Assembly (NCBI RefSeq): GCF_044704955.1
Contig: NW_027251843.1
Location: forward strand, 62,001 to 126,000
Reading direction: 5' to 3'
DNA length: 64,000 nucleotides
DNA from: Pristiophorus japonicus
Lineage: Eukaryota
Shown: positions 1 through 64,000 of the stretch, in pieces
Numbering within the stretch: the stretch's first letter is position 1
Layout: each line of letters begins with the position of its first letter
Translations under genes and position numbers: made by a program
The notes under the pieces: model-generated
Databases searched by the model: none
What the model was told of the DNA's origin: nothing
Seen by the model: only the letters and a program-made list of their open reading frames with translations

Positions 1-2149
1 TATAAAATCTTGAAATTCTGCACTGGTGAAGCACGGACCATTATCACTGACCAATATGTCAGGAATGCCGTGCATTGCAAACATGGTTCTGAGGCTCTCC
101 ACAGTGGTGGAGGTGGTGCTCGAGTTTAAAATGGTGCACTCGATCCACTTTGAAAATGCATCGACGACTACGAGGAACATTTTGCCCATGAATGGGCCCG
201 CATAGTCTCCATGCACCCGCGACCGCGGTTTGGTGGGCCAGGGCCAGGGGCTCAGGGGGGCCTCCCTGGGGGTATTACTGAGTTGGGCACAAATGGTGCA
301 CCGCCGGATGCAGAGCTCCAAGTCCGCGTCAATGCCAGGCCACCAGTCGTGGGATCTGGCTTCAGCCTTCATAAGGATGATCCCCGGGTGCTCGCGGTGG
401 AGCTCCCGGACAAACGCCTCTCTGCCTCGCAAGGACATAACTACTCGGCTGCCCCACATTAGGCAGTCTGCCTGCAGTGATAGTTCATGCATGCGCCTAT
501 GGAAAGGTTTGATCTCCTCGGGGCAGGCATCGCGGGCCTCTGCCCAGTCACCAATTAAAACACATCTTTTTACTAAGGATAACGTGGGTCGCTGGTCGTC
601 CAGGCTCTGATTTGAAGAGCTGTCATGTGCGAACCTGTGGATTCAAAGGCATTGATTGCCATGACCATCTCACAGTCCTGTTCGTCGGCCCCTTCCGTGG
701 TCGCCAGGGGTATCCTGCTAAGCGCATCGGCACAGTTGTCTGTGCCTGGTCTGTGCCTTATTGTGTAGTCGGAAGATGCCAGCATGAGTACCCACCGCTG
801 AATGCGTGCCGAGGCTTTGGCGTTTATTGCCTTGCACTTGGATAGCAGGACGTGAGGGGTTTGTGGTCAGTTTCTAACGCAAACTTGGCCCCGAAAAGGT
901 ATTAGTGCATTTTTTTGACACCGTACACGCACGCGAGCGCCTCCTTCTCAACCATACCGTGCCCGCGCTCTGCCCGTGAAAGTGACCTGGAGGCATAAGC
1001 AATGGATTGTAATTTACCCACTTCATTGACATGCTGTAAAGCGCACCTGACCCTGTACGCTGATGCATCACATGTAAGAACTAACTTTTTACCTGGGTCA
1101 AAAAAGGCTAAAACACTGCTGGAACACAGAAGGTTGCGTGCCTTATTGAAGGCGTGTTCCTGGGCGTCCCCCCAAAACCCATTCCACCCCTTCCTGAGTA
1201 GCACGTGGAGAGGCTCCAGCAGCGTGCTCAAGTTCTGCATAAAGTTCCCAAAGTAATTGAGTATCCCAAGAAAGGCGCGCAGTTCCAAAACATTCCGGGG
1301 CCTGGGTGCCAGATGAATTGCTTCGGTTTTGGATTCTGTTGGGCGGATTCCATCAGCGGCAATCCTTCTGCCCAAAAATTCAACCTCGGGTGCGAGAAAC
1401 AGACACTTGGATTTCTTAACTCTTAGGCCTACCCGATCCGATCGACTTAGTACTTCCTCCAAATTGCGGACATGGGAGTCGGTGTCCCTGCCCGTGATAA
1501 GTATGTCGTCTTGAAACACAACCGTCCCCGGGATGGACTTGAGCAGACTCACCATGTTGCTCTGGAATATAGCAGCTGCCGACCTGATGCCGAATGGGCA
1601 TCGATTGTACATAAAAAGGCCTTGATGTGTTTTGATGGTGGTGAGTAGCTTAGAATCTTCGATCAGTTCTTGCATCATATATGCAGCTGTGAGATCTAGT
1701 TTCGAGAAAAGCTTTCCTCCAGCCATTGTGGCAAGTAGGTCCTCCACTCTGGGCAGCGGGTATTGGTCCTGTAGGGAGACTTTGTTTATGGTAGACTTGT
1801 AATCCCCACAGATTCGTACGAATCCATCAGGCTTCATGACGGGGACGATGGGACTTGCCCAGTCGCTAAATTCCACGGGTGAGATAATGCCTTCCCGCAG
1901 AAGCCGGTCCAGTTCGTGTACAATCTTTTCCCTCATCACATAAGGCACAGCTCTAGCCTTGTGATGGACCGGTCTAGCATCCTGTGTGATGTAGATTTTA
2001 ACTTTAGCCCCTTTGAAGGTGCCCACACCTGGCTGAAAGAGATGTTCAAAATGACTGAGAACTGTTGAGCAGGAGGTCTGTTCCTCTGACGACATGGCGT
2101 GAACATCATCCCATTTCCAATTTAATTTTGCCAGCCAGCTTCTCCCCAA
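1..2149 (-). pseudogene. pol: Pol (RT-RNase H-integrase) of Gypsy element A, disrupted
   Basis: ORF 902-2149 has WASPIVPVMK, FSKLDL, PFGI, FQDD and LTCDAS. Further disrupted frames encode integrase. Confidence 0.92.
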
Positions 2150-3443
2150 CAGTGCTGGGAGATCTCCGGGAACAATCCACAGGAAAGTTGGTTCACCGTC
2201 CCTTTGTGTGTGACTGAGAGCATGGCGCTGCCAAGGACTGGGATGATTTCTTTGGTATAGGTCCTTAGTTTAGTGTCGATCCTTGTGAGTTTTGGTCTGT
2301 TGCTTTTGTGCGGCCACAGCTGTTCAAAGTGTTGGACGCTCATGAGAAATTGACTAGCTCCCGTGTCCAGTTCCATGTTGACGGGTATCCCGTTGAGTAG
2401 GACCCTCATCATTATTGGAGGCATCTTGTTGTAAGAACAGTGGACATTGATCGTGTTGACCCGCTGTACCCCAGCGACCCGGGCACTGTCCCCACCGTCT
2501 TTTGGTCCGCGTTCCGACCCTTCCGATTCATATACCAGACGAGCTGCTGTTTTTCTGCACATGCGAGCCAGATGCCCTGTATAGTTGCAGTTTCTGCAAA
2601 CAGCATGCTGAAATCGACACCCCCTTGTTGAGTGCCTTCCCCCACATCTCCAGCACAGACCACTTCCATTGTTTCCGAAGGATGAGCTGCGTCTGGCTGA
2701 TCTATTTTGAGCTTCTCTCAGTTTGTAGTTGATTGCTCGCCTTGTGGGTTGATAAGGTGTGCACGGCCGTTCATGTGGCCCTTGATGGCTTCTGGCGCCA
2801 CTGCCTACTGTTGAAGGCCTGTTCTTCTGCCTTTGTCTGTGTGTGGGGGTAGCGGCTTGTTTCACGCTGTGAACCCCTTGTTCCGATGTTTTGTTAGTTG
2901 TCGTACCCGCAGTATAAATCAACCTCATTTCTTCTTCTCCTACCAAGAATGTCTGTGCGACCAGTGCTGCTGCCTCTAGGGTCACGTTCTTGGTCTCTAT
3001 AAGCTTTCGGAATATGCCTGCATGGCCTATTTCTTCAATAAAAAAGTCTCTCAGTACTTCTCTCCTTAGTTCATCGGAGAACTCACATAAACTAGCTAGC
3101 CTCCGAAGTTCCGCCACAAAGGCGGGTATGCTCTGGCCCACACAGCATTTGTAGTTGCAGAACCTGTGTCTGGCTATGTGTAGGCTGCTCGCTGGCTTCA
3201 GGTGGTCTCTTACCAGTGTGCTCAACTCCTCAAATGACTTGCTTGCTGGTTTCTCGGGTGCCAGCAGGTCCTTCATTAAGGCGCATGTTTTCGAGCCACA
3301 GCTAGTCAAGAGATGGGCTCTTCACTTGTCTGCCTTATCGTCGCCCAACCAGTCATTGGTTAAAAGCTTTGCTGGAGCCTTTCTATAAAGTCCTCCCAAT
3401 TGTCTCCAGCATTGTATTTCTCATCTGAGCCGTTGGTAGCCAT
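2122..3443 (-). pseudogene. gag-pro: Gag-protease of Gypsy element A (frameshifted)
   Basis: ORF 2122-3309 has CWRCGGRH..C and CRNCNYTGHLARMC zinc knuckles and the aspartic protease motif MELDTGAS. An upstream ATG at 3443 is in another frame. Confidence 0.88.
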
Positions 3444-3478
3444 TCTGTGGATTCTGTGATCCCATAACTCGTCGCCAC

Positions 3479-3745
3479 TGTAAAGTCTTGACCCTGCAGT
3501 ACAGACTTACATGAGGCACATGCTGAAGTCAAGGTTACTCTGGACCTGCACCTTTATTTCACAGCTCTCGAATGCCACACTTGCCTGAGACCTCCTTTAT
3601 ATACCTGTGTGGAACAGGTATGCAGTGTCTCCTGAAAGTGTACCCCTGGTGGTCAAGTATGCTTGTGGTTACAGGTTATATCTAGTTACAGTCATGTACA
3701 GCATGGTAAGATACAGTTATATACAGTAGTGTGAGATACATGACA
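3479..3745 (-). repeat. 5' LTR of Gypsy element A (267 bp, TG...CA)
   Basis: On the - strand it starts TGTCATG and ends TTTACA. It contains AATAAA and is followed by the PBS at 3477-3468. Confidence 0.85.
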
Positions 3746-5277
3746 TAAACCACCAGTCTCAGCTGGCCGTGCCGTTCCTGCAACAGCACTGTGCTCAGAC
3801 TGTCCCTGCTGGCTGCCATCTCCAGGAAAAACTCTCTCCCCTGATCAATCGATCCTAGGGCCGGTGTGGTCTGCAGCCTTTCTTTGAGTTGTTTAAATGC
3901 TGCCTTGCAACCCTCGTCCCAATCCCACTCCACTCCCTTGTGTAGGAGCTGGAGCAGAGGGGCTGCTGTGGCAGCATAATCCTCAATGAAGTCTCTGCAG
4001 TATCCTGTTAGCCCCAGAAAAGATCTCACTCCCGTTACTGTGTTGGGGGTTGGTAATTCCTGTACTGCCTCCTTTCTAGCCTTGTCAATGGCTCTTTCCC
4101 CAGCACGCACCGTCAGTCCTAGGAATTTGACTTCCTTCTGGCCGATCTGCGCCTTCTTGGGGTTAACTTTAAAACCTGCCTCCCTAAGTAGCTCCAGCAG
4201 CTCAGCCAGCAGTGGGCCAAACTCCTCACCCTCACCGGTGAATAGGAGCAGGTCGTCCACATACTAGACCAGCTGCCGGGGTCTGCTAAAACCCTTCAAG
4301 CAGTTAGCCATGCATTGATGAAAAATGCTGGGGCTGTTATGAAAACCCTGGGGCAGGCAGTTCCAAGTGTACTGTTGGCCTTTAAATGTAAAAGCGAACT
4401 TGTACTGGTCCTCCCTTCGCAAGGGAATGGACCAAACCCGTTGGAAACATCCAGCACCGTGAAGGTGGTTGCGGATGCTGGAATACTTCCAATGAGGTCG
4501 GCAACAGCTGCGACCGTGGGTACACAGGTGGGGATATTACGGTTGAGTACCCGGTAATCCACCGTGGCTCTCAGGAATTGTCCGGTTTCTTAACCGGACA
4601 CAGTGGAGAGTTCACATTGGTGGCTATCGGTCTCAATAGCCTCTGTTTAACCAAAGAACTCATGGCCATTTCCATGTCTGCCTCTGCTTCCCTGGGGAAA
4701 TTGTACTGCTTTTGTGGTCGGGTCATGGGGTCCCCACTCACACTGACCTCGACTCTGTTTAATCTCCGACAATCATGTTTGTGAGTGGCAAACGTGACGA
4801 GGTGTACTCGCACAACAGCCTGGTACTCCACTGGTGTGTTACTGACCAGTAGTTCAAGGTTGTAACCCTCCTTTGACTTCATTGTACACAGGGTCCCCTT
4901 TCCCTGTTTCTCTGGGATGACTGCTACCTCACTTTCTTTACTGTTACAGGCTGCCCCCCACAGACAATGGTTTCTTAAATCCACGAGAACCCGGTGACCT
5001 ATAATAAAGTAGGCACCAGGATTCCTTTTCCCTCCTGCTCCCACTTCATCAGGACACACGTCCACTTAGTGTGCAGTGTCACTAATTGAATGGACAGTGG
5101 GATGGAGAATGAGCCAGCCTGTTCATTGCCCATGAATCCCATTAGGCTGTACGGGGTCCCGTTTGATAGAGGTGAGGCTGTGGGGTCATCTGCATAGACT
5201 GTGGTGCATGATGCTCCAGTGTCCAGCAAATAAGTCCCCTTTACTCTCTCCACCTCCATCTCGACATACGATTGCAT
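3746..5277 (-). pseudogene. pol: Protease-RT-RNase H (tether) of element B, disrupted
   Basis: LLDTGA, RPQKQYNFP, YVDD, VRSFLGLTGYCRDFI, LLQERHGQLRLVVY. Interrupted at 3745 by element A. Confidence 0.88.
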
Positions 5278-5320
5278 CGTACACTAGGGGACACAGGTAG
5301 ACAGGCTGTGCTGGTTTTCG

Positions 5321-7100
5321 TCATAAATCTGGGTGAGATGGGGCAGATGGTATCACTGCACCGGTGGCTGTGGCTACCTTCCCCGGACCCATTAGTGCGG
5401 TTCGGAGTACAGCCATCACGGTCTCAAATGTTTGGGTAGAGACCGACGGCTCGGTCTTTTGGGCTGGGACTGTGGGATTCTTTCCTACCCTGTCCTTCCA
5501 GGGATTCCAACAGTCCTTCCTCCAATGCCCATTCTTCCCACACCCAAAGCAGTTACACTTGGTTTCGGAAGGGTTACCCCCTTCCTGGTGCCACTCTTTC
5601 TTTCCCTGACTGGGTTTTAACTCATGTACCTTTCCCTTGGGTGGGTGCTCTTCCCCCCTGCAGTTCCGATATGCCATGGTCAGTTGCCTGATCACTGTTT
5701 CCTCGGTGGCGTGGGGTCCCTCGGGTCAAACCAAAGCTCTGCTCTGGCTTTGATCCGGGCCAGGCTATTCGCCACTATGCTCCGGAGCCATTGTGCCCGT
5801 TCGCCCGGTGTAAGGTTTGCCCGGTCGAGAGCCATACTGCAGGCTCGCTGATACACAGGCCACAGCCTGTCAGCGAAAGCCTGAGGGGTATCTCCCACAA
5901 GCTGCACTGTCCTCTCCACTCTGGAGAAGGGACTTCCCTCATTTAGACCCATGGTCTCCAGAACTTCATCCCGGACATCATCATATGTACCCCTGCCCTT
6001 TCTGCACGCCGCCAAAAGGGACTGGTACAGCTTGCTGTCCAGGGAGAAAAGGAGCAGTTTTACCTGCTCTGAGTCATCACATCCGCTAATCTCGGCTGCC
6101 TGTTCCACTTCCATGAAGCGGACGGAGGGGCCTCCCTTATGTGTAAGCTTACTCAGGTGGCTTACCATAGCCCTCAACTGTTGGGTAGTGTGGGGAACCA
6201 CGAATTGGCTCTCAAGAACCCCCGGTGCTCCACCCACAGGCGCGCTGAACTTTTGCTGCCGGACCGGACACATTGGTCCAGGCTTTCAGTTCTGGCTCAC
6301 CCTTCTCTCCCTGCTGCCAAACTGAGTTAAACCCCGGCACCACAGGTGGTGGTGGTCCGTACTCCCTGCCTGCCTGAGCAATTGTCCCTTGTCCCTCCTT
6401 CCTGCTGCCCAACCGAGTTGTTCCCCGGCGCCACAGGGGGTGACTGAACAGTTTTCTCCTCCTCTTCCAGGTCTGCCCGGGTCGTACCCGGACTTATGAG
6501 GCACACCATGCCTCTTGCCCTGGACAGAGCGCGGTTTAAACTTTCAATTTGCTGCTGGCAGGGGCTGTGATCTCCCAACTCAAACCCCTTAGTGCTGGTT
6601 ACTCTGTAGGCTGCCTGGATGTCTTTGACGCTCTCCTCCTGCTCTTTCATTTGTCTATTAAGGCGAGTGTTCTCTTCTTGCAGTATCAATTCATTTTTCT
6701 TAGCCTCGGTGACCTGACACTGCACATAATCCAACCTATTCCTGAACTTCTTCCCTGTGTAAAGCCTTTCCTCGTTGTGCTCATGTAACTCTCTCATTAA
6801 CCTTTCCCCTATGATTGTTTGTGCACTAGACTGTTCCTCTGCCTCTTTCAGTTCAGCCATTAGTTTCTCTACTGTGGAATCTAAGAGTTGGACCTGTTTA
6901 TGCAGACATACTAGCCAAATTGCCTTTTCCACTGCCTTTTTGTGAGTTTTTCCCTCTGTCCACTGGACTGCAGCGTCCCCTGGATGCTCAGCACGCAACA
7001 GATCGCGTACTCACTTCTTTGTTACATTCACTCTTTTGACCACATAGGAAGCAATCCTCTCTTCTATTTTACTTCTTTTCTCACAACCAAAGTCTGTCTC
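5321..7100 (-). pseudogene. gag: Gag of element B (frameshifted; single CCHC knuckle)
   Basis: Three consecutive ORF fragments end in CX2CX4HX4C, directly upstream of the protease. Confidence 0.8.
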
Positions 7101-7121
7101 CTCACATCACTTTTGCCACAT

Positions 7122-7138
7122 TCCCTTCGTGGTCGCCA
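7122..7138 (-). promoter_or_regulatory. Primer-binding site complementary to the tRNA-Arg(UCG) 3' end
   Basis: The + strand reads TCCCTTCGTGGTCGCCA, matching the vertebrate tRNA-Arg-TCG 3' end plus CCA as recalled. It abuts the LTR-like sequence starting at ~7140. Confidence 0.75.
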
Positions 7139-7139
7139 T

Positions 7140-7800
7140 TATGGCTGGTGTTTTGGTCAGGTTTCTCTGACTCCTTGTTGTTTTCGAGGCACCCTACACC
7201 CTGGATTCTAGACTGTGGACTGATTTGGGGGTTGTGAGAAACTGAGACAGAGTTGGGTAAGATGCAAAACTGGTTTTATTGTGTTCAAACAGAGTAAAAG
7301 GCACGTTTTTAATAATCACAGTAATCAGGTACAAATAGGGAGAAATGGCAACTCAAATGATCTATATTTGGGAAGAACACATAACACATATAACAGATTA
7401 AAAGAACACAGTCCTCTCACCTCCCAAAATACTTATGCACTAACCCTGGAAGGGGAAAACACACACGAACATCAACAGGTAGGAACAGTAAGAAAAACCC
7501 AACCTCCCAGACCCACTATCTAGCTAGGTTAGAACTCTGGGGTTTCAGGGACCATGCTCACCAATTCCCTTTTGACAGTTCCCACTCCGGGGTTCGCCTC
7601 AGTTGTCCTGATCCTGTTCCAAACTCCAGGGTTTGCCTTAGTTGTCCTGATCCTGTTCCAAACTCCAGGGTTTGCCTTAGTTGTCCGGGTTCGGTAGTCT
7701 GTACCCCGGACCTCATTGGGGATTTCAACCTACGGTTTCCATGAGGTTGGCTCCCTTTTGCCTTTTTCCTTTTACAACTTAGATCTCCACTTGAAAAATC
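7140..7800 (-). repeat. Truncated 5' LTR of element B, with an internal 39-bp tandem repeat (7584-7686)
   Basis: Shares blocks with solo LTR 11559-13017 (TTTATTGTGTT..GTAAAAGGCAC; GTTCAGGG.CCATGCTCACCAAT). The 39-bp unit ACTCCAGGGTTTGCCTTAGTTGTCCTGATCCTGTTCCAA occurs ~2.6 times. Confidence 0.7.
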
Positions 7801-7869
7801 CAAAGCTCATTTTTAACAGTGCAAGAGGAGCTTTTCTTTACTTTTCAGGGAGAGGGACTCATGGGAATT

Positions 7870-10359
7870 TTTGGGAACCCTTCAATGATGAATCCGAAAA
7901 GGAGTTATGATTTAGAAGGATTAGTCGATAATATTCTGGCCCAGTATCAAGGTATGTACGGCAGAATATGGATGCGTTTGCAATTCACAAGCACGATTGC
8001 GGGAGAGTATCTAGGGTAGAGGTGAAGATAGATGGGGATTCGATGACACGACCCCAGAAACAGTATAATTTTCCCCGGGAAGTAGAAAGGGATTTGGAAA
8101 CTGCTATAAATTCCCTGGTGGATCAAGGTGTGTTGAGGACCACAGCCACACATGTAAACTCACCCCTATGGCCAGTAAAGAAGCCCGATAACTCATGGAG
8201 GGCCACGGTAGATGACCGAATCCTGAATAAAAATATTCCAGCCTGTGCGCCCACGGTAGCAGTGGTAGCGGATTTGATCGGGAGTATCCCTGCGGCCACA
8301 ACAACTTTCACAGTGCTGGACATTTCAAATGGGTTTTGGTCCATTCCCCTGAGACGGGAGGACCAGTATAAATCTACCTTTACCTTTAAAGGTCAGCAGT
8401 ATACGTGGACATGTCTTCCACAAGGGTTTCACAACAGTCCCTCGATCTTCCACCAAAGTATGGCCGAGGCATTAAACAGTTTTAGTCAGCCAGATCGGTT
8501 GGTCCAATATGTGGACGACCTGTTGTTATTCTCCGAAAGTGCGGAGGACCACGGGCCATTATTGAGTGAATTACTGCATTTGTTGAAAGAAGCAGGTTTT
8601 AAAGTAAATCCCCAGAAAGCTCAAATAGGCAAAGAGGAGGTGCAGTTTCCAGGTTTGACCATTGGGGCAGGAGAAAGGGCCATAGATGGAGCTAAGAGAA
8701 AGACAGTCCAGGAACTACCTGTTCCTAAGGACGTGTCTGGAGTAAGGTCTTTCCTGGGAATAACGGGTTACTGCAGGGAATTCATAGAGGGATATATAAC
8801 CATGGCAGCTCCTTTGTTGAGGCTTCTTAGGAAAGGAGTAGAGTGGGAATGGAGTGAGAGTTGTCAGGAAACTTTCATTTGGTTAAAAGCGGTGTTACAG
8901 ACAGCACCAGCATCGGGAGCAGTAAATGGGGACCAGGACTTTAGTCTGGAGGTAGCAGCGACTGGGGACAGTTTGAGTGCAGTGTTACTCCAGGAGCGAC
9001 ACAGCAAGCTGAGACCGGTGGCCTACGTCTCCCGAGTTCTCACCGAAGTAGAAAAGAGTTTTTTCAAATTGCAAACGACATCTATTTGCAACTTTTTGAG
9101 CAGTAAAGCATTTTCGGTCGCTCACAGGGTTAGCTACAGTAACTTTACTGACCTGTCACACCACGACACAATTGTTACTGGATGGTAGAATGAAAGATGG
9201 GACAGTGAGCAGTAACAGGATTGCCCGCTGGACATTGTTGCTGACTCAGTTAGACCTGAAGGTCGAGAGGCCAGGAGAACCAAAGCTAGCCCCGAACTTG
9301 GTTTATCCGGGGGCAGCTCATGTGTGTTCAGTGGAAGGAGTGTGGGATGTAGATGTGAGATTCTGAGCAGGAGAACACCCGACAGGTAGGGACATCTATG
9401 TAGATGGGTCTAGTTCAGTAATAAACAGAGAGAGAAAGACAAGCTGTGGGATTTACAATCCAGAGGCAGTGATAGAGAAAGCCATAAAATCCCCAACACT
9501 TTGAGTATGCAGCAGACCGAGCTAGCAGCGGTAGCGTATGTAGTCACACACCCGAACGAATTCCCAACTCCCTATACGATATGTTCAGACTCCATGTTCA
9601 TTTCTAACTGCTGTACAGAGTATTTAGCCATATTGGCGAGGCGAGGGTTTAAGTCCTCTGACGGAAATCCGTTGGTGTTGACTCCATTGTTAAAAGTCAT
9701 TTTGGACGTCACGGGTTGGGACCAGAAGGATTACTACATCCAAAAGGTCAAAGCACAATCTAAGACAGAGCCCAAGTGGGAAGGGAATGAGAAAGCAGAC
9801 ACACTGGCTAAAACAGGGGCAGGAGAAGGGACACCTTGGGACCCATATCACTGTGGACAGATCACGGCTGTAACAGGCAGAGAGAGGCCCAAAGAAGTCC
9901 CATTGTCGCCTGATTTAAAACAGGCTCAGCTACAGGATGCAGACCTTAGAGCAGCGATTAGGGACAAGATAGATGGGAAGCATGTTGCGGGACCTTTGGG
10001 AGCTGCAGACATAGAAGTAAAGCAAGGAATGTTGTTCAAGGGAGATAGTTGGATCGTGCCAGGACAGTGCAGGGAAGAATTCTTGCAGCTGGTGCATGTG
10101 GGTCCAGGAGCTGGACATCCAGGGCCAGAAACAATGTGGAATAAAGTAGAAGCTGTGGGATGGTGGCCCGGGCTTAGAAGTGATGTCAGGGATTATTGCC
10201 AGAATTGTCTGGTATGTGCCACAAACAATCCACACCCCCACCGAGGAAGGCTCCGTTGGGACACACGAGGAGTGTAGAGGGGTCATGGCAGTCTATACAG
10301 ATAGATTTCATTGGGCCACTGTCCACCTCAGGCAGATGCAATAAATATTCCTTGGTGTT
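7870..10359 (+). pseudogene. pol: Pol of retrovirus-like element C: RT, degenerate RNase H tether, second RNase HI, integrase N-terminus
   Basis: RT with QYVDD (7968-9188). RNase HI motifs IYVDGS (~9395), QQTELAA, ICSDS, KVKAQ and GNEKAD. Integrase H..GHPG...WWPGL...CQNCLVC and QIDFIGPL. Interrupted by element D at 10360. Confidence 0.92.
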
Positions 10360-10554
10360 TGTTATTATTAATGCTTGGAGGTCACCAGACACCAGAGGGC
10401 GCCGCGGTCAGAGTTGTACACATGTGGCAGGTATGCTTGGTCACCTGTATATAAGCTGTGTGTCTTTGTCACGCAGGCACTCTTGGGCTGGAATAAAGAC
10501 GGATCAGGTTGCACCTGAATGAGTTTACAGTAACCAGACTCTTGAGTCATTACA
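10360..10554 (+). repeat. 5' LTR of Gypsy element D (195 bp)
   Basis: TG...CA ends, internal TATA and AATAAA, PBS 2 nt downstream. Confidence 0.85.
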
Positions 10555-11558
10555 ATTGGCGACGAGGTAATTTAAGAACCTTCGCATGCACAATGGGCAC
10601 TGTTGGAATTTCGGAGAGATTTGTGGAGGGCGAGGAGTGGGCAGATTTTGGCGACCGCCTGGATCAGTATTTTGTGGCCAACCGCATGGAGGCAGAGGCC
10701 TCCACAGTTAAGCACAGGGCAGTTCTCCTCACCCTTTGTGGTCCGAAAATCTTCTCTCATGAAGAATCTTCTCTCGCCTGTACGTCAGGCGGAAAAAGGG
10801 TACGAGGAATTGTGTACGTTGGTGGGTGACCATCTGAAGCCAAAAGAGGGGATCATCATATCACGCTACCGTTTGTACACGCATGTTCGTGTTGAGGGCC
10901 AGGTCGTGTCGGGATTTGTCGCCAACCTGCGATGTCTTGCTGAGCCGTGTAAGTTTGGGAACTTGCTGGAAGACATGCTGCATGATGTCTTCATGATAGT
11001 TATCTGCCATGATGTGATCCTCAGGAAGCTGTTAGCTGCAGAGACGCTGGATTTGAAAAAGGCCATCGCGACTGCCCAGGCATGCATGACAACGGATGAT
11101 AATCTGAGGCAGATATCATCGAAGAGTGGGAGTTCCACGGCAAGTACTGTAAACAAGATGGCGTCGCCTTTGGGCAGAGCTGCTTACGCAAAATGTGCTG
11201 CTGCTCAGAGACCGGCAACAGGTTCGAACCAGATTTTACCCTGTTGGCGTTGTGGGGGCAATCATTGGCCTCATCAGTGTCGGTTTAGACAATACTGATG
11301 CAATGGATGTTCGAAAGTGGGGCATTTTCACAGGATGTGTCCACAACGGTGCAAGCGTGGTGCGGCTCACTACGTGGTTGATGAGGACCAGTTCAGTGAT
11401 GGCCCGGATACACAACCTGATGTGGAAGTGAATGGACTGTATTCTGTGCAAGAGATAGATGATAGTCATTAACGTGAAGCTGAATAGCATGCCTGTATCA
11501 ATGGAGCTGGACACGGGTGTGAGCCAGTCGATAATGAGCCAATGGACATTCGACAAGC

Positions 11559-13017
11559 TGTAAGGGGTGGTTTGCAGGGGGTCAGCTATCCCTTCTGACC
11601 TTATATGAGCGGTTCCGAATCGCTCCCACACCCTTGGTTCTCGACACTGGAATTATGAAGGGACTGTGACAGACTTGGACAGACAATCGGTTTCAAGGTA
11701 GGAAGCAGGTATGACTTTATTGTGTTGAAAAAAGAAGTAAAAGGCACACCTTTAATAACACACACAGACCAATACACACTGAAGGGTACAACACATTGAA
11801 TAAAATGTCAAATTACAGCCTGTGGGGAAAAGAATACAGCTTAAACTCTAAATGGGGTAAAGAGGAGAACGCAGATACATTTACACAAGTTATCCCAGCC
11901 TCCCCACTCCCAATTCCCCTAACTAACTAAGTTATAGCTCTGAGGGTTCAGGGGCCATGCTCACCAATCCCTTTAGACAGTTGCTGGTGAATCGCGGTTT
12001 CGGGGTTCGCTACACTTGGCCTTCTAGGCGAGCCGTACCCCGGACGGAGGAGAGGACTTCGGACTGCGTAGTCTTCAGTTGGGGTGCATCCGTTGATGCG
12101 GTAAGTTGCGTTTTGGATGTATGGGGTAAGTACCCACTTTCTTTGGTTAGGAATAGTTTTAGTTAGTCCCTTTTGGTAATTTCTCCCCCGTTGGGTCGTT
12201 CAGAAGTAGATTGTAGAGCGGTTGTCAATTTGCTTGCTGACAACCTTCCGTTTCGTGGGCCTCGTGCTCGGTCAGTTCCTGATCAGTTCTGGTAGTTTCC
12301 TTCACTATTCCATTTCTTCACTGTAGAGCAAGCAGGCTGCTTGTTTGTGTTTGTGTTCCAGTCTGTGCGAGTTCCAGTCTGTGTTCTGCTTCTCTCCTGT
12401 GTTCTGCTAGTTTCTGTGTTCTGCTAGACTTTCTTTGTAAAACTGGGGGATAAATATATACCCCAAAAAAAGGCTCCGTTATCTCCCATCAAATCTCTTG
12501 GGCTCTGTTTAAACTGTTCTGTCCATTGATTTTCAAATGTCTCCTTTATCAGCAGTAACTCGATTAGGGTGTGAGAATGTGCTATCACTGGTTTTGCATT
12601 GTTTTAGGATTGTCCAGTTTCTTGACCATGATTTCCATTGTGCTTGATTGGGTAATTCGATTATCTCTTAGAGGGTGAACAGCCTGGGGTCCTTAATGCA
12701 CGAATTTGGCCCCACCTCCTGTATTTGGTAACTCTTTCTCGCAGCCAAAATGTTGTAGAATATTAAAATTGATATGCTCCTTCCCATAGATGTTTAGGGG
12801 ATCTCAAGCTTCTGTAATTTAGGTTCATTTTGAATTCCCTTTCCTATGAGTCCAAACACTGGGTGGGGTGGGGGGGGTCTGCATGAATGCATTCCCTTTT
12901 ATCCCCCGCAGGTTCCGTCTGCCCCTTTAAACTCATTTTAAAAGCCCAGAAAGGGATTCTTCTCCTCTGTAGGGGAAAGGTACCTGGAATCTTTGCGAGA
13001 TTTTGGTAAATTCTACA
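11559..13017 (-). mobile_element. Solo LTR (1459 bp), related to the LTR of element B
   Basis: TG...CA ends with a perfect 4-bp TSD AAGC (11555-58 and 13018-21). The protease reading of D resumes across it. Confidence 0.88.
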
Positions 13018-13058
13018 AAGCTGTGGGACACTAAGGCTATGAAACCGAAGCTGAGTCT

Positions 13059-14572
13059 TGTAGCAGGTGCAAAATTCACAACAACCCTCCCCCCCCCGCC
13101 CCCGAGTGTTTGGGCTCATTCGAAAGGAAAGTTAATTTGGGACTATCTACCGAAAGTTTGGAACCCTAAAGTGCTTATTGAAGAAACTACGAACTTTAAT
13201 AGAATTTTGGATTTTAAAAGACAAATTCAAGGCTGTAGGTGGACCTAAAGAACTAACAGGAGACAGTCTAACTAAGTGGAGCTACCTGGGTGTGAGGACT
13301 AAGTTAACCTGTCTGGAGGGATGAGTATTCAAAAATCCTTCCCCCACAAGAAACATTAATGTCACAAAATCACCCAGAAGTAGCTACCGATCAACATGGG
13401 TCTGGACAACCATTTCAGCATATACATCACAAAGAGACTCAATCCAGCCAGTATGCGAAAGAATAAGCACAAAAGGACATTGCAATTAACAAACTAATAT
13501 TTCCATCAGGAAACAGTTTTCGAACATCAACTCACCCAAAACATATCAACTTTTAATGAGCCCACCAAAATATTACAAAGGTGAACCAAGCCCGCCAAAA
13601 TTACACAAAGGATTTTAAACAGGTTTTGTGCCAAGATTAGAAACACTGAAATCATATAACTGGCCCCTGTTTTCAACAGAGGGTATGACACACTTTGCTA
13701 TACAACCGAGACCAAGTTGTTGTCATCAAGACAAAGAGAGAAACCAAAGTGACAGTTGTAAACTGACTTCTCCAGCCTTGAAGTCCTGAAGTCCTGAAGG
13801 CAGGAAGAACATCACCATCGCGGCAGCAACCAACCACAGTCAACGTGGTATCAACGGAAAACCACCGCGATCGACCAAACTCGAACAAAACTCCAACGAG
13901 GAAAAACTGAAGAATTGAAAAAGTTTCCACTCTACAATCTAATCCTGACCTACCAACGGGTAAAACATTACCTAAAAGACTGTAGAAACCTATTTCTAAT
14001 GAAGAAAACCAGGTACTTACCACATAGATCCAAAACACACCTTACCGCATCAGCGGACTCAACCCAACTGAAGATTGCACAGCTAGAAGTCTTCTCTGTC
14101 ATTCGGGGTATGGCAAGCAGAACCTACCACATCCAGTGAACCCCAAAACTGTGATCTACCGTTAACTGTCCAAAAGGATTGGTCAGCATAGTCCCTGCCT
14201 GCCCTGGAGTCCAACCTAGCTAGGCTTAGGTATTGGGAGGTGGGAGGTATCATTTTACTGCAACCACCTTTGAATGTGTAGTGTATGGTACTTTATTAGA
14301 TTGTTTATAAGTACCTTGTACTTTTCCTTGTATTGTCCTTTATTAGAGTGATTGTAAGTTTGGCCTTGTATTTTCTTACTAGAGTAATAAGCTTGTATAA
14401 CCTTGACTGTAATAAAACCAAAGTTTCTTTTTGCATCAAACCAGTGTCCTTTGCACTTTTGACACCCTCCCCAAATAAATCCAGAGTACAGAACCCAAGG
14501 GGGTGGGAGCGATTCGAACTGCTCAAGTTGGTCAGAAGGGAGCCTGACCCCCTCATAGAGAACACCTTTACA
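13059..14572 (+). mobile_element. Solo LTR (1514 bp), distant relative of 11559-13017 in the opposite orientation
   Basis: TG...CA ends, TSD GTCT/GTCC, AATAAA near 14411. Its 3' end resembles the reverse complement of 11559-11670. Confidence 0.85.
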
Positions 14573-16259
14573 GTCCAGTCAATGCCAGATTGCATACTTA
14601 CACTAAGGAACTCATACCGGTGCTCGGCAATGCAGCAATCGAGATGTCATATGACATTGTGGTACACGAGCTACCATTATGGATCACCCCAGGTAATGGT
14701 CCAACTGTTCGGCAGGAATTGGCTCGAGAAAATCAAGCTGAACTGGAATGTTGTCAAGATGTTACCCTTGGTGGATGATACTTCATGTGCTCAAGTATTG
14801 AAAAAATGTCCTTCTTTGTTTGAACTGGGCATTGGTAATTTTATGGGAACCAAGGTGCAGATTCACCTGGACTCCAATGCAAGGCCTGTCTATCACAAAG
14901 CTTGGTCTGTTCCATACACGTTGAGGGAGAAGGTTGAAATTGAGCTTGACAGACTCCAGCATGAAGGGATCATATCACTGGTCAAGTTTAACGAGTGGGC
15001 TAGTCCCATTGTTCCTGTGTTGAAGTGTGATGGCACTGTCAGGATTTTTGGAGACGACAAGGTTGCAATTAACCGGTTTTTGAAACAGGATCAGTATCCA
15101 TTACCGATGGCTGATGACCTGTTCGCCATGTTAGCTGGTGGAAAGTCGTTCACAAAACTGGAACTGACATCGGCCTATATGACCCAGGTGCTTGTCAATA
15201 CTTTGAAGAAACTCACCTGCATGAACACCCATAAAGGACTGTTCATCTACCACAGGTGTCCTTTTGGGATTCGTTTGGCTGCAGCCATATTTCAGAGGAG
15301 TATGGAGAGTTTACTGAAGTCCATTCCTAGAGCTGTCATGTTTCAAGATGACATTCTGGTCACAAGTCACGACACTGCTGAACATCTGAACAATCTTGAA
15401 GAAGTCCTACAGCATCTCGACAAAGTGGGACTCAGGCTGAAACGATCGAAGTGTGTATTCATGGCACCTGAAGTCGAATTTCTCGGGAGGAAGATTACTG
15501 CTAGTAGCATTAGGCCCACTGATTTGAAAACCAAGGCCATCAAAAATGCACCCAGGCCTCAAAATGTGACGGAGCTGCATTCATTCCTTGGGCTACTCAA
15601 CTACTTTGGCAATTTCTTACCCAGATTGATCACTTTACTCGGGCCACCGCATGTGTTACTAAGAAAAGGCGACAACTGGGCCTAGGGTGTGTCTCAAGAT
15701 AGAGCCTTTGAGAAAGCCAAAAATCTGCTATGTTCAAACAAGTTGCTTGTTCATTATGATCTGTGTGAGCCTCTTGTATTGGTCTGTGATGCTTCATCAC
15801 ATGGGGTTGGCAGTGTACTCCAACAAACAAATGAATCGGGCAAACTACAACCTGTTGCATATGCTTTGAGAAGTCTGTCTAAAGCGATAGAAGGCTTACA
15901 GTATGGTAGAGAAAGAAGCTTTGGCCTGTGTGTATGATGTTAAAAAAATGCACCAGTACCTGTTTAGTCTTCGTTTTAAACTAGAAACGGATCACAAGCC
16001 ACTCATTTCATTGTTTGCGGAAAACAAAGGTATTAATACCAATGCATCACCCGCATTCAAAGGTGGGCGCTGACATTGTCTGCCTATGATTTTGTCATCC
16101 ATCATAGACCTGACACTGAGAATTGTGCCGCTGCACTGAGTCGTCTGCCTTTGCCCACACCTGAGGTGGAGATGCCTCAACCTGCAGATCTACTGTTAGT
16201 AATGGATGCTTTTGAGAGTGAAGGGACTCTGCTCAACAAGTCAGGATCTGGACCAGCCA

Positions 16260-16840
16260 TCTGGACAGGGAGACTAATGAGGACCTCGACCCATATCCTA
16301 GCACCAGTCCTGACCGAAACGCAGGTTAAAGAGGTCACACGGGACAGGTTTGTCAGATCTGTATGGTACTCTGAAGGGGCTGCATTGGGAAGAAGCTCAC
16401 AATATGGGCAGGCAGCACCAGCAGGATAAACTGCTGTGGAACCCCGGGTTACACAGGAATGGAGGGTAGGGGATCAGGTAATGGTCAGGAATTATACCAG
16501 AATAGGGGCATTTGAACCACTGTACAAAGGACCATATAGCATTGTAGACAAGGCAAGCCCTATGGTGTACACGATCCAGTTGCCAAAACATATCAAATGG
16601 TTCCATATAAACCAGTGTAAGCTGTACAACCCCGGAGAGAAAAGTAAAAAGCGGGCGAAGGCCCCAGGAACAATAATGAGTTTGATCAGTGTAAGCCTCC
16701 CACCAATACTGTGGGATGATGAGGATGGAGAAGTAAGGGACGGAGCAGTAAGGTGGAGTGGTCAGGTACTGTGACCTAGCGTGCCCTGGACACCTCCTCC
16801 ATCTCCACCCCCGAGCCTCTGTAAGCCCAAGCATTGGGAT
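16260..16840 (+). pseudogene. Integrase C-terminus (GPY module) of a C-type element
   Basis: TGRLMRT..., then WRVGDQVMVRNY...FEPLYKGPYSIVDKASPMVYTI. Confidence 0.85.
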
Positions 16841-16962
16841 AAAAGGAGAGGGAAGCAGTGATTGTAAAAAGGAGTTATGTACATTTGTGAATAACTGAAG
16901 GAGGACCTGTGAGGGGGAGGCCCCCCAGAGCAAAGGTATTTCTTTCATTTTTGTCTTTATAG

Positions 16963-18365
16963 GAGCGAATCGAGCCAAGGGTACGAGAGGAGGTGGACAT
17001 TGTGGATAGGCCTGTGGATGGCCATTATTATTAAAGGATTGGGAGATCGGGGAGACACCGAGACATTCCTTACACACGGGTGTATGGGAGGAACCAGCCC
17101 CACTGTAACTCAAGGGGGAGCCATACGGAGTAACAAGGGCACAAACACCTCTGCTCACACTGGGAGCTGGCCAGGGTGGTTAGGGTCAAATTCGACCAAG
17201 TACTCCAGACAAACCGAAGGTAAACTTGGGGAGGTGTCAGTGTCCTGCCCCAAGCTAAACATCACGACCAGGAATGTACGGGTGAGAGAGGGGAGACGAG
17301 TTTGTCTGGAATGTAAAGGGATTACCCCCATGGGAGGGTGGTGGTGGTTACAGAAAACAGGCAGGGGAAAAGTTAATGCATCGACAGAATGGGAGAAACT
17401 GGGTAATAACTCAAACAGGCGGAGCACAGGAACAAGAAAAGGGGAAAAATTGTGTTGGGAAAAGTGGTGGAAGGCGGAACAAGGGATTTATGTCTGTGTG
17501 GTTGGATCTAGCCACAAGTGCAGGGGAGGTGTGGCGATTGTTTTTAAATGACAATGGCAGGATTCTGGGTCAGGAATGAATTGGACGCAGGGTTTATTTT
17601 CTTGTGTGACCTTGAACCCGCCAAAAACAGTCAATGCAACCGAGCTGATCGCGAGCAGATTAAAACCTCTCCCTAAAATGCTGGAGATTCCAATCCAAGA
17701 AATTCCATGTCCTGTCCTAAAACCCGGGCCTAAGAACGGGCTGGTGTTAATCCCAACAGGGAAAATGTTGTATCATACTGTGTATTATGAAGTAGTGTCG
17801 GTTATTCTAAATTTTAACAGAGTTACAAATACCCCGGTGGTGTCCGCCAGAACCAGAAAAGTTACATAAGCGTTTGTTAAAAGAAATATTTAAGCAATTC
17901 TATCAGAAGAATTATGGGGACAAAAGTTAGGTGGAAGCAGACAAACCAATAAGCAACAGCCAGACGGGTTGGGGGAGGCAAAAAAGGGGACTGATGAATG
18001 ATGTGGGTACGGCATTTAATACAGGTACATCGCGCAGTTGAAAGTCCAAGTAAACACCTTCAGGGACTAGTTAAAGAAGTTACTGGAGGAGGGTAGTGAC
18101 ATAGAGGGTAACGAATTACAGGAGGACCAGGCAATGACAATCCATTTGAAGGAGATGATAGCTGAGGTGGAGACACACACTCAGACCATCAATGCTTTAA
18201 TCAAGGAGGGTAGAAACGCGTCAGATCAAGCTGCTCAGAATGACGGGTGTGTCATGTACTGAGCTTAGTTGCTAAATTAAGGATGCAGTAATTTAGAGGA
18301 TTTAAAACAAGGCCACGTACCGTCGTGGGTCAGTGACAAGCATCGAAAGGCTTTGAGTGTCTATA
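16963..18365 (+). pseudogene. env: env-like gene: signal-like N-terminus, Ig-like domain, furin site, fusion-peptide-like and heptad region (disrupted, 3'-truncated)
   Basis: Polypyrimidine tract plus AG at 16939-16962. ORFs 17000-17551 and 17576-17869. RQKR|GLMNDVGTAFNTG begins at 17976, followed by a helical region to ~18360. Lies directly after integrase. Confidence 0.7.
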
Positions 18366-18370
18366 ACAAC

Positions 18371-19013
18371 AGGTTGATACAATCAAGCAATGGAGCCCAT
18401 GGATTAATTGGCCAGAGGGGAAAATCAGTCCCTCTGGAGATTCCAAGCCTGTGAAAACCCAGGACATCAAAGGATCCCACAAGGCGTGCATTCTTGGATA
18501 ACGGGGCACAAAAGATAAGGAGTTATCTTTTGCCCTGTCGATTCTGTGTGTGAATTGTGGCCATCCGACTAGATCCAGACCCATCATCACAGCCATCGAG
18601 ACTCAACCAGATGCATTAACTGAAAGGCAGCCCAGCAGGAGATGTGTAGAATTGAATGGATATTGAATGGATATATCTGTAAGAGCTGAGAACAAGAGCT
18701 CAGAGAGAGGAACAACAGGTCGAAGAAACACCTCAGACCAGCAGGTCAATGAACAACGGCCACGAAGCAGCAGCGGGGACCCAACACCTTCCCTCGCTCT
18801 AAGAGCCGACAATCGACAACAGCAACAGCAGGCTGGATGGGTGATTGTATGTCTTCGGTCAATCTCTAAGAAGTCTTGTTCCGTACTTTTTAGGGTTTTT
18901 TTGTGTAATAAACAAACAGTTGGATTTTATTCTAAACTTTGCTTTATGTGTGGTACTTCCTGTAATTCCCGAGGTCTATGAATCAGAGTAGAGTGGGAAA
19001 CCAACACCCTACA
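18371..19013 (+). repeat. 5'-truncated LTR, same family as solo LTR 45126-45940
   Basis: Long near-identity to the reverse complement of 45126-45757. Contains AATAAA and ends CCCTACA. Confidence 0.85.
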
Positions 19014-20931
19014 CCACATGAGGTCATCACCGGGAGGGTTATGTGCACCCAACCCATGTGTTGGTGCCAGTCCTCACAGAAGCTCAGGTCAGGGAGGTAA
19101 ACCGGGACAGGTTGGTCCAGAATCTGTTTGAGGTTTTAAAACAGATTCACTGGCAGGCAGCCAGTAACCTGGGGAGCCAGCACCGGGAAACATTGGTTGT
19201 TGCTCGAGTCCCGGAGAAGCCACGAGTGGAAGGTGGGAGACCAGGTAATGTTCAGGAACTGTGCCCGAGTGGGGGCATTCGAGCCACTGTACATGGGGCC
19301 TTATAACATCGTAGATAAGGCCAGCCCCATGGTATATGCAGTCAGACTCCCGAACCGCACAAAATGCTGTCACATCAACCAGTGTAAGTTGTTTAACCCC
19401 AAGGGGGTGACGACAAAGGCAAAGAGAAACCAGGGCACAATAATGAGCCTGGTGGACGCGGGTCTTCCTCCCATGGTGTAGGACGATGATGATGACCCAG
19501 ATGGCGGGACAGTAAGGAGAAACAGTCGGATACCACGGCTTAGGGCGCTGTGGACACCTCCTTACTCACCGGCCGCGAGCCGCAAGATTTTAACTGGGGG
19601 CACTCGATAACGCAGAACGAACGGAATATATATGTAAATAACGAAAGCCCAACCTGTGGAGGGAAAAACCGCTCACAAAATGGTTGTGCTGTATCTGTCT
19701 TAATCAGGAAATCAGAAGAAACGGGAGCCCGGGTGTAATTGATCAGTTATGGACCCACAATGCACCTCCCGCAGCAGAAGATGACGGAATTCCAGATATT
19801 TCCGGTTTTGGTGACAAAATATCATCAGGGGGATTGTAGCACCAGCTTTCTGGCCATTTCTATCAACAATATTTTAAATCCTTAAATCCAAATCCCCAAG
19901 AAAGATCTGTACTGTTTGGCGAGCTTGTCGGGGTGACACTGAGGTGCATTCATATTCAACCGGATATTTCACACTGACAGGCTGGGTGGCAGGGAACCCA
20001 GGCCCATTGATGTCATCACCATCTAAAGTGATTCCTGGGAACAATATCCCGAGAGGTAACTCAGAGACACTGTGCCTTTGCATTATTAAAGCACAGTCAC
20101 CACTCAGTCCCAACCCAAACTGGTGCAAGGCAGGAAATGGCCGGCCCATTGTCTTCCAGGAGATAAGCCGGTTAAGCAAGATCGGTTTGTGATCGAAACC
20201 CATTACGGGCTAATGGGGGCCATCAACTCAGGAAACGACAGACATCCAGTAATCAGCACCCATTGTCTCTCCAGACGCAAGGCCTGGGAGCGGGAAAACA
20301 AAACATCATTTTTCACAAAGATTTCAAAGACTACGAGCCATTCCAGGCCACAGGGTGGGGAGTCCAGACAGATCACTGGAGTCAATCCATCGGTCAGTAT
20401 TGGTGGGAGGAAAGGTGATGGGTTTTGGGGATATAAGGAGCCACTTTGCAACAAGCTCCAGCTCAGGAAGAAGAAAGCTCCGGAAAAAGCCCAGGAAAAA
20501 GCTCAGGAAAAATCGCAGGAAAAAGTCCAGGAGGGAGACGTTCAGGAAGAAGCTGCAAGCAAGACAACGGGCAATCAGGGTGAGCATATTGCCTGCGCCT
20601 ACACATCCACAAGACCACTTAGCTGTGTGAGGGGGTGATTGTAAGTCCCAACCAAACCCAAGGGGTTTAGTGCTGGGGGGATCCTGTGTTAGTTTATTTC
20701 ACGGCAGTGTTCATTTATTAAGCCGTGGTAACTTAGCACGGCACGGCTTATTGGACAAGCCAGGGTTGTACTGTTTTGCACTGTTTATGAGTGGTGTTGT
20801 TAATATTATTAAACACTAATACGGTTCAGCCCAAAAAATGTGTGTCCGAGTCTGATCTGTCCATATAATCCTATCGTCCAGAACTTGTAGTAGGAGGTGC
20901 GTTTTTGGTACGCCCGAGAAAACCACCTATA
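19014..20931 (+). mobile_element. 3' part of retrovirus-like element E: integrase C-terminus, unknown accessory region, PPT and 3' LTR
   Basis: PHEVITGRV..., FEPLYMGPYNIVDKASPMVY (paralogue of 16436-16774). Purine tract GAGGGGGTGA precedes TGTAAG at 20640. Putative LTR spans 20640-20931. Confidence 0.75.
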
Positions 20932-20936
20932 GGCAA

Positions 20937-21480
20937 CCTCTCAGTACTGCCCCTCCGACAGTGCAGCGCTCCCTCAGTACTGCCCCTCGGACAGTGCAGC
21001 ACTCCCTCAGTACTGCCCGTCTGACAGTGTAGCATTCCCTCAATACTGCCCCTCTGACAATGCGGCACTCCCTCGGTACTGCCCTTCCAACAGTGCGGCA
21101 ATCCCTCAGTACTGCCCCTCCGACAGTGTGGCACTCCCTCAGTACTGCCCCTCCGACAGTGCAGCACTCCCTCAGTACTGCCCCTCTGACAGTTCAGCAC
21201 TCCCTCAGTATTGCCCGTCTGACAGTGTAGCATTCACTCAATACTGCCAATCTGACAATGTGGCACTCCCTCAGTACTGCACCTCTGACAGTGCAGCACT
21301 CCCTCAGTATTGCCCCTCTAACATTGCAGCACTCCCTCAGTATTGCACCTGTGACAGTGCAGCACTCCCTCAGTATTGCCCCTCTGACAAAGTGGCACTC
21401 CCTCAGTACTGCACCTCTGACAGTGCAGCACCCCCTCAGTACTGCCCCTCTGACAGTGCAGCACTCCCTCAGGACTGCAC
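20937..21480. repeat. 33-bp minisatellite (CACTCCCTCAGTACTGCCCCTCTGACAGTGCAG)n, ~16 copies, SINE-derived
   Basis: Visible tandem periodicity. The unit matches the SINE body at 23690-23725, and a SINE head follows at 21480-21580. Confidence 0.92.
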
Positions 21481-22904
21481 AGTAGTGTATCTCTTTAGTT
21501 TGCATTCAGGTCCCTGGAGTGGGGCTTGAACCCACGATAAAATATTGCATCACTGGATGCCGCACAGTCTGAGCTGTGAGTCATATCCCGACCTCAGTTG
21601 GAACTGCTAACTCAGAACAAACAACAACAGCAACTTTTATACAGCACCTTTAACACAGTAAAACTCCCCGAGCGCTTTACAGGAGACTTATAGAATAAAG
21701 ATTGACAGTGAGCCACGTCAGGAGACATTGAAAATTGCAGCTCAGTCAAATTGTGAGGGAAATTGGCAGTGCTGTCTTCATACCAAAAGGGGGCGATGTT
21801 GCTTCTGAGAAGACCAAATTTTTTGACAATTTCTGTGTCACTCAATTGATTGGTTTGTAAAACCCGTTTGTTCCAAACCTCCAGTCAGGTTTGCAGAATC
21901 ATTTCCAGTTCCCCACGTGTCATTTGATGGTGGATCTCAGCGTGTATCTCCTCGTCCGCTCGTGAGGCGGTGTCTCAGACCGATTGGCCAGTCAGCAGCC
22001 ACTCCGCACTGCAGCGAGCATTGGCAGGCCATTCCACTGTGGGAGGCCTCACTGCGGAGCTCGGTGCACGGGGTATATCCACACAGAGACGCTCTGCCAC
22101 CAGGTACAGCAGCAACAACCTGCATTGCTATAGCAACTGGAACTTTAGAGCAACATCCCGAGGCAGCTGACAGAGGCGTAATCTGGTCAAAGTGGTGCTG
22201 AGCCAAAGGGGGAGGGGCTGGGAGGGTGATCAAAGCCCTCAGTCACAGATTGGGTTTGAAGGGAGGTCTTAAAAGAGGAGAGGGGTGGAGTGGCAGAGAG
22301 GTTTAGGGAGCAGGGAGTTCGGGCCAAGGCAGCTGAAGGCACGGCCCCCAATGGAGGGGGAAGGGAAGGGGGGATGGATAAGAAGCCTGAGCCAGATACA
22401 GCAGCCCCTGAACACAACAACAACTTGCATTTATATAGCGAGTGTTGTGACAATGACAGACAGTGAGAATATAACCCTGATAATGTAACACAGTATTTGC
22501 AGCACTTGACACTGTGGGGAAAACTTGTAATTTTAAATCCATGAACTGTACATAAGCGAGAGCAGGACCTGTTTGTGGCCGGTGCGGAGATCACCACTTA
22601 CAGAAGGTAGTTACTGCAGGGAATCCAGGGCCACAGTGACCTCCTGGACTAGTTTCCATCGCCTCGGGCGGGGGGCGGGGGTCGGAGAGGAGTTTCCCAG
22701 ATTTATTTCCCCCAATGGGTTTTTTAGCTGGTTTTTCGCCTCTCCCAGGAGATCAGGTAGCTTTGGGTGGGGTGGAGAGTCTATACTGTGATACACAAGG
22801 TATCACAATTGTGTGGGACGGGCTGGATGGACCACAGGGTCTTTACCTGTCCGTCACTGTCCGCGGGTTTGGGTTTCAAAGATGTGGAGCTCAATTGGAA
22901 AGAA

Positions 22905-23822
22905 AGACTTGCATTTATATAGCGCCTTTCACCATGTCAGGACATCCCAAAGCGCTTTACAGCCAATGAAGTACTTTTGCAGTGTTGTCACTGCGGTAAT
23001 GGACGAAACACGACAGACAGTTTGTGAACAGTAAGCTCCCACATGTGACTATGACCAGATAATGGGCCCAAATTGCGTATCGCCCCGGTTATGGCGGTAG
23101 CTTTTCCCACACCGAAGTCCCGCCCTGGAAGCGAAATTGGGGTCACGGCCCCTGACAGGAAGTGGAGCGCAATGTGGTGCGCAGCACTTCCCCTGGGGGT
23201 GGGCTCGGGGGCGAATGTCAAGCTGCACCTTCATGGCACCGACCCCACCACATCGGCACAGAAAGGCCCGACCGGTAAGTCGGCAAAAACAAATGGCGTG
23301 GCGCGGCGGCGCACGGCTCCCGGTAAGTTTCACTCCGCGAGCGAAGTGCGGCCCGGTTTTTGACCCGTAGGCCTGGCGCGGACACAACTCACGGAGCGCT
23401 ATCCATTTCGCTTCTCTGCTAAATCTCCGAGGGAGCCGGGAGCCACGCCCCCCACCTCCCCAGGGAAAACATTGTCACACCCCATTAGCGCCCCCCAGAG
23501 GCAGTAATGCAGGTGCACAGCGCAGGAATTTCGTCCTCAATCTGATTTTGATGTTGATTGAGGGATAGATATTGACCAGGACACTGGGGAGAACTGCCCT
23601 GCTCTTCTTCAAAACAGTGGAATGGGATCGTTAACGCCCACCTGAGAGAGCAGAGGGGCCTCGGTTTAACCTCTCGCCTGAAAGACGGCCCCTCCAACAG
23701 TGCGGCACTCCCTCAGTACTGCACTGGGACTGTCAGTCTAGATTTCTGAGCTTAGTCTCTGGAGTGGGACTTGAACCCACAACCTTCGGGCTCAGGTGAG
23801 TGTGCTGCCCATTGAGCCACAG
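22905..23822 (-). mobile_element. tRNA-derived SINE (SacSINE1/Deu-like), split by a ~480-bp insertion at ~23060-23540
   Basis: Head with A box (GGCTCAATGG) and B box (GGTTCAAGTCC). Same body and tail as the copy at 35583-36035. Confidence 0.75.
23062..23540. mobile_element. CpG-rich non-autonomous DNA transposon/MITE (possibly Harbinger-like)
   Basis: Interrupts a SINE. Degenerate inverted ends GGGCCCCAAATTGCG / CGCAGGAATTTCGTCCTC. Confidence 0.45.
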
Positions 23823-23989
23823 CTGACTGAGTTGAAAACTTAAGGCCCATTAATGGCCCATCGACGGTGTTCGCCCTCAGTGGGGTGAACAAATCCAGAA
23901 ATTATGGCCAGAATGATGTAGTCCAGGCCGTTATTTACTTTTTTATACTTTTAAATTTATTTCTGTTCAGTTAGTTCTCAGTCTATTAA

Positions 23990-26900
23990 ATAGAGGCATG
24001 GCAGGGCAGTTCTGTCCCGTGGAAGCACATCCTGTGCCATGTGGGAAGTCCTGGACACTTCTCGTGGCCTGGACGATCACATGAGCAGGAAGTGTCACCA
24101 GCTACAGCAACTCGAGCTCCGCGTTTCGGAGATTGAGCGGCGGCTGGAGTCACTGCGGTGCATCCGCGAGGCTGAGAACTTCGTGGATAACACGTTTCTA
24201 GAGGTGGTCACCCTGCAGCTTAAGATTGTGCAGGCAGAGAGGGAATGGGTGACCACCAGACAGAAGAGGAGGTCCAGGCAGGTAGTGCAGGAGTCCCCTG
24301 AGTCCAACTCCATCGCCAACCAATATTCTGTTCTGAGTACTGGTGGGGGTGATGGTTCCTCTCGGAAGTGCAGCCAGAGCCAAGTCCACGGCACCACAGG
24401 TGGCTCAGCTGCACAGGGGGGAGGAAGAAGAATGGAAGAGCAATAGTGGTAGGGGATTCGATAGTTAGGGGAACAGACAGGCATTTCTGTGGCCACAGAT
24501 GTGACTTCAGGATGGTATGTTGCCTGCCTGGTGCCAGGGTCAAGGATGTCACTGAGTGGCTGCAGTACATTCTGAGGGGGGAGGGTGAACAGCCAATGCT
24601 TGTGGTCCATATTGGTACCAATGACATAGGCAGCAAGAGGGATGAGATCCTACAGGCAGAGATTAGGGAGCAAGGAGACAGATAAAAAAGCAAGACCTCA
24701 AAGGTCGTAATCTCCGTATTACTGCCGGTGCCACGTGCTAGTTGTTATATATGTGGACTTGTATTTACTCTGTACAGCCTCCAGAGGGCTGATCCCCTGG
24801 AGTCCCAAGGGATCCCATAATCCCTTGGGAGCACAGGTATTTAAGGAGGCTTCACAGGTTGGGGAGGCACTCTGGAGACCTGCAATAAAAGACCAATGTC
24901 ACACTTTATTTTGAGCTCACACCAGAGACTACAGAAATAGAAGCACAGAGCAGATGAATACGTGGCTGGAGAGATGGTGCAGGAGGGAGGGCTTTAGTTT
25001 GCTGAGGCATTGGGACCATTTCTGGGTGAGGTGGGACCTGTACAAGATGGATGGGTTGCACCTCAACAGAGCCGGGACCAATATCCTTGTGGGGGGTGTT
25101 GTTATTGCTTTTGGGGACGGTTGAAACTGGCTTGGCAGGATGATGGGAACCTGAGAATGGATTCAGTGGGGAGAGAAGCAAAGCTGGAATTCGAAAGCAG
25201 AACAACAGAAAGTGATTTTGGAAGACAGAGGAAACAAAGCCTAAAAATTAGACAACAAGGCAGTTTGGCAGTGCTAAATGGTATATACTTCAATGCATGG
25301 AGTATAGGGAATAAGGCAGATGAGCTGAGAGCACAGATAGACATTTGGGAGTACGATATTATAGCTATTACTGAGACATGGCTGAAAGAAGGACAGGTAT
25401 AGCAGCTCAACATTCCTGGTTACAGGGTTTTCAGACGGGATAGAGAGGGTAAAAAAGGAGGGGGTCGCAATTCTGAAACAATTGAAAGAAACAATTACAG
25501 CTGTGAGGAGGGATGATATGTCGGAAGGATCATCAAATGAGGCCATATAGGTCGAATTGAAGAACGAAAAAGGGGTAATCACACTGCTGGGAGTGTACTA
25601 TAGACCCCCAAACAGTCAGAGGGAGAGAGAAGAGCAAATATGTAGGCACATTTGTGAAAAGTGCAAAAACTATAGGGCAGTAATAGTAGGGGATTTCAAC
25701 TACCCGAATATTAACTGGGATAAAATTAGTGTGAAAGGTATAGAGGGTGCGGAATTCCTAAAATGCATTCAGGAGAACTTTTTTAGCCAGTATGTAACAA
25801 GCCCAACAAGGGAGGGGACGGTTCTGGACTTGGTTTTGGGGAATGAAGAGGGGCAGGTGGAAGGGGTATCAGTGGGAGATTATTTTGGTGCCAGTGATCA
25901 TAATTCAGTTAGATTTAGTGTAGTTATGGAAAAGCACAAAGATAGACCAGAAATAAAAGTTCTCAATTGGGGAAAAGCCAATTTTGCTGAGCTGAGATGA
26001 GATTTGGCCAAAGTGGACTGGAAACGGCTACTTGAAGGTAAATCAGTGTCAGAGCAGTGGGAGGCATTCAAGGAGGAAATCCTGTGGTTTCAGAGTAAGT
26101 CTGTTCCCTTAAAGAAAAAGGGTGGGGCTAATAAATCTAGCGGCCCTGAATGTCAAGTGAAATACAGTGTAGGATAAAGTAAAAAAGGGAGGCTTATGAC
26201 AGATACCGAGGGCTCAATACTGCAGGAACTTTAGAGGGGTATAGAAAGTGCAGGGGTGCAATTAAAAAGGAAATTAGGAAAGCAAAGAGAGAGCATGAAA
26301 ACATTTTGGCAAGTAAAATCAAGGGAAACCCGAAGATGTTTTATAAATACATAAAGAGCAGGAGGATAATTAAAGATAGAGTAGGGCCTATTAGAGACTA
26401 TAAAGGTAATCTGTGTGTGGAGGCAGAAGATGTGGATATGGTTCTTAATGGATACTTTGCATCTGTTTTCACAAAAGAGAGGGGCAATGCAGACATTGTA
26501 ATCAGGGAGGAGGTGTGTGAAATATTAGATGAAATAAACATAGTGAGAGAGGAAGTATTAACGGGCTTAGCAGCTTTGAAAGTGGATAAATCCCCAGGCC
26601 GGATTAAATGTATCTCAGGCTGTTAAGAGAAGCAAAAGAGAAAATAGCAGAGGGTCTGACCATCATTTTCCAATCCTCTCTGGCTACAGGTGTGGTGCCG
26701 GAGGACTGGAGGACTGCTAATGTTGTACCTTTGTTTAAAAAGGGAGAAAGGGATAGACCGAGTAATTACAGGTCAGTCAGCCTAACCTCAGTGGTGGGAA
26801 AATTATTGATGAAAATCCTGAGAGACTGGATAAATCTTCATTTAGATAGACGGATTAATCAAGAACAGTCAGCATGGATTTGTTAAGGGAAGATCGTGTC

Positions 26901-27490
26901 TGACTAACTTAATTGAATTAATCGAGGAAGTAATAAGGAGGGTCGATGAGGTTACTGCGTTTGATGCAGTGTATATGGATTTTAGCAAGACTTTCAATAA
27001 GGTGACACATTGCAGTCTGGTCACGAAAGTACAAGCCCATGGGATGCAGGGAAAAGTGGAAAGTTGGCTCAGAGGCAGGAAGCAAAGGGTAATGTTTGAT
27101 GGGTGTTTTGTGACTGAAGGCTGTTTCCAGTGAGGTTCCGCAGGGCTCAGTACTAGGTCCCTTACTTTTTGTGGTATATATCGATGATTTAAACTTGAAT
27201 GTAGGGGGTATGATTAAGAAGTTTGCAGAAGATACAAAAATTGGCTGTGCGATTGATAGTGAGGAAGAAAGCTGTAGACTGCAGCAAGATATCAGTGGAC
27301 TGGTCAGGTGGGCAGAACAGTGGCAAATGGAATTCAATCCGGAGAACTGTGAGGTAATGCATTTGGAGAGGTCTAACAAGGCAAGAGAATACACATTAAA
27401 TGGTAGGACACTGAGAGGTGTAGACAAACAAAGGGACCTTGGTATGCATGTCCACAGATCCCTGAAGGTAGCAGGCCAGGTAGATGGGTT
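23990..27490 (+). mobile_element. CR1 LINE, long copy with ORF1 (zinc finger/esterase) and ORF2 (APE endonuclease + RT), decayed
   Basis: GDSIVRG esterase motif, YFNAWSI..ITETWL, GVYYRPP, GDFN, SDH, VPQGSVLGP, YIDD. Confidence 0.92.
24743..24921 (+). repeat. Short Gypsy-type solo LTR fragment inserted in the CR1
   Basis: Starts TGTTATAT and contains AATAAA. CR1 sequence resumes afterwards. The 3' CA end is not clear. Confidence 0.6.
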
Positions 27491-27914
27491 TTTACGACAA
27501 TCCGTCAGTTTCATGGTCACCATTACTGATACTAGCTTTTTATTCCAGATTTATTTGATTAACTGAGTTTAAATTCCCCAGCTGTCGTGGTGGGATTTGA
27601 ACTCGTGTCTCTGGATCATTTATCCAGGCCATAGTAGTCCACAGCTCTTTCAAAGAGCCAGCACAGGTTTGATGGGCCGAATGGCCTCCCTCTGTGCTGT
27701 GAGATGCTGTGATTAAGGAGCACGGCTCCAGCTAGCGTATGTGGGTTCAAGGGTTGAAAGCAGGGATTTGGGTGGAGCCCATATAGATGTACCACAAGGG
27801 GGCGCTACAGCATCGATTGATCCAATTATTGGCAGCGGGGAAACCGGGGATGGAAATAGTTTCAATAAAATGTATGCTGCGACTTTTAAAGTGGTCACCA
27901 CCACCAGCACGATC

Positions 27915-28705
27915 ATAGAATCACAGAAAATTACAGCACTGAAGGAGGCCATTTCGGCCCATCATGTTCGCGCCGGCCAACAAAGAGCTATCCAGTCTCA
28001 TCCCACTTTCCAGCTGTGGGTCCGTAGCCCTGTGGGTTACGGCACTTTAAGTGCACATCCAAGTACTTTTTAAATGTGGTGAGGGTTTCTGCCTCTACCA
28101 CCCTTTCAGGCAGTAAGTTCCAGACCCCCACCACCCTCTGGGTGAAGAATTGTTTCCTCATCTCCCCTCTAAACCTTCCACCAATTACTTTACATCTATG
28201 CCCCCTGGTTGTTGACCCCTCTGCTAAGGGAAATGGGTCTAGTCTATCAACTCTATCTCGGCCCCTCATCATTTTATACACATCAATAGGGTCTCCCCTC
28301 AGCCTCCTCTGTTCCAAGGAAAACACCCCCAGCAGATCCAATCTTTCCTCATAACTAAAATTCTTCAGTCCCGGCAACATCCTCGTGAATCTCCTCTGTA
28401 CCCTCTCTCGTGCAATTACATCTTTCCTGTCATGTGGTGACCAGAACTGCACGCAGTACTCTAAATGTGGTCTAACTAGTACTTTCTACAGTTCAAGCAT
28501 AACCTCCCTGCTCTTGTACTCTATGCTTCGGATAATAAAGGCAAGTATTCTGAGTGCCTTTTTAAGCACCTTATCGACCTGGCCTGCTACCTTCAGGGAT
28601 CTGTGGACATGCACTCCAAGGTCCCTCCATTCCTCCACCCCTCTCAGTACCCTCCCATTTATTGTGTATTCCCTTGCCTTTTTGCCCCTCCCCAAATGCA
28701 TTAGA
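27915..28705 (-). mobile_element. CR1 LINE 3' fragment
   Basis: VQFWSP, RRLRGD and WNLLP motifs plus the CR1 3' tail. Confidence 0.88.
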
Positions 28706-28994
28706 ACAAGGCTGCAGTTAGAGCAGCCTTTCCACCCGCTGACAGCACTCACTGAGTCTGACTCATGGCATCGATCAGCTGGACATTGATCTGGAAACAC
28801 CAGCCCCCTGGTGAGGGAATCAAGGCTCTGATGCGACTGATAAAAGTCAAGATGAGGTTGCGGAGAGGTACACAGCTGCTGCTGGACACAATGAACAGGA
28901 GGAGACCATTCAGCCCCTCGAGCCTGTTCCCCCATTCAATCAGATCATGGCTCATCTGTATCTGAACTCCATCTACCCGCCTTGGTTCCGCAAG

Positions 28995-29400
28995 TTCCAA
29001 GGCCTATACTCTCTAGAGTTTAAAAGAATGAGAGGTGATCTCATTGAAACATACAAAGTTCTGACAGGGCTTGACAGGGTAGATGCAGGGCAGATATTTC
29101 CTCTGGCTGGGGAGTCTAGAACCAGAGGTCACAGTCTCAGGATGAGGGGTCGGACATTTAGGACTGAGATGTGGAGAAACTTCTTCACTCAGAGGGTGGT
29201 GAATCTTTGGAATTTTCTGCCCCATAGGGCTGTGGAGGTTCAATCTTTGAGTATATTCAAGACGGAGATCGATAGATTTTTGAATATTAAGGGAATCGAG
29301 GGATATGGGGACAGTGCAGGAAAGTGGAGTTGAGTTAGAAGATCAGCCATGATCTCATTGAATGGCGGAGCAGGCTCGAGCGGCAAAATGGCCTACTCTG
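28995..29400 (+). mobile_element. CR1 LINE 3' end
   Basis: LYSLEFKRMRGDLIETYK...NFFTQRVVNLWN. Confidence 0.88.
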
Positions 29401-29629
29401 GCTCCAGAGGAGCGGAGGGAATGGGAGGGGTCAGGAGGTGTGTGTGAGGTAGGGGGGCAGAAAGGTGGGGAGCGAGTTTGGGGTGAGGGATTAGGGGGGT
29501 TGGGATGGGGGAGGAATGTGGTGTCAGGAGGGTGGGAGTGAGGGAGGGCTAGGGAGGGAGGTGGGGGAGCGACTTTTGTGGGTGGAGGGAGAATGGCTCG
29601 GTGTGGGGAGGGGAAGGTAGAGACTGACA

Positions 29630-30050
29630 TCGGCTTCCGGTTAAGCAACACCTCTTTTTTAAAAATTCTCATCCTTGTTTTCAAATCCCTCCATGGCCCG
29701 TCCCTCCCTATCTCTGTAATCTCCTCCAGCCCCACAACCCCCCGAGATGTCTGTGCTCCTCCAATTCTGCCCTCCTGAGCATCCCTGATTGTAATCGCTC
29801 AACCATTGGTGGCCGTGCCTTCTGTTACCGAGACCCCAAGCTCTGGAACTCCCTCCCTAAACCTCTCTGCCTATCTAACTCTCTTTCCTCCTTCAAGACG
29901 CTCCTTAAAACATACCTCTTTGGTCACCGTCACTAATTTCTTCTTATGTGACTCGGTGTCAAATTTTGTATCTCATAATACTCCTGGGAAGTGCCTTGGG
30001 ACGTTTCACTACGTTAAAGGCGCTATATAAATACAGGTTGCTGTTGTTGA
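29630..30050 (+). mobile_element. L2-like LINE 3' end
   Basis: FKILILVFKSLHG..P.YL and LWNSLP-type coding remnant, with a tail ending GGCGCTATATAAAT. Confidence 0.65.
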
Positions 30051-30629
30051 ATTGAGGCAAAATCTGGTATTCTGGATGTCGCCGCTCCTTTTAACGCTCT
30101 CTCCAAAGCACGCACAGCAAATGTAACGCCCTTATTGAAAAAAGGAGGCAGACAGAAAGCAGGAAACTATAGACCAGTTAGTCTAACATCTGTGGTTGGG
30201 AAAATGCTGGAGTCCATTATTAAGGAAGCAGTAGCTGGACATTTGGAAAAGCGTAGTTCAATCAAGCAGAGTCAGCATGACTTTATGAAAGGGAAATCAT
30301 GTTTGACAAATTTGCTGGAATTCTTTGAGGATGTAACAAGCAAAGTGGATAAAGGGGAACCAGTGGATGCAGTGTATTTGGATTTCCAGAAGACATTCGA
30401 TAAGGTGCCACATAAAAGGCACAAGATAAAAGTTCATGGGGTTGGGGGTAATATATTAGCATGGATAGAGGATTGACTAACTAACAGAAAACAGATTCAG
30501 TATAAATGGGTAATTTTCTCGTTGGCAAACAGTAACTAGTGAGGTGCCACAGGGATTGGTGCTGGGGCCTCAATTATTTACAATCTCTATTAATGACGAA
30601 GGGACTGAGTGTAAAGTAGCCAAGTTTGC

Positions 30630-31140
30630 TGGGAGGACAGACGCACCAACATTAGTGTCCTCGACCAGGTCAACATTCTCAGCATTGAAGCACTGACCAC
30701 ACTTGATCAGCTCCGCTGGGCAGGCCACATTGTCCACATGCCAGACACGAGACTCCCAAAGCAAGTGCTCTACTCGGAGGTCCTTCACCGCAATCGAGCC
30801 AAAGGTGGGCAGAGGAACGTTACAAGGACACCCGCAAATCCTTCCTGATAAAGTGCAACATCCCCACTGACATCTGGGAGTCCCTGGTCAAAGACCCTAA
30901 GTGGAGGAAGTGTATCCGGCAAGGTGCTGAGCACCTCGAGTCACATCGCCGAGAGCAAGCAGAAAACAAGCACAGGCAGCAGAAGGAACGTGCAGCAAAC
31001 CTGTCCCATACCCTCAATGACTATCTGTCTCAGCTGTGGCAGGGACTGTGGTTCTCGTATTGGACTGTTCAACCAACGAAGGACTCATTCTGAGAGTGGA
31101 AGCAAGTCTTCCTCGATTCCAAGGGACTGCCTCTGATGAT
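30630..31140 (+). mobile_element. RTE-clade LINE 3' end inserted in a CR1 fragment (30115-31260)
   Basis: LRWAGHIVHMPDTRLPKQVLYSE..GGQR..YKD motif, C-terminal CxxC..H, TGATGATG tail. Confidence 0.8.
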
Positions 31141-31337
31141 GGGTGGGAAAGTAAATTGTGAGGAGGACACAAAAAATCTGCAAATGGATATAGACAGGCT
31201 AAGTGAGTGGGCAAAATGTTGGCAGATGGAGTATAATGTGGGAAAATGTGAGGTTATCACGCCCCCTGATCCCCCCTCCACCTACCCTACTGACCCCCGA
31301 GCCCCCCCAGGAGCTGGAGCATCCTCAGGCTGCCATG

Positions 31338-31390
31338 ACAGTCACATACACACACACACACACACACCTACAGACAGTGCTGGCTAACAG

Positions 31391-31431
<41 letters not shown>

Positions 31432-33890
31432 CAGACAGTGTTGGGTAACAGTCACACACACATACACACACACAACCTACAAACAGTGCTGGGTAACAGT
31501 CACACACACACACACACCTACAGACAGTGCTGGGTAACAGTCACACACACACACACACCTACAGACAGTGCTGGCTAACAGTCACACACACACACACCTA
31601 CAGACAGTGCTGGGTAACAGTCACACACATACACACACACAACCTACAAACAGTGCTGGCTAACAGTCACACACACACACAACCTACAAACAGTGCTGGC
31701 TAACAGTCACACACACACACACCTACAGACAGTGTTGGGTAACAGTCACACACACATACACACACACAACCTACAAACAGTGCTGGGTAACAGTCACACA
31801 CACACACACACCTACAGACAGTGCTGGGTAACAGTCACACACACACCTACAGACAGTGCTGGCTAACAGTCACACACACACACACCTGCAGACAGTGCTG
31901 GGTAACAGTCACACACACATACACACACACAACCTACAAACAGTGCTGGGTAACAGTCACACACACACACACACACACACACCTACAGACAGTGTTGGGT
32001 AACAGTCACACACACATACACACACACAACCTACAAACAGTGCTGGGTAACAATCACACACACATCTACAGACAGTGCTGGGTAACAGTCACAGACATAC
32101 ACACACACACACAACCTTCAGACAGTGCTGGCTAACAGTCACACACACACACAACCTACAAACAATGCTGGGTAACAGTCACACACACACACACCTACAG
32201 ACAGTGCTGGCTAACAGTCACACACACACACACACCTACAGACAGTGTTGGGTAACAGTCACACACACACATACACACACAACCTACAAACAGTGCTGGG
32301 TAACAGTCACACACACACCTACAAACAGTGCTGGGTAACAGTCACACACACACCTACAGACAGTGCTGGGTAACAGTCACACACATATACACACACACAC
32401 AACCTTCAGACAGTGCTGGGTAACAGGCAGACACACACAAACACCTACTTAAGATGAAATAGCAGCGCATTTGGAAATCAGTGACAAGATCAGTCCAAGT
32501 CAGCATGGATTTATGAAAGGGAAATCAAGCTTGACAAATTTTCTGGAATGTTTGAGGATGTAACGAGTAGAGTGGACAAAGGGGAACCTGTGGATGTGGT
32601 GTATTTGGACTTTCAAAAGACTTTTGACAAGGTCCTACACAAGAGATTGGTGTGCAAAATTAAAGCACGTGGTAATGTGGTGATATACTGACGTGGAGAG
32701 AGAACTTGTTGGCAGACAGGAAGCAGAGAGTCGGGATAAACGGGTCCTTTTCAGAATGGCAGGCAGGGGTGCCGCAGGGCTCAGTGCTGGGACCCCAGCT
32801 ATTTACAATATATATTAATGATTTAGATGAAGGAATTGAGTGTAATATCTCCAAGTTTGCAGATGACACTAAACTGGGTGGCGGTGTGAGCTGTGAGGAG
32901 GATGCTAAGAGGTTGCAGGGTGACTTGGACAGGTTAGTTGAGTGGGCAAATGCATGGCAGAGGCAGTATAATGTGGATAAATGTGAGGTTATCCACTTTG
33001 GTGCCAAAAACAGGAAGGCAGTATATTATCTGAATGGCGGCAGATTAGGAAAAGTGGAGGTGCAACGAGACCTGGATGTCATGGTATTACAGTCATTGAA
33101 GGTTAGCAAGCAGGTACAGCAGGCGGTGAAGAAGGCAAATGGCATGTTGGCCTTCAGAGCTAGGGGATTTGAGTACAGGAGCAGGGAGGTCTTACTGCAG
33201 TTGTACAGAGCCTTGGTGAGACCTCAGCTGCAATATTGTGTTGAGTTTTGTTCTCCTAATCTGAGGAAAGATGTTCTTGCTATTGAGGGAGTGCAGCGAA
33301 GGCTCACAAGACTGATTCCCGGGATGGCAGGACTGACATATGAGGAGCGATTGGATCAACTGGGCCTGTATTCACTGGAGTTAATAAGAATGAGACGGGA
33401 TCTCATAGAAACATATAAAATTCTGACAGGACTGGACAGGTTAGATGCAGGAAGAATGTTCCCGATGTTGGGGAAGTCCAGAACCAGGGGTCACAGTCTA
33501 AGGATAAGGGGTAAGCCATTTAGGACAGAGATGAGGAGAATCTTCTTCACTCAGAGAGTTGTGAGCAAATGGAATTCTCTTCCACAGAGAGTTGTTGAGG
33601 CTAGTTTGTTAGATATATTCAAGAGGGAGTTAGATATGACTCTTACGGCTAAAGGGATCAAGGGATATGGAGAGAAAGCAGGAAAGGGGTACTGAGGGAA
33701 TGATCAGCCATGATCTTATTGAATGGTGGTGTAGACGCGAAGGGTCGAATGGCCTTCTCCTGCAGCTATTTTCTGCATTTCTATGTTTCTACAGGCGGTG
33801 CTGGGTAACAGTTACACACACACACACACATCTACAGGCGGTGCTGGGTAACACTCACACACACACACACACACCTACAGGCGGTGCTAG
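31338..33890. repeat. CA-rich compound minisatellite (ACCTACAGACAGTGCTGGGTAACAGT(CA)n), interrupted by a CR1 at 32450-33790
   Basis: About 25 visible units at 31338-32447 and ~3 more at 33790-33890. Confidence 0.92.
32450..33790 (+). mobile_element. CR1 LINE RT and 3' end
   Basis: ORF 32706-33695 has GVPQGSVLGP, YINDL and FADD. Confidence 0.93.
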
Positions 33891-34677
33891 GTAAGCCACA
33901 CTAACACTCAGGGACATGTACACGGTGATACACTGACTGCTCCTCTCCCTAAGCTGAGGCCTCACTCGGTACAGTTTTGTGCTGCTGCCACGAGCCACAC
34001 GTTAAGGAGAGAGAATGCAACGTTGTGACTGTGGCCTCCTGTCCCCAGATTGCTCCCAGCAGTCAGCACACAGAGTGCACAGTGCGATCCCACCATCGGG
34101 AGCTGTCCCAACACCCCCAGTGTGCAGAGTGAGAGCCAATGCTCAGACTGGGAGGGTTTAATCCCAGCAGCTTTCAGTGTCTCTGTGTTTAATCTTGTGC
34201 ACTCCAGGGGCTCGAGGTAAAATTGATCATTTTAAAATGATTGATAATTGGCTTTGAATCAAATCTCCTGCTGACGTGCCATTGATTGACAGCCCGCCCA
34301 GCCAATCAGGACAGACACTTACTGAAATGCAGCCAATCCAGCTGAGGGGGAGGTGGGACATTTCCAAAGCACTCGCCAGACACAGACTGAATATTCTTCA
34401 CGTTTATTGCCTTTTACAGATTCACATTTACAGAAACAAGACTTGAATAAACAGCCCAGCGAGAGCGAGCTGGAGACATTCACAGGGAGAATGCAGCTTT
34501 ATTAAAACAGTTGTGAGGATTTTCTCCACACCGTGAGAATCCTGTCCCTTTAAACGGGGACAAAACCTTGAATTGAAACAGCAGGGTGAGCAGGGAGGGG
34601 ATCTGCTTACTGAAGCGGCACTTCACAGTTTAACATCAGTTTTACTCTGCTGACAGTCTTCAGCATCTTCGAGAGGT

Positions 34678-34683
34678 TTTATT
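34678..34683 (-). terminator. Candidate polyadenylation signal for the light chain (alternatives at 34498-34503 and 34403-34408)
   Basis: AATAAA on the - strand ~320 nt after the C stop codon. Confidence 0.45.
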
Positions 34684-34698
34684 TGGCAGCACGAGTCA

Positions 34699-34840
34699 AC
34701 ACTGTCCCATCAAACCCTCCCAGGGCAGGTACAGCACGGGTTAGATACAGAGTAAAGCTCCCTCTACACTGTCCCATCAAACACTCCCAGGGCAGGTACA
34801 GCACGGGTTGGATACAGAGTAAAGCTCCCTCGACACTGCC
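34699..34840. repeat. ~67-bp tandem repeat (2 copies) downstream of the C exon
   Basis: ACACTGTCCCATCAAAC(A/C)CTCCCAGGGCAGGTACAGCACGGGTT(A/G)GATACAGAGTAAAGCTCCCTC occurs twice. Confidence 0.85.
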
Positions 34841-35000
34841 CCAATAACGTGCCTTATCCCCTGACCCTCAGATGCTTTCTCTGACCCGGTCCCGAGAAGG
34901 AAGAGAGTAGAAATGCAGTGCTGACAATGACCTTTGGCCTCCCGGCTCACCCCCTGTTCTATTTAAAGTTGTGTCTCCCCCGCGGACTGTCCCTGACACA

Positions 35001-35329
35001 CTACGCACATTCTGCTCTCCTGACCCCCTTGCTGAGGGGAGAGGAGAGGCTCTCGTGGGTGAGGCTGCAGGAGAAGCTGGCGTTGGACTCCCAGTCGGAG
35101 CCAGAGAGGGTCAGCAGGCTGCTGACACTGTAGGTGTTGTCCGAAGCTCGCAGGTAGTCGCTGGTCTGGACCCCGGCCGAAATGGTCGCCCCGTCCTTCT
35201 TCCACTCCACCTCCACCGCATCGGGGTAGAAGTGATCGGCGAGGCACACCAGGGTGGCAGTGCCCTTGGTCGTGACCTCCTCCGGGGAGGGGGGCAGCAG
35301 GGTCAGCGTGGGTGTTGTCTTCCCTCGTT
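35001..35329 (-). CDS. IGKC-like: Immunoglobulin light-chain constant exon, shark kappa/NS4 (type III)-like, intact
   Basis: Acceptor ctccctttcag, phase 1. Translates (K)RGKTTPTLTLLPPSPEEVTTKGTATLVCLADHFYPDAVEVEWKKDG...YSVSSLLTLSGSDWESNASFSCSLTHESLSSPLSKGVRRAECA*, with the C1-set cysteines, Trp and the penultimate interchain Cys. Confidence 0.96.
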
Positions 35330-35582
35330 CTGAAAGGGAGGAGAATGATGTTTAATAGGTGTATATTAGTATGTGTATGCGTGTGTGTGTGTGTGTGTCA
35401 CTGTGGGTGTTTCCGTGTGGGGATAATTCACATCTGATAACGGAGACCTGGGTTAATGAACTCCTGGCTGGTGATTAACCATTAGAGGTGAGCAACACTA
35501 ATTCTTAATCTTCTTTGCCTCGCTTGATACGTTTAATCTAAATATAAATGCGTTTGATGTTAAGGTGATTAAAAAAAAAGAT

Positions 35583-36035
35583 AGGCTTGCATTTATATAG
35601 CGCCCTTCACAACCACCGGACATCTCAAACGCTTTACAGCCAATGAAGTACTTTTCGAGTGTAGTCACTGTTGTAATGTGAGAAACACAGCAGCCAATCT
35701 GCGCACAACAAGCTCCCACAAACAGCGATGTGATAATGACCTGATAATCTTTTCTTTTGTCATATTTGTTGAGGGTTAAATATCAACCAGGACACCGGGG
35801 AGAACTCCCCTGCTCTTCTTCGAAATAGTGGCATGTGATCTTTTACATCCACCTCAGAGAGCAGACGGGGCCTCGGTTTAACGTCTCATCTGAAAGACAG
35901 GACCTCCGACAGTGCAGTGTCCCCTCAGCACTGCACTGGAATGTCAGCCTAGATTTTTGTGCTCAAGTCCCTGGAGTGGGATTTGAACCCACAACCATCT
36001 GACTCAGAGGCGAGAGTGCAACACACTGAGCCACG
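35583..36035 (-). mobile_element. tRNA-derived SINE (SacSINE1/Deu-like), near full length
   Basis: A-box- and B-box-like head (GGCTCAGTG..GGTTCAAATCC). Tail GGCGCTATATAAATGCAAG shared with copies at 40593-40870, 41975-42170 and 49930-50095. Confidence 0.8.
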
Positions 36036-36591
36036 GCAGATACTCAAAATCATATTGGACTATTGTGTAAACATCTGCAGTGCAGGGTTGGCACACATTC
36101 AGCACTGAAATGGTTAACAGTAAGAGTCAGTAAAGACTGAGTGTCCCGTTAAGACGCTGTTCACTGGCAGGAAGCTCGAACTGTGGATGGGTGGATACAG
36201 GGGAAACAGGCTCAGCAGTGAGAAAGCTCAGATCACACACAGATCGGGAGAACTTTATCCGGGAACATTGCGGCACACTTGTATAAACACACTTCAGCAA
36301 GGCTTCATGTTGGGGGTCGGTGTAGAAGCTTCTAGATTGCATTTAAAAGCTTGCTGCCTAGCACTGCGGTGAGGTCAAGGGTGAGGCTACAATTAGCCTC
36401 AATGTTCCGGGGTCAGGCAGGGTCACTGCTCCCAATGATCCCATGACCTCCTGGAAGGTCAGAGTGCGCGGACAATGGGCGAGGGTCAGGATCAGGGCCC
36501 TCCCACTTCAATGAAAGAAAGCCTTTGAATTTATATAGCGCCTTTCGCAACCTCAGGATGTCCCAAGGTGCTTTATAACCAATTGCACACA

Positions 36592-37070
36592 GGAAGATTT
36601 ACGAGGATGTTGCCTGGACTGGAAAATTTGAGCCATGAGGAAAGATTGGATAGGCTGGGTTTCTTTTCTTTGGAACAGAGGAGGCTGAGGGGAGACCTTA
36701 TTGAGGTGTATAAACTTATGAGGGGCCTAGATAGAGCGGATATGAAGGATCTATTTCCATTAGCAGAGGGGTCAACAACCAAGGCATAGATTTAAAGTAA
36801 TTGGTGGGAGGTTTAGAGGGGATTTGAGGGGACATGTCTTCACCCAGAGCGTGGTGGGGGTCTGGAACTCACTGCCTGAAAGGGTGGTAGAGGCAGAAAC
36901 CCTCACCACATTTAAAAAGTACTTGGATATGCACGTAAAGTGCCGTAACCCACAGGGCTATGGACCAAGAGCTGGAAAGTGGGATTAGGCTGGATAGATC
37001 TTTGTCGGCCGGTGTGGACACGATGGGCCGAATGGCCTCCTTTCATGCTGTAAATTTATCTGATTCTATG
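36592..37070 (+). mobile_element. CR1 3' fragment inserted in a SINE
   Basis: RRLRGDLIEVYK plus CR1 tail. SINE sequence flanks both sides. Confidence 0.85.
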
Positions 37071-37231
37071 AAGCTCCCAGACTGCAATAAGATCATGATC
37101 AGATCATCGGTTTTAACTATGTTGGTTGTGGGATAAATATTGCCCTTCCAATAGTGATTATGAGATCTTTCATGTCCACCTGAGAGGGCAGACGGGACTT
37201 CGGTTTAACGTCTCATCTGAAAGACGGCAAC

Positions 37232-40200
37232 TCTGGAGGATATGTTAGAAGGATCATCAAATGAGGCCATATGGGTTAAACTGATAAACATAAAAGGGGC
37301 GATCACACTGCTGGGAGTGTACTATAGACCCCTCAACAGTCAGAGGGAGATAGAAGAGAAAATATGTCAGCAAATTGCTGAGAAGGTCAAAAACAATCGG
37401 GCAGCAATCGTCGGGGATTTCAACTCCCCTCACATTAACTGGGATGGAATAGAGGGCGCAGAATTCTTCAAATGCATTCAGGAGAACTTTTATAGCCAGT
37501 ACTTAGCAAGCCCAACAAGGGAGGGGGCGGTTCTGGGCTTAGTTTTAGGGAATGAAGCTGGGCAGGTGGAAGGGGTATCAGTGGGAGAGCATTTTGATGC
37601 TCGTGATCATAATTCAGTTAGATTTAGGGTAGTTATGGAAAAGGACAAAGATCGAGCAGGAATAAAGGTTCTCAATTGTGGAAAGGCCCATTTTACTCAG
37701 CTGAGAGGTGATTTAGCAAAAGTGGGCTGGAAACAGCTACTTGAAGGTAAATCAGTGTCAGGGCAGTGGGAGGCATTCAAGGGGAAGATAGTGAGGGTTC
37801 AGAGCAAGTATGTTCCCACAAAGGAAAAGGGTGGCACTCCCAAATCTAGAGCCCCCTGGATGTCGAAGGGCATACAGGGTAGGATAAGGCAAAAAAGGGA
37901 CGCTTATGTCAGATACCCAGAGCAAATACTGCAGAAAGCCCAGAGGTGTATAGAAAGTCCTGGGGTGAAATTGAAAAGGAAATTAGGAATGCAAAGAGAA
38001 GGCATGAAAAAATATTGGCAAGTAAAATCAAGGAAAACTCAAAGATGTTTTTTAAATACGTAAAGAGCAAGAGGATAACTAAGAAAAGAGTTGGGCCTAT
38101 TGGAGAACAAAAAGGTAACCTGTGTGTGGAGGCGGAAAATGTGGGTATGGTTCTTCGTGAATACTTTGCATCTGTCTTCACAGAAGAGAGGGACGATGCA
38201 GACATTGTAATTGAGGAGAAGTGTGAATATTAGATGAGATAAACATAGTGAGAGAGGAAGTATTAAGGGGCTTAGCAGCTTTGAAAGTGGATAAATACCA
38301 GGCCTGGATGAAATGTATCCCAGGTTGTTGAGAGAAGCAAGGGAGGAAGTAGCGGAGGCTCTGACCATCATTTTCCAATCCTCTCTAGCTACAGGTGTGG
38401 TGTCATAAGACTGGAGGACTGTTAACGTAGTACCTTTGTTTCAAAACGGAGAAAGAGATAGACCGAGTAATTACAGGCCAGTCAGCTCAACCTCAGTGGT
38501 GGGAAAATTATTAGAAACAATTCTGAGGAAGAGGATAAATTATCAGATAGAAAGGGACGGATTAATCAAGGACAGTCAGCACGGATTTGTTCAGGGAAGG
38601 TCGTGCCTGACTAACTTGATTGAATTTTTTGCGGAGATAACAAGGAGGGTCGATGAGTGTTGCACCTTTGATGTAGTATACATGGATTTTTGCAAGGCTT
38701 TTGGCAAAGTCTCACGTGGCAGAAAAGTAAAAGCCTTTGGGATCCAAGGAAAAGTGGCAAGTTGGATCCAAAATTGGCTCAGTGGCAGGAAGCAAAGGGT
38801 AATGGTCAACGGGTGTTTTTTGACTGGAAGGTTGTTTCGAGTGGGGTTCCGCAGGGCTCAGTACTAAGTCCCTTGTTCTTTGTAATATACACCAATGATT
38901 TAGGCTTATATTCAATGGAATTTAGAAGAATGAGAGGGGATCTCATAGAAACATATAAAATTCAGACGGGATTGGACAGGTTAGATGCAGGAAGAATGTT
39001 CCCGATGTTGGGGAAGTCCAGAACCAAGGGTTACAGTCGAAGGATAACGGGTAAGCCATTTAAGACCGAGATGAGGAGAAACTTCTTCACTCAGAGAGTT
39101 CTGAGCATGTGGAATTCTCGACCACAGAAAATTGTTGAGGCCAATTCGTTAGATATATGCAAAAGGGAGTTCGATGTGGCCCTTACGGCTGAAGGGATCA
39201 AGGGGTATGGAGAGAAAGCCGGAATGGGGTACTGAAGTGCATGATCAGCCACGGTCATATTGAATGGTGTTGCAGTCTCGACGGGCCGAATGGCCTACTC
39301 CGGCACCTATTTTCAATGTTTATATGTTTCTACTTCAACGTCGGGGACATGATCCCCTACAAGGTTCCACACAAGAGATTGGTGTGCAAAATCAAAGCAC
39401 ATGGTATGTGGGGTAATATACTGATGTGGATAGAGAACTGGTTGGCAGACAGGAAGCAGAGAGTTGGGATAAACGGGTCCTTTTCAGAATGACAGGCAGT
39501 GACTAGTGGAGTGCCGCAGGGCTCATTGCTGGGACCCCAGCTCTTTACAATGTACATCAATGAGACAAGGGGTATGGAGAGAAAGCAGGAAAGAGATACT
39601 GAGGGAATGATCAGCCATGATCTTATTGAATGGTGTTGCAGGCTCGAAGGGCCGAATGGCCTACTCCTGCACCTATTTTCTATGTTTCTATTTTTCTATG
39701 ATTAAGAAGTTTGCAGATGATACATAAACTGGCCGTGCGGTTGGTAGTGAGGAAGAAAGCTGTGGACAGCAGGAAGATATCAATGGACTGGTCAGGTGGG
39801 TAGAACAGTGGCAAATGGAATTCAATCCAGAGAACTGTGAGGTAATGCATTTGGGGAGGGCTAACAAGGCAAGGGAATAAACATTAAATGGTAGGACACT
39901 GAGAAGTGTAGAGGAATAATGGGACACTGGAATGCAGGTCCACAGATCCTTGAAGGTAGTAGGCCAGGTCGATAAGATGGTTAAGAAGACATACGGAATA
40001 CTTGACTTTATTAGTCGCGGCATGGAATACAAGAGCAGGGAAGTTATGCTATAATTGTATAAAACACTATTTAGACCAGAGGAAGAGCACTGTGTGCAGT
40101 TCTGGTCACCACATTACAGGAAATGTGTGATTGCACCACAGAGGATACAGAGGAAATTTACAAGAATGTTCCCAGGACTGGAAATTTTTAGCTATGAGGA

Positions 40201-40580
40201 AAGATTGGATTGGCTGAGGTTATTTTCTTTGGAGCAGGGGAGGCTGAGGGGAGATTTAATTGAGGTGTATAATATTATGAGGGGCCTAGATAGAGTGGCT
40301 AGGATGGACCGATTTCCCTTAATAGAGAGGTCAACAACCAGGTGATATAGATTTAAGGTGTGGGTAGAGGGAAGTTGAGGAGAAATATTTTCCCCCAGAA
40401 GGTGGTGGGGGTCTGGAACTCACTGCCTGAAAGGGAGGTCGAGGCAGAAACCCTCACCACATTTAAGAAGTACTTGGATGTGCACTTCAAGTGCCGTAAC
40501 CCACAGGGCTATGAACCAAGAGCTGGAAAGTGGGATTAGGTTGGATAGCTCTTTGTTGGCCGGCACAGAGGCTAGGCTGA
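37232..40580 (+). mobile_element. CR1 ORF2 in the J-C intron, with two nested CR1 fragments (~38904-39330 and ~39354-39697)
   Basis: GVYYRP, GDFN, SQHGF and VPQGS motifs. Host sequence resumes at ACTTCAACGTCGGGGACATGAT and ATGATTAAGAAG. Confidence 0.88.
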
Positions 40581-40940
40581 ATGGTGTCAGCAAGTGGCTC
40601 AGTTGGTAGCACCCTCGCTTCTGAGTTAAAAATTGTGAATTCAAATCCCACTCCGGTGTCCTGGCCAATATTTATTCCTTAATCAACAAAACAAAATCAG
40701 TTTATTTTGTCATTATCACATTGCTGTTTGTGGGAGCTTACTGTGCACAAATTAGCTGCTGCATTTCCTACATTACAACAGTGACTATACTCCAAAAAGT
40801 ATTTCATTGGCTGTAAAGCATTTTGGGTAGTCTGGTGGTCATGAAAGGCACTATATAAATGCAAGTCTTTCTTTTCTCAGAGCCGAGCGTGCTAGTGACT
40901 GAGCCACGATTGACACCTCACGGTCGATTAGCCTGACACG

Positions 40941-41164
40941 CTCAGTCTCTGGGCTCACACTGGGACAGTGAGCCCACTTGGGGAGCTCAGTCTCTGGGCT
41001 CACACTGGGACAGTGAGCCCACTTGGGGAGCTCAGTCTCTGGGCTCACACTGGGACAATGAGGCCACTTGGGGAGCTCAGTCTCTGGGCTCACACTGGGA
41101 CAGTGAGCCCACTTGGGGAGCTCAGTCTCTGTGCTCACACTGGAACAGTGAGCACACTTGGGGA
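40941..41164. repeat. 45-bp minisatellite, 5 copies, each with an internal hairpin
   Basis: Unit CTCAGTCTCTGGGCTCACACTGGGACAGTGAGCCCACTTGGGGAG. Confidence 0.92.
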
Positions 41165-41416
41165 GGGGAGCTGTGCCCCAGAGGTAGTGCCTTCAGGAGT
41201 GAGATGGGGAGCAGATCACAGGCAGCCTGTGGTGTAGAGGGGAGACATTTCACCGGCCGAGGGCAGGTGCTGAGCCCGTTTACCTGTAAGAATGAGGTAA
41301 GTGGATGGGGAAAATGGGCCGGGCACTGAGGTAACGTCCTGTGTTGCTGGTGGAACTCCTGCTGTCTGCTCCGTCACATGTGACAAACACGCAGACACAT
41401 CAGGCGGACATCTGGG

Positions 41417-41870
41417 ATGGGGGATTGTCCAATGGAGAGATTGAATAGACTAGGCCTATATTCTCTAGTGTTTATAAGAAAGAGAGGGGATCCCATTGAA
41501 ACGTACAAAATTCTGACAGGGCTTGACGGGGTAGATGCAGGGAGAATGCTTCCTCTGGCTGGGGAGTCTAGAACCAGGGGTCACAGTCTCAGAATAAGGG
41601 GTCGGCCATTCAGGACTGAGATGAGGAGAAACTTCTTCACTCAGAGGGTGGTGAATCTCTGGAATTCTCTCCCCCAGAGGGCTGTGGAGGCTCAGTCCTT
41701 GAGAATATTCCGAAGATCGATAGATTTTTGGATATTAAGGGAATCGAGGGATATGGGGACAGTGCAGGAAAGTGGAGTTGAGGTAGAAGATCAGCCATGA
41801 TCTCATTGAATGGCGGAGCAGGCTCGAGGGGCCGAATGGACTCCTCCTGCTCCTAATTCCCATGTTCTTA
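41417..41870 (+). mobile_element. CR1 3' end
   Basis: LGLYSL..RGD.IETYK...NFFTQRVVNLWNSLP. Confidence 0.88.
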
Positions 41871-42699
41871 TGGAACGTTAGTCCGTGATCTGGGGATTTT
41901 CTGCTGGGTCCAGGTTTAATCAGCAGGGGAATTGTGCGAGTCCCAGTTAATAAAAAGAAAAGAGAAATTAAAGAAAGACCTGCATTTATATAGCGCCTTT
42001 CACACCTCAAGATTTTTCAAAGTGCTTCACAGCCAATGAAGTACATTTTTGAAGTGCGGTCATTGTTGTAATGTGGGAAACACGGCAACCAATTTGTGCA
42101 CAGCAAGCTCCCACACACAACAATGAGGTAATTGAGATTTTTAAGCGATGTAGGTTGCGGGATAAATATCATGCTGAACTCGAGCCACAGAAACAGCAAC
42201 TGAGAGTCTCCCCACAACCCTGGAGCACTGCAGCCGCCGGATTGCGAGCCCTGCTGCCCCTGTTTGTGATCAGAAGTTGGACAGGAGGTGAGCGGGGGCT
42301 GGACAGATCAGAGTTGGAGCTGGGGGAGGCGGGACCTCGGGAGTGTCAGTGTGCTGAGGCTGAGCTCAGTTATATCAGAGACTGTGACAGGAGCACAGAC
42401 TGCCCCCAGCGAGCTCACTCACTCACACCCACACTCTGCCCGTGTCTCACACACCGTGTCTGTCACACTGAGACAGGCAGGAGGCTCGGGACCGATTTCC
42501 GGGGATGGTGCAGGGATGGGACCGCAGTGTGCCAACGTCCAGATCTCCTCCACACGGTGGGTAACAGTTCGTTACTTATACTTTGCTGGGTGAAGGGGGA
42601 GTGTGGGTAAAGGAACACAGCCGGGCTCCCTGTCATACACAGCACTCTTCAATTAACCCTTTCATTCACCGCAGCTCTCCACCATATTATATAACCCAT

Positions 42700-43120
42700 A
42701 CACAGGCACTGGAGAGGGTGCAGTGAAGGTTTACAAGGATGGGACCAGAAATGCGAGGGTGTACATATCAGGAAAGGATGAACAGGCTGGGGCTCTTTTC
42801 TCTTGAGGCTGAGGGGTGACCTGATCGAGTTCTTTAACATGAGGAAAGGTTTTGATAGAGTGGATACAGAGAGAGTGTTTCCACTTGTGGGGAAGAGCAG
42901 AACTAGAGGCCATCAATATAAGATAGTCAGCAAGAAATCCAATCGGGAATTCAGGAGAAAATTCTTTACCCAGCGAGTGGTGGGAATGTGGAACTGGCTA
43001 CCACAGGGAGTGATTGAAGTGAATAGTATCGATGTATTTAAGGGGAGGCTAGACAGGGATATGAGGGAGAAGGGAATATGCTGATAGATTTAGATGAGAA
43101 AAGACGGGAGGCTCGAGTGT
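42700..43120 (+). mobile_element. CR1 3' end just downstream of J
   Basis: RLRGDLIE...FFTQRVVGMWN. Confidence 0.85.
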
Positions 43121-43219
43121 AATCATATGTAAACTAACACCTTCGCATATTCAGCATTTGTGTCTTGGAAAGATTCAGTATTTAAAGTGTTAATAACGGA
43201 GCATTGGGGTTTACTTACT

Positions 43220-43546
43220 CAGTCTGAGCTTGGTTCCTTTACTGAACGTGAGGGGAGCTGTAATATTGCTGACAGTAATAGACTGCGACATCTTCTCTCT
43301 GCACGTTGCTGATGCTCAGGGTGTACGTGTTGGACTGGTAACTGCCGGTGAAGCGATTGGAGGTTCCAGTGAAACGAGATACTGCATTATAGATCAGCAG
43401 AGTGGGTTTCTGCCCGGCTTTCTGCTGGTACCAATGAACATCATTGCTGGCGGATGCACTGGCGGTATAGGTGATGGTTGCAGTCTGTCCCTCACTCACT
43501 GACAGCACCGGGGGAGACTGGGTCATGATGACGTCCCCACTGATAC
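43220..43546 (-). pseudogene. IGKV-J (pseudo): Pre-joined VJ exon of a kappa-type light chain (out-of-frame join, Cys23->Tyr, J FGxG->FSKG)
   Basis: Acceptor ..ccccctcag. V reads GISGDVIMTQSPPVLSVSEGQTATITYTAS...WYQQK...EDVAVYYCQQYYSSP. It is followed directly by C ACG TTC AGT AAA GGA ACC AAG CTC AGA CTG A|gtaagt. No heptamer or nonamer lies between V and J. Confidence 0.93.
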
Positions 43547-43733
43547 CTGAGGGGGAAATGGGGAAAGAAAGTGAAGTAAACACTGTCACAGAAAGACGCT
43601 GTAAAATGAGAGGTTGCTCGAGACACTGAGCTCTCCTCTAGTGTCAGCATTTGCCCTTCAATCACTGGTCAGTAGAGTTGGACAGAAATCGACAGCAGGG
43701 AGATATTAAACGTGGAAGGAGAGAGATTGGTAC

Positions 43734-43782
43734 CTGCGACGCAGAATGCCAGAGGCCAGATCAGCTGGATGGGTGAAATCAT
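43734..43782 (-). CDS. Ig light-chain leader exon L1 (MISPIQLIWPLAFCVA-G)
   Basis: Kozak-like ACACCATG, 49-nt hydrophobic exon, phase-1 donor G|GTACC, 187-nt intron to V. Confidence 0.92.
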
Positions 43783-43841
43783 GGTGTCTGCTCCTGTCCC
43801 TGTGCCTGCTTACTGATAAACTGCCCTTCACTGGGCTCTGC

Positions 43842-43936
43842 TTTATAAACCTGCAGCCTGAGAGAGTCTCACTGCCCATCTCTCAGTATGTAAATGTCTT
43901 CACCCAGAGAAAGCCACATCAGCACATTTCACTTCC
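43842..43936 (-). promoter_or_regulatory. V-gene promoter: TATAAA (43842-47), octamer variant ATTTACAT (43888-95), Ets-IRF composite GGAAGTGAAA (43927-36)
   Basis: Motifs are in canonical order and orientation 60-155 bp upstream of the leader ATG. Confidence 0.7.
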
Positions 43937-44540
43937 TCTTCTTCTCCCCGTCTGTCTCCCTCCCTCTTCACCTCCCTCTCCCTTCCTCTCTCCATTCCCC
44001 CCCTCTCTCTCCATCCCCCCCTCTCTCTCCATCCCTCCCTCTCTCTCTCCATTACTTCCTCTTTCTCCCTCTCTCTTCCCCACAGACTCCCAGGTGCAAT
44101 ACACTGAAATGCAGAGTAAACCTCCCTGTGCCCTGCCCCACCAATGGATGTTAACCCTTGACCCCAGACCATACCTTCTCCTGGAGTAAGGCCCCATTCC
44201 CCACAGTGGCCATCCCTTGGCCTCTCTCAGTAAACTAGCTGTTTATTCCCCAGTTAAGGGCCGTTCTGTGCTGTGGCCCTATTCTCAGTGGGGACCGGAT
44301 TGGACAGAAAGCTCATTTCATGAAGGCCCAGCAGAGGGAGGAGATCCTCACCCCATCATTGTGAGCTGGAGCGACAGGACAGGGTCTGACCCACTGCCCC
44401 ATCCTGTCTGCTCAGAACATCTTCGATTCCCTTCCCCTTTCCTTCCCCTTCCATGGCCCCGCTCCGGTTCAGGGTGTTTTTACTGGGATCAGCTGCCGAC
44501 GATTGCACGTTTACAACAGGAAGGGTCCGCACTCCATATC

Positions 44541-44800
44541 CCACTGGTCCTCCAATAGGGCCCAGGAAACATGGCTCCTTCCTATTGGTCCCCCAGTAGT
44601 GAACAGGAAACCTGGCTCCTTCCTATTCGTCCCCGAACAGGGACCAGGAAACATGGATCCTTCCTATTGGTTCTCCAATAGGGAATAGGAAATCGGGCTC
44701 CTTCCTATTGGACCTCCAATAGGGCACAGGAAACATGGCTCCTTCCCATTGGTTCTCGAATCGGGTCCAGGAAATATGGCTCCTTCCTATTGGTCCTCCA
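44541..44800. repeat. ~41-bp tandem repeat, 6 copies, with AGGAAA and CCAAT/ATTGG motifs
   Basis: CAGGAAACATGGCTCCTTCCTATTGGT.CTCCAATAGGG repeated. Confidence 0.85.
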
Positions 44801-44819
44801 AAGACTGAACTTCGAACCC

Positions 44820-46510
44820 CACACCCTCTCTATTGCATCGGCCTCTTATTTCCATCTCCAACATTGCCCATCTCCACCCTACATCAGCCCCTTGATGGAA
44901 GAAACCCTTAGCTGAGCTTGTCTCATCGCCACATTCGATTATTCCGATGTCCCCTCCCAGCTTCCTTCATCCACTCTCCATAAAACCCAACTTTCCAAAA
45001 TGCAGTGTCCATACCCTGCCTCACACCAAGTGCTGTTCCAATATGACCCCTGACCTCACTGACCTACTACCCCTGACCTCACTGACCTACTACCCCTGAC
45101 CTCACTGACCTACTACCCCTGACCTTGTAGGTTGTTGGTTTCCCACTCTTCTCTGATTCATGAACCTCGGGAATTACGGGAAAGACTCCACGTAATGCAA
45201 AGTTTAGGCTTAACCCAACTGTTTGTTTATTACACAAAAACCAAATAAACATTACGCAGCAAGACTTCTTAGAGATTGACCGAAGACATACAATTGCCCT
45301 TCCAGCCAGTTGCTGCTGTTGTCGATTGTCGGCTCGTGGAGCGAGGGAAGGTGTTGGGTCCCCGCTGCTGCTTCATGGCTGTAGTTCATTGACCTGCTGG
45401 TCTGAGGTGTTTCTTCGACCTGTTGTTCCTCTCTCTGAGTTCTTGTTCTCAGCTCTTACAGATATATCCATTCGATTATACACATCTCCTGCTGGGCTGC
45501 CTTTCAGATAATGTATCTGGATGAGTCTCGATGGCTGTGATGATGGGTCTGGATATGTTCGGATGGCCACAATTCACACACAGAATCGACAGGGCAAAAG
45601 ATAACTCCTTATCTTTTGTGCCCCGTTATCCAAAAATGCACACCTTGTGGGATCCTTTGTTAGCCTGGGTTTTCGCAGACATGGAGTCTCCAGAGGGAAC
45701 TGGTTTTCCCCTCCGGCTAATTATTCCATGGGCTCCTCTGCTTGATTGTATCAAACCCTTTGTCTCGATGTTAATCGGGTCTCGTTCCTGACCCCAGGAA
45801 TCGCACTAATCAGTTATCAGTCACCACCTGCCCCTGGCTGGCAATCTTTCTCCCGCCCAACAGTCCCAAAGGTTTCTTTTAAACCATTTCAGTCTGTGGC
45901 CTCTTGCTGAGCCTCGATCATGAAATGTGTAAACCTTACAACTTCACTGACCTACTACCCCTGACCTTTGACCTACTACCCCTGACCTCACTGACCTACG
46001 GCTACTGACCTCACTAACCTACTGCCACTGACCTACTACCCCAGACCGAATACCTCTCACCCTTGACCTACTGCCCCTGACCTCACTGACCTTCTCCCCA
46101 TAACCTCACTGACCTACACTGCCTCCCTCAACCCCCAACACATCAAGTTTGAAAGCCTTGTCTCCGATTCCCTCCATGGCCTCTCTCCACCGTACCTCTG
46201 CGTCCTGCTGAGCTACACCCCACCCCCACCCCCGCCCCGGGCCCTTCGGTCTCCTCACTCCAGCCTCTTACCCATCGCTGCTTCGTGCATCCCACTGTTG
46301 ATGGGCAGAGTCTTCAGACACCTCGTCCCCGATCTCTGAACTCCCGGTTTTAATCCCGCCTCCTCTCCAGCTCTCTCTCCTCCATCAAACGCCATCCTTT
46401 CACCCAGGCCTTCAATCACCCTTCCTAAAGCCTCCCCAACCCCCGCTCCCCCAGTTCTTACAGCAGCGATGTGAAGCGTCTTGAGAGCTTTGGCACATTA
46501 AAGGCACCCG
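44820..46510 (+). mobile_element. Old L2-like 3' remnant with an expanded 23-bp minisatellite (TGACCTCACTGACCTACTACCCC), interrupted by a solo LTR
   Basis: L2-type 3' coding remnant lies on both sides of the repeat at 45045-45125 and 45941-46120. Confidence 0.6.
45126..45940 (-). mobile_element. Solo LTR (815 bp)
   Basis: TGTAGG...CCTTACA inverted ends, TSD ACCT/ACTT, second copy at 18371-19013. Confidence 0.88.
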
Positions 46511-46879
46511 ATCAATGCAGCCTGTGTGTGGATTTCGGGTGAGGACAGTGCTGGACACAGTGGTGAGGCCTCCTGCAGTCGGATATCCTGCTGAGAGGGT
46601 CCAGGCTTACACACGTGGAATGGGGAAGTGGGTGAGGTTGGATCGTGCTGTCGGGGCCCATGGAACTGGATCCCAGCATGAAGCCTTCCTCAGGAGAGGA
46701 GAGGGAATGTTCAGAGCCCTGGGCTCCATTTCTCACACCAGGCATTTCCTGTCCCAGTGAAAGAATGAGATGCCAATGTTGTGCCCAGGTTAGGGGCAGT
46801 CTCGTGCTGTGGGCTCAGGTCTGCAAGAGGGAATTGGATATATACTTGAAAAGGAACAATTTGCTGGGTTACGGGGGCG

Positions 46880-48503
46880 AGGAACTTAACACAATCACAA
46901 TCACTAAGGAGGTGGTACTCAGTAAGATAATGGGACTAAAGGCGGATAAATCCCCTGGACCTGATGGCTTGCATACCAAGGTGTTATGAAAAGTCGTGGC
47001 AGGGACAATGGATGCATTGGTTGTAATTTACCAAAATTCCCTGTATTCTTGGGAGGTCCCAGCAGATTGTAAAACTGCAAATGTAACGCCCCTATTTAAA
47101 AAAGGAGGTAGACAAAAAGCAGAAAACTTTCGATCAGTTCGCCTAACATCTGTGGTTGGGAAAATGTCGGAGTCCATTATTAAAGAAGCAGTAGCAGGAC
47201 ATTTGGATAAGCATAATTTAGTCAGGCACAGTAAGCATGGATTTATGAAGGGGAAGTCATGTTTGATAAAGTTGCAGAATTCTTTGAGGATGTAACGAGC
47301 AGGGTAGATAAAGGGGAACCAGTGGATGTGGTGTATTTGGACCTCCAGAAGGCATTTGACAAGATGCCACATAAGAGGTTACTGCATAAGATAAAAGGTC
47401 ACGGGGTTGAGGGTAATATATTAGCATGTATAGACGATTGGCTAACTAACAGAAAACAGAGAGTCTGCAAAAATGGTTCATTCTCGGGTTGGGAATCAGT
47501 AACTAGTGGGGTGCCGCAGGGATCAGTGCTGGGACCCCAACTATTTACAATATATATTGACGACTTGGATGATGTAACCGAATATAATGTAGTCAAGTTT
47601 CCTGATGATACAACGATGGGAGGAAAAGCAATGTGTGACAAGGATACAGAAAACCTGCAAAAGGACGTAGGCAGGCTAAGTGAGTGGGCAAAGATTTGGC
47701 AGATGGAGTGTCATGTTGGAAAGTGTGAGATCATGCACTTTGGCAGAAAAATTCAAAGAGCAAGTTATTATTTAAATGGAGAAAGATTGCAAAGTGCTGT
47801 GGTGCAGCGGGTACTTGTGCATGAAACACAAAAAGTTAGTATGCAGATACAGTAAGTGATCAGAAAGGCCAATGGAATCTTGGCCTTTATTGCAAAGGGG
47901 ACGGAGTATAAAAGCAGGGAAGTCTTGCTACAGCTATACAGGGTATTGATGTGGACACACTAATTTTGGATTCCATGTTTAAGAAAGGATATACTTGCTT
48001 TGGAGGCAGGTCAGAGAAGGTTCATTAGGTTGATTCAGGAGATGAGGATGTTGATTTCTGAGGAAAGGTTAAGTAGGTTGGGTCTCTACTCATTGGAATT
48101 CAGAGGAATGAGAGGTGATCTTATCGAAACATATAAGGTTATGAGGGGGCTTGACACGTTGGATGCAGAGAGGATGTTTCCACTGATGGGGGAGAATAGA
48201 ACTAGAGGGCACAATCTAAGAATAAGGGGTGCCCCATTTAAAACAGATGAGGAGGAATTTCTTCTCTCAGTGGGTTGTAAATCTGTGGAATTCGCTGCCT
48301 CAGAGAGCTGTGGAAGCTGGGTCATTGAATAAATATAATGCAGAGATAGGCAGTTTCTTAACCGACAAGGGAATAAGGGGTTATGGGGAGCGGGGTGGGA
48401 AGTGGTCCTGAATCCATGATCGGATCAGCCATGGTCGTATTAAATGGCGGAGCAGGCTCAAAGGACCGTGTGGCCGACTCCTGGTCCTATTTCTTACGTT
48501 CTT
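46880..48503 (+). mobile_element. CR1 RT and 3' end
   Basis: KSPGPDG, VPQGSVLGP and YIDD motifs plus the 3' tail. Confidence 0.9.
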
Positions 48504-48834
48504 TAACAGGGGAGGAGTGGGACTAATTGGGTAAATCTTTCAAAGAGCCAGCACAGGCACGAATGGCCGAATGGCCTCCTTCTGTGCTGTAAGATTCTAG
48601 GCTGTGAGTACGGTTCACAGTTTTCTCCCATGTCATTAACAAACGTACAGCTGTGACAACCTTCCTCTTTCATTTCCTCTATGGGTGAAGTTTTATTCTT
48701 CCGATCTGACAATCTCATCAGTTATTTTTTGCACGGGGGATTTCTGCTGTGGTCTGAGTCTTTAATAATAACCGTCCAATCAGGCAGAATAACAGCAGCT
48801 CGGACTGGCTAGGACAGCGAACCCAGGCTCAGTG

Positions 48835-49250
48835 CTGACCCTGCAACATCCTCCTCACCAACATCTGGGGACTTATGTCAAAAGTGGGAGAGCTGTCCCA
48901 CAGACTAGTCAAGCACCAGCCTGACATAGTCCTACTCACAGAATCATACCTTTCAGCCAATGTCCCTCCCAGTGCAAACAGTCGGGAGGGAGTGGCCCTG
49001 GGAGTCCTCAACATTGACTTCGGACCCCATGAAGTCTCATGGCATCAGGTCAAACACGGGCAATGAAACCTCCTGCTGATTACCACCTCCCGCCCTCCCT
49101 CAGCTGATGAATCAGTACTCCTCCATGTTGAACACCACTTGGAAGAAGCACTCAGAGGAGCGAGGACACAGAATGTACTCTGGGTGGGGGACTTCACTGT
49201 CCATCACCAAGAGTGGCTCGGTAGCACCACTACTGACCGAACTGGCCGAG
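48835..49250 (+). mobile_element. LINE APE-endonuclease fragment (different family)
   Basis: NIWGLMSKVGELSHRLVKHQPDIVLLTESYL...GDF. Confidence 0.7.
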
Positions 49251-50221
49251 AGGGGCGATGCTGACATTGCAATCCCAGGTACCGGAGGACTGGAGGACTG
49301 CAAACGTGGTACCTTTGTTTAAAAAGGGAGCAAGGGATAGATCGAGTCACTACAGGTCAGTCAGCCTAACCTCGGGGGCGGGATAGGAGGAATCTTCATT
49401 TAACAAAACACGGATTAATCAAGGACAGTCAGCATGGATTTGTTAAGGGAAGGTCGTGTCTGAATAACTTGATTGAATTTTTTGAGGAGATAACAAGGAG
49501 AGTCGATGAGGGCAGTGCGTATGATGCAGTGGATATGGATTTTAACAAGGCTTTTGTTAAGGTCCCACATTACAGACTGGTCACAAAAGTAATAGCCCAT
49601 GGGATCCAGGGCAAAGTGACAAGTTGGATCCAAAATTGGTTCAGAGGCAGTTAGCAAAGGGTAATGGTTGATGGGTGTTTTTCTTACTGGAAGCCTGTAT
49701 CCAGTGTGGTTCCGCAGGGCTCAGTACTGGGTCCCTTGCTTTTTATTAAATGGCGGAGCAGGCTCGAGGGGCAAAATAGCCTACTCCTGCTCATATTTCT
49801 CATGTTCTTATAATAAATGCCGGCCTTGTCAGCAGCGCCCACATTCCATGAATGAATAAAAAACCCATGGGCTGACAGTTCAGGAGAATAGGACACACTT
49901 TCTTCTTTCACCCTCAACCATCATCACTGAAACAGATTATCAGCTCATTATCACATTGCTGTTTGTGGGATCTTGCTGTGCACAAATTGGCTGCCACGTT
50001 ACAACAGTGACTACACTTCAAAAAGTACTTCATTGGCTGTAAAGCGCTTTGTCATCCTGAAGATGTGAAAGGCGCTATATAAATGCAAGTCTGTCTTTTT
50101 CTTTCTTTCACCCAACCATAATTCCCAAGGTCACGGGGGAGCGAGTGGAACTCTCCCTAGTTTCATTTTCCTTCAAAATATCAAATACCTGGAATGAGAA
50201 AAGGCCTTTTACCCATTAGCT

Positions 50222-50357
50222 CATTTAATCCCCTCCCACACACCATGTACACCCGACCCTATAATGGACCCTACCACCCATTTAATCCCCTCCCACACAC
50301 CATGTACACCCGACCCTATCATGGACTCTCCCACCCATTTAATCCCCTCCCTCACAC
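50222..50357. repeat. 57-bp tandem repeat, ~2.4 copies
   Basis: CATTTAATCCCCTCCCACACACCATGTACACCCGACCCTAT... repeated. Confidence 0.85.
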
Positions 50358-50387
50358 GGTGCAGAATCTCTATGATCACGGACTCTA

Positions 50388-53300
50388 TGGGGAATAAATT
50401 CGATAGGCCCTGCAAATGGGCGCGAGGATCATGATGCGGGATTAACCCACGCCCGTAGCTCCCGATGCAGGCAGCAAGCTAACGTTGTGCTGCCTGCTAA
50501 CCTACATGATTGGTGCGTGCACCCAGCACTAACTGTGCTGTTGAGTGGCTACAGGCCTCAGCGCCCGGGGCCCAAGGTTGTGTGAGGCTGGCACCAGTTA
50601 AAGCTGGCCTGCACCTCTTAATGGACAAGTGAAATGTGTCTGGAGCAGGTGCTGGAAGTGGCTGTGGAAGACATTCTGACCTAGACCAAGACGTACTGAT
50701 GACACAACAGGGGAGAGAGCCGGCTCCAAGATCCTCCAGCGCTGCACTGGAGGCCTTGGAGGAGGAGGTGCCGAGGGGGAGAGATGTTCTCTACTCACAG
50801 GGGGCAAGGAGACTTCACCAGACAAACGTTTCGAAGGCAGTGACTCCAGGATCCGAGGACCGGGATGCAGTGCCGCCAAATGTTCAATGACCTCATGAGG
50901 ATGGTCAATGTCGGTGAATTCATTTTCAAATGCCGTGTCCCACCAACTGCTCCACTAGTCTCACACATTGCTCAATGCACCACACCCCCATCACCCACTA
51001 CCAACAATCTCTAGCAATCAGGACTCATGTACAAGAACATAAGGAATAGGAGCAGGAGTGGGCCATACGGCCCCTCGAGCTGGTCCACCATTCAATAAGA
51101 TCATGGCTGATTTGATCTTGGCCTCACCTCCACTTTCCTGCCTGTTCCCCATAACGCAAGAATCTGTCTATCTCAGCCTTAAATATATTCAATGATCCAG
51201 CCTCCATAGATCTCTGGGGAAGAGAATTCCAAATATTCACGACCCGCCGAGAGAAGAAATTCCTCCTCATCTCCATCTTAAATGGGGACCCCTTATTCTA
51301 AGACTATGCCCCCTAGTTCCAGATTCCCCCATGAGGGGAAACATCCACACTCACAGCTTCACCTCACCCTCACACACTTAGATTCTGCTGCAAGCCTCAT
51401 GCCCACATCTCACAGCTTGCACATACTGCCAGCTATTCAACCATGGCACATCACCCAAACACATGGCACCACACTCACCGATACACTTCCCTCTCTTGCA
51501 GAGCAAGGTGGCCCAGAACCCGAGGCAGCAGGAGCTCAGTGGCGGGGGGCAGGCGCGCCCAGATGTCCTTACCCCCGTGGAGGAGACGGTGCTCGCCATC
51601 ATTGGCGTGCCCATCGCTGAGCTCGTGGCCAGTGGCGGGGCAGAAACATAGAAGATGATGGTATGGCCGTACCTAATCCTCCTTCTCACATCCCACGTCC
51701 CCCTCAGTCCACAATCCCTTCTGATTTACAAGCTGCAGATGGTGTAAAGCATGACCCTCTTACAGCGACCCCCCCACCACCCTCCCCGCACTGCAACCCT
51801 CCCCTTGTACCTTTCTCCTTTTACATACCCAGGAACTGCCACTTGGCCAGGCAGTGTTGGAAGAGCAAGAGGTGGAAAAGACAGAAGACATGATGGTGAA
51901 GACACACCGTCCCTCCATTTCACACTCGCAGCCACCAGCTCAGATACTGACACTGCGTATAATGTAGAGGGTAGTGTGGAGGCACGTGGTGAGACACCGG
52001 GCACGAGGGGCCTGCAGCCAGGGCAGGGGGCAAGGGTGGCGCAGGTTCCAGCTCGCCGGAGGGTGATGTCATGTATTCAACCAGCATTGTAACCCATGTA
52101 TAATCTGGCCAAAGTTGTACACTGTGAGAACAATGACCACTAGGTGGGAGACACTCCTAATCTGGGCCTTCAGGTACAAAAGGGGAAGCTCCACCCACCT
52201 TCATCACTTGGAGTGCTAAGGAATAAAGGACAGGTCACAGACTGACCTTCTCTCAAGCATGGGCCTCGTGTGCATTTATACTGTATAGTAAGGACATATC
52301 AGGTGAGGTCACACACGGGTTCTGGTGTAGAGGACTCAGATGAGTACTGCGATGGGCGGGCTACAGAAGAAGGCTGATGGGTATGTACAATGAAATGCTT
52401 GGTGTATTGGGAAGTCTGCCAGAAAGCCTGCACTCAATGTCAAGGAGCACGGAGCAGTCGGGCACCAGCTTGGCACAGGGCTTTGTGCAGAGCTTGGAGC
52501 CCATCCTTTCCAGCACGGAATGGTGGCCCACTCCATTGGGGCCCTTGTGGACCCGGCCATGATGCAGCGTCTGATGGTCGATGTCTCGGCTTCCATTGCA
52601 GCACAAGCAGCAGCCACCCAACGCCATGAAATCTCAGACTGCTGCCATCATGGCTGCAAATTCCAGTGTTCAAAGGGCTTGCAGGGTGTCACAGCAGACC
52701 AGTAATCTGTCCCCCAGGAATGATGCGCCCCCTCCCCCCAGGGGAGTGGCAGTGGCTCCGTGGTGCACAAACCTACTGCCCTCTCTCAGAATGACAGCAT
52801 TTCTAATCCCACCACTGCCACTCCGCCAGTGTCGATGCTGTTGTCTGTCAGCCAGCCAGCCCAGACTGCTGCCGCCAAGGCCGAGGTGGTACAGTCCGCA
52901 GCCGGGCCTTCCAGGCCCAGAGCTGCTCGAGGTCGCTCTCCAAGGCCATCACCAGTCTCCCCAACTGAAAGTCAGCAGCCTTCCAGCAGCCATGCTGCAG
53001 CCCCTGGGGTATCAGTGCATAGGAGCACTCGGACAGGCAAAGACACACACAAGGCAGACACCAAGGGAATGCACAGGGGGATTAGTGGGCTTTTTGATCT
53101 AATATTGGATGCAATGTCGCCCCCACCATCTGGCACCACTGCCCACAGAAGTTTCATGCCCTCAGACCACTGGTCAAGGTCAGGTCGAGCATCTTCAAAA
53201 GCCGTCTCCTACCAACTGCACCACTAACCTCGCACACTGCTCAATGTCCGACCCCCTGCCCCCCACAATCGCTCACGTACCAACAATCTGTACCAAACAC

Positions 53301-54675
53301 CAGGCACACCTCCCAGTCCCAGCCTCACCTCACCCCCTTGGAGAAGACGCTGTAGGCCATTCTTGGCAGGGGCATGGCTGAGATATAAGATGCTGGTATC
53401 CTCGTACGTTATCTTCCTTCTCACGTCCCACTTCCCCCCTCAGAATTAGAATCGCTTCTAATTTACAAGGTGTGCAGGGTGTAAGCAGGCAGCTCTTGCT
53501 TTCCCGCCTCCCCTCACCACAACTCCACCCTTCCTCATTTCACACACCCAAATCCAGCCTGCCCAGCCCACGGGTGACCAAGCAGAGCGAGAGGAGAGTG
53601 AAGGCACACCATCACTCGATTTCTCACTCCCAGCCACCCGCTCCTCAAGGTCGACCAGCAAGGCCATCTGCAGTGTCCCCCACTGAAAGTCAGCAGCCTT
53701 CCAGCAGCCCTGCTGCAGCCCCTGGGGTAGCACTGCGTGACATCAGTACGATAGGCAAAGACACACACAAGACAGTGACTAATGGCGATCAGTTGATCTT
53801 TTGATGTATTATTGGATGCAGATATGGATAAAGTTGGATTGAAAAGTTTGCTTTGTGGGGGCTTTTATTTCAGCATTGTGGCCAAGAGGACGCTGTGATG
53901 GTCAGTAACAGAGGGACGGTAAGGTGTGGGACTAATGCTGAAAGGGGATTGGGGTTGTGGTCACTGGGACCACAGGCGATGATTCGATCCCAGATATCCC
54001 GGCCAGAAAGCGGCTGTCTGGGTTGCCTCCTTCCTTCCACTTCCTCCTCCTCCCTTTGCGAGCAGAAGCTGGAAATCTGAAATAAAGGCAGTAAATGCTG
54101 GAAATACTCAGCAGGTCAGGCAGCATCTTGAGCTGAAACATTAACTCTGTCTCTCTCCATGGATGCTGCCTGGCCTGCTGAGTATTTCCAGCATTCCTGA
54201 TCTTTGCAGGGACCTTTCTTTACCACCCAAGGCCTTGAACATGTCCAGCAGCACCCCTTGCATTCCCTGCACACTGAAAAAGCATTGAACATTTATTGCA
54301 CCAAGCCACTACTTCCATAAAGTATATTGTTTTAAACAGTCCAGAGCTTAAATGCCAACATACCTGAAAGATGTGTGGCCCGTTAAGAAGCACCAACAGC
54401 ATCTGTGCAGGGCTGCTTCACGCCTGCTTTTCTGTGTGTGCTTAGGGCAGGGCCATATGGTGAGCGCAAACGCCCCAATTAACAGTCATGGCTCGAGCCA
54501 GGCATTGGTGTCACCATCTGACAATCCTCATTGTGAGGCGAGTGCTGCCAACGACTGCGGTAAGGCCCTAACCAAAATGGTGGATGACATGTCCCGGGCC
54601 GCAAGCAAGGCGGCTGCGATTATTTCAACAAAACCCTCTAAATGGCTGGCACCACACCGGGGAAATTCTCGGCTA
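50388..54675 (+). mobile_element. Decayed PIF/Harbinger-like DNA transposon with a multi-exon Myb/SANT-like gene
   Basis: REPAPRSSSAALEALEEEV..RDVLY (50700-50900) and KVAQNPRQQELSGGG...LTPVEETVLAIIG (51500-51650) resemble Harbinger Myb-like ORFs. Degenerate GGG..AAATT / AAATT..GGC ends. Confidence 0.6.
52067..52301 (+). mobile_element. Gypsy-type solo LTR (235 bp)
   Basis: TGTCATGTA...ATATCA ends, perfect 5-bp TSD GGTGA, AATAAA. The start resembles the LTR of element A. Confidence 0.88.
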
Positions 54676-54685
54676 AAGAATCATA

Positions 54686-56097
54686 AGTACATAAGAAATA
54701 GGAGCAGGACTAGGCCATTTGGCCCCTCGAGCCTGCTCTGCCAATTAATAAGATCATGGCTGATCTGATCCTGGGCTCAGCTCCACTTCCCTGCCCGCTC
54801 CCCATAATCCTTTACTGCCTTATCGTTCAAAAATCTGTCTATCTCCAACTTAAATATATTCAATGACACAGCCTCCACAACTCTCTCAGGCAGAGAATTG
54901 AACAGATTTACAACCCTCTGAGAGAAGAAATTCCTCCTCATCTCAATTCTAAATGGGTGACCTCTTATTCTTAAACTCTGCCCCCGAGTTCTAGATTCCC
55001 CTATGAGTGGAAACATCCTCTCTGCATCTACCTTGTCGAGCCACCTCAGAATCTTACATGTTTCAAGAAGTTCATCTCTCATTCTTCTAAACTCCAAAGA
55101 GTATAGGTGGAGCAGGCATGGAAGTGGAGCTGAGTACATGATCAGATCAGCCATGATCTTATTGAATGGCGGAGGGGCCTATTTCTTATGTTCTGGTAAC
55201 TTGCTCAACCTTTCTTCATAAGTCAGCCCCTTCATCTCAGGAATCAACCTCGTGAACCTTATCTGAACTGCCTCCAGTGCAAATATATCCCTCCTTATAA
55301 TAAGGGGACCAAAACTGTACACAGTACTCTCGGTGTGGTCTCACCAATACCCTGTACAGATGTAGCAGGACTTCCCTGCTTTTATACTCCATCCCCCTTG
55401 CAATTAAGGCCAACATTCCATTTGCCGTCCTGATTACTTGCTGTGCTTGCATACTAACTTTTTGTGTTTCATGCGCAAGGACCCCCAGGTCCCTCTGTAT
55501 TGCAGCATTTTGTAATCTCTCTCCATTTAAATAATAATTTGCTATTCGATTTTTTACACTCGGTCCCTTCATACAAGTTATTACCATAGATTGTAAATAG
55601 TTGAGGCCCCAACACCGATCCCTGTGAAACCCCACTAGTTACCGTTTGCCTACCAGAAAATGACCCATTTATCCTGACTCCCTGTTTTCTGCGAGTTAAC
55701 CAATCCTCTATCCATGCTAATATATTAGCACCAAACCCATGTTCTCTTATCGTGAGTGGTAATCTTTTATGTGGTATCTTATTGAATCCCTTCTAGAAAT
55801 CCAAATACACCACATCCACTTGTTCCCCCATAGCCACCCTGCGTGTTACGTCCTCAAAGAACTCCAACAAATGTGTCAAGCATGATTTCACTTTCATAAA
55901 AACAGGCTGACTCTGCTTGATTGAATTCTGCTTTCCCAAATGTCCTGCTACTGCTTCCTTGATAATGAACTCCAGCATTTTCCCAACGACAGATGTTAGA
56001 CTAACTGGTCTATATTCCTGCTTTCTGTCTCCCTTTTTTAAATAAGGGCGTTATATTTGCGGTTTTCCAATCTGCTGGGACCTCTCCAGAATTTGGT
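54686..56097 (-). mobile_element. CR1 RT/3' fragments (continue at 58983-59120)
   Basis: CR1 ORF2 motifs in ORFs 54777-55154, 55237-55635 and 55793-55978. Confidence 0.85.
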
Positions 56098-58800
56098 ACA
56101 TAAGAACATAAGAATATAAGAATTAGGAACAGGAGTAGGCCATCTCGCCCCTCGAGCCTGCTCCGCCATTCAACAAGATCATGGCTGACCTGGCCGTGGA
56201 CTCAGCTCCACTTACCCGCCCGCTCCCCATAATCCTTAATTCCCTTATTGTTAAAAATCTATCTATCTGTGACTTGAATACATTCAATGAGCTAGCCTGA
56301 ACTGCTTCCTTGGGCAGAGAATTCCACAGATTCACAACCCTCTGGGAGAAGAAATTCCTTCTCAACTCGGTTTTAAATTGGCTCCCCCGTATTTTGATGC
56401 TGTGCCCCCTAGTTCTAGTCTCCCCAACCAGTGGAAACAACCTCTCTGCCTCTATCTTGTCTATCCCTTTCATTATTTTAAATGTTTCTATAAGATCACC
56501 CCTCATCCTTCTGAACTCCAACGAGTAAAGACCCAGTCTACTCAATCTATCATCATAAGGTAACCCCCTCATCTGCGGAATCAGCCGAGTGAATCGTCTC
56601 TGTACCCCCTCCAAAGCTAGTATATACTTCCTTAAGTATGGTGACCAAAACTGCACGCAGTACTCCAGGTGCGGCCTCACCAATACCCTATACAGTTGCA
56701 GCAGGACCTCCTTGCTTTTGTACTCCATCCCTCTCGCAATGAAGGCCAACATTCCATTTGCCTTCCTGATTACCTGCTGCACCTGCAAACTAACATTTTG
56801 TGATTCATTCACAAGGACCCCCAGGTCCCTCTGCAACGCAGCATGTTGTAATTTCTCCTCATTCAAATAATATTCACTTTTACTGTTTTTTTTTCCAAGG
56901 TGGATGACCTCACATTTTCCGACATTGTATTCCATCTGCCAAACCTTAGCCCATTCGCTTAACCTATCTAAATCTCTTTGCAGCCTCTCTGTGTCCTCTA
57001 CACAACCCGCTTTCCCACTAATCTTTGTGTCATCTGCAAATTTTGTTACACTACACTCTGTCCCCTCTTCCAGGTCATCTATGTATATTGTAAACAGTTG
57101 TGGCCCCAGCACCAATCCCTGTGGCACACCACTAATCACCGATTGCCAACCTGAAAAGGACCCATTTATCCCAACTCTCTGCTTTCTGTTAGTTAGCCAA
57201 TTCTCTATCCATGCTAATACATTTCCTCTGACTCCGCGTACCTTTATTTTCTGCAGTAACCTTTTATGTGGCACCTTGTCGAATGCCTTTTGGAAATCCA
57301 AATACTCTACATCCATCGGTACACCTCTATCCACCTTGCTCATTATATCCTCAAAGAATTCCGGTAAATTAGTTAAACATGATTTCCCCTTCATGAATCC
57401 ATGTTGCGTCTGCTTGATTGCACTATTCCTATCTAGATGTCCGGCCATTTCTTCCTTAATGATCGCTTCAAGCATTTTCCCCACTACAGATGTTAAACTA
57501 TCCGGCCTTTAGTTAACTGCCTTTTTTCTGCCCCCTTTTTTAAACAGAGTTCAGAGAATTTTGGTAGATTATAACGAATGCATCTGCTATAACATCCGCC
57601 ATCTATTTTAATACCCTGGGATGCATTTCATGAGGACCAGGGGACTTGTCTACCTTGAGTCCCATTAGCCTGTCCAGCACTACCCACCTAGTGATAGTGA
57701 TTGTCTCAAAGTCCTCACTTCCCACATTCCCATGACCAGCAATTTTTGGCATGGTTTTTGTGTCTTCCACTTTGAAGACCGAAGCAAAATAATTGTTTAA
57801 GGTCTCAGCCATTTCCACATTTCCCATTATTAAATCCCCCATCTCATCTTCTAAGGGACCAACATTTACATTAGTCACTCTTTTCCGTTTTATATATCGG
57901 TAAAAGCTTTTACTATCTGTTTTTATGTTTTGCGCAAGTTTACTTTGATAATCGATCTTTCCTTTCCTTATTGCTTTCTTAGTCATTCTTTGCTGTCGTT
58001 TAAAATTTTCCCAATCTTCTTGTTTCCCACTAACCTTGGCCACCTTATATGCATTGTTTTTAATTTGATACTCTCCTTTATTTCCTTGGTTATCCATGGC
58101 TGGTTATCCTTTCTCTTACCGACCATCTTTTTCACTGGAATATATTTTTGTTGAGCACTATGAAAGAGCTCCTTAAAAGTCCTCCACTGTTCCTCAAGTG
58201 TGCCACCGTTTAGTCTGTGTTGCCAGTCTACTTTAGCCAACTCTGCCCTCATCCCACTGTAGTCCCCTTTGTTTAAGCATAGTATGCTCGTTTGAGACAC
58301 GACTCCCTCACCCTCAATCTGTATTATAAATTCAACCATACTGTGATCACTCATTCCGAGAGGATCTTTTACAAGGAGATCGTTTATTATTCCTGTCTCA
58401 TTACACAGGACCAGATCTAAGATAGCTTGCTCCCTTGTAGGTTCTGTAACATACTGTTCTAAGAAACAATCCCGTATGCATTCTATGAATTCCTCTTCAA
58501 GGCTACCCTGTGCGATTTGATTTGACCAATCGGTATGTAGGTTAAAATCCCCCATGATTACTGCCGTTCCTTTTTCACATGCCTCCATTATTCCCTTGAT
58601 TATTGTCCGCCCCACTGTGAAGTTATTATTTGGGGGCCTATAAATTACGCCCACCAGTGACTTTTTCCCCTGACTATCTCTAATCTCCATCCACAATGAT
58701 TCAACATTTTGTTTATTAGATCCAATATCATCTCTCACAACTGCTCTGATATCATCCTTTATTAACAGAGCTAGCCCACCTCCTTTCCCTTCTTGTCTAT
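56098..58800 (-). mobile_element. Younger CR1 ORF2 copy (endonuclease to 3' tail) nested in an older CR1
   Basis: ORFs 57983-58738, 57603-58097 and 56123-57484 (453 aa, FADD), with a (TTCTTATG)-type tail. Confidence 0.93.
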
Positions 58801-59227
58801 CTTTTGAAGGGCGGTAAGAGAAGGGATAACCAGGCGTGGATAACCAAGGAAATAAAGGAGAGTATCAAATTAAAAACCAATGAGTATAAGGTGGCCAAGG
58901 TTAGTGGGAAACTAGAAAATTGGGAAAATTTTAAACGACAGCAAAGAATGACTAAGAAGCAATAAAGAAAGGAAAGATAGATTTCAACCAATGCATCCAC
59001 AATTTATGCATCCACTTCATTAAAGACCCTAGGATGCTGGCCATCAGGTCCAGGGGACTTGTCCACCTTTAGTTCCATTATTTTACTGAGTACTTTTTCA
59101 CGAATGGTAGCGATTGTTTTCTCAGCACAGAATCTCTCCCAGCCAGGATCTCAGAACACACTGTTCTTCAAAAGGGTTCCTGTTTAAGGATTCATGGGAT
59201 TTTGGGGGCGGAGAGAGGGGGCAGTAG

Positions 59228-62200
59228 GACATTGGCTGAAAGGTCTGATTCTGTGAGTAGGACTATGTCAGACTGGTGCTTGACTAGTCTGTGGGGCAGC
59301 TCTCCCACTTTTGGCACAAGTCCTCAGATGTTGGTGAGGAGGACGTTGCAGGGTCAGCACTGAGCCTGGGTCCACTGTCCTAGCCGGTCCGAGCTGCTGT
59401 TATTCTGCCTGATTGGACAGTTATTATTAGATGCTCAGACCACAGCAGAAATCCTCCATGGAAAAAATAACTGAAGAGACTGTCAGATCGGAAGAATGAA
59501 ACTTCACCCACAGAGGAAGTGAAAGAGGGAGGTTGTCACAGCTGTACGTTTGTTAACGACACGGGAGAAAACTGTGAACCACGCTCACAGCCTAGAATCT
59601 TACAGCACAGAAGAAGGCCATTCAGCCCATCGTGCCTGTGCCGGCTCTTTGAAAGAATTACCCAATTATTCCCACTCCTCCCCAGTTAAAGAACATAAGA
59701 AATAGGAGCAGGAGTAGGCCACAGGGCCCCTCGAGCCTGCTCCACTATTTAATACGATCATGGCCGATCCGATCATGGACTCAGGTTAATTCCCAGCCCG
59801 CTCCCCATAACCCCTTATTCCATTGAGTGTTAAGAAACTATCTATCTCTGTCTTAAATATCTTCTCTGACCCAGCTTCCACAGCTCTCTCAGGCAGCGAA
59901 TTCCACAGATTTGCAATCATCTGAGAGAAGAAATTCCTCCTCATCTCAGTGTCCTCTACTCTAAAGACTGATACAAAATATTTGTTCGGAGTTTCTGCCA
60001 TCTCCATGTTTTCCATTATTAATTCCCTCGTTTTGTCCTCTCAGGGATCATCATTTACTTTAGCCACTCTTTTCCTTTTTATATACCTATAGAAACTCTT
60101 GCTATCTGTTTTTATATTTTGTGCTAGTTTACTTTCATAGTCTATCTTCCCTTTCTTAATCACTTTTTTAGTCATTCTTTGCTGGCTTTTAAAAGCTTCC
60201 CAATCTTCAGTCCTCCCACTGGTTTGGGACCCTTTGTATGCCCTTGTTTTTAATTGGATACCGTCCTTTATTTCTTTAGTTAGCCACAGATGGCTATCTT
60301 TTCTTTTACACCATTTCCTCCTCACTGGAATATATTTTTCTTGAGAGTTGTGAAATATCTCCTTATATGTACGCCACTGTTCATCAGCCGTCCTATACTT
60401 TAATCTATTTTCCCAGTCCACTTTAGCCAACTCTGCCCTCATACCTTTGTAGTCTCCTTTATTTAAGCTTAGTACGCTGGTTAGAGATCCAACTTTCTCA
60501 CCCCCCCACCCCATCTGAATTTGAAATTGAACCATGTTATCATCACTCAGTCCAAGGGTATCCTTTACTAGGAGATTGTTTATTAATACTGTCTCATTAC
60601 ATAGGACCAGATCTAAGATAGCCTGCCCCCTGGTTGGTTCCGTTACATACTGCTCAGGGAATCCATCTCTTATGCACTCTATGAACTCTTCCTCAAGACT
60701 ACCCTGCCTGATTTGATTTATCCAATCAATGTGGAGGTTAAAATCACCCATGATTATTGCTGTTCACTTTTTACAAGCCACCACTATTTCTTGCTTTATA
60801 CTCCGACCAACAGAGTTGCTTCTGCTAGGGGGCCTATAGACTACGCCCATCAGTGACTTTTTCCCTTTATTATTCCTTATCTCCATCCAAACTGTTTCAA
60901 CATCCTGATCATTTGAGCCAATATCATTTCTCACTATTGCAGTGATTCCATCCTTTATCAATGGAGCAACCCCACCTCCTTTACATTTCTGTCTGTCCTT
61001 CCGGATTGTCAAGGACTCCTGAGTATTTAGTTCCCAGTCCTGGTCACCTTGCAACCACGTCTCTGTAATGGCTATCAGATCATATTCATTTGTATCTATT
61101 TGTGCCGTCAACTCATCTATTTTCTAATTTAGACAAAGAGTCTTTGAATTTGTTTTTTACCCTTTTTATCTGCTTGTTTCCTCTCTCCTTCAAACTCACT
61201 TTATTTATTTTTGCTTTCTAATTCCAGCTTTAGTCCCCTCCCTACTGAATCTATTCTCAGGTTCCCATCCCCCTTCCAAGCTAGTTTAAACCCTCCCCAA
61301 CATGACTAACAAATGCTCCCCTCGAGGATATTGTCCCGGCTCTGTTGAGGAGCAACCCGGCCGGTTTGTAGAGGTCCCACCTCCCCAGAAACGGTCTCAA
61401 TGCCTCAGGAAACTAAAGCGTCCCACCTGCACCATCTCTCCAGCCACGCATTCATCTGCTCTATCCTCCTGTTTCTGTATTCACTAGCTCGTGGCACCGG
61501 GAGTAATCCGGAGATTAGAGAATAATTAGAGATTAAAGATTCTGAGAGAAGAAATTCTTCCTCATCTCACTCTCACCTCAGTTCCCTAGTTCTAGTCTCC
61601 CCTATCAGTGGAAACATCCTCTCTGCATCCACCTTGTCAAGCCCCCTCATAATCTTACATGTTTCGATAAGATCACCTCTCATTCTTCTGAATTCCAATG
61701 AGTAGATGCCCAACCTACTCAACCTTTCCTCAAAAGACAATCCCCCTCAGCTCTGGAATCAATCTAGTGAACCTTCTCTGAACTGCCTCCAAAGCAAGTA
61801 TATCCTTTCTTAAATATGGAAACCAAAATTGCACGCAGTATTCCTCACCAATACCCTATATAACTGAAGCAAGACTTCCCTGCTTTTATATTTCATTCCC
61901 ACTGCAATAATGGCCAAGAAACCATTGGCCTTCCTGATCACTTGCTGTACCCGCATACTATCCTTTTGTGTTTCATGCACAATTACCCCCAGGTCCCGCT
62001 GTACTACAGCACTTTGCAATTTTTCTCTATTCGAATAAAACTTGCTCTTTGATTTTTTTCTGCCAATGTGCATAACCTCACACTTTCCAACATGATACTG
62101 AATCTGCCAAATTTTTGCCAGCTCACTTTGCCTGTCTATGCCTTTTTGCAGGTTTTTTGTGTCTTCCTCACACATTGCTTTTACTCCCATCTTTGTATCA

Positions 62201-64000
62201 TCAGCAAACATGGCTACGTTACACTCGGTCCCTTCATCCAAATCATTAATATAGATTGCAAATAGTTGGGGTCCCAACACTGATCCCTGCAGCACCCCAC
62301 TTGTTATGGATTGCCAACCCGAGAATGAACCATTTATCGTGACTCTCTGTTTTCTGTTCATTGGCCAATCCTCTATCCATTCTAATATACTACCCCAAAC
62401 CCCGTGAACTTTTATCTTGTGCAGTAACCTTTTATGTGGCACCTTGTCAAATGCCTGCTGGAAGTCTTTATCCACCCTATTCGTTACATCCTCAAAGAAC
62501 TCCAGAAAATTTGTCAAACATGACTTCCCCTTCGTAAATCCATGCTGACTCTGCCTGACCGAATTTTGCTTATCCAAATGTCCTGCTACTGCTTCTTTAA
62601 TAATGGATTCCAACATTTTCCCAACCACAGTTATGTTAGGCTAACTGGTCTATAATTTCCTGCTTTTTGTCTGCCTCCTTTTTTAAATAGGGGCGTTACA
62701 TTTGCAGATTTCCAAACTGCTGGAACCTCCCAAGAATCCAGGGAATTCTCAGTGTCCTGTCATGTAATGTGTATTCATTTGCGTTGTTAGACTTCCCCAA
62801 ATGCATTACCTCACAGTTCTCGGGATTGAATTCCTTTTGCCACAGTTCTGCCCACCTGACCAGTCCATTGATATCTTCCTGCTGTCTACAGCTTTCTTCC
62901 TCACTATCAATCGCACAGCCAATTTTTGTATCATCAGAAAATTCTTAATCATGTCCCCTACATTGAATTCTAAATCATTGGTGTATATTACAATGCGCAA
63001 GGGACTTAGTACTGAGCCCTGCGGAACAATACTCGAAACAGCCTTCCAGTCACAAAAACACTTGTTGACCATTACCCTTTGCTTCCTGCCACTGAGCCAT
63101 TTTTGGATTCAACTTGCCACTTGCCCTTGGATCCCATGGGCTTTTTACTTTTCTGCCATGTGAGACCTTGCCAAAAGCCTTGCAAAGATCCATGTAGACT
63201 ATATCAAAAATGCAACACTCATCGACCCTCCTTGTTATCTCCGCAAAAAATTCAATCACGTTAGTCAGGCACAACATTCCCTTAACAAATCCATGCTTAC
63301 TGTCCTTGATTAATCCGTCCCTTTCTATATGACAATTTATCCTCTCCCTCGGAATTGTTTCCAATAATTTTCCCACCACCGAGGTTAAGCTGACTGGCCT
63401 GTTATTACTCGGCCTATCTCTTTCCCCCTTTTTAAACAAAGGTACCATGTTAGCAGTCCTCCAGTCCTCCGACACCTCACCTGGAAACAGGGTAGATTGA
63501 AAAATTATGGTCAGAGCCTCTGCTATTTCCTCCCTTGCTTCACTTAACAACATTGAATAGATTATATGCTAAACCCCTTAATACTTCTTCACTCACTATG
63601 TTTATCTCATCAAATATTTCACACTTGTCTTCCTTAATTACAATGTCTGCATCGTCCCTCTCTTCTGTGAAGGTAGATACAAAGTATTCATTTATAACTA
63701 TTCCCACATTTCTGCCTCCACACGCAGGTTACCTTTTTGGTCTCCAATAGGCCACACTCTTTCTTTAGTTATCCTCTTGCTTTTCATGTATTTATTAAAC
63801 ATCTTTGAGTTTTTCCTGACTATACTTGCCAATATTTTTTCATACCCTCTCTTTGCATTCCTAATTTCCTTTTTAATTTCACCCCTGCACTTTCTATACA
63901 CCTCTGGGCTTTCTGCAGTATTTAGCTCTGGGTATCTGACATAAGCTTCCCTTTTTTGCCTTAACCTACCCTGTATGCCCTTCGACATCCAGGGGCTCTA
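59228..64000 (-). repeat. Inverted segmental paralogue of ~37850-39903 joined to ~47035-48966
   Basis: Shared unique sequence, TE junctions and diagnostic mutations. See findings. Confidence 0.8.

Follow-up and report, generated by a model that had tools for sequence, protein, structure and literature searches.

A probable immunoglobulin-like head in front of a predicted F-type envelope core in endogenous retroviruses of the shark Pristiophorus japonicus

Endogenous retroviruses of Pristiophorus japonicus carry an env gene in which a likely immunoglobulin (Ig)-like domain lies N-terminal to a predicted F-type fusion protein. The window analysed here is a stretch of 64,000 nucleotides of this genome (contig NW_027251843.1, positions 62,001 to 126,000), and its positions 16939-18370 hold the first half of env from an LTR retrovirus copy. 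We favour, as a reasonably probable reading, that this is an endogenous retrovirus (ERV) of the snakehead retrovirus (SnRV) group, that its envelope protein (Env) consists of a signal peptide, a likely Ig head, a linker and a core resembling paramyxovirus F, and that the head probably attaches the virus to cells.

As a virus, the copy within the window is very likely dead. It has no 5' LTR, gag or protease, and it carries stops, frameshifts, a 3' deletion and a Ty3/gypsy element nested in pol (Table 1). Its match to copies dispersed in the genome begins at position 7885, and its pol contains the reverse transcriptase (RT) motifs LPQGFHNSP and QYVDD as well as the dual RNase H layout (tether and second RNase H). 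The RT of the nested gypsy element has CPFG instead, is 26% identical to the RT of the retrovirus and falls in a separate group in the RT tree. The motifs on which the original prediction was built were all found where it had placed them, namely the acceptor tract running to 16962, the hydrophobic N-terminus, the Ig motifs, RQKR at 17976 and the heptad-like helix. The predicted acceptor AG is retained in 33 of the 37 copies that cover the site, and a comparable tract with AG lies ahead of env in all six sister-family copies fetched. Four runs of unclassified contigs showed no junction at the acceptor, which weighs neither for nor against its use. The codon at 17549-17551, a stop in the window, is a sense codon in 17/17 covering dispersed copies and in 4/20 near-identical copies. 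Since this stop closes the Ig frame and both cleavage site and heptad are found in other frames, the window alone cannot prove that the Ig and fusion parts belong to one protein. Compared with dispersed copies, about 1.2-1.3 kb of 3' env, encoding heptad repeat B (HRB) and the membrane anchor, is deleted.

Table 1. Features of the retroviral copy in the window (positions are those of the window)
Feature	Positions	Strand	Evidence or remark
pol: RT and degenerate RNase H (tether)	7885..9188	+	Pfam RVT_1 4.6e-33, RT_RNaseH_2 1.7e-12
Second RNase H and integrase zinc-binding domain	9414..10277	+	Pfam RNase_H 8.7e-9, Integrase_H2C2 1.5e-17
Nested Ty3/gypsy-type DNA splitting the integrase, foreign to the retrovirus	10363..16263	+	missing at the same point in dispersed copies
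Integrase C-terminal part	16264..16774	+	Pfam SH3_Tf2-1 1.2e-6, MLVIN_C 1e-3; 84-90% to dispersed copies
Predicted env splice acceptor (pyrimidine tract and AG)	16939..16962	+	sequence conservation
Hydrophobic, signal-peptide-like N-terminus	16988..17044	+	upstream start codon lost in the window copy
Conserved pre-Ig segment, ~60 aa	17045..17221	+	45-66% identical between families
Likely Ig-like domain, V/I-set pattern	17222..17548	+	Pfam Ig_3, CD8 alpha match, model and fold searches
Premature stop, lesion of the window's copy group	17549..17551	+	sense codon in other copies
Pro-rich linker and F2-like start of the predicted fusion core	17552..17975	+	broken by stops and frameshifts; distant Envs start aligning here
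Furin-type site RQKR	17976..17987	+	R-x-K/R-R at the equivalent place in sister families
Predicted fusion peptide, heptad repeat A, start of F1 head	17988..18370	+	env cut off at ~18370; C-terminal half read in other copies
3' LTR remnant, ends ...TACA	18368..19013	+	69-90% to dispersed copies at their 3' LTR region; matches their 5' LTRs too

Several features around the copy are recorded as observations in their own right. The LTR remnant at 18429-18926 has an inverted copy (91-93%) at 45212-45698 of the window, which is closer to it than are the LTRs of most dispersed copies of the family, so the 3' junction may join two subfamilies. Right after the remnant, positions 19014-19481 hold a second integrase C-terminal fragment, 68-73% identical to that of the family, and no env homology was found behind it. 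On the minus strand, 3746-7244 holds a second retroviral element, inverted and of matching RT type, with gag (including a coiled-coil-like part), capsid and RT; its RT piece is identical to that of the sister family described below at 137 of 173 positions. This element is truncated by a Ty3/gypsy insertion at 1-3745, and no env belonging to it was seen in the window. Tandem arrays lie amid many LINE-like repeats at 20867-21592 (33 bp units), 31338-32484 (~40 bp), 40895-41165 (45 bp units) and 44498-44825 (41 bp units).

When the Ig-bearing frame was compared with the 5.9-Gb genome, 150 matches were scored out of 8570 candidates, which puts the arrangement of motifs beyond chance. About two dozen of the 150 are near-identical to the window copy (91-99%) and clustered on few contigs, and the remainder are dispersed. 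The 20 highest-ranking near-identical loci were retrieved, together with 20 dispersed ones that were picked mostly for long open frames and are 82-90% identical to the window env. LTR pairs were found in six of eight upstream stretches (84-89% identity, with TG...CA ends where covered), and two upstream stretches that were read encode a Gag with a coiled-coil-like part and a CCHC knuckle, and a DTGA protease. The retrovirus has the layout LTR-gag-pol-env-LTR, and this family (family 1) is old. A sister family in the same genome (family 2; 150 matches scored out of 6797 candidates) is very young: its LTR pairs are 97.4-99.8% identical (loci L057-L068), and by hand count about 40 of the 150 scored copies have open frames of more than 700 aa. 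Its RT region is identical to that of the window at 288 of 402 positions. Family 3, with 104 scored matches, also has an LPQG-type RT (116/258 identical to the window's).

The near-identical cluster to which the window copy belongs lies on C8 (143-149 Mb), C53, C113 and C1231 (loci L001-L020). The window's 3' deletion junction is shared by only 6 of the 20 near-identical copies fetched; ten others have a different internal deletion, with the membrane-anchor region about 0.8 kb past the start of the Ig match. Copies of family 3 recur on the contigs of this cluster, which suggests a large duplicated unit.

That the Ig-like and fusion parts belong to one gene came from the less damaged copies. 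In 19 of the 20 dispersed loci, the Ig-like segment comes before the region of the fusion peptide, so that the arrangement is family-wide, and a local insertion of a host Ig exon is ruled out. One dispersed copy has a natural frame of 476 aa that starts ahead of the Ig-like segment and runs through RWKR, followed by GLMSDV, to the heptad of repeat A (HRA); read through three stops as X, the same copy gives 676 aa and ends just before the anchor. In family 2, the env frame is 796-806 aa long in all six copies fetched, which were chosen for long frames, and contains a hydrophobic N-terminus, DQGIYLC, R-Q-K/R-R followed by GTLNDILTG, and a transmembrane (TM) segment. Signal peptide, Ig-like segment, furin site and membrane anchor are thus in a single frame in unbroken relatives. 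The Ig-like segment recurs in the sister family, in skate and in other shark proteins, and the skate protein has the Ig, linker, F2 and cleavage site in common with the family (43% identity). This part of the original prediction, an Ig-like domain ahead of an F-type fusion protein in one env gene, is supported across the family in a cartilaginous fish.

The segment at 17222-17548 likely adopts an Ig fold, judging from its motifs, profile matches and a structural model. The motifs NVRVREG, VCLEC, WWW and EQGIYVC follow the hydrophobic stretch in this order; the canonical Cys codons at 17312 and 17495 are 61 residues apart, with a Trp run between them and the E-x-G-x-Y-x-C pattern at the second. 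Four additional Cys and N-glycosylation sequons lie inside the domain. Pfam Ig_3 matched at E 0.0028 over model positions 2-76 of 78 in the window family and at 5.8e-5 in the sister family, its best score of 24 bits lying below the gathering score of 30. In a profile search, the segment matched CD8 alpha at E 0.0055, a match that was weakened with profile A4. Using a low-confidence model of the domain, in whose pre-Ig part pLDDT is below 50, all 50 listed Foldseek matches in the PDB are of the Ig superfamily (antibody, T-cell receptor (TCR), basigin/embigin or like); the nearest folds are embigin, basigin, CD8 alpha, 2B4/CD48 and TREM, at identities of 19% or less. An atlas search with P0018 gave one cluster, at 0.82. 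Against viral models, Foldseek returned nothing at E 0.001. A weak match at rank 13 was to Env of Walleye epidermal hyperplasia virus 1 (E 4.9e-3, rmsd 17), which may mean an Ig-like part in an epsilonretrovirus Env, or noise.

Purifying selection acted on the Ig segment while the virus replicated. Among the 20 dispersed copies, the ratio pN/pS is 0.43 in the Ig segment and 0.49-0.52 in the flanking parts (190 non-independent pairs). Between lineages, pN of the segment is 0.15-0.35 and pS 0.74-0.88, the latter being saturated. The original prediction had further proposed that the Ig domain was captured from the IgSF. The Ig-like domain stands; its capture is unproven, as neither the 46 profile matches obtained from 1.84 billion representatives nor PDB searches yielded a host donor, and no cellular Ig protein was seen to match the Ig stretch among those 46.

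The core behind the head matches a paramyxovirus-F-like class I fusion protein at the level of sequence profiles. From 17976, RQKR is followed by GLMNDV and a heptad helix, and the order of predicted elements is that of class I proteins: furin site, fusion peptide, HRA, Cys-rich head, HRB and TM. A 36-sequence profile (A5, natural sequences) matched four chains named 'Fusion glycoprotein F0' (E 3.1e-4 to 1.7e-3), among them 6mjz, which we take to be human parainfluenza 3 F; these matches span some 220 aa within the F1 head and HRB. The profile also matched foamy virus gp130 at E 0.0042. Smaller profiles reached no further than foamy gp130, at E 0.018, or had no match, and PDB searches with A1, A2 or single sequences missed F0. 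Pfam gave no fusion-protein family in any Env piece and no direct match to PF00523. The original prediction had pointed to baculovirus F and errantivirus Env; a special tie to these is not borne out, as the best matches of solved structure are F0 and foamy Env and the family's own Env (P0007, P0089) has no Baculo_F match. One distant relative scores Baculo_F at E 0.0011, in its tail. F proteins carry an Ig-fold domain II of their own as part of the core, according to the portion of PMC11468914 available to us. Since distant Envs all start aligning at profile position ~220, and the Ig-like domain of the shark family lies wholly before this point, that domain is additional to F domain II.

The same core occurs under different heads. 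Word-based protein searches were nearly blind to relatives (one and three matches), and the 46 matches came from the profile search. Labels were looked up for 30 of them and cover seven shark genera, one skate, three frogs and the coelacanth, with five nameless and no teleost label among the 30. One protein with a shark label matches the genome at 99%. The Env of SnRV itself was not conspicuous in the set of 46. Ahead of the core, full-length relatives have 140-185 residues, and all those inspected have some N-terminal module. A bamboo-shark relative is labelled 'Ig-like domain-containing protein' in UniRef, the head of another, unnamed relative scores V-set at E 0.0016, and the heads of two frog proteins have, on visual inspection, a Cys-Trp-Cys pattern but no Pfam match. 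Frog and bamboo-shark heads can barely be aligned with each other or with the Ig head, and hhalign between heads of different lineages stays below 3% probability. In family 3, the core from residue 247 on is identical to that of family 2 at 167 of 520 positions; its head is Cys-rich and unalignable with the Ig head, and the head of a relative has no Pfam match. From these comparisons, the head looks modular. As a separate observation, Mantella aurantiaca has a cluster of 16 related F-like Env proteins (P0053-P0066), most of them 677 aa and full length, which suggests a recent burst of F-like Env in an amphibian.

The dual RNase H of pol is, to our knowledge, common to all retroviruses and hence not diagnostic of lokiretroviruses, to which the element had at first been linked. 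The RT argues for the snakehead-retrovirus group instead, to which the family likely belongs. In a hand count over 244 columns against three rows of the supplementary alignment of Wang and Han (the ERV-L rows lie outside the part compared), the window's RT is identical to SnRV at 110 positions (45%), to Loki-Sri at 84 (34%) and to WDSV at 81 (33%). The motifs LPQGFHNSP and QYVDD are shared with SnRV, and all nine lokiretrovirus rows seen have (C/T)PFGxxNSP; on both counts, membership of the lokiretroviruses is rejected. Wang and Han (2020; PMC7947760, as far as the text available to us goes) report lokiretroviruses in none of six chondrichthyan genomes. In an RT tree built without named lokiretrovirus or SnRV rows, which separates the family from gypsy only, it falls into one LPQG-type clade with coelacanth proteins (100/99 support against gypsy). 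Errantivirus membership was rejected, the RT grouping apart from the gypsy RTs of the window. An in-frame TGA-CTAG stands at the gag-pol junction in 4/4 sister-family copies, a context (UGA-CUAG) that we take to be a read-through signal of alphavirus type rather than the gammaretroviral UAG-G. The primer-binding site of the sister family complements a tRNA-Arg(CCG) gene of the host, and SnRV is likewise primed by tRNA-Arg. Read-through at the gag-pol junction of SnRV occurs at UAG, in the accessible part of PMC13517186. From what we could consult of two earlier surveys, SnRV-like ERVs occur in elephant shark (CmiERV lineage I; Han 2015, PMC4422223), and an SnRV-like clade spans cartilaginous fish, coelacanth and amphibians (Huo, Xu et al. 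2018, PMC6001957).

By analogy with class I fusion biology, env would be translated from spliced RNA and the Env trimer cleaved by furin. The Ig head would remain on the N-terminal subunit and bind a surface molecule, after which the core would refold, HRA with HRB, and fuse the membranes. Paramyxoviruses have attachment in a second protein; retroviruses have env only, so that attachment must sit in env. An unlikely alternative to an attachment head is that the Ig domain modulates or decoys immunity on virions and infected cells by engaging a host IgSF partner, while the F core attaches. The nearest folds are indeed immune and adhesion IgSF domains, and a SIRP-derived head on an alpha-like Env, which keeps up to 12 of 19 CD47-contact residues in the portion of Hotzel (2024) available, is a precedent for mimicry. 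However, the low identity to fold matches and the lack of a cellular Ig match among the 46 point to no specific host partner being mimicked, and the presence of an N-terminal module in every full-length relative inspected fits a needed role in entry better than an optional extra. We regard it as quite unlikely that the head is structural, clamping or shielding the prefusion trimer as a folding aid or glycan shield with no specific binding. The extra Cys and sequons and a conservation equal to that of the core would suit such a role, but unrelated or barely related modules replace the head on the same core, and paramyxovirus F is generally known to fold without one.

Two further readings concern what the segment is, or has become. 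It is very improbable that it is a Cys- and Trp-rich viral beta-sandwich merely resembling Ig, or that the weak Ig scores arose by chance: the B-strand Cys, C-strand Trp and D/E-x-G-x-Y-x-C are in register over nearly the whole Pfam model in two families that are 41-47% identical there, the listed PDB folds are uniformly of Ig type, and of two distant relatives one gives a V-set score of its own and the other bears an Ig-like label. The truncated signal-peptide and Ig frame of the duplicated copy group could in principle have been taken over by the host to serve as a secreted blocker, since 15 of the 20 near-identical copies fetched have a 212-codon frame free of stops across the matched part, while env downstream is broken. 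This is highly improbable, however: 17 of the 18 dispersed copies have the upstream start codon, which is missing from 20/20 near-identical ones, and pN/pS in their Ig part is 1.45 (pairs non-independent), which together argue that the group is decaying.

The attachment-head reading can be set beside known systems, within the parts of the cited sources available to us. SnRV and SnRV-like ERVs are the nearest of those compared by RT, share the tRNA-Arg primer site with the sister family and have an in-frame gag-pol stop (UAG in SnRV, TGA here); the Env cytoplasmic tail is ~25 aa here and 136 in SnRV (PMC12193657). Lokiretroviruses (PMC7947760), which are further marked by an integrase closest to CGIN1 and an optional smc gene, share dual RNase H and an F-like Env that has a signal peptide, an RxKR site, a fusion peptide, a coiled coil and a TM segment, but differ in the RT, which has C/TPFG where the family has LPQG; 'immunoglobulin' occurs 0 times in the portion of their text and supplement at hand. 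Foamy Env (PMC11468914) and paramyxovirus F are alike in their profile matches over the F1 head and HRB. In foamy Env, however, a binding domain of novel fold (residues 217-543) is inserted inside domain III, whereas the head stands in front of the core here; paramyxovirus F has no attachment head, and the Ig-fold domain II of both proteins lies within the core. Gamma-type Env is known to carry IgV binding domains, and one alpha-like Env (Env-Dbi) an IgV derived from SIRP (Hotzel 2024, 10.1101/2024.03.17.585361); these share an N-terminal IgV-like module, a Pro-rich linker and the exchange of heads between lineages, but they are gamma/alpha-type SU-TM proteins, the SIRP head having a clear host donor, where the shark Env has an F-type core and no detectable donor. 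The part examined of 10.1101/2021.11.23.469661 covers gamma-type Env only. F-type retroviral Env and Ig attachment heads are each known. Neither an Ig head on an F-type retroviral Env nor a description of SnRV-like Env as F-type or Ig-headed was found in the non-subscription literature searched, and in that scope the combination and the clade were not found in print.

In itself, the copy in the window is degraded repeat DNA of the ordinary kind. More broadly, and only as a tentative and rather doubtful proposal, SnRV-like retroviruses of sharks, skates and frogs may use an F-type Env whose N-terminal Ig heads are exchangeable; with F-type Env then present in three deep branches (lokiretroviruses, foamy viruses and SnRV-like viruses), it would be the likely ancestral retroviral envelope, and the Ig head might be far older than, and perhaps the source of, gamma-type IgV domains. 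Wang and Han (PMC7947760, in the sections available) left it open whether F-like Env is ancestral in retroviruses or a replacement in lokiretroviruses. Now that a predicted F-like Env is paired with an RT of snakehead type, and the structure of foamy Env is solved, phylogeny can test this question. The head in front of the core is likely a third way to join attachment and fusion in one F-type chain, next to the insert of foamy Env and the separate protein of paramyxoviruses, and natural head variants occur on one core within a single genome.
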